Shown here: piece after piece, positions 1 to 64,000 of the stretch
How the letters are laid out: each line of letters starts with the position of its first letter
Position numbering within the stretch: position 1 is the stretch's first letter
Assembly (NCBI GenBank): GCA_015075645.1
Contig: JABTUF010000007.1
Location: 300,501-364,500 of the forward strand
DNA from: Burkholderiales bacterium
Lineage (GTDB): Bacteria; Pseudomonadota; Gammaproteobacteria; Burkholderiales; Casimicrobiaceae
DNA length: 64,000 nt
Reading direction: 5' to 3'
Notes under the pieces: generated by a model
Databases searched by the model: none
What the model saw: the letters and a program-made list of their open reading frames with translations, nothing else
What the model was told of the DNA's origin: nothing
Position numbers and translations under genes: made by a program

Positions 1-2465
1 TAGTTGATGACGTAGTCGCAGTCCTGCAGGTTCTGGCCTTCCGAAATGCAGTCGGTGCCGATGAGCAGATCGATCTCGCGCGACTCGTCCGGGCAGATGA
101 CGGCCTTGTCCTTGGAATGCGGCGAGAACAGGGTGAGCAGGCCCTGGAAGTCGTAGCCCTGGCGGCTGCCCGGCATGTGGCCCAGGGTGGAGTGCGGCGC
201 ATCGCTGCCGGTGACCTTGGCGCAGTGCACCTTGTGCTGATGCAGCAGGGGCTTGGCCAGATGGTCGTAAAGATAGGCGGCGGTGTCGGCGAAGGCGGTG
301 AAGATCAGCACCTTGCGGTTGCCGGGATTGATCGGTGAAGCCAGCTTGCTGGCGATCCTGGGTTTTCAGGTGTTGCAGCTTGGCATCGTCGCCCGGCGTG
401 ACCTTGGCCATTTCGGCCAGCAGCGCATCGATGAGGGCCAGGTCCGCCCGCAGATCGCGTTCCCAGGAGGGCAGATCCATGTCTTCGAGGTTGATCTGCA
501 CCTTATTGCCGATGGTGGCGTCGCCGGGCAGCGGGAACTCGTCGTCCTCGTACTCGATATCCTGAAACGCGGCGGTGACGTCGGCAAACGCGCCGGCCGC
601 GCCGGTCTGCCTGAAGCCGGCGATCTTCTCCAGGGCGTCGCGGTGGCAGCGTTGCAGGCTCTGCGAAGGTCAGGCGGAAGGAATGGACGGAACTTTCCAG
701 CCGCTTGAGCAGGTTGGTGGTCATCAGCGCCTGCAGGCTGCGTTCGCGGTCGACCTGCTTGAGCGTGCCGCCGCCGCTCGACACCTCAGTGTCGTACAGG
801 TCCTCGTACTTCTTCAGCCGACTGGGCAAGATGTAGCTGACCGGGGCGTAGACGGCGAGCTTGAGCCGGGACAGTTGCTCGAAGATCTCGTTGAAGCCCA
901 TCACGTCGACCCGCTCGGTCAGCGGCCGATGGAATGACAGAGGTTTGCGGCGCTCCGGAAAGTGGCCGATGTCCTTGGTGTCGTAGAAGGTCTGGATGTG
1001 CTTGCGCGAGCGCGCGATGGTGACGCTATCGAGCAACTCGAAGAAGTCGAAGTCCAGCGCGTCAAGGATGGCGCGTGCGGTGCGCTGCTCTGGCGGCAGC
1101 TTGGCCCAGACGTTGAAGGCGGCCTGGGCGCGGGCGGAAGATGCCGTCGATGTCGCGTTCCGTGCGCAGCTTGTTGTCGAGTGCATCGCTGTCGCCCTCG
1201 TAGGCCAGCGCCAGCTGGTTGCGCAGGTCGTTGAAGCGGTTGTTCACCGGCGTGGCCGAGAGCATCAGCACCTTGGTCTTCACGCCCTCGCGGATGACCT
1301 TGTTCATCAGCTTCTGGTAGCGCGTTTCCCTGTCCTTGAAGACATCGTTGTTGCGGAAGTTGTGCGACTCATCGATGACGACCAGGTCGTAGTTGCCCCA
1401 GTTGATGCGGTTCAGCGGTGTGCCGAACGACTCCCCGCTGGTACGGCTCAAGTCGGTGTGGCACAGGACGTCGTAGTTGAACCGGTCGCGCGCGAAGATG
1501 TTGGTCTTGAGGTTGCGGTTGTAGTTGAGCCAATTGTCGGCGAGCTTCTTGGGGCAAAGCACCAGGACGGATTTGTTTCGCAGCTCGTAATACTTGATGA
1601 CGGCCAGCGCGGTGAAGGTCTTGCCGAGGCCGACACTGTCGGCGAGGATGCAGCCGCTGTAGGTTTCCAGCTTGTTGATCAGCCCGGTGGCGGCATCGCG
1701 CTGGAAGTTGAACAGCTTTTGCCAGATCAGGCTCTGCTGGTAGCCCGTGCGGTCGTTGGGCAGCACGTCCTCGCTCACGTCTTCGAGGAACTCGTTGAAG
1801 ATGTTGTAGAGCATCAGAAAGTAGATGCTCTCGGGCGAGTTCTCCTGATAGACGGAGGCGATGTGCTCGCAGATTTGCGAGGTCACGTCTTCCAGCTTCT
1901 CGGCGTCGTGCCAGATCTGGTCGAACAGGCTCAAGTAGGTGGCCGTGAACGTCGGCTCGTCCAACTTGTTGACCAGATTGGAGACGGCGTTGCCTTGCTG
2001 GTAGCCGAGATCCACGGCCGTGAAACCGTGCAAGGGCATGTAGGCGATATCGCCACCTGCCGACTTCACGCAGGCAAACGGCTGCATCGGAGCCTTGCTG
2101 CGATTGCTCTTGAACGTGGCCTTGCGGCGCAGCCAGTCAGCGCACTCCTTTGCGATGGCGCGCTGGTTAAGTTTGTTGCGCAGCTGAATCTCGAAGTCGC
2201 TCCCGTAGAGGCTGCGTTCGCGGTCGAGCTTGGGGATGTGGAATCTCGCGGCGCTCCTGAGAATCTTGTCGGTCACTTCGTCGGCGACAAAGGCGGGAGC
2301 GGTGAAGATGAAGTTCAGTTCGTCGATCCTTTCCAGCTCGGCCTTCAGCGCTTCGAACGCGTACATCGAGAAGCAGGATGCCGCGACCTTCAGTCGGGCG
2401 CCCGGCTTGAGCGTTTGCTTGAGATCGTCACCGAGTAGGCGGTTGATGTTGTCGATGATTTCCAT
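1..2465 (-). pseudogene. SNF2-family helicase with N-terminal PLD-like domain; 3' end runs off the window; three reading-frame breaks
   Basis: ORF 1062..2465 carries ADSVGLGKT, VVIDESHNFRN and LSATPVNN helicase motifs. The protein continues in other frames: ORF 503..1186 (AAFNVWAKLPPEQR...LESSVHSFRL); an unlisted frame ~360-660 (DIEYEDDEFPLPGD...AKLQHLKTQ); and 1-359 (NRKVLIFTAF...LLIGTDCISEGQNLQDCDYVINY). Shifts lie near 1135, 660 and 359. Confidence 0.8.
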
Positions 2466-2668
2466 CAGTGCTCATCCGGCTTCTTCTTGTTGTGGATGCT
2501 CGCGGCGATCCACTGATCCAGCTCCACACGGCGGAAGCGCCAAGTGCCCCCTAGCTTGAACGCTGGAATCTCGCCGCTTGCTGCTAGGCGATAGACCGTC
2601 CGCTTCCCTGCTTTCAGGAACACCGCGACCTCGTCGATGGTGAGGATCTCGTCTGGCTGCTCGCCCAT
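2465..2668 (-). CDS. excisionase-family (MerR/AlpA-like) helix-turn-helix DNA-binding protein
   Basis: 67-aa ORF with LTIDEVAVFLKAGKRTVYRLAASGEIPAFKLGGTWRFRRVELDQWI. Its stop overlaps the helicase start at 2465, which indicates translational coupling. Confidence 0.75.
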   Translation of the reverse strand: MGEQPDEILTIDEVAVFLKAGKRTVYRLAASGEIPAFKLGGTWRFRRVELDQWIAASIHNKKKPDEH

Positions 2669-3283
2669 CTAATCACCCGCGGGAAGCGGAACATGGGTTG
2701 GACGCCTGCGCATATTGTCGCAGCTGGGCATGATCGTGCAAACTTGGCAAGCCTTGGCGAGGAACGGACAGCTCGCTTTGGTGAGGACGACACGAAGGGA
2801 CCTGAGGGCCCTGGCGTCGCAAGGCGAAGACCAAGATGAGGCCTTCTATCCACGGCCGCGCGATCGGCGCCTCTAACGCAAGACTCGCGCGGCGGTGGGT
2901 AAGCCGCCTGTTCGGACCGACGTTCATCGTGCCGTCCGCACTGCTGACGGGTTGGGCAACTCTGCAGCCGACGGCGCTCTGCCCCAGTCGACCGCTGCGG
3001 TTGCATCGACGCAATCGTTGGCGCAGAGTCGTCGCGTTCGCGCTGGCTGAGTCAGCCCGGCTGATGCCCGTCACCGCATCGCCCCAGCCCGCTCGCGCGG
3101 GCACCAGAGCCGGCCACATCTCCTGAAACCCGGCGGCCGAGAAGGCCTGGAGATACGCGTCAGGCTTCGGCGACGAAGCGCCTGCACTGCCGCAGTCGAT
3201 CGTGCGAGACCGTAGCGGCGTCGATCGAGCAGCCTCTGCTGCAGCTTCGGCCGCGCCCTGTCCCAGCACCACCTGCGCCAACC

Positions 3284-3322
3284 GCGTCGTCACTACGCGG
3301 CGCCAGCCAGTAGTGACGACGC
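3284..3322. repeat. perfect 13-bp inverted repeat GCGTCGTCACTAC / GTAGTGACGACGC with 13-nt spacer
   Basis: Read directly from the sequence at 3284-3296 and 3310-3322. It lies in a ~1 kb stretch without a credible ORF. Confidence 0.6.
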
Positions 3323-3740
3323 GCACGCTGCCCCAGCGCACGTGCGGTTTGCCGGGGCTGTCGCAAGTGACGGCCCCACGTGACGGCCTTCCTGGCGCGT
3401 CAAGACCTCGGACCGCGCAACGTGGTCCGCACCCCGCCCGCTCCCCGCGGGCCTTGTGAGCCAGCGCCGCCCGGCGCACCCAGAGCCCTGGGGCAAGGGC
3501 TCACCCGATGGATCGCCTTCCCGCAGGAAGCGCCATCGGTGCCAACGCCGCGTGCCGCGGCGGCCAGCAATGACTCGGCACGAAACGGGAGTGGTGTCCC
3601 GTGTCCCTCGTGGTTCCCGCAGCGCTTCGGCGCCCGGGACGGACAGAAACACTGACCTGACCGACCAAACACCAGCGACAGCGAGAGATGACAACCGAGG
3701 GGCAGCCGACAGGACGAGGAACGATGCCAGCAGCAGCCGA

Positions 3741-4605
3741 ATGCGCAACCTGAACTACGAGCTGAAGCAGCTGTGCCGTCGCAACCGCGACGGCAGCTTC
3801 GCGACGCAGCGCGATCGCGAGCGCGTGCTCGACCTGGTAGCCAGTCAGCTGCACGACATGGGCTACCGACACATGGCCGCGGCAAGCCTCAAGCCCAAGC
3901 ACGTCGAGCGCCTGGTCGAGCGCTGGCAGGCGGAAGGCCTGGCCGTGGGCACGATCAAGAACCGGATGGCGGAGCTGCGATGGTGGGCCGAGAAGATCGG
4001 CAAGCAGAACGTCATCGCGCGCGACAACGACCACTACGGTATCGGCCACCGGCAGTACGTCACCAACGTCAGCAAGGCGCGCGAGCTGAGCGGCGGTGAG
4101 CTGGCCAGGATCACCGACCCCTACACGGCGATGTCCCTGCGGCTGCAGGCGGCCTTCGGGCTACGGCGGGGCGAGTCGATCAAGATCCGGCGGAGTGGGC
4201 CGATCGTGGCGACCGGCTGGCGCTCAAGGACACCTGGACCAAGGGCGGGCGGCCGCGCGAGATCCCGATCCGCAACGCGGAGCAGCGCCAGGTGCTCGAC
4301 GAGGCCAAGGCGCTTGCCGGCAGGGGCAGCCTCATCCCGGCGGAGCGCAGCTACGTCGAGCAGTTGCGGCGCTCGAGTACCAATGCGCGGCCGCCGGCGT
4401 GCACCGCATCCACGGCCACCGCCACCAGTACGCGCAGACCCGCTACCGCGAGCTGACCGGGTGGCCGGCGCCGGCCGCCGGCGGGCCGCGCTCGCGAGAG
4501 CTCACGCCCTCGCAGCGCGAGCTCGACCGCGAAGCCCGGCTCACGATCAGCCAAGAGCTCGGCCACGAGCGCGAACAGATCACGGCGGTGTACCTCGGCC
4601 GGTGA
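3741..4605 (+). pseudogene. tyrosine recombinase (phage-integrase family), two frameshifts
   Basis: The N-terminal part is in ORF 3456..4700, starting at MRNLNYELKQLCRRNRDGSF...GLRRGESIKIR. The middle part is in a third frame (PAEWADRGDRLALKDTWTKGGRPREIPIRN...SYVEQLRR). The C-terminus is in ORF 4096..4605 (EYQCAAAGVHRIHGHRHQYAQTRYRE...HEREQITAVYLGR). Shifts lie near 4190 and 4368. Confidence 0.7.
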
Positions 4606-4747
4606 CTCTCTCTATTGGATTGCGGACTTTGGCCGGTCGTGACGGGTGCAATCAGATCGTTGTGGCGCACACGTCGGGCAACCCGCATGCGGACGTTTGA
4701 CGTCTGAGCTGCACATTGAGCGCCACAAAACACGGCGCTCAGACCGC

Positions 4748-5490
4748 TCAAGCTGGCATCCCATCCCACGATTGCCCGTTCAGTTCGCGCCCGTGCGCCT
4801 TCTTCGAGCGCTTCTGCCTGTCGGCACCCCCGGCACCCCATTGCTTGAAAAAGAAAGCAACGTCCGCTTCGTCGAGCACTGACGGCGCACGCCTCTCCTG
4901 CCCCACCAGCGCGCATTGGCGCGCGCGCGCCCTGATTCGCCGCCGACGATGACCCAATGAATGTCACTTGAGGTCTATTCGGCCTACGTCTTCCAATAGC
5001 GGTTCCACGGATAGAAAGCGGATCGTCGCGTCTACTTCACGCAGGACGTCAATGCGAGGGACTCCAATCGCTTCACGCGATTCTCGACCGAGACGCCTTC
5101 GCTGTATTGGCGGCACGCGCCGAGTACGGCAGAAGTCGCGCATGCGCTCGGCGCGCTTGGTCAGCACTTGGAAGGTATGCCAATGCGCCTGCGCGCTATG
5201 ACCTGGAAGACACTCTCGACATGGTCGAACGGCACCTTCTCGTGGAAGAGGTCGGACATCGAGTTGACGAAGTAGACCGTCGGCTTACGTCGTTCCAGCG
5301 TGGGCTCAGCCAAACGCTCGGGCATCAATGCGAGCTTGAACCCGCGCTCGTAGCCCTTCAGGCCCATTGCCTGCAGGCGACGAGCCATGCCTTCGGCGTA
5401 GCAGTTCTTGCAGCCAGGCGAGACCTTTGTGCAACCGATGGTCGGATTCCAGGTCTGCTCGGTCCACTCGATGCGACTATAGGTGCTCAT
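4748..5490 (-). pseudogene. DUF5131 (phage Gp37/Gp68) family protein with three-Cys motif; three frame breaks
   Basis: The gene starts MSTYSRIEWTEQTWNPTIGCTKVSPGCKNCYAEG at the ATG at 5490. It continues as AHWHTFQVLTKRAERM...RFLSVEPLLEDVGRIDL (ORF 4964..5167), then [13 protein letters not shown]...RRQC in an unlisted frame, then [13 protein letters not shown]...WDGMPA (ORF 4748..4957). Shifts lie near 5197, 4967 and 4885. Confidence 0.75.
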
Positions 5491-5492
5491 GC

Positions 5493-6675
5493 TCAGTCTC
5501 CTGTTCGTTGGAGGCGGTCGCCATCCTTGCAGTGCAGCGGCTTGTCGGGCGGCGGCGGCTCGCATCAAGTTCCGGACGCGGCCGGCGTCGATCAAGCGCA
5601 CCAGCGACGCCTGTAGGTCGCCGGGGAACCAGTCCTTGTCTTCCAGGATGTCGGCGAAGGCCTTTTCGTCCACGCGGCGCTCCCCGGCAGCGAGATAGTG
5701 GAGCCAGAAATGATCGACGTCATCAGCACTGGCGTGACCGGCCTCAGTATCAACAGCAGTGCCGAACATGTCCTGGACTCCGGTTTCGCGCTCGCGCTTG
5801 GCGTCGCGGAGTTCAGCCCGCACCTGCTTTTGCACCAAGTCCACGGTTTCCGAAATCGTCATGAACTCGATGACGCCCAGTGGATGTGTAGTGACATAGA
5901 CGAGGTGGTACTTGGGCCGTTGTTTTTCGCGGTCTAACACGCGCACATAGGCGGAGCGGGGCGGAAACTGCTTGCGAGTGGCGTCGACACACACCCTCTT
6001 CAAATTGCCGCGGTAGGCCTTCAAGATCGCATGTTCACGCTGTGCTGGCGTCATGTCATCGACGCTGATGGCATCGCCAAGCAACTCTGCCATTTCGCTG
6101 CGCCACTCGCGCATCGACATCGTGCGATTGACGAAGTCGTACATGAAGTTGATCAGAAACTCAGAGCGCGGGCGCTCGAGCAGCGGCTTCAGCGTACCGA
6201 CGCCGACATCCTTCCAGCCCTTTGGGTCGATAAAGAAGAAGGTAAACGCGTCTTTGCCCGCCCATTGCAGGACGTCGGCGCGTTTGGCAACGAAGTCGCC
6301 GTTCCATGCCTCGGCGTGCATGCCGCTGGGGGTGTTGTCGGCCAGATAGGCTTGGAGCCTGGCGAAGGGCCCAGGCTCCTTCTCGATGTACAGCGCGCGG
6401 ATCGTCGCAGAGACGCCGTTCCGGCCGAGCTTCTGCCGCACGACATCTAGCGTTTGCAGCGAGATCGCGATGGACGTGCTCTTGAGATCATCGGAGACGT
6501 CACCCCAGGGCCCCGCGAAGCAGTCGACGTATCGGAGTTCGATGTGCCCGCCCTTCCGGGCTGCGCCGCCCACGATGAAGAACAGCTTCTCCAGGTAGCC
6601 CTTGAGCAGCTCATGCTTGATGAAGGCCTGCTCGCGCCCGTCATAGGCGTCAGGCACCGCCCCGATTTTCGCCAA
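5493..6675 (-). CDS. three-Cys-motif partner protein TcmP-like (as sequenced it reads through into the DUF5131 gene)
   Basis: Part of ORF 5161..6774, with motifs KHELLKGYLEKL, RYVDCFAGPWG, FFFIDPKGW and EFLINFMYDF. The proposed start is TTG at 6675, with GGAGG 4 nt upstream. An alternative frame ends ...DKPLHCKDGDRLQRTGD with TGA at 5493-5495, 2 nt before the DUF5131 ATG. This suggests a 1-nt indel in the GCC-repeat run near 5540. The family call is from memory of TIGR04474. Confidence 0.55.
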
Positions 6676-6691
6676 GGTGCCTCCGTTGACG

Positions 6692-6709
6692 ACCGAACGA
6701 TCGTTCGGT
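6692..6709. promoter_or_regulatory. perfect 18-bp palindrome ACCGAACGATCGTTCGGT (CGAAC-N4-GTTCG, Cheo-box-like); candidate operator of the LexA-like repressor
   Basis: Read directly from the sequence. It is centred in the 45-bp divergent spacer between the TcmP-like start (6675) and the LexA-like start (6721). Confidence 0.5.
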
Positions 6710-6720
6710 AGCGTAAGCGA

Positions 6721-7294
6721 ATGGATGACGACGGTCAATATCTTGATGCACTGCGCGCCTACTACGCCCAGCACGGCGTCCTTCCGTCGTACGCCACCAT
6801 CGGGCGGCTGGTCGGCATGTCCTCCAAGGCCTCTGTGGCCGAGATGGTTGAGCGCCTGAAGCGAGCGAGCTACTTGGACAGCACACCGGACCGCCGGCTA
6901 CAGCCCGGACGCCGATTCCACGACCGTGAAGTAGCTGACTATGTACGTGCTGGCCAGCCGAGTTCCAGCGGCGACATCCTCACAGAGACCCTGAGCCTTG
7001 ATTCCTACCTGACGAGAAATCGCCGCAACACAGTCCTGGTGCGCGTAAAGGGTGACTCAATGACCGAAGCGGGCATTCTGGAAGGCGACATTGTGGTGGT
7101 GACGCGCCGGCCCGATGCTCGTGCAGGCCAGATCGTCGTCGCGATTATTGACGGTGAGTTCACGCTCAAGCGTCTTGCTTTCGAGCGCGGTCGGCCCGTG
7201 CTACGCGCGGAGAACAGCGTCACCCGCCGCCAGGCCGCGCGGCGGATTCGAAGTCTTTGGGGTTGTGGTGGGATTGGTTCGCCGATACCCGTAG
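6721..7294 (+). pseudogene. LexA-like S24-peptidase self-cleaving repressor; one frameshift near 7215
   Basis: ORF 6721..7485 has an N-terminal LexA-type wHTH, an AG cleavage context (YVRAGQP), the catalytic VKGDSM and FTLKRL. The expected C-terminus FEVFGVVVGLVRRYP, with its stop at 7292-7294, lies in the +1 frame. Confidence 0.7.
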
Positions 7295-7384
7295 GTGGGC
7301 AGAGTCGGCGCAGCGGTCACATCAAAGTGCGCGCCACCAGGGTTGGCCACGTGATCGCCGGGCTACCCGTCAGCAGTACTGACA

Positions 7385-7424
7385 GAAAAGAAAACGCCCG
7401 GGCAACCGTGAGGCTGCGCCGGGC
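7385..7424 (-). terminator. rho-independent terminator downstream of the DUF932 gene
   Basis: The minus strand reads CGCCCGG-N17-CCGGGCG followed by TTTTCTTTTC, 12 nt after the stop at 7436. Confidence 0.5.
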
Positions 7425-7435
7425 GAAGGGGAGGA

Positions 7436-8499
7436 CTAGGCGGCGTGGGCCACCTCCTTCCAGTCGCCGGGGGCCAGCTCGATGAGCTTGCCGCCGAGCG
7501 CCTCGAGCTCGGTGGCACGGTCGTAGTCGTCGACGTCCTGCGAGAAGTGCGTGACGGCGTTGACCAGGCCATAGGCGCTCAAGTCGCCTTCGACGATGAG
7601 GTGCCGCAGCACGCCGGCCCGCTCGGTGTCGTTGAGCGTGTAGCGGTTGGCCAGCACCTCGACGGACTTCACCGGGTCGCCCGTCAGACGGATGTCGCGC
7701 GTCTTCTGCAGCTTCTGCGCGACCTGCCGGAACGTCGCTTCGGAGACGGCCGCCTCGACCACGTCGCGCACCTTCAGGAAGAAGGCCCGGTCGTCGGCGG
7801 CGAGGGTGTCGTCCCTGAACACCTGGACCGACTCCGCTTCCGTCGTCAGCGCGCGCCCGACGTGCGTCTTGCGCAGCGCGTGGTCCGACGCGATCAGACC
7901 GTTCCTGCACACCAGCCGGAAGATCAGCGGCTGCACCGAGAGCGTGCCGCAGCCGACCTCCGAGTTGGTGATGACGATGCCGGCCTGGACGATGTCGCCG
8001 GGGGCGACTTCGAACTCGACGCGGGGCGTCACGACCTTCAGGTACATCTTCGTCTCGGTCAGTTCGACCGATTCGAAGCGGGCACCTTCCAGCCGCTGCA
8101 GGATCGGCAGGACGTTCTCCGCAAGATCGAAGTTGTCCAGCCGGCGGTAGCGGTCCGACAGCACCGCCCTCACCTGCCCGTCCAGCGTGCGCAGCATCCG
8201 GCGATCGCCGTCGGACTGCAGCCAGGTGTTGACGTTGCGATCGAGCAGCGCGGGCTGCTCGGTGCGCATGCGCTCGAAGTAGGCGAACGGGATCTTGAGC
8301 TTGTCGGCGAGCTGCCGGCGGCCAGACCCGTGACGCCGTATTCGCCGTCGCCCTGGCGGGAGTCGACGATCAGCTTGAGGTCGCCGCCCTCATCGGTACG
8401 GCACTGCAGGAACGACGAGGGCACGACCAGGTCGCGCTTGGAGGAGATCTGGCGCTCGAGTTCGCGGGCCAGGTCGACGAGAGTACGTCCGCTCTTCAT
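7436..8499 (-). pseudogene. DUF932 domain protein; one frameshift near 8320
   Basis: The C-terminal 277 aa are in ORF 7436..8269. The N-terminus [20 protein letters not shown]...GEYGVTG is in ORF 8170..8553, starting at the ATG at 8499 with a GGAG upstream. The connecting peptide RQLADKLKIPFAYFERM is in the frame of the downstream ORF. Confidence 0.75.
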
Positions 8500-9227
8500 G
8501 GTGAGACTCCATAGAGGTTGCGGAGACGGCCCCCGCCATGCGGGGATGCACATCCCCGCTGGGGTGAAGAACCGGACCGGGGGATCCCGATCCGGATGGG
8601 GTGCGCGACGGAAGTCGCGCGGGGTTCACGGGCTACAACAAGGCCGCGTTCGGCGAACGAGACGGCGTTGCTGCCGGCGATCACGATGTGGTCGAGCACG
8701 CGGATGTCGACCAGGGCCAGCGCCGAACGCAGCGACTGGGTCAGGAACTCGTCGGCCCGGCTGGGCTCGGCGACACCCGACGGGTGGTTGTGCGCCAGGA
8801 TCACGGCCGCTGCGTTCAACGCCAGCGCCCGCTTGACCACTTCACGCGGGTACACGCTGGTCTGCGTGAGCGTCCCCCGAAACATTTCCTCGGGCGCGAT
8901 GACCCGGTTCTGTGCATCGAGGAACAGCACCATGAAGACTTCGTGGTGGCGCTCGGCCATCGTGATCCGCAGGTACTCGCGCACCGCGGCTGGTGAGGCC
9001 AGCATGTCCCGCTCGCGCATCGTCTCGGCCAGAGCGCGACGGACCAGTTCCCTGGCCGCCAGCAGCTTGGCTCCGACGGACGACGACGGCACCTGCTGTG
9101 CCACTTCCGCGTTCAGCAGCCGCGACAGGCTGCCGCTCGCTTCCTTCAACAGATTCGCTGCCGTTCGCGGCCCCACCAGCGTGCTGAGCAGGGCGGCGTC
9201 GGACATCGACTCGATCGATCCGCACAT
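8496..9227 (-). CDS. radC: RadC-family JAMM/MPN-domain protein (3' end probably extended by a 1-nt insertion)
   Basis: The ORF contains HNHPSG and SRADEFLT...LDHIVI...VSFAERGL. A stop that would give the usual ...ERGLL end sits one frame over at 8633-8635. The 45-aa tail as sequenced overlaps the DUF932 start. Confidence 0.75.
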
Positions 9228-9315
9228 GGAGTTCTCCTTCGAATGACGAATGGGGAACTCCTCCCCCAGGGAGCGAGCTCCCCGGGGGATGGATTGAGAC
9301 CGACGATGCCGGCGG

Positions 9316-9757
9316 TCAGAACGGAACGCTCTCGGCTTCGTCCGCGCTCGCCGGTTGCGGCACGTCGATCGACTTGCCGTTGACCTTGGCGAACTTGATA
9401 CGCAGCAGGCGCCCCTTGATGCTGACGCCGGGCTGCCCCTTCCTGTCGCCCTTCTCGAAGGTGAACAGTTCGGGGTAGATGTCGGCGATCCGGAAGCCGA
9501 TGATCACGGCCTTCTCGGCTGCGACATCGTCTTCCAGGCGCTTGACGATCGCCTGAGCGTCAGCACCGCTGACACGGCAGTCGAACTTCGTGTAGCTGAC
9601 GTCACTGTCGCTGCCGCGGAGGGCTGCGACGGTGCAGGCCAGGAACTCCTGGCCCTTCTTCGGCTTCACGGTGCGCACGCGATTGAGATAGCCGACGCCT
9701 TCGACGTGCAGGTTGAAGTACGACGGCTGGCTGCTGGCTTGAGGATGACTCGGACAT
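9316..9757 (-). pseudogene. DUF3577 / STY4534-type ICE protein (SSB-like); N-terminal frame break
   Basis: The body SYFNLHVEGVGYLNRVRTVKPKKGQEFLAC...[13 protein letters not shown] is in ORF 9316..9930. The strong start (AGGAGG-N5-ATG at 9757, MSESSSSQQP) is one frame off, implying an indel near 9730. Confidence 0.6.
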
Positions 9758-10260
9758 GATGGCCTCCTATGACATGGAACACATGGAAATGGAGAGACCA
9801 TCCCCAGGACGGGGATGGGACTCCCCGGCTGGGCAGAAGCACTGACGAAATCTCCGGCCTTGCGGCCACCGGCCTCAGGAGATCTGACCGGTTTCGGGCG
9901 ATGCGTAACGGGCATCAACCGGGCTGACACAGCCAGCGAGAGACTCGGTCGCGCACGCAGCGATCAACGGCACGCGCAAGAAATCGATGCGGCATGCTGA
10001 TCGCGGATCCGATCGGGATGCAACTGCAATGCGGACACGATCGAGCGGCGCGCCGACTCCGTCGACGGCGAGCGTGATCTCGACGAATGCGCCATCCGCC
10101 CCGGCGGCGCGAGGCGACGCGTGGCATCGACGCGATAGCCGCGGAACGACAGCTGCGCGGCGCCGGACAGCGCGGCGACGGCGAGCGCCTCGCGCGCAAG
10201 CACGCAAAGCATCGCCCACTCCGGCGCGCTGGGGTGCCGAGCGCGCGCACGGCGCGTTCG

Positions 10261-11201
10261 TCACAGCAGCTGCCCTCTCGCCGACGCTGGCGGCGGCTCG
10301 GCGTCCGCGCCGAGCGAGACCTGCTGCATCAGCCGCAGTTCCGCCGCGGTCGGGGTGACGCGCCGCTGCGAGTGCCGCGGCGCCTCCTCACCGGTGAACA
10401 CCTTGCGCGGGAGTTCGCCGAACAGCGCGACCGCGGCGCGGACGCGCTGCCGCGCCGCATCGTCGGCGCCCGGGAGGAAGTCGCGCCGGCTCAGCGGGAG
10501 CATTTCCTCGCGCAACAGGTTGCGCTCCCAGCGGATCGGCTCCAGGAACAGCGCGCGCAGGCCGCGGCCGATGGCGCGAATCTCGGCCCGGCCCGCCTCG
10601 TCGCTCATGCGGTCCTTGAGCACGAGGGTCTTGACCATCCGCACGTGGTAGTCGAACTCGACGATCGCCTCGGCCGTCGCGTAGCCATATGGGCTGCGAA
10701 ACCCCAGCTCCACCGTGACGGGGCTGCGGGACGCGAGCACGGACAGTGCGAGCCCTCTACGGCGAAGCCGCTCGAACTCCGCCTCGCGCGCTTGGATGAC
10801 CTGGCCCATCTGCGCGCGGATGCCGGACAACGACTGGTAGACCCGGATCAGGATCCAGTCGGCGTAGGGGTTGTCGTTGGCCGAGAGGTACCAGATCGCC
10901 TTCAGCACCGCCGCGAAGCGCCGCCCGCCGGAATCGCCGGTGCGTTGCTCGCCGGATCGGCGGCGCGGCCGGTGAACATCCGGTACGCGTCCTGCGTGTG
11001 CAGGGTCATCGCGTCTGGCGTCTCGTCGACGAGCTGGCCCGCGGCGGGGCCGCGGTCCTCGCCGGCGCCGACTCGCGTAGCCATCGCGGGCTCGGCGTCG
11101 GTGACCGGGCCGAGTGAGGAAGGTGCTTCTTGTGCCGTCATGTCGGCCTCCGTGTGGGGGTGATCTCGCGTCGAATCGACGAGCGGACGCGACGTGCTCA
11201 T
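10261..11201 (-). pseudogene. PFL_4669-family ICE protein (TIGR03761-like); one frameshift near 10920
   Basis: The N-terminus is in ORF 10902..11201 (...MTLHTQDAYRMFTGRAADP...). The body is in ORF 10261..10908 (RRFAAVLKAIWYLSANDNPYADWILIRV...). The start overlaps the upstream stop (ATGA at 11198-11201). Confidence 0.6.
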
Positions 11202-11665
11202 GTCGGCCTGCCGGTGTTCATGCGCGTCTTGAGCTCGCCGAGCATCTGCCTGACCTTCTCGCGCTGGGCTCGTGCCCTGGCCTGGTACTCGGGCGTGGCG
11301 CGCTCGGCCGCGAGGCGCCGTTCCTCGGCTTCGCGTTCACGACGCTGAGCGGCGTCCTGCTGGCGCCGCGCGCGCGCGGCGGCCACGCGGGGGCCGAGCT
11401 CAGGGACGAAGCTGCCGGCGTCGGCGCGCGCGATGAGGCCGCGCAGGTACGCGACCGGGCTGCTGCGCACGCCGCCCATCTGCAGCCGGCCGGCAAGCTC
11501 GTCGAGCAGGGCCTGGGCGCGATCGCCGCAGGGGCGGAGCAGCACGCGTGCTGCCTGGCGCTCGTCCGGCAGCATCTGCTCGGGGAAGATCAACTCGCCA
11601 CCATCCACCACGGCGACCGGCGGATTCGCCGGCGGGGCTGGCGTTCTGTGGTTGTAGTGCTTCAC
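11198..11665 (-). CDS. conserved ICE-backbone hypothetical protein with Arg/Glu-rich C-terminal helix
   Basis: 155-aa ORF with a GTG start. It contains GELIFPEQML...AQALLDELAGRL...VAYLRGLIARA, and its position in the backbone operon is consistent with a backbone gene. Confidence 0.45.
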   Translation of the reverse strand: MKHYNHRTPAPPANPPVAVVDGGELIFPEQMLPDERQAARVLLRPCGDRAQALLDELAGRLQMGGVRSSPVAYLRGLIARADAGSFVPELGPRVAAARARRQQDAAQRREREAEERRLAAERATPEYQARARAQREKVRQMLGELKTRMNTGRPT

Positions 11666-12620
11666 CTGTACTGTGATTCATAAGAAGCGCGGCGCTTTGG
11701 GGTGAACCGTGTTCGCGGGTCGGGCCGAACTGTCGTGGCGGATTCGGCGTGGCAAGGCTGCGGGGATGCCACAGTCTTGAATCGCTCTTCGGTGGATCGT
11801 TGGCTGCGTGAACGTCTCGGTCTGGCTGCACGCCGCGCAGGTCGGCGTCGCCTGCCGGTGCGACCTCGTCCGTCAGCAGTGCCAGCAGGCAATCGAGCCG
11901 GATGCGCGCGACCAGGCTCGGCGGAATGCCGCGCAGGCACTCCTCCCAGAGCCCGGCGCGCACGAGGTCGCGGCGCGCCGTTTCCTGTTCGCGCCGGGTG
12001 AGCCCGAGCTCCTCGAACCAGCGCGCCGCCGAGCTGACGATCCACTGGTCGAGACGACGTCTGACCTGCAGCCGCGTGAGGTGCAGCGCGCGCGACAGCA
12101 TCAGCCCGGCATGCACGCCCCCAGCGACATCGACGAGCGTCCGGTGGAAAGCCACCGACGGGCCGAGCAGTTCCGCGAGCACGAGCTGGTCGTTCCAGTC
12201 CATCGCTTGCGACTGACCGGCGATGCGATCGGCGAGCTGCGCGCCGAGCTCGTCGAGCCTCAACCTGAAGTGCAAGCGCGCGGGAATGCCCATGCGCTGG
12301 TCTTCGAGGAGAGCTAGGCTGCGCAGCACCTCGCGCGCGTTGGCCTGTTCCTTCGCCGACAAGCCGGTCTCCATCGCCCATTGCTCAGCGGTCTTGTGGA
12401 ACCATCCGCCGGTCTCGGCGATGTCCCGACCGTGGCGCGTCCAGTAGATCGACTGCGACAGCAGGAGCGCCGCCTTCACGCTCGCAGTGAGGTCCACGAG
12501 TCGACGATGGAATGCGATGTGCCGGCCCAGCAGCGGCCAGATGAGCGACAGCGGTGCCGCGTCGACGACCGCCGACGCGGACCGTGAGTCCACGTGCTCA
12601 CGGCGCGCGTCTTCAGACAC
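11400..12620 (-). CDS. ICE/pathogenicity-island replication-protein-like (STY4526/YPO1902 type), two tandem domains; 3' end uncertain
   Basis: It carries two repeats of the motif LLLSQSIYWT...GWFHKTAEQWAMETGLSAKEQANAR...RMGIPARLHFRLR. The ORF tail runs about 265 nt into the next gene. A different frame stops at 11662-11664, overlapping the next GTG start (GTGA), so the true end may be near 11662. Confidence 0.5.
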   Translation of the reverse strand: MSEDARREHVDSRSASAVVDAAPLSLIWPLLGRHIAFHRRLVDLTASVKAALLLSQSIYWTRHGRDIAETGGWFHKTAEQWAMETGLSAKEQANAREVLRSLALLEDQRMGIPARLHFRLRLDELGAQLADRIAGQSQAMDWNDQLVLAELLGPSVAFHRTLVDVAGGVHAGLMLSRALHLTRLQVRRRLDQWIVSSAARWFEELGLTRREQETARRDLVRAGLWEECLRGIPPSLVARIRLDCLLALLTDEVAPAGDADLRGVQPDRDVHAANDPPKSDSRLWHPRSLATPNPPRQFGPTREHGSPQSAALLMNHSTGEALQPQNASPAGESAGRRGGWWRVDLPRADAAGRAPGSTRAAPPLRRSRPGPARRACRPAADGRRAQQPGRVPARPHRARRRRQLRP

Positions 12621-12641
12621 GGCAGATCTCTCCGCGGACTT

Positions 12642-13016
12642 TCACCGGCCCGCCGCTCCGGCATGGACCTGCAGTGCGCGCCAAACCGCGTCGGCGCGAA
12701 CTCGGAACCAGAGCTTGGCCGGCATGCCGACGCGGCGTTCTTCGAGCAGTCCCGAGCGCCGCAGGGCGCGCCGCGCGGTCTCCTGTTCCCAGCGCGTGAG
12801 CCCCGTCTCCTGTGTCCACTCCTCCTGGGAGCGAATGAACCACCCGTCGGCGGAGGCTTCCAGAGACTGGCTGGTCCAGATCGCCTGCGACAGCATCAAG
12901 GCCGAGGTGACGCCTCCGGTGATCGGCACGAGGCACCGATGAAAGCTCACCGGGACGTCGAAGACCTCGAGCAACAGCTGCGGCGTGATGCCGAGGCTCT
13001 CCATGCGCGCGTTCAT
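12642..13016 (-). CDS. single-domain paralogue of the STY4526/YPO1902-type ICE protein
   Basis: 124-aa ORF with LMLSQAIWTSQ...GWFIRSQEEWTQETGLTRWEQETARRAL...RVGMPAKLWFRV. ATGA overlap with the upstream gene. Confidence 0.55.
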   Translation of the reverse strand: MNARMESLGITPQLLLEVFDVPVSFHRCLVPITGGVTSALMLSQAIWTSQSLEASADGWFIRSQEEWTQETGLTRWEQETARRALRRSGLLEERRVGMPAKLWFRVRADAVWRALQVHAGAAGR

Positions 13017-13555
13017 GCGTCGGCCTCGAATTCACGCACGACCGCCTCCAGCACGGCGATCGGCACGTGCTGGAACTCCTGATGCAGCCGGTAGTAGCGG
13101 ACACGAGGCGCCGGATCGGCGATTGCCCGCCACGCCTGGTAGATGCGCTCGCGCGTCGCGTAGTCGGGCAGCCGCAACCGACCGGCCGGTCGCCTGGCGT
13201 CCAAGTCGCGGCGTCGCTTGAGCGTCAGCTTGCGCCGGAGCTTGAAGAGCGCGCTCATCAGGTGCGTCGACGCGCCGTGGCGGATGAAGTACGTCTCCAG
13301 CGCCTTCGCCTCGTTGACCAGGGCCACGGCGCGCAGCCCCGCCTTGAGCGCTGCGCCATCGAAGGCGACGCCGATCGTCAGACTGCGCATCGCGGCGAGT
13401 CGACCGAGATCGACGGCCGAGAGCTGCCGAAGATGGGCCAGCTGCTCCATCTCGATGCCGACCGCGTGAAGCTCGTCCAGCGCGGCGTCGGCCAAGCGCA
13501 CCGTCACGTGGTTGAGGAGGACCAGCCGTACCTGGGCGTCCTGCAGCGGGAGCAT
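13013..13555 (-). CDS. DUF2857-like ICE protein
   Basis: The start MLPLQDAQVRLVLLNHV lies inside ORF 13013..13765. Its ATG overlaps the parB-like stop (TGATG at 13553-13557). The family call is from memory. Confidence 0.45.
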   Translation of the reverse strand: MLPLQDAQVRLVLLNHVTVRLADAALDELHAVGIEMEQLAHLRQLSAVDLGRLAAMRSLTIGVAFDGAALKAGLRAVALVNEAKALETYFIRHGASTHLMSALFKLRRKLTLKRRRDLDARRPAGRLRLPDYATRERIYQAWRAIADPAPRVRYYRLHQEFQHVPIAVLEAVVREFEADA

Positions 13556-14907
13556 CACGCCTCCTCCGCTGCCGAAGCCGTCGTGCCCGCGGCACCCGGC
13601 TGCCGGCGAAGACCACCCGATCGCCTGGCACAAGCCAGCAGTTCCCAGAATGCCGTTGCCGACGGGTCGTCGGGATCGACGAGCCATTGCAGGAACGCCG
13701 GCGCCGCCGCGTTCGACGGCGCCGCGTCGGGCTCGAGCTGGCCGAGAAGCCCCGCAAGCAGACACCAGGCGCGATGGCGCGCCGGATGCTCCGCGTCGCC
13801 ATCGGCGAGCGTCGCGATGCGCAAGCCGGCTGCAGACTGCAGTTCGTGATCGACAACGCCGGCGATGCCGACGGTCTCCGCAAAGCGCCTTGCCCGCGTC
13901 AGCAGTTCGTCTGCCTCCGTGCCATCGCCGTCGGCAGAGGGGTCATGCGTCGAAGGCAAGGACGCGCCGGTAGCAGGAGTGCCGGCCACCGGCGCCGATG
14001 TACTCACCTGAGGCTCGCGGCCGCCCTTCGACCGAAGTCCCATGCGAAGCGAGTCGATGGGTTCGCCGAGGTGATGCGCCAAAGCGACTTCGCAGGCCTC
14101 GCAGGCGGCGGAGACGCTGAAGGCGCCGGTGTGCGGGTACTGCTGCGCGATCCGTCGAAAGACGGGTTCGAACACCTGGCCGTAGAGGTCGTCCTCCGTG
14201 ATCGAGCTTCGCGACTGGGCGTAGCGCTTCAGCGCGTTCAGTCGCGGCTGCATCGTCTTGACGTCGAGGCCGGAGAGATCGGTCACCGCCTCGCCGATGG
14301 TTCGCAACCGCTCGGTGGCGAAGAGATGCAGACCGAGCGTCGCGGTGTTCACCGCCAGGCCCAGCGCGTGGAGCGCGTCCTCCAGCGGCCGCAGCGTCAG
14401 GGTGCGGCCCTGCTCCCGTTCGAGACGAGACTTGAGCGCGACGATCCCGCACGCCTTGTCCCAGAAGGTCATCTCGCCGCGCTGTTCGTTCTCGATCAGG
14501 TGCGCGGTGAGGACGTGGCTCTCCGATCGCCACGGCCGAAACAGCACCACCAGCTTTCGGAAGCGCGGATCGCGCGTCTCGGCCCACAGTTGCCGCAACG
14601 CCAGCAGCCGCGTGTTGCCGCCGGCCTCGACTATGAAGTGCGACTCGCCGGGGCGGCGCGTCACCGTCAGCGGACTTCGCAGGCCACTGGTGCGGATCGA
14701 CTCCTTGATGTCGTCGAACTTCGCGTTCGACGCGCGCCGCGGGTTGTGCTCGTAAGGCTGGATCTCGTCGACGGCGAGCTCGATCTGCGATTCCGTTCGC
14801 GGATCACTCTGACCGGCGAGATCGCGGGCGTTGTTGCCCGGGTTTCCGACCCGCAACGACTCGGCCACCAGTCTTCGGCGCTCGTCGACCGACACCTTGC
14901 CGTTCAT
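13555..14907 (-). CDS. ParB-like protein of the PFGI-1-class ICE ParB family (TIGR03764-like)
   Basis: 450-aa ORF with a ParB/Srx-fold N-terminus: IQPYEHNPRR...IKESIRTSGLRSPLTVTRRPGESHFIVEAGGNTRL. It is coupled to parA by a 4-nt overlap. Confidence 0.7.
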   Translation of the reverse strand: MNGKVSVDERRRLVAESLRVGNPGNNARDLAGQSDPRTESQIELAVDEIQPYEHNPRRASNAKFDDIKESIRTSGLRSPLTVTRRPGESHFIVEAGGNTRLLALRQLWAETRDPRFRKLVVLFRPWRSESHVLTAHLIENEQRGEMTFWDKACGIVALKSRLEREQGRTLTLRPLEDALHALGLAVNTATLGLHLFATERLRTIGEAVTDLSGLDVKTMQPRLNALKRYAQSRSSITEDDLYGQVFEPVFRRIAQQYPHTGAFSVSAACEACEVALAHHLGEPIDSLRMGLRSKGGREPQVSTSAPVAGTPATGASLPSTHDPSADGDGTEADELLTRARRFAETVGIAGVVDHELQSAAGLRIATLADGDAEHPARHRAWCLLAGLLGQLEPDAAPSNAAAPAFLQWLVDPDDPSATAFWELLACARRSGGLRRQPGAAGTTASAAEEA

Positions 14908-15749
14908 GCCGACCGCTCCTCTGTACGCGAGTCGCCGGCGTGAACGCCCTGCAGGCTGGGAATCAGTTCCCAGGCGAGCTGGTGCATCACCGTGGACGCG
15001 CTCGGCATGACGCCGTCGCGTCGCGGCTCGTGCCGGTGCACCGGGATCCGCAGCGTGGCGGCCTCCTTGTAGGCCTTGGCGTGCGGCACGACGGTGTCGA
15101 GCACCGACACCCTGCCCTTCAGGCGGATGAAGTCCTCGCGGATGCCGCTCGCGATCAGGCGGGCGTCGGCCGTGCGGTCCTGCCGGTAGATCACCGCCTT
15201 TACCGGCCCGAGCGTGGCACCCAGGGCGCTGCCCGGCTCCAGCCGGTCGAGCAGTTCCATCGTGCCGTCCTTGAACTCGCGCGCCGATAGAACCTCCGGC
15301 GTGATCGGCGAGACGAGGATGTCGGCAGCCATGAGCGCCGCGTCCTGCAGCGGGCCGATGGCGCCCTGCGTGTCGATCAGGACGCAGTCATAGGCGTTCG
15401 CCACGACGGCGGCCTGCAGCGCGAAACGCAGTCGGAAGCCGCGGTCGATCCGGTTGAGCAGCCAGTTTGGAAGATGGCCCTCCGGGTCGTCCGACACGAC
15501 GATGTCGAGGTTCGGGAAGACCGTCGCCGTGATGCACGCGGCGGTCACCTCGCCGCGCAGGATCACCTCGGTGAGTCCGGCCGCCGGCTGCGGCGTCGCC
15601 AGTGGGAAGTACTTCGACAGCGAGGGCTGGACGTCCGCGTCCACGAGGAGGACGCGCAACCCCATGTCGGCGAGCAAGGCGCCGAGGTTGGCCGTGAGCG
15701 TCGTCTTGCCGACGCCGCCCTTGGTGCTGGTGACGGTGAACTTGATCAT
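14904..15749 (-). CDS. parA: ParA/Soj-type partition ATPase
   Basis: 281-aa ORF with the deviant Walker A motif TSTKGGVGKTT. Confidence 0.85.
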   Translation of the reverse strand: MIKFTVTSTKGGVGKTTLTANLGALLADMGLRVLLVDADVQPSLSKYFPLATPQPAAGLTEVILRGEVTAACITATVFPNLDIVVSDDPEGHLPNWLLNRIDRGFRLRFALQAAVVANAYDCVLIDTQGAIGPLQDAALMAADILVSPITPEVLSAREFKDGTMELLDRLEPGSALGATLGPVKAVIYRQDRTADARLIASGIREDFIRLKGRVSVLDTVVPHAKAYKEAATLRIPVHRHEPRRDGVMPSASTVMHQLAWELIPSLQGVHAGDSRTEERSA

Positions 15750-15780
15750 CGATTCCGTGCCGATTCAGGTCGGTCATCAG

Positions 15781-15813
15781 GCATACGGAATCGCGTGCAA
15801 AAGTGTCGGGCTA
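15781..15813. repeat. inverted-repeat copy A (GCATACGGAATCGCGTGCAAAAGTGTCGGGCTA)
   Basis: Matches the reverse complement of 16511-16543 at 27 of 33 positions by hand alignment. It lies in the sigma-parA spacer and overlaps the sigma-gene stop codon. Confidence 0.6.
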
Positions 15814-16401
15814 CTCCCTCAGATAGTCGCCAAGCCCCTGATCCGCGAACACCCGACGGATGCGTTTGATCTCCTCGTACAGGGTGCCGCGCGGGATTCG
15901 GAGCCGCTCGGCGGCCTCTTTGATGGTCAGTCCCTCCTCGCCGAGCATCTGGCACAACTGCCGCTGGATCGGTGTGAGCCGAGCCAGGGCGCGGCCAATG
16001 TCGATGCGTGCGTGCTGACGATCAACGACACCGGCTTCGTCCTGCTGGGCCGACTCGTCGTCGGCCAGCAGGTCGGCGAGCGTCAGGCCATCGTCCGAGC
16101 CGTCGAGCGCAGCATCGAGCGACAGTGCAACCTGCTCGCCCGCGCGCTTCTCGGCCGCCTGCTCGCGGATCAGATCCGTGAGTTTGTTGCGGATCACCTG
16201 GGCCATATAGGCCGTGGGCGGTGCCGCCGGATCGGGTGCGAGCTTCCGGCGCACCACGATCCAGTGCGCCAGGCACTCCTGGACCAGATCGTCGAACTCC
16301 TCTCGGGCGAGGCTTCGCGATCGCCTCCTGAACTCGCCCACCAGCTTTTTCGTGACCGCGATCTCCCATCGCTGGAGACCCTCTCCTGCCTTGAGCGCCA
16401 T
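15811..16401 (-). CDS. ECF-like sigma-70 family protein
   Basis: 196-aa ORF. It has a region-2-like segment (FDDLVQECLAHWIV) and a region-4 HTH (LTPIQRQLCQMLGEEGLTIKEAAERLRIPRGTLYEEIKRIR). Confidence 0.6.
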   Translation of the reverse strand: MALKAGEGLQRWEIAVTKKLVGEFRRRSRSLAREEFDDLVQECLAHWIVVRRKLAPDPAAPPTAYMAQVIRNKLTDLIREQAAEKRAGEQVALSLDAALDGSDDGLTLADLLADDESAQQDEAGVVDRQHARIDIGRALARLTPIQRQLCQMLGEEGLTIKEAAERLRIPRGTLYEEIKRIRRVFADQGLGDYLRE

Positions 16402-16405
16402 GGCT

Positions 16406-16431
16406 CTCCCCGTCGGTTGGCTGACGGGGAG
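16406..16431 (-). promoter_or_regulatory. perfect 9-bp stem that sequesters the Shine-Dalgarno sequence of the sigma-like gene
   Basis: The minus strand reads CTCCCCGTC-AGCCAACC-GACGGGGAG-AGCC-ATG. The GGGGAG arm ends 4 nt before the start codon at 16401. Confidence 0.35.
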
Positions 16432-16510
16432 GAGATCGAGCGGGGCTCAGCGGAAGGAAAAGAGCGACAGGCGACCTAATTCGTAGGGCCGACGAAGTAG
16501 CGGGGAGACG

Positions 16511-16543
16511 TATCCCGACACTTTTGCGCCGGATTCCGTACCC
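16511..16543. repeat. inverted-repeat copy B (TATCCCGACACTTTTGCGCCGGATTCCGTACCC)
   Basis: Partner of 15781-15813. It lies about 110 nt upstream of the sigma-like start. Confidence 0.6.
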
Positions 16544-16899
16544 GGATCCCAAGGGGCTTCGATAGATCTCGAAGGGCGGCGACGCATGGCGACAGACGCC
16601 AGGACGCCAAGGCGATGTCCCCCGGGGTTGCGAAGCGCCACGTCGGTGGCGGCTACGCGAGGTCGAAGGTGTGAAGAGTCGGTCGAGGGTTACCGCGCGG
16701 CACCCAGCGGGGCGTTACGCAGGCCTCTCGGCCAAGAACGGGGGTGCGAATGAAGCGCGGGAATCAGTTCACGGAAGTGGTGCGGGCCGTCGGCACCGCG
16801 AAGCAGCAGGCGACGCCTGCTGCACTCGACGGGGTCATCAACGACGACCGGGACGCCGACCGCAATGGCGCCGCGGCACTTCGGCAGGCGGCGCGTGAG

Positions 16900-17226
16900 A
16901 TGGAGCCGCCGGGCGCGTTCGACGCGCGAGCGATCCGGGATCTGCACAAGGCAGCGCCGACCGACCCCAAGGGACTGCGTCGCACGATCCGCCGCAGCGA
17001 GCTACGTCAGATCGTCCCGCTGGCGGATTCGACCATCTACGAGCTGGAGCGCCGCGGCGAATTCCCGCAGCGGTTCTACCTCACGACACGCTGCGTGGTG
17101 TGGGACCTGGCCGAGGTGATGGCCTGGCTGCAGAGCCGTCGGCAGGCCGGGAGCAACGGGGTGAAGAAGGCGGCGGTGCCGGACGTTCGAAGGAGGATGC
17201 GCCGGACGGTCGGCGCCAAAGGCTAG
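16900..17226 (+). CDS. AlpA-family phage/ICE transcriptional regulator (start uncertain, ORF opens at 16744)
   Basis: The C-terminal half of ORF 16744..17226 reads RRSELRQIVPLADSTIYELERRGEFPQRFYLTTRCVVWDLAEVMAWL. Confidence 0.6.
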   Translation: MEPPGAFDARAIRDLHKAAPTDPKGLRRTIRRSELRQIVPLADSTIYELERRGEFPQRFYLTTRCVVWDLAEVMAWLQSRRQAGSNGVKKAAVPDVRRRMRRTVGAKG

Positions 17227-17415
17227 TGTTGCGATTCCCGCTAGCGACCATTCCGCTCACCACAGCACCCAGAGCGATGACCCTGAGACGCGAACCGGCG
17301 CCATCAGCGGTGCGATGGGCCGCAGTGCGAGTTACAGCGGACGGCGAAGGTAGACCTGGGATCGGCAGGGGACGGCCAACGGCAGACATTCGCGCCCGCG
17401 CAGGCAAGCAGTCAG

Positions 17416-18930
17416 TCAGACCTTAGCGAGCCCAACCTTGTCTCGACCCTCCAAGGCATTCAACGCCGCCAAGAGGCGTCGCGCGCCATCCTCAATCGCA
17501 TCGGTGCCCAGGAGCGCATAGCCCATGACAAAGCCAGCGGGCCGCTGCACAGCCGTGCGGGACCGAGTGCGCGTCGGGAGGTAGAGCGGCCCGACCGGAT
17601 AGACCCGCACGCTGCGCTCACGCGCCGCCTGCACCAGCGCTGTCTCTGCACTCGCCGGCAAGCCCGGGATCCAAGCCACGAGGTGCAGCCCACTGGCCGC
17701 CCCCTGGATCCGCACGCGATCGCCAAAGTGCATGGCGAGCGCATCCGTCAGCGCGCGCTGTCGGGCCTGCTGCAGGCGTCGCATGCGGCGCACGTGGCGG
17801 TCGTAGCTTCCATCGTCCAGCAGCACGGCCAGGGCGCGCTGCAGGCCCGTGGCAGCGTGTCGATCCGCAACCCGCTTGGCGGCAACGAAGGTATCCACCA
17901 AGGTTCGCGGCAGCACCATGTAGCCGAGCCGAAGCTGTGGCGACAGCGTCTTGGAGAACGTGCCGACGTGGATCACGCAGCCGCGACGATCGAGTGACAG
18001 CAGCGTCGCCTCCGGCCGCACCGAGTAGCGGTACTCGCTGTCGTAGTCGTCCTCGATGATCCACGCATGCCGTCGTGCGGCCCAGGCAAGTAACGCGCTG
18101 CGCCGAGCCATCGGCATGAAGGACCCGAGCGGAAACTGATGCGTCGGGGTGACGTACGCCACGCGTGCCGGCCCGAGCGCCGCCAGCGCGTCGGTCCGCA
18201 GCCCGTGTTCGTCGACGTCCACGCCCAGCAGCTTGGCGCCGCAGGCCTCGAAGGCATGGTGCGCCATGCGGTAGCCCGGGTTCTCGACGATCACACTCTC
18301 GCCGGGATCGACCAGCAGCCGGGCGCACAGGTCCAGCGCCTGTTGCGACCCGTTGACGATCATGATCTGCTCGACGCTGCAGGACACGCCCTTGGTCCGG
18401 CTCAGGTGCGTCTGCAGCGCACGGCGCAACACGAGGTTGCCGCGCGGATCCTCGTATTCCAGTCGATGGACGCGCTGTCGCTCGACTGCACGAAGTGCCT
18501 TCAGCCAGGTCTGGGTTGGAAAGTCGCCGCCAGCCAGGGGGCCGTAGACGAAGTCGATCTCCGCCGGCGCGGTCGGACCCGCATCGCGGATACCCATCGC
18601 CGCGATGCGCCGGCCGACGGCGGACAGCCTGCCCGCCACCCGACCGGCCTCGTCGCGCTCCTGGCGGGCACCGCCAGCACGGCGCAGCGAGGCCACCGCG
18701 CCTTCGGCCACCCGGCTCATGGCGCCAGGACGGGTGTCGATGAAGCCATCGGCCGCTAGTTGTTCGTAGACCAGCGTCACGGTGCCGCGCGACAAGCCCC
18801 GCTCAGCGGCGAGCGCGCGCGAGGACGGCAGCGGCGTACCGGCCGCATAGGTGCCGTCCGCGATGCGCGCGCGGAATTCCTCGTACAGCGCACGGCTGAG
18901 TCCGCGCCGGCGATCTGGGTCAGCGGGCAT
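17416..18930 (-). CDS. MocR-subfamily GntR regulator fused to a PLP-dependent aminotransferase-like domain
   Basis: The ORF has a GntR wHTH (LPSSRALAAERGLSRGTVTLVYEQLAADGFI) and a fold-type-I domain with SFSKTLSPQLRLGY. The start was chosen at MPADP (18930) because 18931-18978 is visibly AT-richer than coding DNA. The ORF itself opens at 18978. Confidence 0.8.
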   Translation of the reverse strand: MPADPDRRRGLSRALYEEFRARIADGTYAAGTPLPSSRALAAERGLSRGTVTLVYEQLAADGFIDTRPGAMSRVAEGAVASLRRAGGARQERDEAGRVAGRLSAVGRRIAAMGIRDAGPTAPAEIDFVYGPLAGGDFPTQTWLKALRAVERQRVHRLEYEDPRGNLVLRRALQTHLSRTKGVSCSVEQIMIVNGSQQALDLCARLLVDPGESVIVENPGYRMAHHAFEACGAKLLGVDVDEHGLRTDALAALGPARVAYVTPTHQFPLGSFMPMARRSALLAWAARRHAWIIEDDYDSEYRYSVRPEATLLSLDRRGCVIHVGTFSKTLSPQLRLGYMVLPRTLVDTFVAAKRVADRHAATGLQRALAVLLDDGSYDRHVRRMRRLQQARQRALTDALAMHFGDRVRIQGAASGLHLVAWIPGLPASAETALVQAARERSVRVYPVGPLYLPTRTRSRTAVQRPAGFVMGYALLGTDAIEDGARRLLAALNALEGRDKVGLAKV

Positions 18931-18933
18931 GGT

Positions 18934-18967
18934 GGGAAACTGGTCCAGTGAGATTGTCGGGAACTGG
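18934..18967. promoter_or_regulatory. direct repeat GGGAAACTGG / GGGAACTGG, 25 bp apart; candidate MocR operator
   Basis: Read directly in the divergent MocR/PaiB spacer. MocR regulators typically bind spaced direct repeats. Confidence 0.3.
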
Positions 18968-19041
18968 ATATTTTCCACGTGCCGGCCTCAAGGCACAGTG
19001 AGGGTCCGCCGGTCTCCGGTCGCCCACTCGCAAAGCGCCCC

Positions 19042-19686
19042 ATGTACCTTCCCCAGCAATTCGCCGAGGCCCGCGTCGAAGAGCTTCATCGCATCGTGCG
19101 CGAGAACGCGCTCGGCATGCTCGTCCGGCCCACGGGGGCGGGCTTCGAAGCCGACCACCTGCCGTTCATGCTGGAGGCGGCGCCGGACGGTCCGGGGACG
19201 CTGATCGCCCACGTCGCCCGCGCCAACCCGGTGTGGCGAGAGATCGGCAGTGGCGACCCGGTGCTCGTCGTCTTCCGTGGCGTGCAGGGCTACATCTCGC
19301 CGAACTGGTATCCCGGCAAGCACGAGACGCACCGCCGCGTGCCGACCTGGAACTACGAGATCGTGCATGCCCACGGGACGATCCACGTGCACGACGATGA
19401 GAAGTTCGTGCGCGGCGTCGTGGCCCGCCTGACCCGCCAGCACGAGGCGGACCAGCCGCAGCCCTGGAAGATGGGCGACGCACCGGCCGACTACCTGGCC
19501 GAGCAGCTGAGCCACATCGTCGGCATCGAGGTCAGGCTGACCCGCCTGGAGGGCAAGCGCAAGCTCAACCAGCATCACGCGGTGCCGGACCGTGAAGGCG
19601 CTATCCGCGGTCTGGAGTCCGTCGGCAATGCCGGCCTGGCGCAAGCCATGCGAGACACTGCGACACCGCCCGCTGAGGGCGCATGA
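19042..19686 (+). CDS. PaiB-family FMN-binding (PNPOx-fold) putative regulator
   Basis: Starts [28 protein letters not shown] inside ORF 18979..19686. Divergent from the MocR gene. Confidence 0.65.
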
Positions 19687-20057
19687 ACCGCGACGGCCCA
19701 CGCCGCACAGGAGACGACCGGGTGTACAGCGCGACCTTCACCTTCGCCAAGGGCGAGTACGACGACGAGTTCCATCGCCGCGACCAGGCGATTGCCGAGA
19801 TCGCGAAGGCGATCCCCGGCTACCTGGGCGAGGAGGCCTGGGAGAACCCGGCGAGCGGGCTGATCTCGACCGTCTACTACTGGCAGACGCTGGAGGCGCT
19901 TCAGCAGCTCGTCGAGCACCCCCTGCACCGCGCCGCAAAGGACCTGCAGGGCCGCTGGATCCGTGGCTATCACATCACCATCGCGCAGGTGCTGCGCAGC
20001 TACGGCGATGGCGGCATCGCCCATCCACTCGGTGCCACGCCCCCCGGCCACGAGTGA
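19683..20057 (+). CDS. ABM (Dabb-fold) monooxygenase-like domain protein
   Basis: 124-aa ORF with [40 protein letters not shown]. 4-nt overlap with the upstream gene. Confidence 0.45.
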
Positions 20058-20074
20058 ACGAAGAAGACGCATCC

Positions 20075-20392
20075 ATGGCGTGGCTGTTGCTGATCATCGC
20101 CGGTCTGCTCGAAGTGGGCTGGGCCATCGGCCTGAAGTACACCGAGGGCTTCACGCGGGTCTGGCCGAGCCTGTTCACGCTCGGGACCATGGTGTTAAGC
20201 GTCGTGCTGCTCGGCGTGGCGATGAAGTCGCTGCCGGTCGGGACCTCCTATGCCGTGTGGGTCGGCGTCGGCGCGGTCGGCACGGCGATCCTCGGCATGG
20301 TGTTGTTCGGCGAGCCAGCCACGGCCGGGCGGCTAGCGAGCCTTGGACTCATCGTTGCCGGCATCGTCGGATTGAAGCTGGCCAGCGCCTGA
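20075..20392 (+). CDS. sugE: SMR-family small multidrug/guanidinium exporter (SugE/Gdx type)
   Basis: Reads [26 protein letters not shown]...[21 protein letters not shown] inside ORF 19592..20392. Confidence 0.8.
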
Positions 20393-20426
20393 TGGCACCC
20401 CAAACAACATTGCCCATCGAGATACC

Positions 20427-21554
20427 TTGAACATGAACGCAGACAACACCCAGCTCCAGCCCGACTCCTGGCTCGTCACCGCCGGTCGCTCCTCGGAGCC
20501 CGGATCGCCGCTGAACGTGCCGCTCGTACCTGCATCGAACTTCATCATCGGCGGCAAGCGCGAGTATTCGCGTGACGACGGCACGCCAACCTGGGAAGCC
20601 CTCGAACAGCTCGTCGGGGGCCTGGAGTCTGGGCGCTCGGTGGCCTTCGCGTCCGGCATGGCGGCCATCGCCGCGGTCTTCGATCAGCTCCACGCTGGCA
20701 CGACCGTGGTGCTGCCGGACGACTGCTACCAGGGCGTCGCCGGACTGGTGGCGGCCGGCGCCGATCGCGGTCGCTGGTCGGTGCGGCGCGTGGCGCTGCA
20801 CGACACGGCGGGCTGGATCGACGCCTGCCGCACGGCCGACCTGGTCTGGCTTGAGTCGCCTTCGAACCCGTTGCTCGGCGTGGCAGACCTCGAGGCGATC
20901 TGCGCCGCGCCGCGGAAGCCAGGCGCCATCGTGGCTGTCGACAACACCTTCGCCACGCCGCTGAACCAGCGCCCGCTGGACTTCGGCGCGACGGTGTCAC
21001 TGCAGTCCGCAACCAAGTTCATCGGCGGCCACTCCGACCTGCTGGCGGGCGTGGCGACGACGAAGGACGAGGCGTTCTGGCACGCGCTCAAGAAGTCGCG
21101 CGAATTGACCGGTGCGACGCCGGGTACGCTGGAATCGTTCCTGGCGGTGCGCGGTGCACGAACGATGGCACTGCGGCTGCAGCGGGCGCAGCAGTCGGCG
21201 ATGGTGCTGGCCGAGCGGTTGGCTGCGCACCCGGCGGTCGAGTTGGCTCGCTACCCCGGTCTGCCCTCACACCCGACCCATGCGACGGCCAGGCGGGTGC
21301 TCAGAGGCTACGGCACGATCATCTCGTTCGATGTTCGCGGTGGCGCTGCGCGGGCCGATGCGGTGTGCCGTCGTACGGGCCTGATCCAGCACGCGACCAG
21401 CCTTGGTGCTGTCGAGTCGACGATGGAGCGCCGCGCGGCGATTCCGGGACAGGAGCATCTGCCACCGTCGTTGCTGAGGCTGAGCGTCGGCATCGAGGAC
21501 GTCGAGGATATCTGGCGAGACCTCGACAATGCCTTGGTCGCGACAAGCGCGTGA
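20427..21554 (+). CDS. Cys/Met-metabolism PLP-dependent enzyme (cystathionine gamma-synthase / beta-lyase family)
   Basis: 375-aa ORF with SATKFIGGHSDLLAG (PLP lysine context) and the typical C-terminus LLRLSVGIEDVEDIWRDL. Confidence 0.8.
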   Translation: MNMNADNTQLQPDSWLVTAGRSSEPGSPLNVPLVPASNFIIGGKREYSRDDGTPTWEALEQLVGGLESGRSVAFASGMAAIAAVFDQLHAGTTVVLPDDCYQGVAGLVAAGADRGRWSVRRVALHDTAGWIDACRTADLVWLESPSNPLLGVADLEAICAAPRKPGAIVAVDNTFATPLNQRPLDFGATVSLQSATKFIGGHSDLLAGVATTKDEAFWHALKKSRELTGATPGTLESFLAVRGARTMALRLQRAQQSAMVLAERLAAHPAVELARYPGLPSHPTHATARRVLRGYGTIISFDVRGGAARADAVCRRTGLIQHATSLGAVESTMERRAAIPGQEHLPPSLLRLSVGIEDVEDIWRDLDNALVATSA

Positions 21555-21782
21555 CAGCGCTATGCGCTGAGGCCACTTGGCAGGCACGAATGTCTGCTGC
21601 TTACATGGATGATTGACCGTTGAGGGTCGAAGGCAGGTCTAGGATCTGCGCGACTGAGGGACCGGAGCAGGTCAGAGACCTGACGTTCGCGCGCAGCGAT
21701 GACGTTGAGCCCGATTGCCTGCGCCAACCGCGGCGAGTCGGCGCACAGGAGAACCTCCGTTGCCGCGGCCGCTAGGAACGAC

Positions 21783-23078
21783 TCAAATCGGCGCCGCCGT
21801 CGTCGCCACCTTCATCGTCGGCGGCAGCAGCGTCGGCGTGTGCGTCTTCCCCGCCACCCAGGCATCGATCATGTCCGCCCACTCCTGCAGCATGTGGCGG
21901 CGCTGCTCCGCGTACTCCGCCTTGTTGTAGACGCCGCGCGATGAGCGCCCGTCTTCGTGGGCCAGGCACTTCTCGATCCAGTCGCTGTTGAAGCCGAGCT
22001 CGTTCAGGATGGTCGAGCCGGTGCGGCGCAAATCGTGCACGGTGAAGGGCTCCAGCGGCAGCTTTGCTTCCTTGGCGCGCTCCGCGACGATCTGGGTGAC
22101 CCGGTTGAGGGTCGCCTTCGACATGCAGCGGTCGGCGTCGTAACGCGAGGGCAGCAGGAATTTCGAGCCGCTCGCGCAGGTGCGCAGCGCCACCATGATG
22201 TCGAGTGCCTGCTGCGACAGGTAGACGTTGTGGGGTTTCCCGGCCTTCATGCGGCTCTTCGGGATCGTCCAGACGGCGTTCTCGAAGTCGACCTCGTCCC
22301 AGGTCGCCTCGATCAGCTCGCTCTTGCGCACGAGCGTGAGCAGGATGAGGCGCAGTGCCAGGCGGATGGTCGGCAGCGTCGCCGTGGTGTCCAGCACCCG
22401 GTGCATGATGCGGATCTCGGTCGGCGACAGTGCGCGGTCCTTGGCCACGAAGGTGGCGATCGACGAAGGACCAACCTCGTCGGCGGGATTCGGCGCCTTC
22501 TCGCCGTGCAGCGCCGCGAAACCGAAGACCTGCTTGACGATGTCGCGCACGTGCACGGCCGTCGCCGGCGCTCCGCGCGCCTTGATCTTGGCGCACAGGT
22601 TGCGCAGGTCTTCCGGCCCGATCTCGGACATCAGCCGGTTGCGGAAGACCGGCAGGATGTCCCGGTCGATGATGCTCTTACGCATCGACCTGGTGCTGTC
22701 GGCCATCCTGGCCTCTTCCAGCCAGCGCTTGGTGAATTCCTCGAAGGTCTGGGCCTCGGACCGTCGGCGCTTGTCGCGCTGCTTTTCCTGGGCGGGGGAG
22801 ATGCCTTCGGCGATGGCCTTTCTCGCCTCCATGCAGCGCTCGCGCGCCATGAGCAGCGAGATTCCGTCCTTCGTGCCGTAGCGGCCGATGGTGAGCGTCT
22901 CGCGGCGGCCGTTGAGCCGGTAGTCGAGGCGGAACGTGATCGTGCCCCTCGGGGAGACGGTCACGTACATCCCGTCCCGGTCGGCGATCTTGTAGGTGGT
23001 GCCCTGGGGCTTGATGCCCCTGAGCGTGCCATCGGACAGCATCGGCGGTCCCTCCTCTCGGAGAAATTTTACCGTCAT
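21783..23078 (-). CDS. int: P4-type tyrosine integrase with DUF4102-like N-terminal arm-binding domain
   Basis: 431-aa ORF. N-terminus: LSDGTLRGIKPQGTTYKIADRDGMYVTVSPRGTITFRLDYR. Catalytic region: HDLRRTGST...LAHEDGRSSRGVYNKAEY. Confidence 0.85.
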   Translation of the reverse strand: MTVKFLREEGPPMLSDGTLRGIKPQGTTYKIADRDGMYVTVSPRGTITFRLDYRLNGRRETLTIGRYGTKDGISLLMARERCMEARKAIAEGISPAQEKQRDKRRRSEAQTFEEFTKRWLEEARMADSTRSMRKSIIDRDILPVFRNRLMSEIGPEDLRNLCAKIKARGAPATAVHVRDIVKQVFGFAALHGEKAPNPADEVGPSSIATFVAKDRALSPTEIRIMHRVLDTTATLPTIRLALRLILLTLVRKSELIEATWDEVDFENAVWTIPKSRMKAGKPHNVYLSQQALDIMVALRTCASGSKFLLPSRYDADRCMSKATLNRVTQIVAERAKEAKLPLEPFTVHDLRRTGSTILNELGFNSDWIEKCLAHEDGRSSRGVYNKAEYAEQRRHMLQEWADMIDAWVAGKTHTPTLLPPTMKVATTAAPI

Positions 23079-23223
23079 GCTGAAACGGTGGCTACATCTT
23101 CGCTAAGTTATTGATTTTAGTCGTCTTTGTTGCCGTTTCTTTACCGTCACTGCTCGCGTTCACATGACGGTAAAAACTTCGGATGCCGCCGGCCTCTGAT
23201 TTCTACCGTCAGATTTACCGTCA
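23067..23223. repeat. five copies of a TTTACCGTCA-type 10-11-mer; candidate integrase arm-type sites
   Basis: Copies at 23067-77, 23139-49, 23165-75 (inverted), 23201-11 and 23213-23. A degenerate copy (CTTTACGGTAC) lies at 23275-85. Confidence 0.5.
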
Positions 23224-23339
23224 ACATGAAACGCACCCCACCGATAGATGTCGATAGACCACGACAGATGTTTTCTTTACGGTACAACGACTTAGGTTCA
23301 ATTCTCGATCGATCTCGATTGACCCTGAAAGACGCCGAA

Positions 23340-24959
23340 TCATTCCCACTCGATCGTCGCCGGCGGCTTGCTCGAGACGTCGTAGACGACGCGGTTGATG
23401 CCGCGCACCTCGTTGGTGATGCGGTTCGACACGCGCGCGATGAGATCGTGCGGCAGGTGCGCCCAGTGCGCGGTCATGAAGTCGGTGGTCTGCACGGCGC
23501 GCAGCGCGACGGCGTGCTCGTAGGTGCGGCCGTCGCCCATCACGCCGACCGAGCGGATCGGCAGGAACACCGCGAACGCCTGCGCGGTCAGGTCGTACCA
23601 GGACGTCCCGCTCGCGTCGCGCGTCGCGCGCAGCTCGTCGATGAAGATCGCGTCGGCGCGGCGCAGGAGTTCCGCGTACTCGCGCTTCACCTCGCCCAGG
23701 ATGCGCACGCCGAGCCCCGGTCCCGGGAACGGGTGCCGGAACACCATCTCGCGCGGCAGCCCGAGTTCGAGTCCCAGCTCGCGCACCTCGTCCTTGAAGA
23801 GCTCGCGCAGCGGCTCGAGCAGCTCGAGGTGCAGCGTCTCGGGCAGGCCCCCGACGTTGTGGTGCGACTTGATCGTGTGCGCCTTCTTCGTCTTCGCGCC
23901 GGCGCTCTCGATCACGTCCGGATAGATCGTGCCCTGCGCGAGCCATTTCGCACGCGGGAGCTTCGCCGCCTCGCGCTGGAACACGTCGACGAAGAGCTTG
24001 CCGATGACCTTCCGCTTCGCTTCCGGGTCGTCGATGCCGGCGAGCGCGGACAGGAACTCGGCGGAGGCGTCCACATGCACCACGTGCACGCCGAGATTGC
24101 GCGCGAAGGTGTCCATCACCTGCGTCGCCTCGTCCTGGCGCAACAGGCCGTGGTCGACGAACACGCAGGTGAGGCGATCGCCGATCGCGCGGTGGATGAG
24201 CGCCGCCGCGACCGACGAGTCGACGCCTCCCGACAGGCCGAGGATCACCTCGTCGTCGCCGGCCTTCGCGCGGATCGAGGCGACCGCCTCGTCGACGTAG
24301 TCGTGCATGTTCCAGTCTTCGCCGCAGCCGCAAATCTCATGCGCGAAGCGCGCGAGGATCGCCCTCCCCTGCTTCGTGTGCGTGACCTCGGGGTGGAACT
24401 GCACGCCGTAGAGGCCGCGCGCGTCGTCGGCCATCGCGGCGATCGCGCAGGCGTCCGACGAACCGATCAGCCGGAAGCCGGGCGGCAGCGCGGTCACCTT
24501 GTCGCCGTGGCTCATCCAGGTGTCGAGGATGCCGTGCCCGTCGGCGTTGGCGCGGTCCTGGATGTCGCGGAAGAGCGCCGAGTGCCCGCGCGCGCGCATC
24601 TCCGCGTAACCGAATTCGCGCACGTGGCCGGGTTCGACCTTGCCGCCCAGTTCGTGCGCCATCGTCTGCATGCCGTAGCAGATGCCGAGCACCGGCACGC
24701 CCAGCGCCCACACCGCCGCCGGCACGCGACCGGCGTCCTCGTCGTAGACGCTCGCGTGACTGCCGGACAGGATCACGCCCTTCGCGCCGAAGCCGAGCAC
24801 GAACGCGTCGTCGACGTCGTTCGGGTGGATCTCGCAGTAGACGTGCGACTCGCGCAGGCGGCGCGCGATCAGTTGCGTGACCTGCGAGCCGAAGTCGAGG
24901 ATCAGGATGCGGTCGTGCGCGCGGGGCGTCACCGCGCCGGCAGGTCGGGCGTCGGGCAT
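23340..24959 (-). CDS. guaA: GMP synthase (glutamine-hydrolysing)
   Basis: 539-aa ORF with a GATase N-domain ([24 protein letters not shown]), an ATP-PPase motif (SGGVDSSV) and a C-terminal ...KPPATIEWE. Confidence 0.95.
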
Positions 24960-24963
24960 GCCG

Positions 24964-26469
<1,506 letters not shown>

Positions 26470-26690
26470 TTATACGCGGCAGCGACGGGCATACCCGAGC
26501 GGTCCTGACGGGAGTTCCGAGGTTCCGCGATCGCGGGGCCGTGCCGCCCCCTCCCACGGGCGTCGGCACGCCGGCCCGGTGGAGCGCCCACGTGGCGCTT
26601 CTCCCGGTGTCGCGCCGTCGCCACGCGCAGGTACGGTGCGCCGCCGGGGGTTCGTTGACGCCGGCCTCGCGCCTCGGGTACCGTGGCTGC

Positions 26691-27176
26691 ATGAATCACG
26701 CGCACCCGAACCGCAAGACGATGGGGACCGCGTTCCTGGCCGCCGGCGTCCTGGCGCTCGCGCTCGCCGCGGGAGGAGCCTCCGCCACGCTCTACAAGTG
26801 GACCGACGCCAGCGGTCGGGTGGTCTATTCCGACCAGCCGCCGCCCGGTGGCGTCAAGTACGACGTCGTCGGCGGCGCCGCGCCGCCCGACAACCCGAAC
26901 GCGGCCCGCGACCTCGCCAGCCAGGAGGCCCAGTTCAAGAAGGCGCAGCGCGAGCGCGCGGAGGCCGACGCCAAGGCGGGCAAGACGCGCGCGGACGCGG
27001 CGAAGCGGGCCGAAGTGTGCGAACAGGCGCGGGCGGGCATTCGCACCTACCAGAACGACAACGTTCCCGTCGTCACGATCAACGCGAAGGGGGAGCAGGT
27101 CGTCGTCGACGCGGCCGAACGGGCGCGACGCCTCGCCGAACAGCAGCGGCTCGCGCGGGAATACTGCGGCAACTGA
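26691..27176 (+). CDS. DUF4124 domain protein with signal peptide
   Basis: Contains ATLYKWTDASGRVVYSDQPPPG inside ORF 26541..27176. The start at MNHAHP is uncertain. Confidence 0.6.
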   Translation: MNHAHPNRKTMGTAFLAAGVLALALAAGGASATLYKWTDASGRVVYSDQPPPGGVKYDVVGGAAPPDNPNAARDLASQEAQFKKAQRERAEADAKAGKTRADAAKRAEVCEQARAGIRTYQNDNVPVVTINAKGEQVVVDAAERARRLAEQQRLAREYCGN

Positions 27177-27207
27177 CGCCGCGCCCCCGCACCCCGCGCC
27201 GCTCGCG

Positions 27208-29187
27208 CTACTGCGGCAGCCCTCGCGGCGCGCGCTGGCGCGCCGGCGACTGCTGCTTCTGGGCCGGGGCCGTGCCGTCGTCGGACTTCACTTCGAGTTG
27301 CCCCTGCTCGATCTTCACGTCGGAGCGCGAACGCAGCGACGCCAAGTACGCCGACGCGAAATCGCGTCCGAGCTGGTCGCCCATCCGCTCCGCCGCGAGC
27401 TTCAGGCGTCCTTCGTCGTAGGTCGAAGGCGACGTCACCTTGCTCACGCGGTAGATCGTGAATCCGCCGCGCGGGTCGGTCGCGGTCACGTAGACCGGCA
27501 GTTTCGACGTGTCGGCCTGGAAGACGCGCAGCAAAGCGTCGGGGGGGAGCGTCGCGCCCGGCTGGTTGCGCGCCACCTCGACCGGCTTGCCGAACGCGAG
27601 TCCGGCGTCCTTGTCGGACTTGCCCTGCTCCAGGAGCGCGAGCTTCGCGCGTCCCGCGCGCTCGGCGGCGTCCGCCATCGCCTTGCGCTCGAGCTGCTGA
27701 CGGATCTCCGCCTTCACCTCGTCGAACGGCCGGGGCGCCGCCGCCTTGTGCTCGACGATTCTCCCGGCGATCAGCATGTTGGGCCCCGCCTCGATGGCGT
27801 CCGTGTTGCGCTTCGCCTGGATCGACGCCGGCGAGAACAGCGCCTCGACGAACGCCGGATTGTTCGCCGCGAGCGCCTGCGCCTGCGCCCGGGTGATGAA
27901 CGGCGTCGTCTGCACCGGGACGCCGAGCGCCTTGCCGACGCCTTCGAGCGAGTCCGCCTGCTCGTAGACGAGATTCTGGAACTGGTCGGCCGCGGCCTGG
28001 AACCGCTCGTGCGCCAGGCGCTGCCGGAGTTCGGCCTCGATCTGCGTCTTCACTTCCTCGAACGGACGCTTCGTCTCCTCGCGGGCACCGGTGACCTTGA
28101 TGACGTGCCAGCCGAACTCGGATTGCACCGGTCCCACGATGTCGCCCGGCTTCGCGGCGAACGCCGCGTTCTCGAACGCCTTCACCATCGTGCCCCGGCC
28201 GAACGCGCCGAGGTCGCCGCCCTGCGCGGCCGAGCCCGGGTCCTCGGACTTCGCCTTCGCGATCTCGGCGAAGCGTGCGGGGGCCGCGCGCACCTCGGCG
28301 GCGATCGCCTCGGCCTTCGCCTTGGCCGCGGCCTTCTCGGCGTCGCTCGCGTCCGGCTTCACCGCCACCAGGATGTGCGAGGCCGTCCGCTCGCCCGGCG
28401 AGGTGTAGCTCGCCTGGTTGGCGTCGTACTGCCTGCGCACGTCCTGCGGGTCGACCGTCACCTTCGCGGCGAGCGCGTCGACGTTCAGCACGACGTACTC
28501 GATCTTCGCCTGCTCGGGCGTCATCAGCGCGTCGGGATGCTGGTCGTAGTAGGCCTTCACCGCCGCGTCGTCGACCTTCGCCTCCTTCGCGTACGGCGCG
28601 GCGTCGATCGTCGCCTGCGCGACCTCGCGCTTCTGCTCGAGCAGCGCCAGGTAGCGTTCGGCCGACGCCTTCGCGACGATCGCCCCCTGCGTCAGCGGCT
28701 CGGACAGCGGCGCCTGGCTCATCTCCTGCCGCAACCGGTATTCGAAGAGCGCGGGCGACATGTTCTGGCCCTGCAGGACCATCCGGTAGCGTTCGGCGGA
28801 GAACTTGCCGTCCTCCTGGAACGCCGGGATCTCCGCGATCACCTGGGCGAGCTGGGCGTCGGTCACCCGCAGGCGCTCGCGCCGCGCCTCCTCGGCGAGC
28901 AGGCGCTGGTTCACCAGGTTCATCACCACGGCGTAGCGGACGTCGGGGTGGTCGATGACCGCGGAGTCGTAGGACTTGCCCATCTGCTGGCGAAGCCGGT
29001 CCGCGTGCTCGCGCAGCGCGTCCTCGAACTCGCGCCGCGTGATCTTGACGCCGTCGACCGTCGCGATCGTGTCCTCGACGCCGCTGCCGCGGAAGTAGTA
29101 GTCGACGCCGAAGAACATGAACGGCAGCGTGATCAGCGCCAGGACGACCTGGACCGCGCGCTTGTGCTTGCTCAGGAAATCGTACAT
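27208..29187 (-). CDS. ppiD: periplasmic chaperone / peptidyl-prolyl isomerase PpiD
   Basis: 659-aa ORF with an N-terminal TM segment, a SurA-N-like region and a parvulin domain (GGDLGAFGRGTMVKAFENAAF...SEFGWHVIKV). Its position after hupB matches the lon-hupB-ppiD synteny. Confidence 0.85.
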   Translation of the reverse strand: MYDFLSKHKRAVQVVLALITLPFMFFGVDYYFRGSGVEDTIATVDGVKITRREFEDALREHADRLRQQMGKSYDSAVIDHPDVRYAVVMNLVNQRLLAEEARRERLRVTDAQLAQVIAEIPAFQEDGKFSAERYRMVLQGQNMSPALFEYRLRQEMSQAPLSEPLTQGAIVAKASAERYLALLEQKREVAQATIDAAPYAKEAKVDDAAVKAYYDQHPDALMTPEQAKIEYVVLNVDALAAKVTVDPQDVRRQYDANQASYTSPGERTASHILVAVKPDASDAEKAAAKAKAEAIAAEVRAAPARFAEIAKAKSEDPGSAAQGGDLGAFGRGTMVKAFENAAFAAKPGDIVGPVQSEFGWHVIKVTGAREETKRPFEEVKTQIEAELRQRLAHERFQAAADQFQNLVYEQADSLEGVGKALGVPVQTTPFITRAQAQALAANNPAFVEALFSPASIQAKRNTDAIEAGPNMLIAGRIVEHKAAAPRPFDEVKAEIRQQLERKAMADAAERAGRAKLALLEQGKSDKDAGLAFGKPVEVARNQPGATLPPDALLRVFQADTSKLPVYVTATDPRGGFTIYRVSKVTSPSTYDEGRLKLAAERMGDQLGRDFASAYLASLRSRSDVKIEQGQLEVKSDDGTAPAQKQQSPARQRAPRGLPQ

Positions 29188-29301
29188 GGTGGCCTGCGGG
29201 CGGATCGTCCGCCTTTCGCCCGCTTGGACCGCGGGGCATCGCGGGGGTTTCCCTCCGCGCGAACACGAAAAAGGGCGAACACGGGTTCGCCCTTGGGGAG
29301 T

Positions 29302-29378
29302 TGGCGGAGTGGACGGGACTCGAACCCGCGACCCCCGGCGTGACAGGCCGGTATTCTAACCAACTGAACTACCACTCC
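29302..29378 (-). tRNA. tRNA-Asp (GTC)
   Basis: The reverse complement reads GGAGTGGTAGTTCAGTTGGTTAGAATACCGGCCTGTCACGCCGGGGGTCGCGGGTTCGAGTCCCGTCCACTCCGCCA. Confidence 0.9.
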
Positions 29379-29417
29379 TCGTCCGGCACTCGGGCGCTAC
29401 GCGCGCCAGACGGCTGC

Positions 29418-29493
29418 TGGTGGGTGCTGACGGGATCGAACCGCCGACATTCGCCTTGTAAGGGCGACGCTCTACCGGCTGAGCTAAGCACCC
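29418..29493 (-). tRNA. tRNA-Val (TAC)
   Basis: The reverse complement reads GGGTGCTTAGCTCAGCCGGTAGAGCGTCGCCCTTACAAGGCGAATGTCGGCGGTTCGATCCCGTCAGCACCCACCA. Confidence 0.9.
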
Positions 29494-29601
29494 GCGGGTG
29501 CGGTTCCTCGTCGTGCGGCCACCGGCCGCCTCAGGCTGCGCCTGCGTCCTCGCCGCGTGCGCCACCGGTCGCCCGGCGCCGCGCGCATGCTCGGCAGCCC
29601 G

Positions 29602-29874
29602 TTATTTTAGCTCATCCTTCAGCGCCTTGCCAGCCCGGAACCTCGGCACCTTGGCCGAGGGAATCTTGATGGTGTCGCCGGTCCTGGGATTGCGCCCGGC
29701 GCGCGCGGTGCGGCGCCCGACGTAGAACGAGCCGAAGCCTACCAGCGTGACGATGTCGCCCTTCTTGAGCGAACCCTTGATCGAGTTCACCGTCGCGTCG
29801 AGCGCACGCCCGGCGGCGGCCTTCGAGATGTCGGCGTGGCGGGAGATCGCGTCGATCAGGTCGTTCTTGTTCAC
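29602..29874 (-). CDS. hupB: DNA-binding protein HU-beta
   Basis: 90-aa ORF: [11 protein letters not shown]...[40 protein letters not shown]. Confidence 0.9.
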
Positions 29875-30141
29875 GTGGGTGTCCTCACGGTGGGTGTCGC
29901 CTGCGCGCGGCGTCCGGTGGGGAGCGCACCCGTCGCGGCGGCGTCGGTTCTTCGAACGGGAATGTCGCGGCGCGCGATCGCGCGCCGACGCCGTCGTTAT
30001 AGCGCCCGCGATTTTTCGCTGTCAAGCGGACAATCGCGCGCGCGGCGCGCGCTCGTCAGGCGATGCTTGAAGTTGCGCGCGTTAAGTGGTTGACAAGTCG
30101 CGCGGCGAGCGTTCGCGCGCGGCGACGAGCGGCGTCGGACG

Positions 30142-30184
30142 AAAAAACAACGCGCGCGGGCACGCTTCGTGCGGCCGCGCGCGC
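30142..30184 (-). terminator. rho-independent terminator after lon
   Basis: The minus strand has a GC-rich imperfect hairpin (GCGCGCGGCCGCACG-AAG-CGTGCCCGCGCGC) followed by GTTGTTTTTT, about 30 nt after the stop. Confidence 0.55.
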
Positions 30185-30211
30185 TGCCTTGAACGGCGTC
30201 CGGCGCCGACG

Positions 30212-32653
<2,442 letters not shown>

Positions 32654-32682
32654 CGTGTCCTTCGGGCGGGAGTACCCCCGGA

Positions 32683-32711
32683 ACATGGGGGCGGGAGCAC
32701 CGCCGGGCAAG
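32683..32711 (-). promoter_or_regulatory. sigma32-type heat-shock promoter upstream of lon
   Basis: The minus strand reads CTTGCCC-N14-CCCCATGT, against the consensus CTTGAAA-N13-15-CCCCATNT. The -10 element ends about 30 nt before the ATG. Confidence 0.5.
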
Positions 32712-32910
32712 GCGAGCGCGAGTATGCTGCAAATTCAATGGCTTGAGGCCATGCACGGCGCGCCGAACCGAGGACGCCTCCCGGCCGGAACCCGTGAACC
32801 ATGTCCCCACGGTACCACAGGCCGCCGACCACGCCCGCAGCGGACGCGGCGCCGGCGCGCCGGCAGTCCCGCTGCCGGTTCCGGCGGCGCCGCAGGGTCG
32901 GGAGGGTCTT

Positions 32911-34179
<1,269 letters not shown>

Positions 34180-34213
34180 TCAATGACCTGCGATGGGTAC
34201 CCGAGAACGGACT

Positions 34214-34831
34214 TTACGCCCCGGCGACCCGCTTGTGCAAGACCTGGTCGACGATGCCGTAGTCGCGGGCGGCGTCGGCCCACAGGAAGTTGTCGCGGTC
34301 GTGGTCGCGCTCGACCTGTTCCGCCGGACGCCCGGTGAAGGCGGCCATCTGCGTGATGAAGCGCTTCTTGAGGTCGATCACGTACTGCGCGTGGCGCTCG
34401 ATGTCCGACACCTGGCCCTGGAAGCCGCCCGAAGGCTGGTGGATCATCACCGTCGAGTTGGGCAGCGCGAAGCGCTTGCCCTTCGCGCCGGCGGCGAGCA
34501 GGAAGGCGCCCATCGACGCCGCCATGCCCACGCACATCGTCGAGACGTCCGGCTTGATGAACTGCATCGTGTCGAAGATCGCCATGCCCGCGGAGACCGA
34601 ACCGCCCGGCGAGTTGATGTAGAAATGGATGTCCTTGTCGGGATTCTCGGACTCCAGGAACAGCATCTGTGCGACGATCAGGTTGGCGGTCGCGTCGTTC
34701 ACCGGGCCGACCAGGAAGACGATGCGTTCCTTCAAGAGCCGCGAATAGATGTCGTACGCGCGCTCGCCGCGTCCACTCTGCTCGATGACCATCGGGATCA
34801 GCCCGAGGCCCTGCGGTTCGTGCATGCTCAT
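34214..34831 (-). CDS. clpP: ATP-dependent Clp protease proteolytic subunit
   Basis: The start was chosen at [33 protein letters not shown] inside ORF 34214..34900. Active-site context: [11 protein letters not shown]. Confidence 0.95.
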
Positions 34832-34901
34832 CGTTGCTATTTCCCGCGTTGTAGTTGACAAGGCGCCCGCCTCCGGGCGCGGCGCGCCTCCCTCCCGCAC
34901 A

Positions 34902-34930
34902 AGATGGGACGCGCGGGCCCCGACGTCAAG
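34902..34930 (-). promoter_or_regulatory. sigma32-like promoter upstream of clpP
   Basis: The minus strand reads CTTGACG-N14-TCCCATCT in the tig-clpP spacer. Confidence 0.35.
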
Positions 34931-34946
34931 CGGGAGCGCCCGGCAG

Positions 34947-36254
34947 TCAGGCCCGCGCGGGCTCCATCAGCGCCTCGAAGGTCGTCGGTCGGTCGACAAC
35001 GCGGGTGCGCGTCAATACCCAATCCACGACGTTCTTCTCGACTGCGGCGGTCTCGAACTCGGTCAGGCGCTCGGGCTTCTCGTAGTGCCAGCGCACGACG
35101 GCGTCGGGCTGCTCGTAGGTCTGGGCCGCGGCTTCGACGCGGCTTCGCACCTGCTCGCGCGTCGCGGCGAGTCCGTGGTTGCGCACGAGGTCGCCCAGCA
35201 CGAGGCCGATGACCACGCGATCCTCCGCCTGCTGGCGGAACATGTCCGGCGACAGTTTCGCGTCCTCGGGCTTCATGCCCTGGCGGCGCAGGTTCTCGGC
35301 GGCCGCGTCGGCCATCGCCTGCATCTCCTGCTCCACCAGCGATCGCGGCGGCGTGAACGTGGCCTTCGAGCGCAGCGCGACCAGCGCCTGGTCGCGGATC
35401 ACCGTCTCGACCTTGCGCGCGAGTTCGAGTTCGAGATTCTGCGAGATCTCCTTGCGCAGGTCGTCGAGCGAACCCGATGCGACGCCGAAGCCCTTCGCGA
35501 AGGCATCGTCGAGTGCCGGGAGCGTCGGCGCCGAGACGCGCTTCGCGGTCAACGCGAAGCTGGCGCGCTTTCCCGCGACTTCCTTGCCGTGGTAGTCGTC
35601 GGGAAAGACGAGCGGAAACTCGATCGTCTGCCCGGCGCGCACGCCCGAGAGCGCCGCCTCGAACTCGGGCAGCATCCGGCCTTCGCCGAGCGTGATGGTG
35701 AAGTCGCGCGCCTGTCCGCCGGGAAACTCGACGCCGTCGATCGTGCCGGTGAAGTCGACGAGCACGCGATCGCCGTCGGCCGCGCCCCGGTCGACGTCGT
35801 GCCAGGTCGCGTTCTGACGGCGCAGCACCTCGATCGTGCGGTCGACGTCGGCTTCGGTCACGTCGACCTGCGGCCGCTCGACCGTGACGGCCGAGAGATC
35901 CGCGAGCGTGATCTCCGGATAGACCTCGAAGGTCGCGGCGAAGGCGAGTTCGTCGGGCCGGGCCGGATTCGGGGCGGGCTCGATGCGCGGCATCCCGGCG
36001 ATCCGGAGGTTCTGCGCGCGAACGGCGTCGTTGAAACGCGTGTTGACCGCTTCGGTGATCACGTCGGTGCGCACCTGCGGCCCGTACTGCTGCGCCACCA
36101 TCTTGACGGGCACGTGGCCCGGGCGGAAGCCCGGCACCTTCGCGGTGCGGGCGAGGTTCCCCAGGCGTTTCTGGATCTCGCCTTCGATGTCGGCGATGGG
36201 CACGGCGACCTCGATGCGTCGCTCGAGGCCGGATGGGGCGGGAGTCTCGGTCAT
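34947..36254 (-). CDS. tig: trigger factor
   Basis: The start was chosen at [16 protein letters not shown] inside ORF 34947..36407. The FKBP-type middle domain and the tig-clpP-clpX-lon synteny support the call. Confidence 0.9.
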
Positions 36255-36377
36255 GTCGGGTTCGTCTTCCGAAGGCGTCTGCGAATCGAGAGGCTCGCGC
36301 GGACGGGGCGTCCACGGCGTGCGTGCTACAGTCGTACCGGACGCGTCACGTCGCGTCGAACGTCGGCGGGCGGTGGC

Positions 36378-36462
36378 TGGTGCGAAAGGGGGGACTCGAA
36401 CCCCCATGGGTTGCCCCGCCGGAACCTAAATCCGGTGCGTCTGCCGATTCCGCCACTTTCGC
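36378..36462 (-). tRNA. tRNA-Leu (TAG)
   Basis: The reverse complement reads GCGAAAGTGGCGGAATCGGCAGACGCACCGGATTTAGGTTCCGGCGGGGCAACCCATGGGGGTTCGAGTCCCCCCTTTCGCACCA, with a long variable arm. Confidence 0.9.
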
Positions 36463-36731
36463 GGCGCACGGGCCCCGCCTCGACTGCTCGTCCCGCCGAA
36501 TCCCGGAACACCACCCCGGCTGCCAAACGGTCAATTATAGCGGAATGCCGACCGACGGGCGATGCGCTCGTCGCGCCCGCACCCTCGCCGATCGCGCCCT
36601 TGGACTCGCCCGACCCCCGTTGCCCGCGCTTCGCGATGTCGCGGGGTCGCCCCCCTGGTCCGTTCACGCGGGTGCGCGCCGCGGCCGTGACGCATCCTGC
36701 CGGTCGTCGGCTGGCGTGGGGGATCTGACCC

Positions 36732-37565
36732 TTGTCCGTCGGCCACTACGAGAATTTCCCGGTCGCCTCCCGCCTCGTGCCTCCGCGCGAGCGTCGCGCG
36801 GTCGTCGCCCTCTATCGGTTCGCGCGAGGCGCGGACGACCTCGCCGACGAGGGCGACGACCCGCCGGCTGTGCGGCTCGCGGCCCTTTCGCGCTACCGGC
36901 GCGCGATCGACGCGATCGCGGGAGGCGTCCGCGACCCGATCCTCGAGGAGGCGCCGTTCGCCGAACTCGGCCGCGCGGTGCGCGAGCACGCGCTCCCCAC
37001 CGCGCCGCTCGCCGACCTCCTCTCCGCGTTCGCCCAGGACGTCACGGTGCATCGCTACCCGGATTTCGCCGCGCTCCGCGACTACACGCGGCGTTCGGCC
37101 GATCCGGTGGGCCGCCTGCTCCTCGCGCTCTACCGCCGCGCGACCGACGGCAATCTCGCGCTCTCCGACGCGATCTGCACCGGCCTGCAGCTCGCGAACT
37201 TCTGGCAGGACGTCGCGATCGACTGGACCAAGGGCCGCGTCTACCTGCCGCAGGACGACCTCGCGCGCCACGGCGTCGCCGAATCGCAGATCGCCGAAGG
37301 ACGTTGCGACGATCGCTGGCGGGAGCTGATGCGGTTCGAATGCGCGCGCGCGCGCGAACTCCTCGTGCGCGGCCGCCCGCTCGCCGCGCGCCTGCCGTGG
37401 AGGATCGGGCTCGAGCTTCGCGCGGTGGTCGCCGGCGGGCTCGCGATCCTCGAACGCATCGACGCGACGGGCGGCGACGTGTTCCGTTTCCGCCCGACGC
37501 TCTCCGGCGCGGACTGGGCGCGGGTCGGGTGGCGGGCGCTCCGCTCGTCGCTCGCCCCGGGCTGA
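36732..37565 (+). CDS. hpnC: hydroxysqualene synthase HpnC (squalene-synthase family)
   Basis: 277-aa ORF with a TTG start, HYENFPVAS and YRFARGADDLADE. Confidence 0.8.
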   Translation: MSVGHYENFPVASRLVPPRERRAVVALYRFARGADDLADEGDDPPAVRLAALSRYRRAIDAIAGGVRDPILEEAPFAELGRAVREHALPTAPLADLLSAFAQDVTVHRYPDFAALRDYTRRSADPVGRLLLALYRRATDGNLALSDAICTGLQLANFWQDVAIDWTKGRVYLPQDDLARHGVAESQIAEGRCDDRWRELMRFECARARELLVRGRPLAARLPWRIGLELRAVVAGGLAILERIDATGGDVFRFRPTLSGADWARVGWRALRSSLAPG

Positions 37566-37599
37566 TCGGGGCGATGCGAAGAGTGCCGGGGAAGCGCAC

Positions 37600-38433
37600 A
37601 TGACGCCCGACGAATACTGCGCCTCGAAGGCCGCGCGGAGCGGCTCGTCGTTCTACTACAGCTTCCGCCTGCTGCCGGAGGATCGGCGGCGCGCGATCAC
37701 CGCGCTCTACGCGTACTGCCGCGAGGTCGACGACGTCGTCGACGAAGTCCACGATCCCGTCGTGGCGCGCGCGAAGCTCGCGTGGTGGCGGCTCGAGGTC
37801 GCGTCGATCTTCGGAGGAACCCCGGCGCATCCGGTGGCGCAGGCGCTCGTGCCGGTCGTGCGAAAGCACGGCCTCGTGCGCGACCAGCTCGAGGCGGTGA
37901 TCGACGGCATGACGATGGATCTCGACCAGGTCCGCTACGCCGACTTCGCCGACCTCGAGCGTTACTGCCATCGTGTCGCCGGCGTCGTCGGGCTGATGTC
38001 GGCCGAGATCTTCGGCTACGAGGATGCGGCGACGCGCGGCTTCGCGCGCGACCTGGGCATCGCGTTCCAGCTCACCAACATCGTTCGCGACGTCGGCGAG
38101 GACGCGAGGCGCGGCCGCATCTACCTTCCCACGGACGAACTCGCGCGCTTCGGCGTGAGCGCGTCGGCGATCCAGGCCGCGAGGATGGAGCCCGGGTTCG
38201 TCGAACTCATGCGTTTCCAGATCGCACGCGCGCGAAGCTGGTACGACCGCGCGATGGGACAGCTCGCCGCGCGCGATCGGAAGTCGCAGCGCCCGAGCCT
38301 CGCGATGGCGGCGATCTACCGGACGCTTCTGGACGAGATCGAGCGCGACGGCTGCCGCGTGCTCGATCGGCGCATCGCGCTCACGCCGCTGCGCAAGCTG
38401 TGGATCGCGTGGCGGGTCGCGCGGACGGGCTGA
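37600..38433 (+). CDS. hpnD: presqualene diphosphate synthase HpnD
   Basis: 277-aa ORF with SSFYYSFRLLP and YAYCREVDDVVDE. Confidence 0.8.
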   Translation: MTPDEYCASKAARSGSSFYYSFRLLPEDRRRAITALYAYCREVDDVVDEVHDPVVARAKLAWWRLEVASIFGGTPAHPVAQALVPVVRKHGLVRDQLEAVIDGMTMDLDQVRYADFADLERYCHRVAGVVGLMSAEIFGYEDAATRGFARDLGIAFQLTNIVRDVGEDARRGRIYLPTDELARFGVSASAIQAARMEPGFVELMRFQIARARSWYDRAMGQLAARDRKSQRPSLAMAAIYRTLLDEIERDGCRVLDRRIALTPLRKLWIAWRVARTG

Positions 38434-38453
38434 TCGTGGGAGCCGCCGCCTCG

Positions 38454-39815
38454 ATGCGCCCGCGCGTGTCCGCGCCGGTCGCCGTGATCGGCGGCGGATG
38501 GGCGGGCTGCGCCGCCGCGTGGACGCTCGCGAGCCGCGGCATCCCGGTGGTGCTGCACGAAGCCGCGCCGGTGCTGGGAGGCCGCGCACGGCGCGTGGAG
38601 CGCGCCGGCATTCCGATCGACAACGGGCAGCACCTGATCGTCGGCGCCTACGAATCCACGCGCACGCTCCTGCGGAGGGTGCACGGCGGACGCGTCGATC
38701 CCGGATTGCTGCGCCAACGGCTCGCGATCGTGCCGTTCGCGCCGGACTCGGGTTCGCTCGCGCTGCGGGCACCCCGCCTCGCGCCGCCGTGGAACCTCGC
38801 GACGGCCCTCGCGCTCGCCCGGGGACCGCGGCTTTCCGAACGCGTCGACGCGCTGAGGTGGCTTCGCACCCTCCACCTCTCGGGCTTCGAACGCGACGGC
38901 GGCGAGACCGTCGACGCCATGCTCTCGTCGCTCCCGCCGCGTATCGCCCGCGGCCTGTTCGCTCCGCTCGCGCTCGCGGCGCTCAACACGCCGACCTCCC
39001 GGGCGTCCGCGCGCGTCTATGCGCATCTGCTCGATCGCATATCGCGCGCGCCGGGCGGATCGGACTTCCTGCTGCCGATCCTCGATCTGTCCGAACTCCT
39101 GCCGGAACCCACCGCGCGGCGCATCGAGGCCCGCGGCGGCGAGGTGCGGCTGCGTTCGGGCGCCATCGTCGTCGCGGCGTCGGACGACGGCGTGGACATC
39201 CGCTCGGGAGGAGCCACCTGGCGCGCCGCGGCGGCGATCGTCGCCGTGGGCCCGCACCAGCTCGGCCACGCGCTCGCTCCCGGATTGGCCGAGCTGCCCG
39301 CCGCCGTCGATGCGCTCGCGGCGGTCGGCGCGATGCGCTACGAGCCGACGGCCACGATCTACCTGGGGTTCCGCGAGCGGCTTCGCCTGCGCTCCCGCAT
39401 CCACCGCCTCGACGACGCGCCGGGCCAATGGCTCTTCGATCGCCGCGACGTCCTCGAACGCGCACCGGAAGCGGCCGCGGCGCGCGTACTGCGCGGTCTG
39501 GTCGCGGTCGTGATCTCCGCAGGAGGCGCGCACGACGATCTCGACGCCAAGGCGCTCGCGGGACGCGTGCACATGCAGTTGAAACGCCTGCGAGCGTCGT
39601 TCCCGGTACCGGTGTGGTCGCAGGTCATCGTCGAGCGGCGGTCGACGTTCGCCTGCGTGCCCGGACTGCGCCGGCCCGCTTCGCCGGTGCTCGGGCCGCG
39701 CCTCCACCTCGCCGGCGACTACCTCGATCCTGCGCTCCCCGCGACACTGGAAGCCGCGGTCGCGAGCGGCGAGGCCGCAGGGCATGCCGTGGCGCGCGCG
39801 CTGCGCCACGGATGA
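38454..39815 (+). CDS. hpnE: hydroxysqualene dehydroxylase HpnE (FAD-dependent)
   Basis: Starts MRPRVSAPVAVIGGGWAGCAAAW (Rossmann GxGxxG) inside ORF 37782..39815. An alternative GTG start is at 38436. Confidence 0.7.
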   Translation: MRPRVSAPVAVIGGGWAGCAAAWTLASRGIPVVLHEAAPVLGGRARRVERAGIPIDNGQHLIVGAYESTRTLLRRVHGGRVDPGLLRQRLAIVPFAPDSGSLALRAPRLAPPWNLATALALARGPRLSERVDALRWLRTLHLSGFERDGGETVDAMLSSLPPRIARGLFAPLALAALNTPTSRASARVYAHLLDRISRAPGGSDFLLPILDLSELLPEPTARRIEARGGEVRLRSGAIVVAASDDGVDIRSGGATWRAAAAIVAVGPHQLGHALAPGLAELPAAVDALAAVGAMRYEPTATIYLGFRERLRLRSRIHRLDDAPGQWLFDRRDVLERAPEAAAARVLRGLVAVVISAGGAHDDLDAKALAGRVHMQLKRLRASFPVPVWSQVIVERRSTFACVPGLRRPASPVLGPRLHLAGDYLDPALPATLEAAVASGEAAGHAVARALRHG

Positions 39816-39872
39816 CCGCGGTTGCGGTCGCGTGCTCGACCTGCCGGCATGACGTGACGGCGATGCGGCGGA

Positions 39873-41519
39873 TCAGAGCTTCCGGGCGCGCTCGCGAAGC
39901 TGGAATTTCTGGATCTTGCCGGTCGAGGTCTTCGGCAGCGGGCCGAACACGACGGTCTTCGGCGTCTTGAAGGCGGCGAGGCGCTCACGGCACCACGCGA
40001 TGATCTCCCCGGCGCTCGCCTCGCCGGCGTCCGGCTTCAGCGTCACGAACGCGCAGGGCGATTCGCCCCAGCGTTCGTCCGGCCGCGCCACGACCGCGGC
40101 TTCCATCACCTTCGGATGGCGGTAGAGACACTCCTCGACCTCGAGCGAACTCACGTTCTCGCCTCCGGTGATGATGATGTCCTTGCTGCGGTCGCGAACC
40201 TCGGCGTAACCGTCCGGATGCCAGACCGCGAGATCCCCGGTGGAGAGCCACCCGTGCTCGAACGCCTTCGCCGTCGCTTTCGGATTCTTGAGGTAGCCCT
40301 TCATGATCGTGTTGCCGCGGAGCATCACCTCGCCCATCGTCGCGCCGTCGCGCGGCACGCTCGCGCCGGTCGCGGGATCGGCGACCCTGACCGAGGCGAG
40401 CGTGGGCATGGCGACGCCCTGCCGCGCCATCCTGCGCGCGCGTTCGGCGAGCGGCAAACCCTCCCAGTCGCCCTGCGGCACGCACAGCATCGCAGGGCCG
40501 TAGGTTTCCGTGAGGCCGTACAGATGGGTCACGCGGAAGCCCATCGCCTCCATCGCCTCGATCACCGCGGAGGGCGGCGCCGCGCCGCCGGTGGCGACCT
40601 CCACGCGCTGGTCGAAGGCGAGTTTCGCCTCCGCCGGCGCGTGGATCAGCATCGACAGCACGACCGGCGCGCCGCACAGGTGCGTGACGCGGTGGTCGCG
40701 GATCGCGCGGAACACCGCCGCCGGCTCGACCCGCCGGAGGCACACGTGCGTGCCGCCCGCCGCGGTGACCGCCCAGGTGAAGGTCCAGCCGTTGCAGTGG
40801 AACATCGGCAGCGTCCACAGGTAGACGCTGTCCGCGGAAAGCCGCATCGCGAGCGCATTGCCGAGCGCGTTCAGGTACGCGCCGCGGTGGTGATAGACGA
40901 CCCCCTTCGGGTCGCCGGTGGTGCCCGACGTGTAGAGCAGCGCGAGCGAATCCCACTCGTCGATCGGGCCGGGCCATTCGAACCGCGGATCGCCCTCCCG
41001 CAGCAGCGACTCGTAGGCCACGTCGCCCAGGCGCTCTCCGCCCGGACCCTCCGGATCGTCGATGTCGACGACGAAGATGTCGCGGCCGAGCCGCGAGAGC
41101 GCCTCGCGCATGACCGGCGCGAACTCCGGATCGGTCACGAGCGCCTTCGCCTCGCCGTGGTCGAGGCAGAACGCGAGCGTGGCCGCGTCGAGCCGCACGT
41201 TGAGCGCGTTCAGGACCGCGCCCAGCGCGGGGACCGCGTAGTGCAGTTCGAGCAGCGCGGGAATGTTGGGCGCCATCACCGCCACGGCGTCGCCGCGACG
41301 GATGCCGCGCCGCGCGAGCGCGCTCGCGAGCCTTCGCGCGCGCTCGCCGAACTCGCGGTAGGTAAATGCGAGCCTCCCGTGCCGGACGGCGACCCGGTCG
41401 GCCCACACCTCGGCCGCGCGTTCGAGGAAGCACACCGGCGTGAGCGCGACGTGGTTCGCCGCACCGACCGCGAGGTCGCGCACGAACGGGTGGTCTCCGG
41501 GCAGCGGGCCGTCGCTCAC
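39873..41519 (-). CDS. AMP-dependent acyl-CoA synthetase/ligase
   Basis: Lies inside ORF 39873..42062, with a GTG start at VSDGPLPG. Motifs: LLYTSGTTGDPKGV and GWLSTGDLAV...DRSKDIIITGGENV. Confidence 0.8.
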   Translation of the reverse strand: MSDGPLPGDHPFVRDLAVGAANHVALTPVCFLERAAEVWADRVAVRHGRLAFTYREFGERARRLASALARRGIRRGDAVAVMAPNIPALLELHYAVPALGAVLNALNVRLDAATLAFCLDHGEAKALVTDPEFAPVMREALSRLGRDIFVVDIDDPEGPGGERLGDVAYESLLREGDPRFEWPGPIDEWDSLALLYTSGTTGDPKGVVYHHRGAYLNALGNALAMRLSADSVYLWTLPMFHCNGWTFTWAVTAAGGTHVCLRRVEPAAVFRAIRDHRVTHLCGAPVVLSMLIHAPAEAKLAFDQRVEVATGGAAPPSAVIEAMEAMGFRVTHLYGLTETYGPAMLCVPQGDWEGLPLAERARRMARQGVAMPTLASVRVADPATGASVPRDGATMGEVMLRGNTIMKGYLKNPKATAKAFEHGWLSTGDLAVWHPDGYAEVRDRSKDIIITGGENVSSLEVEECLYRHPKVMEAAVVARPDERWGESPCAFVTLKPDAGEASAGEIIAWCRERLAAFKTPKTVVFGPLPKTSTGKIQKFQLRERARKL

Positions 41520-41560
41520 GTGCTCTCCTGCGGCGGGGGCGGTCGATTCCGGCGGCCGCG

Positions 41561-42025
41561 TCAACCGGTGCGCCCGGTCCGCGTCCGCTCCCGCAGCAAC
41601 CGCTGCTGTTCGCGGCCCCATTCGCGTTCGCGGATCGAGTCGCGCTTGTCGTGCTGTTTCTTGCCCTTCGCGAGGCCGACCTCGAGCTTGATCATCCCGC
41701 GCTTGTAGTGCAGGTCGATCGGGACGAGCGTGTAGCCGGCGCGCTCGACGCGGCCGATGAACCGGTTGATCTCGTCGCGGCGCATCAGGAGCCGCCGCGT
41801 GCGGGTCGGATCCGCGTGCACGTGCGTCGACGCCTGGGCGAGCGGCGAGATGTGCGCACCGACGAGCGACACCGCGCCGTCCTTGACGACGACGTAGGCC
41901 TCCTTCAGGTTCGCGCGGCCGGCCCGGATGGCCTTCACCTCCCAGCCTTCGAGCGCGAGCCCGGCCTCGACGCGTTCCTCGATAAAATAGTCGTGGAACG
42001 CCTTCCGGTTCTCGACGATGCTCAT
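41561..42025 (-). CDS. smpB: SsrA-binding protein
   Basis: 154-aa ORF: [29 protein letters not shown]... Confidence 0.9.
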
Positions 42026-42051
42026 GGCCGGATTGTAACGCCCGCCTTCCG

Positions 42052-42489
42052 ATGAAACGCATCTGCCACTCGGTGCTCGTCCCCTACTCGGCGCAGGAGA
42101 TGTACGCGCTGGTCGACCACATCGAGCGCTATCCCGAGTTCCTGCCGTGGTGCGCGGGCGCCCAGGTGACGGCGCAGGCGGACGGCGCGAAGCGGGCGCG
42201 CCTCGACATCGACTACCACGGCATCCGGGCGCACTTCACGACGTCGAACGTCAACAGCAGCGGCGCGTCGATCGTGGTGACGCTCGTCGACGGGCCGTTC
42301 CGGCACCTGCACGGCGAGTGGCGCTTTCGTGCGTTGGCGGAGGCGGCGTCCAAGGTCGAACTCGAACTCGCCTACGAGTTCGCGAGCGGCCTCCTCGAAC
42401 GCGCGGTCGGTCCGGTCTTCGACCACATCGCCTCGACCTTCGTCGAGGCCTTCGTGCGTCGCGCGGGCGAGGCGTACGGCGAGCGATGA
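42052..42489 (+). CDS. ratA: SRPBCC-fold RatA/COQ10-like protein
   Basis: 145-aa ORF divergent from smpB, as in many proteobacteria. It contains YPEFLPWC. Confidence 0.7.
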
Positions 42490-42806
42490 CGTCGATCCGG
42501 ATCGCGGTGGCCTGGGCGTCCGCGGCGGCGCAGGAAGTCGTCGACGTGACGCTGCCCGCGGGCGCCACGGTGGCCGACGCGATCGCCGCGAGCGACGCGC
42601 TCGTCCGCGCCGGCGTCGACGCGAAGATCGCCGGCTATGCGATCTTCGGCCAGGCCGCGCGGTCAGACACGCCGCTCCGCGATGGCGATCGGGTCGAGGT
42701 CACCCGCCCGCTCGTCGCCGATCCGAAGGCCCTGAGGCGCTCCCGCGCGAGGGACCGCCCGCTTGCGCCCGCGCGCCCGCGTCGGCTCGTTGGCAACCGT
42801 TCCTGA
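42486..42806 (+). CDS. rnfH: RnfH-family ubiquitin-fold protein
   Basis: [33 protein letters not shown]...[10 protein letters not shown] inside ORF 42147..42806. 4-nt overlap with ratA. Confidence 0.7.
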
Positions 42807-42843
42807 CCGCCACGGCTGGCGCGGCCAGCCGACTTCGGCCACA

Positions 42844-43431
42844 ATGCGCGGCCCGATGGCCCGCATCTCCGCCCTGCCCGTCCTCGCCCTCGCCGCCGTG
42901 CTCACGGCCGCGCCCGTGCGCGCCGACGTCGCGACCGCGGACGGGGCCGCACCCGCGCTCTCTCCGGTGGAAACCGTCTGGCGCGGCACCCAGGACCTCG
43001 CGATCTACGCGTTGGGACTCCTCGGCGTCCGCTACCGCTACGGTGGGGAATCGCCCGAGCGCGGCCTCGACTGCAGCGGGCTCGTGCGCTACGTGTTCGG
43101 GCAGGTCACCGGCGTCACGCTGCCGCGCACGTCGCGCGAACTCGCGAAGGTGGGCGCGCCGGTCATGCGCGACGACCTGCAGGTGGGCGACCTCGTGTTC
43201 TTCGACACCCGCCGGTTCGCGTTCTCGCACGTCGGCATCTACCTCGGCGACGACCGGTTCATCCATGCGCCGTCGCGCGGCAGCGAAGTCCAGATCTCCG
43301 AACTCGACAACCGCTACTGGCGCCGGCATTTCAACGGCGCCCGCCGGCTGATCGGCGTCCTGCCGGGCCTCATTCCGGAGGCTGCGGCGGGGGTGCCCGT
43401 CGCCGCGCCTGCCGCGGCGCTCGAACGCTAG
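42844..43431 (+). CDS. NlpC/P60 (C40) cell-wall peptidase with signal peptide
   Basis: Contains GVRYRYGGESPERGLDCSGLVRYVF...SHVGIYLGDDRFIHAP inside ORF 42763..43431. Confidence 0.8.
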   Translation: MRGPMARISALPVLALAAVLTAAPVRADVATADGAAPALSPVETVWRGTQDLAIYALGLLGVRYRYGGESPERGLDCSGLVRYVFGQVTGVTLPRTSRELAKVGAPVMRDDLQVGDLVFFDTRRFAFSHVGIYLGDDRFIHAPSRGSEVQISELDNRYWRRHFNGARRLIGVLPGLIPEAAAGVPVAAPAAALER

Positions 43432-44087
43432 TCGCGCGCGCCCGCGCGTTTCAGCCGCTCGACCAGCTGCTCGTCGTTGCCGCGCTTCGCCCAGTCGAGC
43501 GCCGAGGCGCCGTTCTCGTTGCGGCGGTTGACGTCGGCGCCGCGCGAGATCAGGAGCAGAGCGGTCGAGTAGCGGTTCTCGCGCACCGCCATCATCAGCG
43601 CGGTCGTGCCGTTCGGCGCCGCGGCGTTGATGTCGGCGCCTTCGCCCAGCAGCCAGCGGACGAGGTCGTCGTGGCCGCCGGTCGCCGCGTAGATGAGCGG
43701 CGTCCAGCCCCTCATGTTCACCTCGGCGCCCTTCTGGCGCAGCGCCTTGGCGATGCCGGCATGGCCGTTCAGCACCGCGAGCATGAGCGCGGTGTCGCCA
43801 TAGCGGTTGCGCTTGTCGACGTCGGCCTTCGCCGCGAGCAGCACCTCGACCACCGAAGCGCTGCCCGCACGCGCGGCCGCGACGATCACCGGGTCGCCGT
43901 TCGCGTCGACGCTGTTCGGATCGACGCCGCGCGCGAGGATCGCCTTCACCTGGTCGCCACGGTCGTTCGCCGCGGCGATGGAGAGGTCCTCGAGGAGTTG
44001 CTGGGCCGACGCCGGAGGCGCGAACGCGAGCATGAGCGCCAGCACGGCAGGCAGGACGGCGGAGATGCGTCGTAGGTCAAAGGACAT
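43428..44087 (-). CDS. secreted ankyrin-repeat protein
   Basis: 219-aa ORF with a signal peptide and 4-5 ANK repeats (GDTALMLAVLNGH, GWTPLIYAATGGH, GTTALMMAV...). Confidence 0.8.
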   Translation of the reverse strand: MSFDLRRISAVLPAVLALMLAFAPPASAQQLLEDLSIAAANDRGDQVKAILARGVDPNSVDANGDPVIVAAARAGSASVVEVLLAAKADVDKRNRYGDTALMLAVLNGHAGIAKALRQKGAEVNMRGWTPLIYAATGGHDDLVRWLLGEGADINAAAPNGTTALMMAVRENRYSTALLLISRGADVNRRNENGASALDWAKRGNDEQLVERLKRAGARD

Positions 44088-44853
44088 GGGGGTCGATCCT
44101 GAACAGTCGGAAGAAATTGGCGGAGGTCGCGTTCGCGATCGCGGCCACGTCGGCCTCGCGCAGTCGCGCGATCGCCTCGGCGACGTGCACCACCCACGCG
44201 GGCTCGTTCGTCCTGCCCCGATGAGGCACCGGCGCGAGGTAGGGACTGTCGGTCTCGACCAGCATCCGTTCCAGCGGCACGCGTTTCGCGACCTCGTGGA
44301 GGTCGCGCGCGTTCCGGAACGACACGATGCCCGAGAACGAAATGTGGAATCCGAGATCGAGCGCGGCGGAGGCCACCTCCCACGACTCGGTGAAGCAGTG
44401 CATGACGCCGCCGACCTCGTGCGCGCGCTCCTCGCGCATGATCGCGAGCGTGTCGTCCGCGGCGCTCCGCGTGTGGATCACCAGCGGCTTGCCTGACTCG
44501 CGCGCCGCGCGGATGTGGGTGCGGAAGCGCGAACGCTGCCACTCGAGATTCCCGCTGAGCCGGTAATAGTCGAGTCCCGTCTCGCCGATCGCGACGACCT
44601 TCGCGCGCGACGCCCGTTCGACGAGCGTCGCCACGTCGGGCTCGACCGTGTCCGGATAGTCGGGATGCGTGCCGACGGTCGCGTACAGGTTCGCATGCTC
44701 CGCGGCGAGCGCATGCACCCGCGGCCAGTCGGGCAGGTCGACCGAGATGCACAGCGCATGCGTCACCCGCGCTTCGCGCATGGCCCGAAGCTTCGCGGGC
44801 AGGTCGCCCGCGAGTTCGGGAAAGTCGAGGTGGCAGTGCGAATCGACGAACAC
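44077..44853 (-). CDS. tatD: TatD-family metal-dependent hydrolase
   Basis: A GTG start at 44853 gives VFVDSHCHLDFPEL. The ORF opens at 44937, but that extension only translates the heptamer repeat. Confidence 0.85.
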   Translation of the reverse strand: MFVDSHCHLDFPELAGDLPAKLRAMREARVTHALCISVDLPDWPRVHALAAEHANLYATVGTHPDYPDTVEPDVATLVERASRAKVVAIGETGLDYYRLSGNLEWQRSRFRTHIRAARESGKPLVIHTRSAADDTLAIMREERAHEVGGVMHCFTESWEVASAALDLGFHISFSGIVSFRNARDLHEVAKRVPLERMLVETDSPYLAPVPHRGRTNEPAWVVHVAEAIARLREADVAAIANATSANFFRLFRIDPHVL

Positions 44854-44856
44854 GGC

Positions 44857-44967
44857 AGTTGTCAGTTGACAGTTGTCAGTTGTCAGTGGTTCGGCGCGGA
44901 TGCGCGGCACGCAGGCACGGTGCGCAGTTGCTGACAACTGTCAACTGTCAACTGACAACTGACAACT
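44857..44967. repeat. palindromic element: 4 x AGTTG(T/A)C heptamers, 45-nt spacer, 5 x G(A/T)CAACT heptamers
   Basis: Left arm 44857-44884 and right arm 44933-44967, read directly. The arms can pair over 28 bp with one mismatch. The element fills the pilZ-tatD spacer and overlaps the pilZ stop. Confidence 0.75.
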
Positions 44968-45343
44968 ACAACGTATGGGTCGGTCGCGAGGACGCGAGGG
45001 TCTCGCCCAGGATCTTCTCGATCGCGGCGCGGGCGGCGGCGCCGGTCTCGTCGAGCGTGAACTGGACGCCGATGCCCTGGGTCCGGCTGCCCTGCACCCC
45101 CTCCGGCGTGATCCACACGACCTTGCCCTGCACCGCGATGCGGTTGGGATCGTCCATCAGCGACAGAAGCATGAACACTTCCTCGCCGAGCGCATAGGAA
45201 CGGGAGGTGGGAATGAAGATGCCGCCCCCCTTGAGGAACGGCATGTAGGCGGCGTAGAGCGCCGCCTTCTCGCGGATGTTGAGCGACAGCACGCCGGGGC
45301 GCGCGGCGCCCGCCTGTGCGGCGGCATGCTTGGGATCGGCCAT
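44966..45343 (-). CDS. pilZ: PilZ-domain type IV pilus assembly protein
   Basis: MADPKHAAAQ...VLSLNIREKAALYAAYMPFLKGGGIFIPT...GIGVQF inside ORF 44966..46108. Its position matches the holB-pilZ-tatD synteny. Confidence 0.8.
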   Translation of the reverse strand: MADPKHAAAQAGAARPGVLSLNIREKAALYAAYMPFLKGGGIFIPTSRSYALGEEVFMLLSLMDDPNRIAVQGKVVWITPEGVQGSRTQGIGVQFTLDETGAAARAAIEKILGETLASSRPTHTL

Positions 45344-45345
45344 GG

Positions 45346-48132
<2,787 letters not shown>

Positions 48133-48166
48133 CGGGGCGCGCGGGTGCGGCGATTATAATCGGCGC

Positions 48167-48604
48167 ATGCCGCACTCCCCCGCACGCCGTGCCCGCGGCT
48201 TCACGCTGATCGAGATCATGGTCGTGATCGTGATCCTGGGCGTGCTCGCGGCGCTCGTCGTGCCTCGGGTGCTCGACCGTCCCGAAGAGGCGCGGCGCGT
48301 CGCGGCGAAGTCGGACATCGCCGCGATCGTCGGCGCGCTCAAGCTCTACCGCCTCGACAACACGCGCTACCCGACCGGCGAGCAGGGCCTCGTCGCGCTC
48401 GTGACCCGTCCCGACCAACCGCCGGTGCCGGGCAACTGGAAACCCGGCGGCTACCTCGAGAAGCTGCCGAAGGACCCGTGGGGCCGCGCGTACAGATACC
48501 TCAATCCCGGCCTCAAGGGCGAGATCGACGTCTACAGCACCGGAGCCGACGGCGAGCCGGGCGGCACCGGGCCGGACGCCGACATCGGGTCGTGGGACGA
48601 CTGA
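48167..48604 (+). CDS. gspG: type II secretion major pseudopilin GspG
   Basis: Prepilin leader and ARGFTLIEIMVVIVILGVLAALVVP, then DPWGRAYRY, inside ORF 47996..48604. Confidence 0.9.
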   Translation: MPHSPARRARGFTLIEIMVVIVILGVLAALVVPRVLDRPEEARRVAAKSDIAAIVGALKLYRLDNTRYPTGEQGLVALVTRPDQPPVPGNWKPGGYLEKLPKDPWGRAYRYLNPGLKGEIDVYSTGADGEPGGTGPDADIGSWDD

Positions 48605-49107
48605 CCACAGGCGTCTTTGCACGATCCCGCCGGCCGGGGGCCGGGTTCACGCTGGTCGAAATCCTGATCGCGCTCGCGATCGTCGCGATCGCGTCGTCCG
48701 CGGCCTGGCTCGCGTGGCGCTCCGGCGACGATGCGTCGCTGCGTCGCGAGGCCGATCGCTTCGCCGGCGCGATCGAGTACGCGGCCGAACGCGCGCAGTG
48801 GCGGCACGAGGACCTCGGCGTCAGCACCACGCCGCAGGGGTGGCGCTTCTGGCGCCGCGACAACGATCGGGGCGAGTGGCTGCCGGTCGCCGGCGACGAC
48901 GTCCTGGCCGCGCGCGACCTTCCCGAGGGCACGACGATCGTCGCCTCGTCGGTCGCGGGACGGCCGATCGCGCCGGGTGCGCCGGTTCCGCTCCGCGCGA
49001 GCGGCCGAAACGATCCGTCGAGCTTCGTGTTCGCGTCGGGAGACCTGCGCGTGCGCGTCGACACCGACCCGCTGAACCGCGTCGCCGTGACGAAGGAGGC
49101 GCAGTGA
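48592..49107 (+). CDS. gspH: type II secretion minor pseudopilin GspH (start uncertain)
   Basis: GAGFTLVEILIALAIVAI inside ORF 48478..49107. The position after gspG supports the call. Confidence 0.65.
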   Translation: MGRLTTGVFARSRRPGAGFTLVEILIALAIVAIASSAAWLAWRSGDDASLRREADRFAGAIEYAAERAQWRHEDLGVSTTPQGWRFWRRDNDRGEWLPVAGDDVLAARDLPEGTTIVASSVAGRPIAPGAPVPLRASGRNDPSSFVFASGDLRVRVDTDPLNRVAVTKEAQ

Positions 49108-49484
49108 CGCGCCGCACGCCGCGCGGCTTCACGCTGGTGGAGATCCTCGTCGCGCTCGCGGTCGTCGCGGTCGCGCTCGCCGCCGGCATGCGCGCGCTCG
49201 CGCAATCGGCCGACGGCGCCGGAACGCTCAAGGCGCGCACGCTCGCGATGTGGGTCGCGCAGAATCGGTTGGCGGCGGCGCACCTCGCCGAAGCGCTGCC
49301 CTCGACCGGGGAGCGGAGCGGCGCGGCGGTCCAGGCGAACCAGGCGTTCGTCTGGCGCGAGAAGGTGGGCGGCACCCCGAACCCGGCCTTCCGGCGCATC
49401 GACATCGAGGTCGCCGCGTCCGACGAGCCCGCCTACGTGCTCGCGCGCCTGACCGGCTACATCGCGGGCACGCCGCCGCCGTGA
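49104..49484 (+). CDS. gspI: type II secretion minor pseudopilin GspI
   Basis: The GTG start overlaps the gspH stop. Contains PRGFTLVEILVALAVVAV. Confidence 0.7.
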   Translation: MTRRTPRGFTLVEILVALAVVAVALAAGMRALAQSADGAGTLKARTLAMWVAQNRLAAAHLAEALPSTGERSGAAVQANQAFVWREKVGGTPNPAFRRIDIEVAASDEPAYVLARLTGYIAGTPPP

Positions 49485-50074
49485 GCCCGCGTCGCGACCG
49501 ACGCCAAGGCGCGCGCGGCTTCACGCTGGTGGAGATCCTCGTCGCGCTCGCGGTGCTCGCAGTGCTCGCGACCTTCGCGTGGCGCGCCACCGCGTCGCTC
49601 GTCGACGGCGAAGCGCGGCTCACCGGCGAGGCGAAGCGCTGGCAGGCGCTCGACGCGCTGTTCGCCCGCATCGAGGGCGACGTGGCCGCCGCGCTGCCGC
49701 GCGCGGTGCGCGTGCCGGGCGGCCGCGAGAGTGCGTGGCAGGGCACGGTCGATGCGAACGGGCAGTCGACGTTCGCGTTCACGCGCGCGGGCAGCGACCC
49801 GGGCGCGGAAGGCACGAGGATCGCCTATCGCCTGGCCGGCGACACCGTCGAGATCGCGTACTGGCCGCGCCTCGACCGTGCCGCGAGCGCCAGGCCCGCG
49901 CGCTACGCGCTCGTCGGCGGCATCTCGCGCTTCGAGGCGCGCTACGCCGACGACGACGGCGAGTGGACCGACCGCTGGTCGCCGCCGCGCCGAAACGAAC
50001 TGCCCGCGGCCGTCGCGATCACGCTGACGCTCGCCGAAGGCGGACGCATCGAGCGCGTGATGGTGCTGCGATGA
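49481..50074 (+). CDS. gspJ: type II secretion minor pseudopilin GspJ
   Basis: The GTG start overlaps the gspI stop. Contains ARGFTLVEILVALAVLAV. Confidence 0.7.
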   Translation: MSPRRDRRQGARGFTLVEILVALAVLAVLATFAWRATASLVDGEARLTGEAKRWQALDALFARIEGDVAAALPRAVRVPGGRESAWQGTVDANGQSTFAFTRAGSDPGAEGTRIAYRLAGDTVEIAYWPRLDRAASARPARYALVGGISRFEARYADDDGEWTDRWSPPRRNELPAAVAITLTLAEGGRIERVMVLR

Positions 50075-50982
50075 CGCCGGGCCGACAGCGAGGCGCGGCG
50101 CTCGTGGTCGCGATGCTCGTCGCGGCGATCGCCGCGGCCGTCGCGACGACGCTCGTCGTCGACGGTTCGCGCTGGCAGGCCGTCGTCGAAGGACGCCGCG
50201 ACCACGCACGCGCGGCCTCGCTCGCGTCGGCCGGCGTCCAGTGGGCGCGGCAGGCGCTCGCCGACGACGCGGCGCAGGGCACGATCGACCACCTGGACGA
50301 GCCCTGGGCGATTCCGCTGCCGGCCACGCCGGTCGAAGGCGGCAGCGTCGAAGGCCGGATCGAGGACGCGCAAGCGCGCCTCAACCTCAACGCGGCCGCC
50401 GGCGAGGACGCGTCATCCGCACGCGCCCGCGAACGCCTCGCGGCCCTCTTCGCGCGCCGCGGCGTCGACCCGGGACTCGTCGATGCGCTCGCCGACTGGA
50501 TCGACGCCGACGGCACGGTGCGCGAGCACGGCGCCGAGGACGACGCGTACGGACGGGACGACGGCGTCGCCGCCAATGCGCCGCTCGCGCGCGCCGACGA
50601 ACTCGCGGCCGTGCGCGGATTCACGCCGGCGGTCGTCGCCCGCGTGGCCGGAGCCGTGGTCGCGCTTCCCGCCGAGTCGACGCTCAACGTCAATACCGCG
50701 CCCGCCGACGTGCTGGCCGCGATCCTGCCCGCGCTCGACGCCGAAGCCCTCGCGTCGGTCGTCGCGATGCGCCGGGCGAAGCCGTTCGCTTCCGTCGACG
50801 ACTTCCGCGCGCGCGTCGCGCGCGAGTTTCCGGCGCCGGACACGACCGGCCTCGGTGTCGCGAGCCGGTACTTCCTCGTGTCCGTCCGCGCGCGACAGGG
50901 CGAAGCGGTGGTGCTCGCCCGGGCGCTCGTGGTGCGCGACGGTCGCGCCATGCCGCGGGTCGCATGGCAGGTTCTCGACTGA
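50071..50982 (+). CDS. gspK: type II secretion minor pseudopilin GspK
   Basis: MTPGRQRGAALVVAMLVAAI...IEDAQARLNLN...STLNVNTAPADVLAAI inside ORF 49579..50982. Confidence 0.7.
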   Translation: MTPGRQRGAALVVAMLVAAIAAAVATTLVVDGSRWQAVVEGRRDHARAASLASAGVQWARQALADDAAQGTIDHLDEPWAIPLPATPVEGGSVEGRIEDAQARLNLNAAAGEDASSARARERLAALFARRGVDPGLVDALADWIDADGTVREHGAEDDAYGRDDGVAANAPLARADELAAVRGFTPAVVARVAGAVVALPAESTLNVNTAPADVLAAILPALDAEALASVVAMRRAKPFASVDDFRARVAREFPAPDTTGLGVASRYFLVSVRARQGEAVVLARALVVRDGRAMPRVAWQVLD

Positions 50983-51101
50983 CCGGTCGACCGCATGACG
51001 CCGCGTCCGCCGATCGGCCACCCCCTCGCCCGCGCCCCGCGCTCGCGCCGCCGTGCCGCGCGAGGCGACGGAGCCGCGCGCCTCATCTACACTTGCGCGC
51101 C

Positions 51102-52310
51102 ATGACCACGCTGCGCGTCCTTTTGCCCTCGCCGTTCGATCCCGCGGCCGACGCGCGCTGGTGGCGAGCGAGCGACGACGGTCGCCTGCTCGACCGCGGT
51201 CTCGCGCCGCCGGGCGACTGGCCCCGCGCGGATCGCATCGAGGTCGCGGTCGCGGCTTCCGACGTGCGGTGGGTCGCCCTGGCGCTGCCGCCGATGAGCG
51301 ACACGAGACGCGCGGGAGCGGCGGCGTTCGCGCTGGACGACCAGATCGCCGCTCCGGTCGAGGCGTCGCATCTGCATCTCTCCTCGCCCGCGGGCGCCGC
51401 CGGCGCAACGATCGCCCGCGTCGTCGACCGGGCGACGATCTCATGGCTCGCCGAGCGGCGACCGGCCATTGATCGCGCGGTCGCCGAGCCCGACCTCGCG
51501 CCGGCCGACGGCGCATGGCATTGGTGCGAGAACGGCGCCGGACGAGGGTTCGTCAAGCGGCCCGACGGTTGTGCGTTCGCGACTAGCGCCGGCATCGACG
51601 GCGCGCTGCCGGCCGAACTGCGCATCGCGCTCGCCCGCGCACGGCAGGAGTCCGCACCGGGGACGCCGCGCATCGTGGTCGACGCCGACGTCGCGCCCGC
51701 ACAGTTGGACGCCTGGTCGCAGGCCACCGGCGCTGCGTTCGTGCGCGGCACGGCGTGGTCGCCGGAGCGCGTGCCCGCCCGCGCCTGGCGCGACGCGCCC
51801 GACCTTCGCGACGGCTTCGCCGCGACGTCGGCCACGACCGGTTCGATCGCGAAGGCGTTCGTGCCCGCCGCCGTGCTGCTCGCCGCCGCGCTGGCGTTGC
51901 ACGTCGTGGCCACCCTCGGCGGCTGGCTCCACGACCGCTACGCCGCCTGGCGCGCCGACCGTGCGGTCGTCGAACTCGCGCGCGACGCGTGGATCGATGG
52001 CGTGTCCGACGCGGCGACCGCGGAGCGGGCGCTGGCGAAGCGTGCCGCCTCCGTGTTGCATGCCTCCGCCCGCATCGCGGACGACGACTTCCTGTCGCTC
52101 CTCGCCCGCGCCGCGCCCGCGCTCTCGGCGCTGCCGCCGGGCACGCTGCGCAAGCTCACCTACGGCGACGGGCGGCTCGTCGCGGAACTCGGGGGCCTCG
52201 ACGATTCCCGCGTCTCCACGCTCGTCCGTGAACTCGCCGGCGCTGGACTCGCACCGGTCGCCGCTCCGGTCGGCGGCGGCGTGCGCCTCGCCCTGTCGAT
52301 GGGTTCCTGA
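51102..52310 (+). CDS. gspL: type II secretion protein GspL
   Basis: 402-aa segment of ORF 50241..52310 with a single central TM segment. Position and size fit GspL. Confidence 0.55.
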   Translation: MTTLRVLLPSPFDPAADARWWRASDDGRLLDRGLAPPGDWPRADRIEVAVAASDVRWVALALPPMSDTRRAGAAAFALDDQIAAPVEASHLHLSSPAGAAGATIARVVDRATISWLAERRPAIDRAVAEPDLAPADGAWHWCENGAGRGFVKRPDGCAFATSAGIDGALPAELRIALARARQESAPGTPRIVVDADVAPAQLDAWSQATGAAFVRGTAWSPERVPARAWRDAPDLRDGFAATSATTGSIAKAFVPAAVLLAAALALHVVATLGGWLHDRYAAWRADRAVVELARDAWIDGVSDAATAERALAKRAASVLHASARIADDDFLSLLARAAPALSALPPGTLRKLTYGDGRLVAELGGLDDSRVSTLVRELAGAGLAPVAAPVGGGVRLALSMGS

Positions 52311-52783
52311 TGGCCACCGGCGCGCTGCGGGAACGCTGGTACTCGCTCGCAGCACGAGAGCGGCGCTTCGTCGTCCTGGGTGTGCTCGTCGTCGGCGCCG
52401 CGCTCGCCCATGGGGTGCTGTGGCGGCCGGTCGTTGCCGACCTTCCCCGCGCCGAGCGCGAGGCAATCCGCGCCGAAACGCGGCTCGCGCACGCACGCGC
52501 CGCCGCGCTCACGGGCGGCGCCCGAGGCGAAGCGCCGGCGCGCGAACCGCTGGACGGCACGGTTCGCGCGGCGCTCGCGCGCGCCGGCGTCGCCCCCGCC
52601 GACGCCACGCTGGACTCGACTCCTGGCCGCGCGACGCTCGTGCTCCCGTCGGTGCGCTTCGACACGCTGGTGGCCCTGCTCGACGCGCTCGCGCGCGAGG
52701 CCGCCGTCCACGTCGTCGACGCGACGATCGCCGCGCGCGTCGAGCCGGGCCGCGTTCGCGCGGAACTCACGCTGTCACGCTGA
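52310..52783 (+). CDS. gspM: type II secretion protein GspM
   Basis: 157-aa ORF with an N-terminal TM segment. The start overlaps the gspL stop. Confidence 0.55.
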   Translation: MATGALRERWYSLAARERRFVVLGVLVVGAALAHGVLWRPVVADLPRAEREAIRAETRLAHARAAALTGGARGEAPAREPLDGTVRAALARAGVAPADATLDSTPGRATLVLPSVRFDTLVALLDALAREAAVHVVDATIAARVEPGRVRAELTLSR

Positions 52784-52790
52784 CGCCCCG

Positions 52791-53546
52791 ATGGGCCGAC
52801 TCTCCGCGCTCGTGCTGTTCGCGCTCGTCGTCGCGGTGACGGTGCTCGCGCTGCAGGCGCCCGCCGCATGGTTCGTGCACCGGCTCGCCGCCGCGCTCGG
52901 CGGATCGGTGCGGATCCTGGATGCCGAGGGCACCGTGTGGAACGGGCGCGGCATCCTCGCGAGTCCCGACGGCCGCTGGAAGGTGCCGGTCGGATGGCAC
53001 CTGCGGGCGGCACCGCTCCTGCGCGGCGAGGTCGAGGTGGAACTCGAACCGCAGCAGGGCCGGGACACGCCGCGAGGTGTGCTCCGGCTGTCGCGCTCCG
53101 GAGTCGCGGCACGGGGACTCGTCGTCGACCTGCCCGCCTCCGCGCTGTCGAGCGCCTTCGCCGGCGAGGCCCCCGTCGCGTTCGGGGGTTCGATCCGCAT
53201 CGACGCCCGAGACGTCGACATCGAAGGCAATGCGGGTCGCGGCACCGTCGCGGCGCACTGGGAACGCGCACGGCTCGGCGCCGCCGACGGCACGAGCGTC
53301 GCGCTCGGAGTCGTGCGCGCCACGTTCACGCCGCGCGACGGCGTGCTGGCCGGCACGATCGGCAACGAGGGGGGTGAGGTCGCGGTCGACGGCACGATGA
53401 CGCTCTCCGCCGGCGGCATCACGCTCGACGCATCGCTCGTGCCGCGCGGGGGCGCCGGCGATTCGACCGCGCGCGTCCTGGGTCAACTGGGCCCGGTCGA
53501 CGGGCACGGCGCGGTCCGCCTGCGCTGGATCTCCGAGCGACGGTAG
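52791..53546 (+). CDS. gspN: type II secretion protein GspN
   Basis: Starts MGRLSALVLFALVVAV inside ORF 52380..53546. It is the last gene of the gsp run. Confidence 0.5.
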   Translation: MGRLSALVLFALVVAVTVLALQAPAAWFVHRLAAALGGSVRILDAEGTVWNGRGILASPDGRWKVPVGWHLRAAPLLRGEVEVELEPQQGRDTPRGVLRLSRSGVAARGLVVDLPASALSSAFAGEAPVAFGGSIRIDARDVDIEGNAGRGTVAAHWERARLGAADGTSVALGVVRATFTPRDGVLAGTIGNEGGEVAVDGTMTLSAGGITLDASLVPRGGAGDSTARVLGQLGPVDGHGAVRLRWISERR

Positions 53547-54292
53547 TGAGTACCCGACGCGCGCGGCGCGCCACGCGGGCGGCCGCGCCTGTGCGCTTCG
53601 CCTCGCTCGACGCGCTGCGCGGCGTCGCGATCGTCGCGATGATCGGCTACCACTTCTCGTTCGATCTCGCCCTGTTCCGCATCGCGCGCTTCGACTTCGA
53701 GCGCGAATGGTTCTGGCTCGTCGCCCGCGCCGTCATCGTGACCGCGTTCCTCGTCACCTCGGGCATCTCGCTCACGCTCGCGCGCGTGCAGGGCACCTCG
53801 GGCGCGAAGCGCTGGCGCCGGATCGCGCTCATCGCGGCGTGCGCCGCCACGGTCAGCGCGGCGAGCGCCCTCGCGTTCCCGCGCACCTGGATATCGTTCG
53901 GCATCCTGCACGCGATCGCCGTCGCCTCGGTGCTCGCCTGGCCGCTCACGCGCGCACCGCGGCTCGCGCTCGCATCCGGCATCGCCGCGATCGCCGCGGG
54001 ACTCGCGTTCTCTCATCCGGCGTTCGACACACGCGCGCTCTCGTGGATCGGCTTCACGACGGTGAAACCGCCGACCGAGGACTACGTGCCGCTCTTCCCC
54101 TGGCTCGGCGCCGTGCTCGTCGGCGTGTGGCTGGGGGCGATCCTCGCGAAGCGCTCCTTCGCGCCGCTCGCGGGGCTCGCGAAGGCACCGCGCGCGATCC
54201 AGTGGCTGGGTCGCCACAGCCTCGCCGTCTACATGCTCCACCAGCCGGTCCTCATCGGCGCGCTCGCGGTTGGACTGGGCAGGTGGCCGTGA
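53546..54292 (+). CDS. DUF1624 (heparan-alpha-glucosaminide N-acetyltransferase-like) membrane protein
   Basis: 248-aa polytopic ORF: RFASLDALRGVAIVAMIGYHFSFDL... Confidence 0.6.
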   Translation: MSTRRARRATRAAAPVRFASLDALRGVAIVAMIGYHFSFDLALFRIARFDFEREWFWLVARAVIVTAFLVTSGISLTLARVQGTSGAKRWRRIALIAACAATVSAASALAFPRTWISFGILHAIAVASVLAWPLTRAPRLALASGIAAIAAGLAFSHPAFDTRALSWIGFTTVKPPTEDYVPLFPWLGAVLVGVWLGAILAKRSFAPLAGLAKAPRAIQWLGRHSLAVYMLHQPVLIGALAVGLGRWP

Positions 54293-54294
54293 GC

Positions 54295-54434
54295 AGTTGT
54301 CAGTTGTCAGTTGTCAGTTGTCAGTGGCGGCGGAGTTTCCGGGGCGGCGCGTCAAGCGCCGGGTTCAGGAGTCAGGAGTCAGTTGACAGGTGACAGTAGC
54401 GGCGGAGTTTCTGGTGGCGGCGCATGAAGCGCCG
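54295..54434. repeat. composite repeat: 4 perfect AGTTGTC heptamers plus a 40-bp GC-hairpin unit, then 5 degenerate heptamers plus a 41-bp copy of the unit
   Basis: Heptamers at 54295-54322. Unit 1 at 54322-54361 (CAGTGGCGGCGGAGTTTCCGGGGCGGCGCGTCAAGCGCCG). Degenerate heptamers at 54365-54399. Unit 2 at 54394-54434. Confidence 0.75.
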
Positions 54435-54529
54435 ATGCCGTTTCTCGGCATGTCCGACCGCTGGAGACAGAATTACTGCGCGGCGGGTGCGGTGGCGGTG
54501 CCGGCGATCTGATATAGTGGAGGGCTATT

Positions 54530-54606
54530 AGGCGCGTAGCTCAGCTGGTTAGAGCACCACCTTGACATGGTGGGGGTCGTTGGTTCGAGTCCAATCGCGC
54601 CTACCA
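54530..54606 (+). tRNA. tRNA-Val (GAC)
   Basis: AGGCGCGTAGCTCAGCTGGTTAGAGCACCACCTTGACATGGTGGGGGTCGTTGGTTCGAGTCCAATCGCGCCTACCA. Confidence 0.9.
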
Positions 54607-54698
54607 TTTCCCTCGTCGCCGCCCGATTCCCGGGCGCGCGCGACTTTCCCTCAGGGCGATTCCCGCTGCCGCCGCGTGCGGTCCTGACGAAACGAGGC

Positions 54699-55763
54699 TC
54701 AGGCGGTCCAGCGGCCCGACCCAACCGCACGCTCCAGCCGCGCCACGTGCGGCGCGACGTCGTAGCCGTTGGCGGTGAGCCACGCATCGTTGTAGTAGGT
54801 GTCGAGGTAGCGATCGCCGCCGTCGCAGGCGAGCGTGACGATCGAACCGGATTCACCGCGCTCCACCATGCCGCAGGCGAGTTCGAGCGCGCCGCAGAAA
54901 TTGGTCCCGGTCGAGCCGCCGTAGCGGCGGCCGGCGAGGCGCTCGACCACGCGCATCGCGGCGTAGGACGCGTCGTTGGAGACGCGGATCATGCGGTCGA
55001 CGACGCCCGGCTCGAACGACGGCTCGACGCGCGGACGGCCGATGCCTTCGACGTCGGAGCCGCCCTCGGCGGTGACCGACGCATCCCGGCTCTGGAAGTA
55101 GTCGTAGAACACCGAGCGCTCCGGATCGACGACACAGAGCTCCGTCGCGCAGCCGTGGTAGCGGATGTAGCGGCCGATCGTCGCCGACGTGCCGCCGGTG
55201 CCCGCGCCCACGACCACCCAGCGCGGCTGCGGGTGCGGCTCGCCGCGCATCTGCTCGAAGATCGATTCGGCGATGTTGTTGTTGCCGCGCCAGTCGGTCG
55301 CGCGCTCGGCGTAGGTGAACTGGTCCATGTAGTGGCCGCCGGTCTCGCGCGCGAGGCGCTCGGCCTCCGAATACACCTCGCCGGCGCTGTCGACCGCGTG
55401 GCAGCGCCCGCCGTAGTACTCGATCAGCGCGATCTTGGCGGGTGAGGTGCCCCGCGGCATCACCGCGACGAACGGCAGGCCCAGCATCCGGGCGAAATAG
55501 GCCTCGGACACGGCCGTGCTGCCCGACGACGCCTCGACGATGGTCGAGCCTTCGCCGATCCAGCCGTTGCACAGGCCATAGAGGAAGAGCGAGCGCGCGA
55601 GCCGGTGCTTGAGGCTTCCGGTCGGGTGCGTCGACTCGTCCTTGAGGTAGAGGTGCACCCCCGGCATCGCGGGCAGGTCGATCGCGATCAGGTGCGTGTC
55701 GGCCGAGCGCTGGAAGTCGCGCTCGATGCGGTGGACGGCTTCCTTGACCCAGGCGCTAGGCAT
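54699..55763 (-). CDS. PLP-dependent cysteine synthase / cystathionine beta-synthase family protein
   Basis: Contains [18 protein letters not shown] (PLP lysine) and [14 protein letters not shown]. The start was chosen at MPSAWV inside ORF 54699..55820. Confidence 0.75.
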
Positions 55764-55879
55764 CGTGTCGGCGCGGCGCGGGGATGGTGGGTCCGCGTCC
55801 GGCGGGGCGAAGTCTCGCATCGGGCATACTGGCGGACAAGCGTGAAGGACCGAATCCCGGTTTCGCCGCGCACGAATCC

Positions 55880-56800
55880 TTGCGCTACAGCCTCGTCGAC
55901 CTGAAGCTCGTCGTCGCGATCGCCGACGCCGGCAACGTTTCGCGCGGCGCGGCGCGCTGCCACCTCGCGCCGTCGTCGGCGAGCCTGCGCATCCGCCAGC
56001 TCGAGGAATCGCTCGGGACGCCGCTGTTCCGGCGCGAGGCGCGCGGCGTGTCGCTCACCCCGGCCGGTCGTGCGATGCTCGAGCACTGCCGGCGCTGCCT
56101 CGCCGAACTCGAGCAGATGCACGCCGACCTCGCGCCCTACGCCCAGGGCGTGACCTCGCAGGTGCGCCTGTTCGCCAACTCGAGCGCGGTCGCCTCCTTC
56201 CTGCCCGACGACCTCGGCGCCTATCTGGGCGCCCACCCGGGCGTGCGCGTATCGCTGGAGGAACACGTGAGCGAGGACATCGTCGTCGCGGTCGCCGAAG
56301 GCCGCGCCGACCTCGGCGTCGTGACCTGGGACGACGAGCACCCGGACCTCGCGTTCGAGCCCTACCGGCACGACGAACTGGTCGTCGTCGCCCCCGCGGG
56401 GAGTCCGCTCGCCGCGGGCACCTCGGTACGGTTCGCCGACTGCCTGGTCCACCCGTTCGTGTCGCTGTGGAGCGAGTCGGCGATCCATCATTTCCTCGTC
56501 GATCGCGCCGCCGCGCTCGGCCGGACGATGGACGTCCGCATCCAGGTCGCGGGATTCGCCGCGGTGCTGTCGCTGGTGCGTGCGGGCGCCGGGATCGCCG
56601 TCCTGCCCCGCTCGGTGCTCCGTCCGCTCCATGCCGACGCCCTCGCGGTCCTCGCCTTGGACGAGCGCTGGGCCCCGCGCCGGCTGTCGCTGTGTTCCCC
56701 CCGCGATCGCGCGCGCATCACCGACCCGGCCAGGGCGCTCCTCGCGGCGCTGCGCCAACGCAGCGATGCGGGCACGCCGCCCTCGCGCCCGGCCCCTTAG
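55880..56800 (+). CDS. LysR-family transcriptional regulator (start uncertain)
   Basis: [46 protein letters not shown] inside ORF 55784..56800. Divergent from the cysteine-synthase-like gene. Confidence 0.8.
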
Positions 56801-56966
56801 CCGGTCCGGTCTCCCCACCCCACCGCACGGACCTCGCCGAGCGTTCGCACCGCGCGAATCGAGGATTCGGGTGTTCCCGTTTGCCCGGGCGGCGAGTCGA
56901 TGCAAGACTTCCATCCTGACGGGCACCGCGGGCGGGCCCGGCAGCACGGACGAAAGGGATACGACG

Positions 56967-57980
56967 ATGCAGGCGAACGATCACTGGGGGCGCGTCGAGC
57001 GCGCGTTGGCAGGCGAGGCAACCGACCGTCCGCCGATTGCGCTGTGGCGCCATTTCCCGGAGGACGACCAGCATGCCGACAAGCTCGCTGCGCACACGCT
57101 CGCATGGCAGAAACGCTGGGGGTTCGACCTGGTCAAATTCATGCCGTCGGGCACCTACGGCGTCGAGGACTTCGGAGCGGTCAGCGTGTGGAAGGAACAG
57201 CCGAACGGTGCGCGCACGGTGGTGAAGCCCGCGGTCGTGCGCACCGAGGACTGGGCGGCGATCCGCGACCTCGACGTGCGGCGCGGCAGCTACGGCCGGC
57301 AGAACGAGGCGCTGCGCTCAGCCGCGCGCGAACTCGGCGGCTCGGTGCCGATCCTGCAGACCGTGTTCTCGCCGATCACCACGGCCCGCAAACTCTCGAC
57401 CGACCGTCTCTACGCGGACCTGCGCCGCTCGCCCGATGCCGTCCACCGGGCGCTGCGGGTCATCACCGACGTGACGATCCGCTTCGCCCTCGACGCGCTC
57501 GACGCGGGCGCGCACGGCGTGTTCTTCGCGACGCAGCAGGCGTCATGGCGCATCCTGAACGCCGACGAGTTCGCCCGCTTCGGCCGGGCCTACGACCTCG
57601 AGGTGTTCGCGGCGCTGAAGGGCAAGGCGCGCCTCAACATGCTGCACGCGCACGGCGACGACGTCATGTTCGACACGCTCGCCGCCTACCCGGTCGAGAT
57701 GCTGAACTGGCACGACCGCACGGCCGAACCCGATCTGCGCGGCGCCTGTCCGCGCTTTCCCGGCGTTCTCGTCGGCGGCGTGAACGAGTACGGCGCGCTG
57801 CAGCGCTCGGATCTTCACGGCGTCGCGAGCGAAGTCCGCGACGCGATCGCGCAGACCGGCGGCAAGCGCCTGATGCTCGGACCCGGCTGCGTCGTGCCGA
57901 TCTCGGTGACCGACGCCGCCATCGAAGCCGCGGTGCGCGCGGCGCGCGAGGGCGCGCCGTCGGGCTCCGCTTCCCGCTGA
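56967..57980 (+). CDS. uroporphyrinogen-decarboxylase (URO-D) family protein
   Basis: Starts MQANDHWGRVERALAGEATDRPPIALWRHF inside ORF 56580..57980. The family call was made by eye. Confidence 0.55.
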   Translation: MQANDHWGRVERALAGEATDRPPIALWRHFPEDDQHADKLAAHTLAWQKRWGFDLVKFMPSGTYGVEDFGAVSVWKEQPNGARTVVKPAVVRTEDWAAIRDLDVRRGSYGRQNEALRSAARELGGSVPILQTVFSPITTARKLSTDRLYADLRRSPDAVHRALRVITDVTIRFALDALDAGAHGVFFATQQASWRILNADEFARFGRAYDLEVFAALKGKARLNMLHAHGDDVMFDTLAAYPVEMLNWHDRTAEPDLRGACPRFPGVLVGGVNEYGALQRSDLHGVASEVRDAIAQTGGKRLMLGPGCVVPISVTDAAIEAAVRAAREGAPSGSASR

Positions 57981-58017
57981 CCGCCGCGCACGCGGCCCCA
58001 CTGCCACGAGGAACGCC

Positions 58018-59004
58018 ATGCAGATCATCCGCTGGATCACCCGCATCGCGGTCGCCGCCGCGCTCGCGACCGCCTTCGCCGCGCCGGCCATCGCGCAGGA
58101 CTGGCCGGGCGGCAAGACCGTCCAGATCATCGTCCCCGCGCCCGGCGGCGGCGGAACCGGCGACACCATCGCGCGCGTGATCGCCGAGGAACTCGGCAAG
58201 CACCTCAAGACCTCCGTCATCATCGACAACAAGCCCGGCGCCAACGGCAACATCGGCGCGGCCTACGCGGCGCAGCAGTCGCCCGACGGCTACAAGCTGC
58301 TGTTCTCGTGGGCCGGCACGCTCGCGGTCAATCCCAGCCTCTACAAGGGCCTGAGCTACAACGCGCAGAAGGATTTCGTGCCGATCGTGCTGATCGCCGA
58401 CGTGCCGAACATCCTCGTCGTCAACAACGACGTGCCCGCGAAGACCCTGTCGGAGTTCATCGCCTACGCCAAGGCCAACCCCGGCAAGCTCAACTTCGGC
58501 TCGACCGGCAACGGCAGCTCGATGCACCTCGCCGGCGAACTCTTCATGCGCGAGACCGGCGCGAAGATGGTCCACGTGCCGTACAACGCCCCGGGCACCG
58601 CGACGACCAACCTGATGGCGGGCGACATCCAGCTCATGTTCCAGTTGATCCCCGGCATCGCCGGCCAGGTCAAGGGCGGCAAGGTGCGCCCGATCGCCGT
58701 GATGGCCGACAAGCGCTCGCCGGCGCTGCCCGACGTGCCGACGACGGTCGAACTGGGCGCGCCGAAGCTCCTGTCGTCGACCTGGTTCGCGCTGCTCGCG
58801 CCGAAGGGCACGCCGGCGCCGATCGTCGACAAGCTGAACGCCGCGGTCAACGAGATCCTCAAGGATCCGGCGGTGAAGAAGCGCCTCGCCGACATGGGTG
58901 CGACCACGCTCGGCGGCACGCCGACGCAACTCGCCGAGCACCTGGCCGCGGAGACGGCGAAGTGGGGCAACGTGGTGCGCGCGGCGAACATCCAGATCCA
59001 GTAG
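58018..59004 (+). CDS. Bug-family (TctC-like) tripartite tricarboxylate transporter substrate-binding protein
   Basis: 328-aa ORF with a signal peptide, WPGGKTVQIIVPAPGGGGTGDTIARV and IDNKPGANGNIG. Confidence 0.85.
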   Translation: MQIIRWITRIAVAAALATAFAAPAIAQDWPGGKTVQIIVPAPGGGGTGDTIARVIAEELGKHLKTSVIIDNKPGANGNIGAAYAAQQSPDGYKLLFSWAGTLAVNPSLYKGLSYNAQKDFVPIVLIADVPNILVVNNDVPAKTLSEFIAYAKANPGKLNFGSTGNGSSMHLAGELFMRETGAKMVHVPYNAPGTATTNLMAGDIQLMFQLIPGIAGQVKGGKVRPIAVMADKRSPALPDVPTTVELGAPKLLSSTWFALLAPKGTPAPIVDKLNAAVNEILKDPAVKKRLADMGATTLGGTPTQLAEHLAAETAKWGNVVRAANIQIQ

Positions 59005-59046
59005 ACGTCGCCCCGACGACGTACCGGCGGCTCGCGGAAGGCAACG

Positions 59047-59919
59047 ATGACCGCGGCCGTCGGCTGGGTGGGCCTGGGCAGGATCGGCCTGCCGATGGCA
59101 GAGCGCGCGCTCGCGGCCGGCCACGAGCTTCACGTGTGGTCACGCCGCGAGGACGCCACCGCGCCGCTGGTGGCCGCGGGCGCGCGTCGCGCCGCTTCGC
59201 CCGAGGACCTCGCGCGCACTTGCGGCATCGTCGCCACGATCGTCGGCGGTCCCGACGACGTGCGCGAACTCCACGGCCGCATGCTCCCGCACGCGCGGCG
59301 CGGCGCGCTGTACATCGAGATGACGACCGCCTCGCCGCGGGTCGCCGCGGATGCGGCCGCGCTCTTTGCGCGAAGCGGCGCGCTGGTCGTCGATGCGCCG
59401 GTGACCGGCGGTGTCGCAGGCGCGTCTGCCGGGACGCTCACCGCGTTCGTCGGCGGCGAGGGCGCAGCGCTCGACCGCGCGCGTCCGCTGCTCGCGTCGT
59501 TCTGCCGGCGCATCGTGCCCTGCGGTGGACCCGGCGCCGGGTACCGGATGAAGCTCGTCAACCAGGCCATCGTGACCGGCACGCTGCTCGGGCTCGCCAC
59601 TGGTGCGTCGATGGCGAAGGCGGGCGGCTTCGAGGGCCCTGCCGTGAAGGACGCGCTCGGTGCCGGCACCGCGTCGGGCTTCCTGTTCGATTCGTACATC
59701 GCGCGGATGGTCGACCCGGGCGGCGCGGTGAGCTTCACGCTCGCGATGCTCCGCAAGGACGCCACGCTCGCGCGCGACGAGGCGGCCTCGCTCGGCCTCG
59801 ACCCGGCGTTCCTCGACGACGCGCTCGCCGCGATCGAACGCGCGTGCGCGCTCCACGGGGCGGATGCCGGCGTCCAGTTCCTCGCGGCGGGCGGTGGCGC
59901 TGGCACGACCGGCGCCTGA
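59047..59919 (+). CDS. NAD(P)-dependent oxidoreductase, 3-hydroxyisobutyrate-dehydrogenase family
   Basis: 290-aa ORF: VGWVGLGRIGLPMAERALAAGHEL... Confidence 0.75.
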   Translation: MTAAVGWVGLGRIGLPMAERALAAGHELHVWSRREDATAPLVAAGARRAASPEDLARTCGIVATIVGGPDDVRELHGRMLPHARRGALYIEMTTASPRVAADAAALFARSGALVVDAPVTGGVAGASAGTLTAFVGGEGAALDRARPLLASFCRRIVPCGGPGAGYRMKLVNQAIVTGTLLGLATGASMAKAGGFEGPAVKDALGAGTASGFLFDSYIARMVDPGGAVSFTLAMLRKDATLARDEAASLGLDPAFLDDALAAIERACALHGADAGVQFLAAGGGAGTTGA

Positions 59920-60168
59920 ATCCCCGGCACCGGGCGCGGACCGGCCGCGTCCACCCGGAGTACAATGGCGGCTTCGGTCCCGAAAAGCAGGGTCAGACTC
60001 GACTTTTCGCCAACGGGACGCGCTGCTCGGTACGCGCCCGAAAGATCGAATCTGACCCCGTTTCCGGCACGAAAGGGCCCCGGTTATGACACCGCGAACG
60101 CGTTCGCTCCCGAGGTAGAGCAAGACGAGCCCGCACTGGAGCAGGCAGGCGCCTGCGAAGCACGACAG

Positions 60169-60191
60169 AACGCGGCTCGACCGCGTTTTTT
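60169..60191 (+). terminator. terminator-like hairpin plus T-run inside the thrS leader
   Basis: AACGCGG-CTCGA-CCGCGTT followed by TTTT, ending 23 nt before the thrS ATG. Confidence 0.45.
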
Positions 60192-60213
60192 CGCTTCCAG
60201 GAACCCACACGCC

Positions 60214-62121
60214 ATGCCCGACATCCGATTGCCCGACGGCGCCGTCAAGCACTTCGACGCCCCCGTCTCCGTAGCCCAGATCGCCGCCTCGATCGGCCCC
60301 GGCCTCGCCAAGGCCGCGCTCGCCGGCAAGGTGGACGGAAAGGTGGTCGACGCCTCGCACGTCGTCGACCGCGACGCCACGGTGGCGATCGTCACCGACA
60401 AGGATCCCGAGGGACTCGAGATCCTGCGGCACTCGACCGCACACCTCCTCGCCTACGCGGTGAAGGAGTTGTTCCCGAAGGCGCAGGTCACCATAGGACC
60501 GGTGATCGAGGACGGCTTCTACTACGATTTCAGCTTCGAGCGGCCGTTCACGCCCGAGGATCTCGCGGCGATCGAGAAGCGCATGGCCGAACTCGCGAAG
60601 AAGGACGAGCCGGTCGTCCGCTCGCTCTTGCCGCGCGACGAGGCGGTGAAGTTCTTCGAAGGGATGGGCGAACACTACAAGGCCGAGATCATCGCGTCGA
60701 TTCCGTCCGACGAGCCGATCTCGCTCTACCGCGAGGGAGGTTTCATCGACCTGTGCCGCGGCCCGCACGTGCCGTCGACCGGCAAGCTCAAGGTCTTCAA
60801 GTTGACCAAGCTCGCGGGCGCGTACTGGCGCGGCGACTCGAAGAACGAGATGCTCCAGCGCGTCTACGGCACCGCGTGGGCGAAGAAGGAGGACCTCGAC
60901 GCCTACCTGAAGCGCATCGAGGAGGCGGAAAAGCGCGACCACCGCAAGCTCGGCCGCCAACTCGATCTCTTCCACCAGCAGGACGACGCGCCGGGGATGG
61001 TGTTCTGGCATCCCAACGGCTGGACGATCTGGCAGGAGGTCGAGCAGACCATGCGCCGCGTCTACCGGGAAAGCGGCTACCTCGAGGTGCGCACGCCGCA
61101 GATCATGGACCGCACGCTGTGGGAGCGCTCGGGGCACTGGGGCAACTACACGGCCAACATGTTCACGACGCAGTCGGAGAAGCGCGACTTCGCGATCAAG
61201 CCGATGAACTGCCCGGGGCACATCCAGATCTTCAACTCGGGACTGCGGAGCTACAAGGATCTGCCGCTCCGCTACGGCGAGTTCGGCGCCTGCCACCGCA
61301 ACGAGCCTTCGGGCGCGCTGCACGGGATCATGCGCGTGCGCGCGTTCACCCAGGACGACGGCCACATCTTCTGCATGGAGTCGCAGGTCGAGGACGAATG
61401 CGTCGCGTTCCACCGGCAGGCGCTCGACGTCTACCGGGCGTTCGGCTTCGAGGACGTGGCGGTCAAGCTGGCACTGCGGCCCGAGCCGCGGATCGGTACC
61501 GACGAGCAGTGGGATCGGGCGGAGGCGATCCTGCGCTCGGCGCTCCGCGCGAGCGGCGTCGAATGGATCGAGCTCCCGGGCGAAGGGGCGTTCTACGGCC
61601 CGAAGATCGAATACCACCTGAAGGACTCGCTCGGCCGCTCGTGGCAGCTCGGCACGATGCAGGTGGATTTCCAGCTCCCCGGGCGCCTCGGTGCCGAGTA
61701 CGTGGCCGAGGACAACACCCGCAAGGTGCCGGTCATGCTGCACCGGGCGATCGTCGGTTCGCTCGAGCGGTTCATCGGGATCCTCGTCGAGCACCACGCC
61801 GGGGCCTTCCCGACCTGGCTCGCCCCGGTCCAGGCGGTGATCCTGACGATCACCGACCGCCAGGACGGCTATGCCCGGGAGGTCGAGGCCAAGTTGAAGG
61901 AGGCCGGCCTGCGGGTCCGGGCCGATTTGCGGAACGAGAAAATAACCTATAAAATACGGGAACATAGCCTCCAGAAGCTTCCCTGGCAGCTGATCGTCGG
62001 CGACAAGGAGCAGGAGGCGAAGACGGTGGCCGTGCGTTCCCGCGGCGGCGAAGACCTGGGCGCGATGCCGCTCGAGGCCTTGGTCGCGCGCCTCCAATCG
62101 GAGGTGGCCGCGCGGCGATGA
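60214..62121 (+). CDS. thrS: threonyl-tRNA synthetase
   Basis: Starts [15 protein letters not shown] inside ORF 59965..62121. It has a TGS domain and the class II motifs ([26 protein letters not shown]). Confidence 0.95.
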
Positions 62122-62182
62122 GCGCGTTCGCGCCCATCGCCTGCGGACGGGGCACGGTCGTTTTTTTCCTCGCTACGGAGCA

Positions 62183-62821
62183 TTGACACTGGACAGCAAG
62201 CATCAGCGCATCAATCGCGAGATCACCGCACCGCAGGTGCGGCTCGTCGGACTCGAAGGCGAGCAGCTCGGCATCGTCAGCATCGCCGACGCGCTCGCGA
62301 AAGCGGAAGCGTCGGAAGTCGATCTGGTCGAGATCGCACCGCTGGCCGAACCGCCCGTCGTCCGCATCATGGACTACGGGAAATTCAAGTACCGCGAGAG
62401 CAAGCGCGCGCACGAGGCCAAGCTCAAGCTGAAGCAGATCCAGGTCAAGGAAGTGAAATTCCGGCCGGGAACCGACGAAGGCGACTACAAGATCAAGCTG
62501 CGCAACCTGACGCGCTTCCTCTCCGAAGGCGACAAGGCCAAGGTGACGATGCGCTTCCGGGGGCGCGAGATGGCGCACCAGGAATTCGGGGTGCGCCTCC
62601 TGGAGAAGATCCGGAACGACCTCGAGCCGGTGTCGCAGGTCGAGCAGTTTCCGAAGCTCGAGGGCCGGCAGATGGTGATGCTGCTGGCTCCGAAGAAGAC
62701 GCAGGTGCAGAAGGCCGCACCCGCAGCCAATCACCCCAACAAGCCCGAGGCGGGTGCGGCGAAGGCCGCGAAAGCCTCCCCGGCCGCGAAGCCGGAGAGC
62801 ACCCCCGTGGGCGGCAAATAA
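62183..62821 (+). CDS. infC: translation initiation factor IF-3 (non-ATG start as listed in the ORF track)
   Basis: 212-aa ORF: [30 protein letters not shown]...[20 protein letters not shown]. Confidence 0.9.
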
Positions 62822-62832
62822 GGGACGGCATC

Positions 62833-63030
62833 ATGCCGAAGATGAAGACCAAGTCGGGCGCGAAGAAGCGCTTCCGCGTGCGCGGGAGCGGTTCGGTGAA
62901 GCGCTCGCAGGCGTTCAAGCGCCACATCCTCACCAAGAAGTCCACCAAGAGCAAGCGGCAGCTTCGCGGTTCCGCCGAGGTCCACGGCACCAACGTGGCG
63001 TCGGTGCGCGCGATGATGCCCTACGCATAA
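62833..63030 (+). CDS. rpmI: 50S ribosomal protein L35
   Basis: [16 protein letters not shown]... Confidence 0.95.
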
Positions 63031-63042
63031 CGGGAGCCGACG

Positions 63043-63399
63043 ATGCCTCGCGTCAAACGTGGAGTCACCGCGCGCGCTCGCCACAAGAAGGTGATCGCGC
63101 AGGCCAAGGGATACCGCGGCCGCCGCAACAACGTCTTCAAGATCGCCAAGCAGGCGGTGATGAAGGCGGGCCAATACCAGTACCGCGACCGTCGCACCCG
63201 CAAGCGCGAGTTCCGCGCGCTGTGGATCGCGCGGATCAACGCGGCCGTGCGCGAACTCGGCATGAGCTACAGCGTGTTCATGGACGGCTTGCGGAAAGGC
63301 GGCATCGAGATCGATCGCAAGGTGCTCGCGGACCTCGCGGTCCACGACATGCCGGCGTTCACGAAGATCGCCGAACAGGCCAAAGCCTCGCGGGCCTGA
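63043..63399 (+). CDS. rplT: 50S ribosomal protein L20
   Basis: [17 protein letters not shown]... Confidence 0.95.
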
Positions 63400-63485
63400 C
63401 CTTCGGCGCCCGACGGGCCGCCCCGGGGGCGCCGCCCACCCGGGGCTTGCGCAGCAGGCTCCGGAAACCACGGCCCATCGGGACA

Positions 63486-63516
63486 GGAGGGAGGCGAGCG
63501 AGCCTCCCTTTTTTTC
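63486..63516 (+). terminator. rho-independent terminator / attenuator between rplT and pheS
   Basis: GGGAGGC-GAGCGA-GCCTCCC followed by TTTTTTT. Confidence 0.65.
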
Positions 63517-63543
63517 GCCATCGATCGCACTCCCCGGTTCGCC

Positions 63544-64000
63544 ATGACCGACCTCGATACGCTCGTCTCCGGCGCCCTCGCCGCCTTCTCCGCCGCGGCC
63601 GACTCGGCCGCGCTCGAGAACGCGAAGGCGCGCTACCTCGGCAAGGCCGGGCTCCTCACCGCCGAACTCAAGTCGCTCGGCGCGCTCTCGCCCGACGAGC
63701 GCAAGTCGGCGGGCGCGCGCATCAACGAGGCGAAGTCGCGGATCGAAGCCGCGCTCGCCGCGCGCCGCGAGGCGCTCGCCGACGCGAAGCTCGCCTCCGC
63801 GCTCGCGAGCGAGGCGGTCGACGTCTCGCTTCCGGGCCGCGGCGCGGGGTCGGGCACGCTGCACCCGCTGACGCTGACGCTCGAACGCGTCGAGGCGCTG
63901 TTCGCCACGCTCGGCTTCGAGGTCGCCGACGGCCCGGAGATCGAGGACGACTTCCACAACTTCACCGCGCTCAACACGCCGGAGAACCACCCGGCGCGCT
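63544..64000 (+). CDS. pheS: phenylalanyl-tRNA synthetase alpha subunit (5' part, runs off window)
   Basis: My own translation from the ATG at 63544 gives [15 protein letters not shown]...[15 protein letters not shown]...[47 protein letters not shown]. It has no stop in the window, so it is absent from the ORF track. Confidence 0.85.

Follow-up and report, generated by a model that had tools for sequence, protein, structure and literature searches.

Small indels confined to the left 11.6 kb of a window with part of an integrative conjugative element: probably consensus errors rather than gene decay

The window analysed here is a stretch of 64,000 nt from a Burkholderiales contig (JABTUF010000007.1), and its left part carries ten adjacent genes with interrupted reading frames. 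The question raised by this locus is whether the interruptions are true lesions of a mobile element or errors of the deposited sequence. The lesions exist, occur only in this record, are sharply localised and lack the signature of natural decay. The best reading of these data, with a probability of about 0.85, is that the consensus of a many-variant element contains localised errors, and in that case the lesions are not a biological feature.

The element and the extent of the damage

The broken genes belong to an integrative conjugative element (ICE) of the PFGI-1/ICEclc type. A PFGI-1-type ParB (TIGR03764) reached 189.9 bits (cut-off 143.75) and NF040584 reached 160.5 bits (cut-off 160), while ParA (14904–15749) falls in a cluster of proteins named ParA; the combination of ParB, ParA and an STY4534-family protein that marks this ICE type was thus found. 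The PFL_4669-family profile (TIGR03761) was matched over positions 39–210 of 216 with 98.8 bits and the gene was assigned to this family, the score lying below the cut-off of 110.7 only because the N-terminus is in another frame. At the presumed chromosomal end of the element, a 431-aa open reading frame (ORF) at 21783–23078, a candidate integrase gene, adjoins guaA (23340–24959), and its counterpart gene in contig L083 carries Phage_integrase domains. The relaxase and type IV secretion (mating-pair formation) module would be encoded beyond the left end of the window.

The results showed that at least 26 small indels specific to the window lie between 357 and 11639 and that ten genes are broken by them (Table 1). 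Events with extra bases and with missing bases are equally frequent (13:13), and their sizes range from 1 to 5 nt. The initial annotation had listed 14 breaks, and for each of them the frame plot and homologues point to a real event no more than about 20 nt away (its break at 5197 being the +2 event at 5191), but the total was understated; it missed the 2244/2255 pair, the events at 4872, 4893, 4917, 4928, 5067, 5098, 5300 and 9872, and the second deletions at 5565 and 7232. Its description of the lesions as pure 1-nt indels did not hold, since the events include +2, −2, +3 and +5 changes and the DUF5131 gene also has clustered substitutions. Confinement to the left part was upheld, but with the edge moved from 11.2 kb to about 11.64 kb, the right limit of the block lying between 11640 and approximately 11660.

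Table 1. Coordinates of the error-rich block, its broken genes and the control region
Feature	Position	Strand	Observations
Error-rich block	1..11640	.	At least 26 window-only indels and clustered substitutions; SNF2 gene continues past the window's left end
SNF2-family helicase gene	1..2465	−	Cut by window edge; residues 2–823 of a 1099-aa homologue; read in 4 frames
Tyrosine recombinase gene	3741..4605	+	288 aa in L082; Phage_int_SAM_2/Integrase_1; 3 frames; missing bases 4190, 4372
DUF5131 gene	4748..5490	−	243 aa, intact in L081 and L082; most damaged stretch
TcmP gene (three-Cys-motif partner protein)	5496..6675	−	394 aa; homologue maps in 3 frames
LexA-like S24 peptidase repressor gene	6721..7294	+	191 aa when intact; homologue maps in 2 frames (~7215)
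DUF932 gene	7439..8499	−	354 aa when intact; homologue maps in 2 frames (8320–8329)
radC gene	8634..9227	−	Extra base 8642, three codons before stop
STY4534-family (DUF3577) ICE replication protein gene	9319..9757	−	Extra base 9742; frame shifted after codon 5
PFL_4669-family ICE protein gene	10264..11200	−	Missing base 10927; homologue maps in 2 frames (10923–10929)
480-aa protein gene	11201..12642	−	Single ORF in 6/6 relatives; extra base at ~11631–11639 splits the window copy
Control region	11660..64000	.	Rest of ICE (parB, parA, cargo, candidate integrase 21783–23078) and chromosome from guaA onward

Stopless frame switches on the same strand, detected with a GC3 frame plot and a codon-usage Viterbi model, were found at 357/358, 666/667, 1135/1136, 4189/4190, 4365/4366, 8314/8315 and 10920/10921. 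Within the frame-corrected segments there was no in-frame stop other than those created by the shifts, as had been noticed initially. The error density is uneven, reaching about 2% in the DUF5131 gene against 0.2–0.3% elsewhere in the block, and about 26 window-only substitutions stand beside the indels at 4795–5223. Approximately half of the events alter the length of a run of 1–3 nt (for example 4917, 4928, 5565 and 10927), whereas those at 2244, 5543, 9742 and 5067 (+5) do not; with homopolymer-length changes making up only about half of the events, a clean platform signature is absent. If the events were independent and uniform, the chance that 26 of 26 would fall within 18% of the window is about 6e-20, a value that serves as an order-of-magnitude guide only, the events being clustered.

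In the SNF2 gene, extra bases were located at 357, 664 and 1132, in agreement with the breaks placed at ~360, ~664 and ~1133 by mapping an intact homologue, and a compensating pair (2244, +1; 2255–2257, −1) lies 11 nt apart. The DUF5131 gene carries events at 4872 (+2), 4893 (+2), 4917 (−1), 4928 (−1), 4968 (+1), 5067 (+5), 5098 (−2), 5191 (+2) and 5300 (+3, in frame), and its intact homologue maps in at least two frames. Up to the first lesion, residues 1–370 of TcmP match P0001/L081 with 100% identity; bases are then missing at 5565 and 5543 (5566 and 5545 by homologue mapping), with the result that the stop codon is lost and a TcmP–DUF5131 fusion ORF of 537 aa is formed. The last ~25 codons of the LexA-like gene are out of frame because bases are missing at 7221 and 7232, a missing base at 8320 splits the DUF932 gene after residue ~60, and loss of the radC stop codon lets that ORF continue to 8496. 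A further missing base (9872) falls in an intergenic inverted repeat upstream of the STY4534-family gene. The N-terminal ~100 residues of the PFL_4669-family protein were moved to another frame by the single missing base. In the same gene, differences at 11040 and 11051–11072 sit in a variable patch. The extra base in the 480-aa protein gene is the last break before clean sequence; the ORF at 11400..12620, initially regarded as a doubtful case, contains a real break.

Independent contigs and the control region

The lesion sites were compared with contigs of at least 96% identity from runs X1–X5, which represent four independent metagenome studies, and with the JGI contig L081, all from other samples. 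In these contigs, 22 of the 26 events do not occur; the remaining four are absent from all relatives at 80–94% identity and coincide with GC3 frame switches. No independent contig spanning the lesion sites has the window's version, and alignments of nearly identical independent contigs end at lesion sites, as at 8637 (radC) in three runs. Between lesions, the block is 99.8–100% identical to contigs of other samples. L081 encodes an intact LexA-like repressor (191 aa), TcmP (394 aa) and DUF5131 protein (243 aa). Within 4337–7438, it agrees with L082 against the window at all indels and at 32 of the 34 substitutions. Close and distant comparators thus all agree at the lesions and the window alone differs; the differences destroy conserved reading frames and encode no alternative in-frame sequence. 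Comparison with intact homologues, proposed as a check at the outset, gave the same picture, with window genes mapping across several frames and the homologues unshifted. Indels at 3140, 8529 and 9857 relative to relatives of 87–89% identity are natural, being also present in nearly identical contigs.

Relative to the closest strain, indel events and substitutions are about equally frequent (5 vs. 4 in 2.2 kb): an X3 contig of 2174 nt (5245–7417) differs from the window by four substitutions and five indel events. Between the window and a 558-nt X2 contig that spans the 2244/2255 pair, there are two indels and no substitution.

For the rest of the window, at most one doubtful break had been noted initially; no window-only coding indel was found in 11.66–64 kb, where gap-free matches to independent contigs extend up to 5.9 kb and every same-strand frame switch outside the block falls at a stop codon. 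In 11640–16558, comparison with six relatives revealed no window-only indel. Contigs of the same low-depth X3 strain spanning 17176–21609 showed no difference over ~3.6 kb, the 27308–38491 segment differed from a public metagenome-assembled genome by four substitutions and no gap in 11.2 kb, and no gap was found at 44–64 kb in contigs of up to 5.9 kb. Relative to other strains, substitutions in the chromosome amount to only ~0.04%.

For the left block, window-lineage substitutions at codon positions 1/2/3 numbered 29/12/83, and for the right block 41/25/120, giving third-position shares of 67% and 65%, respectively. Neither nonsense codons nor a lost third-position bias, the signature of decay, was seen in the left block.

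Weighing the explanations

Very recent pseudogenisation, in which an indel burst inactivated ten adjacent ICE genes before substitutions and nonsense codons accrued, is unlikely. The deposited sequence does contain the lesions, the high accuracy of the remaining record implies an assembly that was well polished overall, and function would be abolished by all ten breaks; moreover, non-transferring ICE remnants do decay, and a single strain with real lesions is conceivable, the comparators being from other samples. Against this, at least 26 indels would be needed in 11.6 kb with none in the adjacent 52 kb, next to a chromosome with ~0.04% substitutions. Spontaneous mutation in bacteria yields indels and substitutions at roughly 1:10, and the ratio of about 1:1 to the closest strain is far from this value. 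Several genes were hit more than once, with paired deletions 10–22 nt apart (5543/5565, 7221/7232) and with a compensating +1/−1 pair in 558 nt otherwise free of substitutions, the codon-position pattern is unchanged, and all near-identical contigs from independent datasets that span the sites are without the lesions. A real one-off, localised indel burst in the replication/maintenance part of the ICE (DUF932, radC, STY4534) is very improbable. A conceivable cause would be errors made while transferred or replicating ICE DNA is synthesised or repaired, and such a burst, if real, would represent a kind of mutation as yet undescribed for bacterial mobile elements.

Natural mosaicism, in which recombination would have brought the block in from a diverged ICE variant and the apparent indels would be allelic differences, is highly improbable. 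ICE variants are clearly mosaic, with loose ends and joints, the patches 10100–10290 and 11025–11085 vary among relatives, and some of the indels against the 87–89% relatives are natural, as described above. However, the near-identity of the sequence between lesions to other samples, the unanimity of the comparators against the window and the destruction of conserved frames all argue against such an import. Recoding, whereby programmed ribosomal frameshifting or transcriptional slippage would bypass the breaks and leave the genes functional, has one nonspecific point in its favour, namely that the peptide flanking each break still reads as a conserved protein. It is effectively refuted because the sites are absent from intact orthologues, which are unshifted; besides, there are no slippery A/T runs or shared motif at the sites, +2, −2 and +5 events are among them, and ten adjacent unrelated genes would all need it.

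Consensus error, which the initial annotation had also preferred over decay, accords with lesions that are restricted to this record, come with no relaxed substitution pattern and are about as numerous as substitutions. The lesions are absent from independent accurate short-read data and their flanks are identical. The likely mechanism, in which both technical cause and sequencing platform are inferred, is that the assembly was long-read or hybrid and spanned an element present as several near-identical variants within one sample or genome. Reads that could not be placed uniquely would have caused short-read polishing to fail or mis-correct in the left stretch, and the indels and adjacent substitutions would have been introduced during consensus building or polishing, while the remainder of the ICE and the unique chromosome would have been polished to near-perfect accuracy. 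Repeats are known to retain errors when long-read assemblies are polished with short reads (PMC8812927). In sludge metagenomes, which are comparable samples and not the source sample, the ICE is present as many co-occurring variants at high depth, with two alleles of 5824–6140 at depths of 38 and 51 in X1, and variant breakpoints cluster at 10.9–11.4 kb. However, the ICE backbone at 11.7–17 kb is clean although its conservation among variants is just as high, so the position of the boundary is not explained by heterogeneity alone. Most likely, the organism carries an intact copy of the left part of the ICE.

Consequences and comparison with known systems

The significance of these findings lies mainly in data quality. 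Annotation of this record would turn ten ICE genes into pseudogenes or a fused protein (TcmP–DUF5131), and the ICE could be misjudged as a defective remnant. The sequence at 1–11.64 kb is unreliable for ICE comparisons, pseudogene counts and protein databases, and that to the left of the window may be unreliable too. Checking the reads is still worthwhile because real lesions would mean an unusual localised indel-generating process.

As in decaying ICE or genomic-island remnants with true pseudogenes, several adjacent mobile-element genes are interrupted here. Unlike such remnants, the block has no nonsense codons, large deletions, insertion sequences or relaxed substitution pattern, its lesions occur in no other sample, and its indel:substitution ratio is ~1:1. 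The locus also resembles the frameshift-split genes of long-read metagenome-assembled genomes (proovframe, 10.1101/2021.08.23.457338; Nanopore R10.4, PMC9262707), in which indels split conserved genes into consecutive frames and the breaks are detected against full-length homologues; these are normally genome-wide, whereas here 11.6 kb are affected and 52 kb are clean. A long source contig fits this class as well, since the window's proteins lie on an NCBI contig of 420,213 nt, apparently from a sludge bacterium. Compared with the residual repeat errors described for Polypolish (PMC8812927), the block differs in that only about half of its events are homopolymer-length changes and that half of the ICE backbone is clean. 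It shares with them the small indels with occasional neighbouring substitutions and sharp boundaries, the confinement to a repeated or multi-variant element beside nearly error-free unique sequence (repeat status in the source genome being assumed here), and the absence of the lesions from short-read data.

Frame-breaking events in the left part of the element

By its genes, the element is a PFGI-1/ICEclc-type integrative conjugative element (ICE), with genes for an SNF2-family helicase, RadC, an STY4534-family (DUF3577) replication protein, a PFL_4669-family protein and a PFGI-1-type ParB. The DUF932, LexA-like S24 repressor, TcmP, DUF5131 and tyrosine recombinase genes were recognised from domains precomputed for intact homologues. 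The SNF2 gene crosses the left edge of the window, implying that more of the ICE, and perhaps of the damaged block, lies past position 1. Because the G+C content of the window is ~62-76%, G+C at the third codon position (GC3) strongly marks the reading frame. In a GC3 frame plot, and in a Viterbi model of codon usage that took the window's long ORFs as its training set, the coding signal moves to another frame of the same strand at 357/358, 666/667, 1135/1136, 4189/4190, 4365/4366, 8314/8315 and 10920/10921, and no stop codon was found near these seven switches. Rfam and repeat scans returned nothing bearing on the left block (1 to ~11640).

Intact homologues from 80 ICE loci of GTDB genomes and from the JGI contigs L081 and L082 aligned colinearly with the window, each gene being spread over two to four frames, and multiple alignments with six or seven relatives pinpointed the events. 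The results showed that all 14 break positions listed in the initial annotation are real, but that the list was incomplete, as 26 well-supported events were counted (13 with extra and 13 with missing bases). Nor are these pure 1-nt indels, as had been stated, since gains and losses range from 1 to 5 nt. Changes in homopolymer length account for only about half of the events, which thus point to no particular sequencing platform. In DUF5131, ~26 window-only substitutions are crowded beside the indels, the conserved GVSVENR motif is still legible in the wrong frame between 5098 and 5067, and the error density is ~10 times that of the rest of the left block; no record matched the fused TcmP-DUF5131 ORF (537 aa) in an exact search. 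The ORF at 11400..12620, previously called doubtful, contains a true break (one extra base at ~11631-11639), 11201-12642 being a single 480-aa ORF in all six relatives. The frame-corrected segments contained no nonsense codons, in agreement with the earlier statement that the only stops are those made by the shifts.

Candidates at 3031, 3432, 3463 and 3724 were left out of the count as they lie in non-coding DNA, and those at 10114, 10242, 10278, 11040 and 11071, in variable patches, are not among the 26. The indels at 3140, 8529 and 9857, which appeared window-specific against relatives of 87-89% identity, are common to nearly identical contigs and are therefore natural.

Breaks, events and contig-spanned sites in the left block, and the integrase gene (window positions)
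Feature	Position	Basis or remark
SNF2 gene, breaks	~1133, 664, 360	homologue mapping
Recombinase gene, breaks	4190, 4372	homologue mapping
TcmP gene, breaks	5566, 5545	homologue mapping; residues 1-370 100% identical, then breaks
LexA-like gene, break	~7215	homologue mapping
DUF932 gene, break	8320-8329	homologue mapping
PFL_4669 gene, break	10923-10929	homologue mapping
Events	357, 664, 1132, 2244, 2255	multiple alignments
Events	4190, 4372	multiple alignments
Events	4872 (+2), 4893 (+2), 4917, 4928, 4968, 5067 (+5), 5098 (-2), 5191 (+2), 5300 (+3)	multiple alignments
Events	5543, 5565, 7221, 7232, 8320, 8642, 9742, 9872, 10927, ~11635	multiple alignments
Spanned sites	357, 2244/2255, 4372, 5300, 5543, 5565, 7221, 7232, 8320, 9742-9744, 9872-9873, 10927-10929, 11631	X1-X5 contigs
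Integrase gene	21783-23078	adjoins guaA, then chromosome

Independent contigs and controls outside the block

Many metagenomes from wastewater and sludge contain the left ICE block. Contigs of at least 96-98% identity from five metagenome runs of four studies (X1-X5) were aligned to it at several scales. The key result was that the contigs have the frame-restoring version at every spanned site; at 5543, 5565 and 7221 this version was found in three or four runs with all of the depth. At sites without a spanning contig the alignments stop at the site, as happens in three runs at 8637, which is 5 nt short of the extra base at 8642. Among these X1-X5 contigs none was found to carry any window lesion. 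Apparent contig support for the window version at 8319, 10929 and 11631, read from coarse depth columns, proved at finer scale to be alignments ending there. L081 encodes intact LexA-like, TcmP and DUF5131 proteins, and its sample also contains the chromosome of the window's organism (JGI contig L084). Over 4337-7438, L081 and the more distant L082 share one version, different from that of the window, at all indels and at 32 of the 34 substitutions. A scan of GTDB representative genomes gave the 80 related ICE loci, with a best match of 97% protein identity. At most 66% of the left-block k-mers were present in any single run, the plasmid collection matched only distant SNF2 homologues (~80% identity), the exact 49-nt pattern of 5971-6019 had no match in JGI metagenome contigs, and no Nanopore or PacBio library gave a matching run.

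Against the six closest ICE relatives (~89% identity, 7438-17226), the last window-only indel of the left block is at 11639 and the next two, both intergenic, are at 16559 and 16618; the backbone at 11.7-17 kb is clean though conserved equally with the left block. From 11.2 to 64 kb, every same-strand frame switch falls at the stop codon of the upstream gene, indicating ordinary gene junctions; the many chromosomal switches proposed by a naive gene model, such as 41588, were rejected as all lie at stop codons. Comparison with one public metagenome-assembled genome showed four substitutions and no gaps in the 11,184 nt of 27308-38491, and with another 15 substitutions and no gaps over 29417-44179. 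Sludge-metagenome Logan contigs cover 12-32 kb and 44-64 kb in gap-free pieces of up to 5.9 kb that carry 0-4 substitutions; the few indels recorded are minority variants in single runs or intergenic. The initial annotation was thus right that the lesions are confined, as these three controls show, and, given almost perfectly matching independent assemblies and switches at stop codons, in finding no breaks in the housekeeping genes that it joined in the remaining ~41 kb; its right edge of 11.2 kb does not hold, as the block reaches 11.64 kb. The comparison with intact homologous ICEs that it had proposed showed intact frames there and the window alone broken.

Gaps against two other contigs were confined to two small strain-variable patches, one at 27169-27307, where two convergent genes meet, and one at 29389-29416, in the spacer separating two tRNA genes. 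Substitutions are densely packed in both, and the indels are net-zero in length. Position 44870 has an intergenic indel of 7 nt, and 60185 a +T variant seen in a single run. These four places represent ordinary polymorphism and give a baseline for natural indels. The chromosome (23300-64000) is 99.8-100% identical to contigs of over 20 metagenomes (sludge, wastewater, biofilm and bioreactor) from many studies (2017-2025), which hold 89-97% of its k-mers, a pattern resembling that of a nearly clonal Burkholderiales population with a wide distribution.

Other features along the ICE

Upstream of the recombinase gene, ~0.9 kb (2847-3740) is 80-87% conserved in at least seven ICE variants; L082 has no called gene in its homologous segment, the codon model gave no coding signal and Rfam no match, and a regulatory region, an origin or an undescribed RNA could lie here. 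Compared with many ICE variants, the DUF5131-TcmP-LexA-like module (4605-7365) is inserted DNA: X3 and X4 have low-depth contigs that run straight from 4603/4605 to 7365/7366, and the closest GTDB relatives (L006, L004, L007 and L005) have different DNA between the recombinase and DUF932 genes. In X2 (depth 74) and X5, contigs connect 11312 back to 4557 across 13 bases that have no match, possibly because of a rearranged ICE variant or a short motif shared by chance or descent. An imperfect inverted repeat at 9840-9900 (…CCGGTCAGATCTCC…GGAGATTTCG…), upstream of the STY4534-family gene and kept in all six relatives, could be an operator or origin-like site; the window-only deletion at 9872 falls within it.

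Within 11826-13019, a further match of the L006 480-aa protein falls at 12219-12977 (35-44% identity). The module W..H....EW..ETGL...EQ..AR..L recurs in this stretch and in the window's own gene for the 480-aa protein, its domain being repeated within and between the two neighbouring genes. A 31-nt inverted repeat (15784-15814/16510-16540, 87% complementary) flanks a small gene at 15838-16404, whose translated sequence suggests a putative sigma-70-like protein. The 93-nt tRNA-Thr called by ARAGORN on the + strand at 15687-15779, within the parA coding region, lacks Rfam support and is probably a false positive. The integrase gene (21783-23078) immediately adjoins guaA (to 24959) at its 3' end; L084 ends just past guaA and the ENA contig L083 runs on into an integrase gene, which, with the integrase position, suggests putative guaA-adjacent integration of the ICE.

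Probable consensus error, improbable gene decay and the proposed origin

The left-block lesions are very probably a consensus artefact (probability about 0.85). This reading, already preferred in the initial annotation, is supported by their presence in no other contig, their sharp confinement and the lack of a decay pattern. Real recent inactivation of these genes is improbable: the low-depth strain of X3 and X4 shows no difference from the window in ~3.6 kb of contigs (17176-21609), whereas its 2174-nt contig over 5245-7417 differs by four substitutions and five indel events, all window-unique, and a 558-nt X2 contig shows no substitutions against two indels. Inactivation is also countered by the indel-to-substitution ratio of ~1:1, the balance of gains and losses of 1-5 nt, the paired lesions 10-22 nt apart and the substitutions adjoining indels; this pattern is that of a noisy consensus, unlike spontaneous mutation filtered by selection. 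Window-lineage substitutions at codon positions 1/2/3 number 29/12/83 in the left and 41/25/120 in the right block, a similarity implying that the broken genes were under intact-gene purifying selection until effectively the present. The confirmed breaks are no biological feature, and 1-11.64 kb of the record, perhaps more leftward, is unfit for pseudogene calls or protein sequences.

The proteins of the window lie on a 420,213-nt NCBI contig of a Burkholderiales bacterium, possibly a member of Casimicrobiaceae by the names of cluster neighbours. As to how a consensus artefact would arise, so long a contig crossing an ICE with many co-existing variants suggests a long-read or hybrid assembly. 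Polishing with short reads is known to leave errors in repeats, where such reads have no unique placement (PMC8812927). Breakpoints between ICE variants, seen as loose contig ends, cluster at 10.9-11.4 kb, which could explain a co-occurring variant sharing the left block alone. Failed polishing of a long-read consensus over a variant-rich ICE would be the most likely mechanism as a whole, though it does not account for the clean backbone at 11.7-17 kb or the excess of errors in DUF5131. Genes split by frameshifts are a familiar symptom of long-read metagenome-assembled genomes (10.1101/2021.08.23.457338; PMC9262707).

Follow-up and report, generated by a model that had tools for sequence, protein, structure and literature searches.

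A probable decayed copy of an SOS-switched TcmP-DUF5131 module on a PFGI-1-type ICE remnant

The window analysed here (the whole stretch of DNA, 64,000 nucleotides) probably carries a decayed copy of an SOS-switched two-enzyme module on the remnant of a PFGI-1-type ICE, a reading to which we give a probability of about 0.65. Judging by its conserved anatomy, an intact copy would work through a 191-aa LexA-family repressor that binds one palindrome as a dimer. The palindrome would lie between the -35 and -10 elements of the promoter that drives the repressor itself and immediately past the tcmP -10, and one bound dimer would shut both promoters. Upon DNA damage the RecA filament would provoke self-cleavage of the repressor at an Ala-Gly bond via a Ser/Lys dyad, and tcmP and the DUF5131 gene would be derepressed. 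At the level of folds and motifs, the two products most likely act together on DNA. We favour repair or processing of damaged DNA as their role, with the candidate defence system PDC-M30 as the main rival. Features are collected in Table 1.

Table 1. Features of the module and its flanking genes, in window coordinates
Feature	Position	Strand	Remarks
Tyrosine integrase pseudogene (Phage_int_SAM_2 / Integrase_1 type)	3741..4605	+	PF12834 on N-terminal frame
DUF5131 (Gp37/Gp68, radical-SAM-superfamily) pseudogene	4748..5490	-	ATG at 5490; PF07505
tcmP (three-Cys-motif partner)	5493..6675	-	TTG start 6675 behind GGAGG; TIGR04474
Putative lexA promoter	6686..6714	+	TTGACG 6686-6691, 17 nt containing operator, TAGCGT 6709-6714
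Operator, 18-bp perfect palindrome ACCGAACGATCGTTCGGT, core CGAACG-N2-CGTTCG	6692..6709	.	Conserved in relatives
Putative tcmP promoter	6710..6738	-	TTGACC 6738-6733, 17 nt, TACGCT 6715-6710
LexA-like repressor, predicted self-cleaving	6721..7294	+	ATG 6721; 191 aa when intact; Pfam and NCBIfam matches
DUF932 gene, ICE backbone	7436..8500 (8500 end approximate)	-	PF06067; L090 gene call

A first-pass annotation had described a LexA paralogue, with a LexA-type wHTH and AG, GDSM and Lys motifs, that starts 45 bp from a divergent TcmP-like gene, itself directly followed by a DUF5131 gene with a Cys triad. Profile searches bear this description out, the frame-corrected or intact proteins matching TcmP, DUF5131 and S24/LexA_DNA_bind. 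The 45 bp separate the tcmP TTG from the lexA-like ATG. In intact copies the DUF5131 gene starts only 2 nt past the tcmP stop, and the reference locus L001 encodes a LexA-like protein of 191 aa, a TcmP of 394 aa and a DUF5131 protein of 243 aa. In the window one minus-strand ORF (5161..6774) matches both TIGR04474 and PF07505, a fusion by read-through from tcmP. The integrase pseudogene, convergent with the DUF5131 gene, has its C-terminal motif in other frames than the N-terminal PF12834 part; in the related locus L090 an intact homologue has 288 aa, and the DUF932 gene there encodes 354 aa.

The LexA-like ORF matches Peptidase_S24 at 76 bits, and its wHTH matches LexA_DNA_bind (PF01726) at 26.7 bits in the window and 26.9 bits in L001 (cut-off 23.7). 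Its true C-terminus, GGFEVFGVVVGLVRRYP followed by the stop, is encoded in a different frame, up to 7294. The protein is collinear with residues 11-197 of Escherichia coli LexA (7b5g), and its VRAGQP, GDSM and TLKRL align with VAAGEP, GMSM and TVKRL of that protein (Ala-Gly, Ser and Lys, respectively). From this anatomy we predict a self-cleaving S24 repressor that binds the operator. By its score the protein is a paralogue and not the housekeeping LexA or host SOS regulator, since both the window copy (90.5 bits) and intact L001 (104.5 bits) fall below the TIGR00498 equivalog threshold of 110.95 bits.

Several known regulators resemble this one in part. CI- and SetR-type S24 repressors control prophages and SXT-type ICEs; they are likewise autocleavable and free mobile-element genes after DNA damage, and DUF5131 too occurs in early regions of temperate phages. 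Here, however, a LexA-type wHTH takes the place of the CI-type HTH at the N-terminus, and a single operator governs a two-gene target rather than a lysogeny or transfer switch. In lexA2-imuA-imuB-dnaE2 type cassettes a LexA paralogue reportedly travels with SOS cargo. These share with our locus a second, laterally mobile LexA-family repressor that is linked to the genes it controls and has an operator different from the host SOS box; their cargo consists of translesion polymerases, whereas here it is a radical-SAM / MTase-fold pair, in an arrangement that, unlike theirs, is divergent with one shared operator. A non-canonical betaproteobacterial LexA is said to recognise the motif GAACGaaCGTTC and to have spread by lateral transfer. 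The operator core here, GAACG-at-CGTTC, is of the same motif type; that LexA is its host's global SOS regulator, whereas the 191-aa paralogue has a single local target.

The palindrome ACCGAACGATCGTTCGGT fills the gap between lexA and tcmP and is the only copy in the 16 kb of ICE-derived DNA, even with one mismatch allowed. Its conservation had been left as a question by the first-pass annotation: in 11 loci with the divergent gene arrangement, whose TcmPs are 51-100% identical, neither the core CGAACG-N2-CGTTCG nor the TTGAC hexamers on its two sides vary. In their alignment (A3), there is likewise no variation in GTCAA/TTGAC and the TA..T positions on the lexA promoter side or in ATTGAC and TAC..TA on the tcmP promoter side. 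The same promoter and operator layout precedes LexA-like genes that are about 62% identical, and it is seen before the LexA-like genes of L094-L099. The TTGACC of the tcmP promoter falls inside the first lexA codons and the operator immediately downstream of the tcmP -10; from the position of the palindrome relative to both promoters, a single dimer would shut both. The lexA ATG stands 6 nt past TAGCGT, which, with TAGCGT as the -10, implies a leaderless or near-leaderless lexA mRNA. A consensus promoter and terminator scan of 6500-6900 found nothing at a 9-of-12 threshold, so that the promoters are assigned from conservation only. In viral contigs the exact 18-bp palindrome has three matches, none with the module, which is the level of chance.

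The arrangement recurs. Of 80 genome loci seeded with tcmP, 48 have an S24 gene as the immediate neighbour of tcmP or DUF5131, and these S24 proteins form three score classes, each with a conserved operator of its own: CGAACG-N2-CGTTCG; GTACG-N2-CGTAC, overlapping TAAAAT; and TGATTTCG-N3-CGAAATCA, overlapping ATG. Chance adjacency of lexA and tcmP was considered and rejected, as the S24 background (2 non-adjacent genes in 1.07 Mb) gives an expectation of about 0.003 per locus. DUF5131 operons are headed by the two further S24 score classes and, in loci that lack S24 (L043, L064, L074/L076 and L080), by canonical CTGT-N8-ACAG boxes placed 20-25 nt upstream of the DUF5131 start; in L013 such a box precedes tcmP. 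Strict boxes of this form number 12 in the 1.07 Mb, and 6 of them are at these tcmP/DUF5131 gene starts. The SOS-type control that had been proposed from the layout of one locus thus gains support, at the level of regulatory motifs, from two more S24 classes and from host LexA boxes.

The earlier proposal had linked the repressor to the TcmP/DUF5131 pair. The linkage is indeed recurrent, and its conserved partner is DUF5131 rather than TcmP, since locus L097 has DUF5131 without any TcmP, still beside a LexA-like gene; among LexA-seeded contexts, 5 of 6 sampled LexA-like relatives face DUF5131. It is also confined to one DUF5131 clade (7 of 80 DUF5131-seeded metagenome loci, all within the 19 closest) and nearly absent in phage contigs, where no more than 4 of 80 viral loci have an S24 match at a distance of up to 4 kb. 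That this clade, with TcmP, comes under DNA-damage control by several regulatory solutions would be a testable clue to its role, and the linkage turns a large family without an assigned function into concrete experiments. Cultured strains carrying intact modules exist. Loci of the S24 type occur in Thauera sinica CGMCC 1.15731, Paracidovorax citrulli DSM 17060 and Rubrivivax rivuli KYPY4, and loci of the host SOS-box type in Duganella sp. BJB476, Herbaspirillum sp. GW103 and Cupriavidus neocaledonicus STM6070; the window copy itself would be a dead relic, of value only as a pointer.

TcmP matches TIGR04474 at 98.6 bits (cut-off 53) and is of a divergent subtype, canonical TcmPs scoring 200-227 bits. 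Its model has a class I SAM-methyltransferase fold, in which the SAM-motif positions are invariant, and a wHTH at the C-terminus: the AF2 model of P0001 (pLDDT 86), to which the window tcmP is 100% identical over 94% of its length, matches RlmJ and other class I MTases in fold, and the wHTH gives a weak PF22560 match. A PDB sequence search with TcmP found no significant relatives.

PF07505 matches the DUF5131 reading-frame fragments at 119 bits (in the 5161..6774 ORF), 47.6 bits (4964..5167) and 41 bits (4748..4957), together spanning profile positions 2-243, and the translation carries the motif GCTKVSPGCKNCY. The Cys triad near the N-terminus (C20, C27 and C30, invariant in an alignment of bacterial and phage proteins) has the spacing C-x7-C-x2-C and not the canonical radical SAM CX3CX2C, so membership of the superfamily is taken from the SFLD / RadicalSAM.org classification, where DUF5131 belongs to Megacluster-5-2 and spore photoproduct (SP) lyase to 5-3 (PMC9477430). 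An AF2 model from a shallow alignment (pLDDT 62) has SP lyase (4rh0, 4fhc) as its best-probability fold match, with a probability of 0.94-0.97, a weak E of about 0.04 and a TM of about 0.4. There is a weak match to TIGR04471 rSAM_mob_pairA (85 bits, cut-off 355), and PDB sequence searches with a single sequence and with a diverse profile gave no significant relatives. The family comprises at least 8000 database clusters below 1e-5 and occurs in early regions of phages, in at least 598 IMG/VR stretches and at least 181 GenBank phage records. DUF5131 proteins are 70-98% identical across phyla. TcmP evolves faster (where the two are compared locus for locus, it is 41-55% identical and DUF5131 about 70%), and many loci have two TcmP paralogues behind one DUF5131.

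A precedent for such an enzyme in the SOS response is splB (COG1533), a spore-photoproduct-lyase-like radical SAM gene that is a recurrent SOS gene in several phyla (PMC8565304). Both are radical-SAM-superfamily enzymes, the one under reported and the other under predicted LexA control, and DUF5131 shares its RadicalSAM.org megacluster with SP lyase, the best-probability match of its modelled fold. It differs from splB in its family (PF07505), in the spacing of its Cys triad, in usually having one or two TcmP partners and in often having a dedicated S24 repressor in place of the host LexA. By analogy, the pair may repair or process damaged DNA, a role we put at somewhat under an even chance. 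Tentatively, DUF5131 and TcmP could form a radical-SAM pathway, SOS-induced and so far unrecognised, for the repair or chemical processing of damaged DNA. The damage response would have recruited it on at least four occasions (by three S24 classes and by host LexA boxes), and temperate phages would share it, needing it when the same damage induces them. Should the role be DNA repair, the SOS response would have a radical-SAM branch in addition to splB. The searchable literature contains no functional study of DUF5131 or TcmP and no SOS link, in line with the first-pass annotation, which knew of no demonstrated function for the pair.

The main rival to repair makes the pair an anti-phage defence effector under S24 repression that is lifted once RecA is activated by infection or DNA damage, as with other defence systems that use damage-sensing regulators. 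PADLOC lists the same two protein families as PDC-M30 (and M41B), and both PDC-M30 component models are present and adjacent, PDC-M30B matching DUF5131 at 145 bits and PDC-M30A only reaching 31 bits; no PADLOC model matched the window S24 protein. PDC systems are, however, candidates only, with no phenotype in the searchable literature, which also holds no mention of SOS wiring for the PDC-M30 families. Toxin-antitoxin and defence genes abound around the relatives (BrnT, Fic, HigBA, MqsRA, HEPN, Mrr, PDDEXK); L094 has an identical LexA-like copy, operator included, divergent from DarT-DarG, and in Sinorhizobium meliloti tcmP adjoins the defence gene Hna (PMC12445080). Identity as high as that of DUF5131 across phyla would nevertheless be unusual for a component of an arms race, and phages themselves often carry a member of the family. 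L002-type loci retain intact tcmP (90% identity) and DUF5131 (97%) genes alongside a lexA that breaks off at the cleavage site and is decaying (73%), and persistence of the pair where its repressor decays argues against a lethal toxin of the abortive-infection kind. The operons that have a canonical SOS box at their head and lack a neighbouring S24 gene also resemble ordinary SOS regulon members. Taken together, we regard a defence role as rather unlikely; if it is correct, the module would be an SOS-gated defence system. As a separate observation, the toxin-antitoxin- and defence-rich neighbourhoods and the PADLOC listing fit defence at least as well as repair.

Frame breaks had been reported in all three genes, with the suggestion that this copy may be inactive. 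Against intact copies 90-98% identical (L001, L090) all three are indeed broken, with 15 indel events relative to L001 (98% identical). The DUF5131 gene has 10 indels specific to the window as compared with L001, L002 and L008 and is split into three reading-frame fragments. In tcmP, intact for 368 of 394 codons, two 1-nt deletions (5543, 5565) put the last ~25 codons out of frame, and the reading frame runs on into DUF5131; in the lexA-like gene two 1-nt deletions (7221, 7232) shift the last ~26 codons. With 10 indels in DUF5131 and the 3' ends of lexA and tcmP frame-shifted, the module in the window, as its sequence reads, cannot work. Decay extends to the integrase (indels at 3724, 4190 and 4372 versus L090), to DUF932 (broken near 8320 versus L090) and to the neighbouring RadC gene, and with these broken besides the module genes the locus is, on this reading of its sequence, a decayed ICE remnant.

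The breaks might instead be assembly or consensus errors in a copy that is intact and functional. Such errors would suit the clustering of 12 of the 15 indels within 694 bp (P = 6e-7), beside a tcmP body 99.8% identical to L001, and several indels are complex multi-base changes, odd for neutral decay. Yet the indels are specific to the window against three independent relatives, the integrase, DUF932 and RadC genes are broken as well, and the four non-island genes tested (a GntR-aminotransferase, a Cys/Met PLP enzyme, a P4-type integrase and an AMP-binding enzyme) have full-length domain matches; we think this explanation unlikely. Uniform sequencing error was also considered as the cause, and is unlikely since the indels cluster.

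The ICE location that had been proposed is supported by a PFGI-1-type ParB (ICE_PFGI_1_parB, TIGR03764, 190 bits, cut-off 144), by an STY4534-family protein (158.7 bits, cut-off 160) and by a partial PFL_4669 match (94.5 bits, cut-off 110.7), matches that point to a PFGI-1 / ICEclc-type context. The ORFs scanned from 1 to 16 kb included no relaxase or T4SS gene, and the element may extend past the window start. Megablast of the region against plasmids gave nothing useful, with one match of 261 bp at 77% (Variovorax).

The module adjoins an integrase in the window, L090 and L017, company that would suit a sequence-directed DNA modification benefiting the mobile element (e.g. anti-restriction marking before transfer or packaging), in which TcmP provides specificity, DUF5131 provides chemistry and SOS control couples both to induction of the element. 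The MTase fold, wHTH and faster evolution of TcmP, its paired paralogues and the early location of DUF5131 in phages, in one directly after a DNA methylase, are consistent with this. We nonetheless hold it to be distinctly improbable: L097 has DUF5131 without TcmP, the immediate upstream genes in the Nitrospirota and Desulfobacterota-type loci examined are metabolic or transport genes and not mobile-element genes, and we know of no modified base in any host, which we count against it.

That the LexA-like protein is a general master repressor of the ICE, SetR- or CI-like, and its adjacency to tcmP incidental is very improbable, even with S24 repressors of SXT-type ICEs and prophages as precedent and the lexA-like gene in the ICE backbone between DUF932 and the integrase, for the ICE-derived DNA holds but one operator, the LexA-like-DUF5131 unit recurs in L095, L097 and L099 with no integrase, DUF932 or ICE-family Pfam match among the called neighbours, and the lexA-tcmP-DUF5131 segment has moved as one block into L002-type loci.

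The first-pass annotation placed a LexA-like gene divergent from tcmP and DUF5131 genes, and every detail was borne out by ORFs and profile matches (see table). Profile searches found matches to all the families: in the 537-aa ORF, the TcmP portion scores 98.6 bits against TIGR04474 (cut-off 53) and the DUF5131 portion 119 bits against the N-terminal 100 profile positions of PF07505. The DUF5131 translation contains the motif GCTKVSPGCKNCY. The tcmP start is TTG 6675, with GGAGG upstream, and 45 bp separate it from the lexA ATG; the true C-terminus of the LexA-like protein is in a different frame, ending at 7294.

Features of the module in the window, and host LexA boxes at related loci
Sequence	Feature	Position	Strand	Remarks
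Window	tcmP + DUF5131 fused ORF, 537 aa	5161..6774	minus	residues 52-306 TcmP, 433-528 DUF5131
Window	DUF5131 fragment	4964..5167	minus	PF07505 profile positions 108-173
Window	DUF5131 fragment	4748..4957	minus	PF07505 profile positions 204-243
Window	lexA-like ORF	from ATG 6721	plus	Peptidase_S24 and LexA_DNA_bind matches
Window	perfect 18-bp palindrome	6692-6709		within lexA-tcmP gap
Window	putative lexA promoter		plus	TTGACG, 17 nt with operator, TAGCGT, ATG 6 nt on; read from conservation
Window	putative tcmP promoter		minus	TTGACC, 17 nt, TACGCT, operator directly downstream; read from conservation
L064	LexA box before DUF5131	1092		TACTGTATATAAATACAGTA
L074, L076	LexA box before DUF5131	5762 (both)		Duganella
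L080	LexA box before DUF5131	5746		Herbaspirillum
L043	LexA box before DUF5131	10273		Cupriavidus
L013	LexA box before tcmP	7940		CTGT-N8-ACAG

All three genes carry frame breaks, and the earlier suspicion that this copy is inactive is upheld by comparison with related loci. In L001, a metagenome contig 98% identical to window 4337-7984, the genes are intact (LexA-like 191 aa, TcmP 394 aa, DUF5131 243 aa). Fifteen indel events separate the two (10 in DUF5131, two in tcmP, two in lexA, one in the integrase), all specific to the window in a joint alignment with L001, L002 and L008. Because those in tcmP (5543, 5565) fall within its last ~25 codons, tcmP reads through into DUF5131; those in lexA (7221, 7232) are close to its 3′ end. 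A second contig, L090 (90% identical), has an intact 288-aa integrase and 354-aa DUF932, and comparison with it adds frame-shifting indels in the integrase (3724, 4190, 4372) and at one end of two further genes, DUF932 (N-terminal, 8320) and RadC (C-terminal, 8531). Of the 15 indels relative to L001, 12 crowd into 694 bp (window 4872-5565; P = 6e-7), many of them complex multi-base changes, and the adjoining 1.1 kb of tcmP body differs from L001 at two places. This clustering fits neither neutral decay nor uniform sequencing error; a local assembly error is possible. Full-length domain matches were found in all four non-island genes tested. The island carries the PFGI-1-type ICE markers ParB, STY4534 and PFL_4669 (partial), no conjugation genes were found among the ORFs scanned in the 16 kb, and in our reading it is what remains of a decayed ICE. 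The window copy of the module is dead.

Over its full length the intact LexA-like protein can be aligned with E. coli LexA (7b5g), its VRAGQP, GDSM and TLKRL motifs matching the Ala84-Gly85 site, Ser119 and Lys156; it is a paralogue, since its score (104.5) is below the LexA equivalog threshold (110.95). Control regions were aligned for 11 loci with the divergent arrangement, whose TcmPs are 51-100% identical to P0001, an intact reference copy. The core CGAACG..CGTTCG, the TTGAC on either side and the TA..T of two -10-like hexamers are invariant in all 11. A consensus promoter scanner called neither the lexA nor the tcmP promoter. Given the position of the operator relative to both putative promoters, a single bound repressor dimer would block the two together. 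No further operator copies, with one mismatch allowed, were found in the ICE-derived part of the window.

A scan with the TcmP alignment, taking one genome per species, gave 80 loci, in whose ORFs S24 genes were sought using the LexA-like protein and the LexA of E. coli as queries. The linkage of repressor to cassette noted in the first-pass annotation proved recurrent, as did the palindrome core of the 11 divergent loci: an S24 gene directly adjoins tcmP or DUF5131 in 48 of the 80, where chance would give about 0.003 such neighbours per locus. Elsewhere in the 1.07 Mb there are just two S24 genes, both UmuD-sized with an SOS-like box at each 5′ end.

By score, three classes of S24 protein can be told apart, and the genes occur in three arrangements. 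The window type (a), divergent lexA <> tcmP > DUF5131 with a LexA-like protein and operator CGAACG-N2-CGTTCG, is found in seven loci plus one with tcmP interrupted. In arrangement (b), with 25 loci, S24 > DUF5131 > canonical TcmP is followed by a window-type TcmP on the same strand (convergent in a few); the S24 protein satisfies the UmuD model, Pfam recognises nothing in about 75 residues at its N-terminus, and the operator TGATTTCG-N3-CGAAATCA overlaps the S24 start codon. In Thauera sinica, for example, it adjoins a P4-type integrase at guaA. The four-gene operon L017:5293-9173 (canonical TcmP 227 bits, window-type 94 bits) is of this type, and about 24 loci resemble it (e.g. L014, L018-L020, L025, L027). 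A second such palindrome lies about 130 nt upstream in some loci of this type (L029, L042, L048). Arrangement (c), with 11 loci, has LexA-like > DUF5131, a mostly convergent window-type tcmP, and GTGTACG-N2-CGTACAC abutting TAAAAT; with (b), this makes 36 loci in which an S24 gene heads DUF5131. Four distant Nitrospirota/gammaproteobacterial loci (TcmP 41-43% identical) have lexA-like, tcmP and DUF5131 in that order on a single strand; in two, GAAC-N4-GTTC boxes lie at the lexA start. Two individual loci deserve mention. In a Candidatus Thiodiazotropha MAG, an 82-aa ORF directly upstream of tcmP (L070:7657-7905) weakly matches the LexA DNA-binding domain (E = 1.6e-4) and may be another truncated LexA-like gene. 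At L008:6848-7983, in the closest relative in the genome collection (long-read MAG, 1.13-Mb contig), an insert of about 1.1 kb splits tcmP.

Loci that lack an S24 gene were the most informative. In L064, L074/L076, L080 and L043, DUF5131 belongs to another subfamily (PF07505 matched over its full length at 265-283 bits) and heads an operon in which a canonical TcmP (200-215 bits) comes second and a window-type TcmP (95-105 bits) third; a canonical beta/gamma-proteobacterial LexA box lies 20-25 nt before the DUF5131 start. Strict CTGT-N8-ACAG has 12 matches in 1.07 Mb, six of them at these DUF5131 or tcmP starts. This implies that, in Duganella, Herbaspirillum, Cupriavidus and their relatives, S24-less DUF5131/TcmP would be part of the SOS regulon of the host. 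The SOS-type control proposed for the window thus recurs, on comparative grounds, with three S24 classes and with host LexA boxes. DUF5131/TcmP is predicted to reach DNA-damage control by four different routes, and these provide strong comparative evidence that damage induction would be part of the module's biology.

For a reciprocal view, the contexts of six LexA-like relatives (61-66% identical) were examined; in five the gene faces a DUF5131 operon, each time with the layout TTGAC / CCGAACG[AT]TCGTTCGG / TAtCGT / ATG. The partner of DUF5131 is TcmP in L096 and L099 and a shorter TcmP without the wHTH (154 bits) in L095; L094 has an inserted Polbeta-type nucleotidyltransferase gene and a 98-aa ORF, possibly an MNT/HEPN-type pair, and L097 has no partner. 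DUF5131 is therefore the constant partner of the LexA-like gene. The S24 linkage is restricted to one clade: of 80 loci sampled from metagenomes with DUF5131 as seed, seven have an adjacent S24 gene, all within the 19 closest relatives, and among 80 IMG/VR loci an S24 match lay <=4 kb from DUF5131 in only four, TcmP matches occurring in about 20. Annotated phages have DUF5131 in early regions, near the integrase in phi1026b and, in a Mycobacterium abscessus prophage, in the RecE/RecT region, with one small ORF between it and an upstream DNA methylase; phage DUF5131 would already be coupled to induction through whole-genome repressor control.

L094 contains two 100% identical 191-aa LexA-like genes (5001-5576, 7760-8335) with the same promoter/operator (boxes at 4975 and 7734), flanking a DarT-DarG (DNA ADP-ribosyltransferase/macrodomain) pair; one faces DarT, the other the nucleotidyltransferase, 98-aa ORF and DUF5131. 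Repressor and operator may form a transferable SOS switch that can serve other cargo.

TcmP was modelled with AF2 (pLDDT 86) as a class I SAM-methyltransferase fold, best matched by RlmJ and other methyltransferases (E about 1e-4, probability 1.0), and its invariant residues (VDCFAGPWG, E98, D127-F128, D150-P-x-G-W) sit, as we read them, at putative SAM-binding motifs; the C-terminal wHTH is PF22560. DUF5131 is assigned to the radical SAM superfamily, in Megacluster-5-2 beside spore photoproduct (SP) lyase in 5-3 (PMC9477430). Its C20/C27/C30 and GGESG motif are invariant in an alignment of bacterial and phage members, and it weakly matches TIGR04471. Its model is poor (pLDDT 62), the best-probability matches being SP lyase structures at only E about 0.04. 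No PDB relatives of either protein were detectable by sequence.

As the first-pass annotation had it, no function for TcmP/DUF5131 is reported in the searchable literature; PADLOC lists the pair as phage-defence candidate PDC-M30. We favour DNA-directed repair or processing, because several routes, plain host LexA boxes among them, appear to place the module under SOS control, because splB, the SP-lyase-like radical SAM gene from the cluster next to that of DUF5131, turns up repeatedly among SOS genes (PMC8565304), because DUF5131 is highly conserved, and because the enzyme pair is tolerated without its repressor. The last point comes from L002-type loci, in which lexA, cut at the cleavage site, decays (73% identity) while many samples retain an intact tcmP (90%) and DUF5131 (97%). 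The main rival is defence: toxin-antitoxin and defence genes abound around the module, and the identical LexA-like copy facing DarT-DarG in L094 has the same operator. As a third option, the pair would modify DNA for the mobile element.

The L002-type block, lexA-tcmP-DUF5131 with an integrase remnant, was found in at least 24 contigs (also L003-L007, L088, L089), with lexA (L002:4718-5092) truncated exactly at the cleavage site; its neighbourhood is toxin-antitoxin-rich (BrnT, Fic, Gp49/HTH_37, MqsRA).

In lexA2-imuA-imuB-dnaE2 cassettes a LexA paralogue travels with its cargo, and the window-type module follows the same logic, as it does the control logic of prophage and ICE S24 repressors. 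As a lead, its operator is of the same type as GAACGaaCGTTC, the motif of the non-canonical betaproteobacterial LexA that Sanchez-Alberola et al. reportedly described in 2015. The systematic SOS wiring of the module appears to be new; as a sequence comparison we consider the result solid, and it makes an orphan family testable, the window copy itself being dead.

Elsewhere in the window, just past the integrase, lies the N-terminal half of an SNF2/ResIII helicase (1062-2465 and 503-1186, minus), weakly similar to the DpdE, DISARM DrmD and ZorD models, which appears truncated or frame-broken; L078 also has an SNF2 helicase, upstream of tcmP. A second P4-type tyrosine integrase (21783-23078, minus; Arm-DNA-bind_3, Phage_int_M, Phage_integrase) is apparently intact and suggests another integrated element further along. 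At 15687-15779 ARAGORN calls a 93-nt tRNA-Thr(GGT), which overlaps the minus-strand ParA gene (14904-15749) at its 5′ end. Its length and position are unusual; it may be a false call or what is left of an attachment site.
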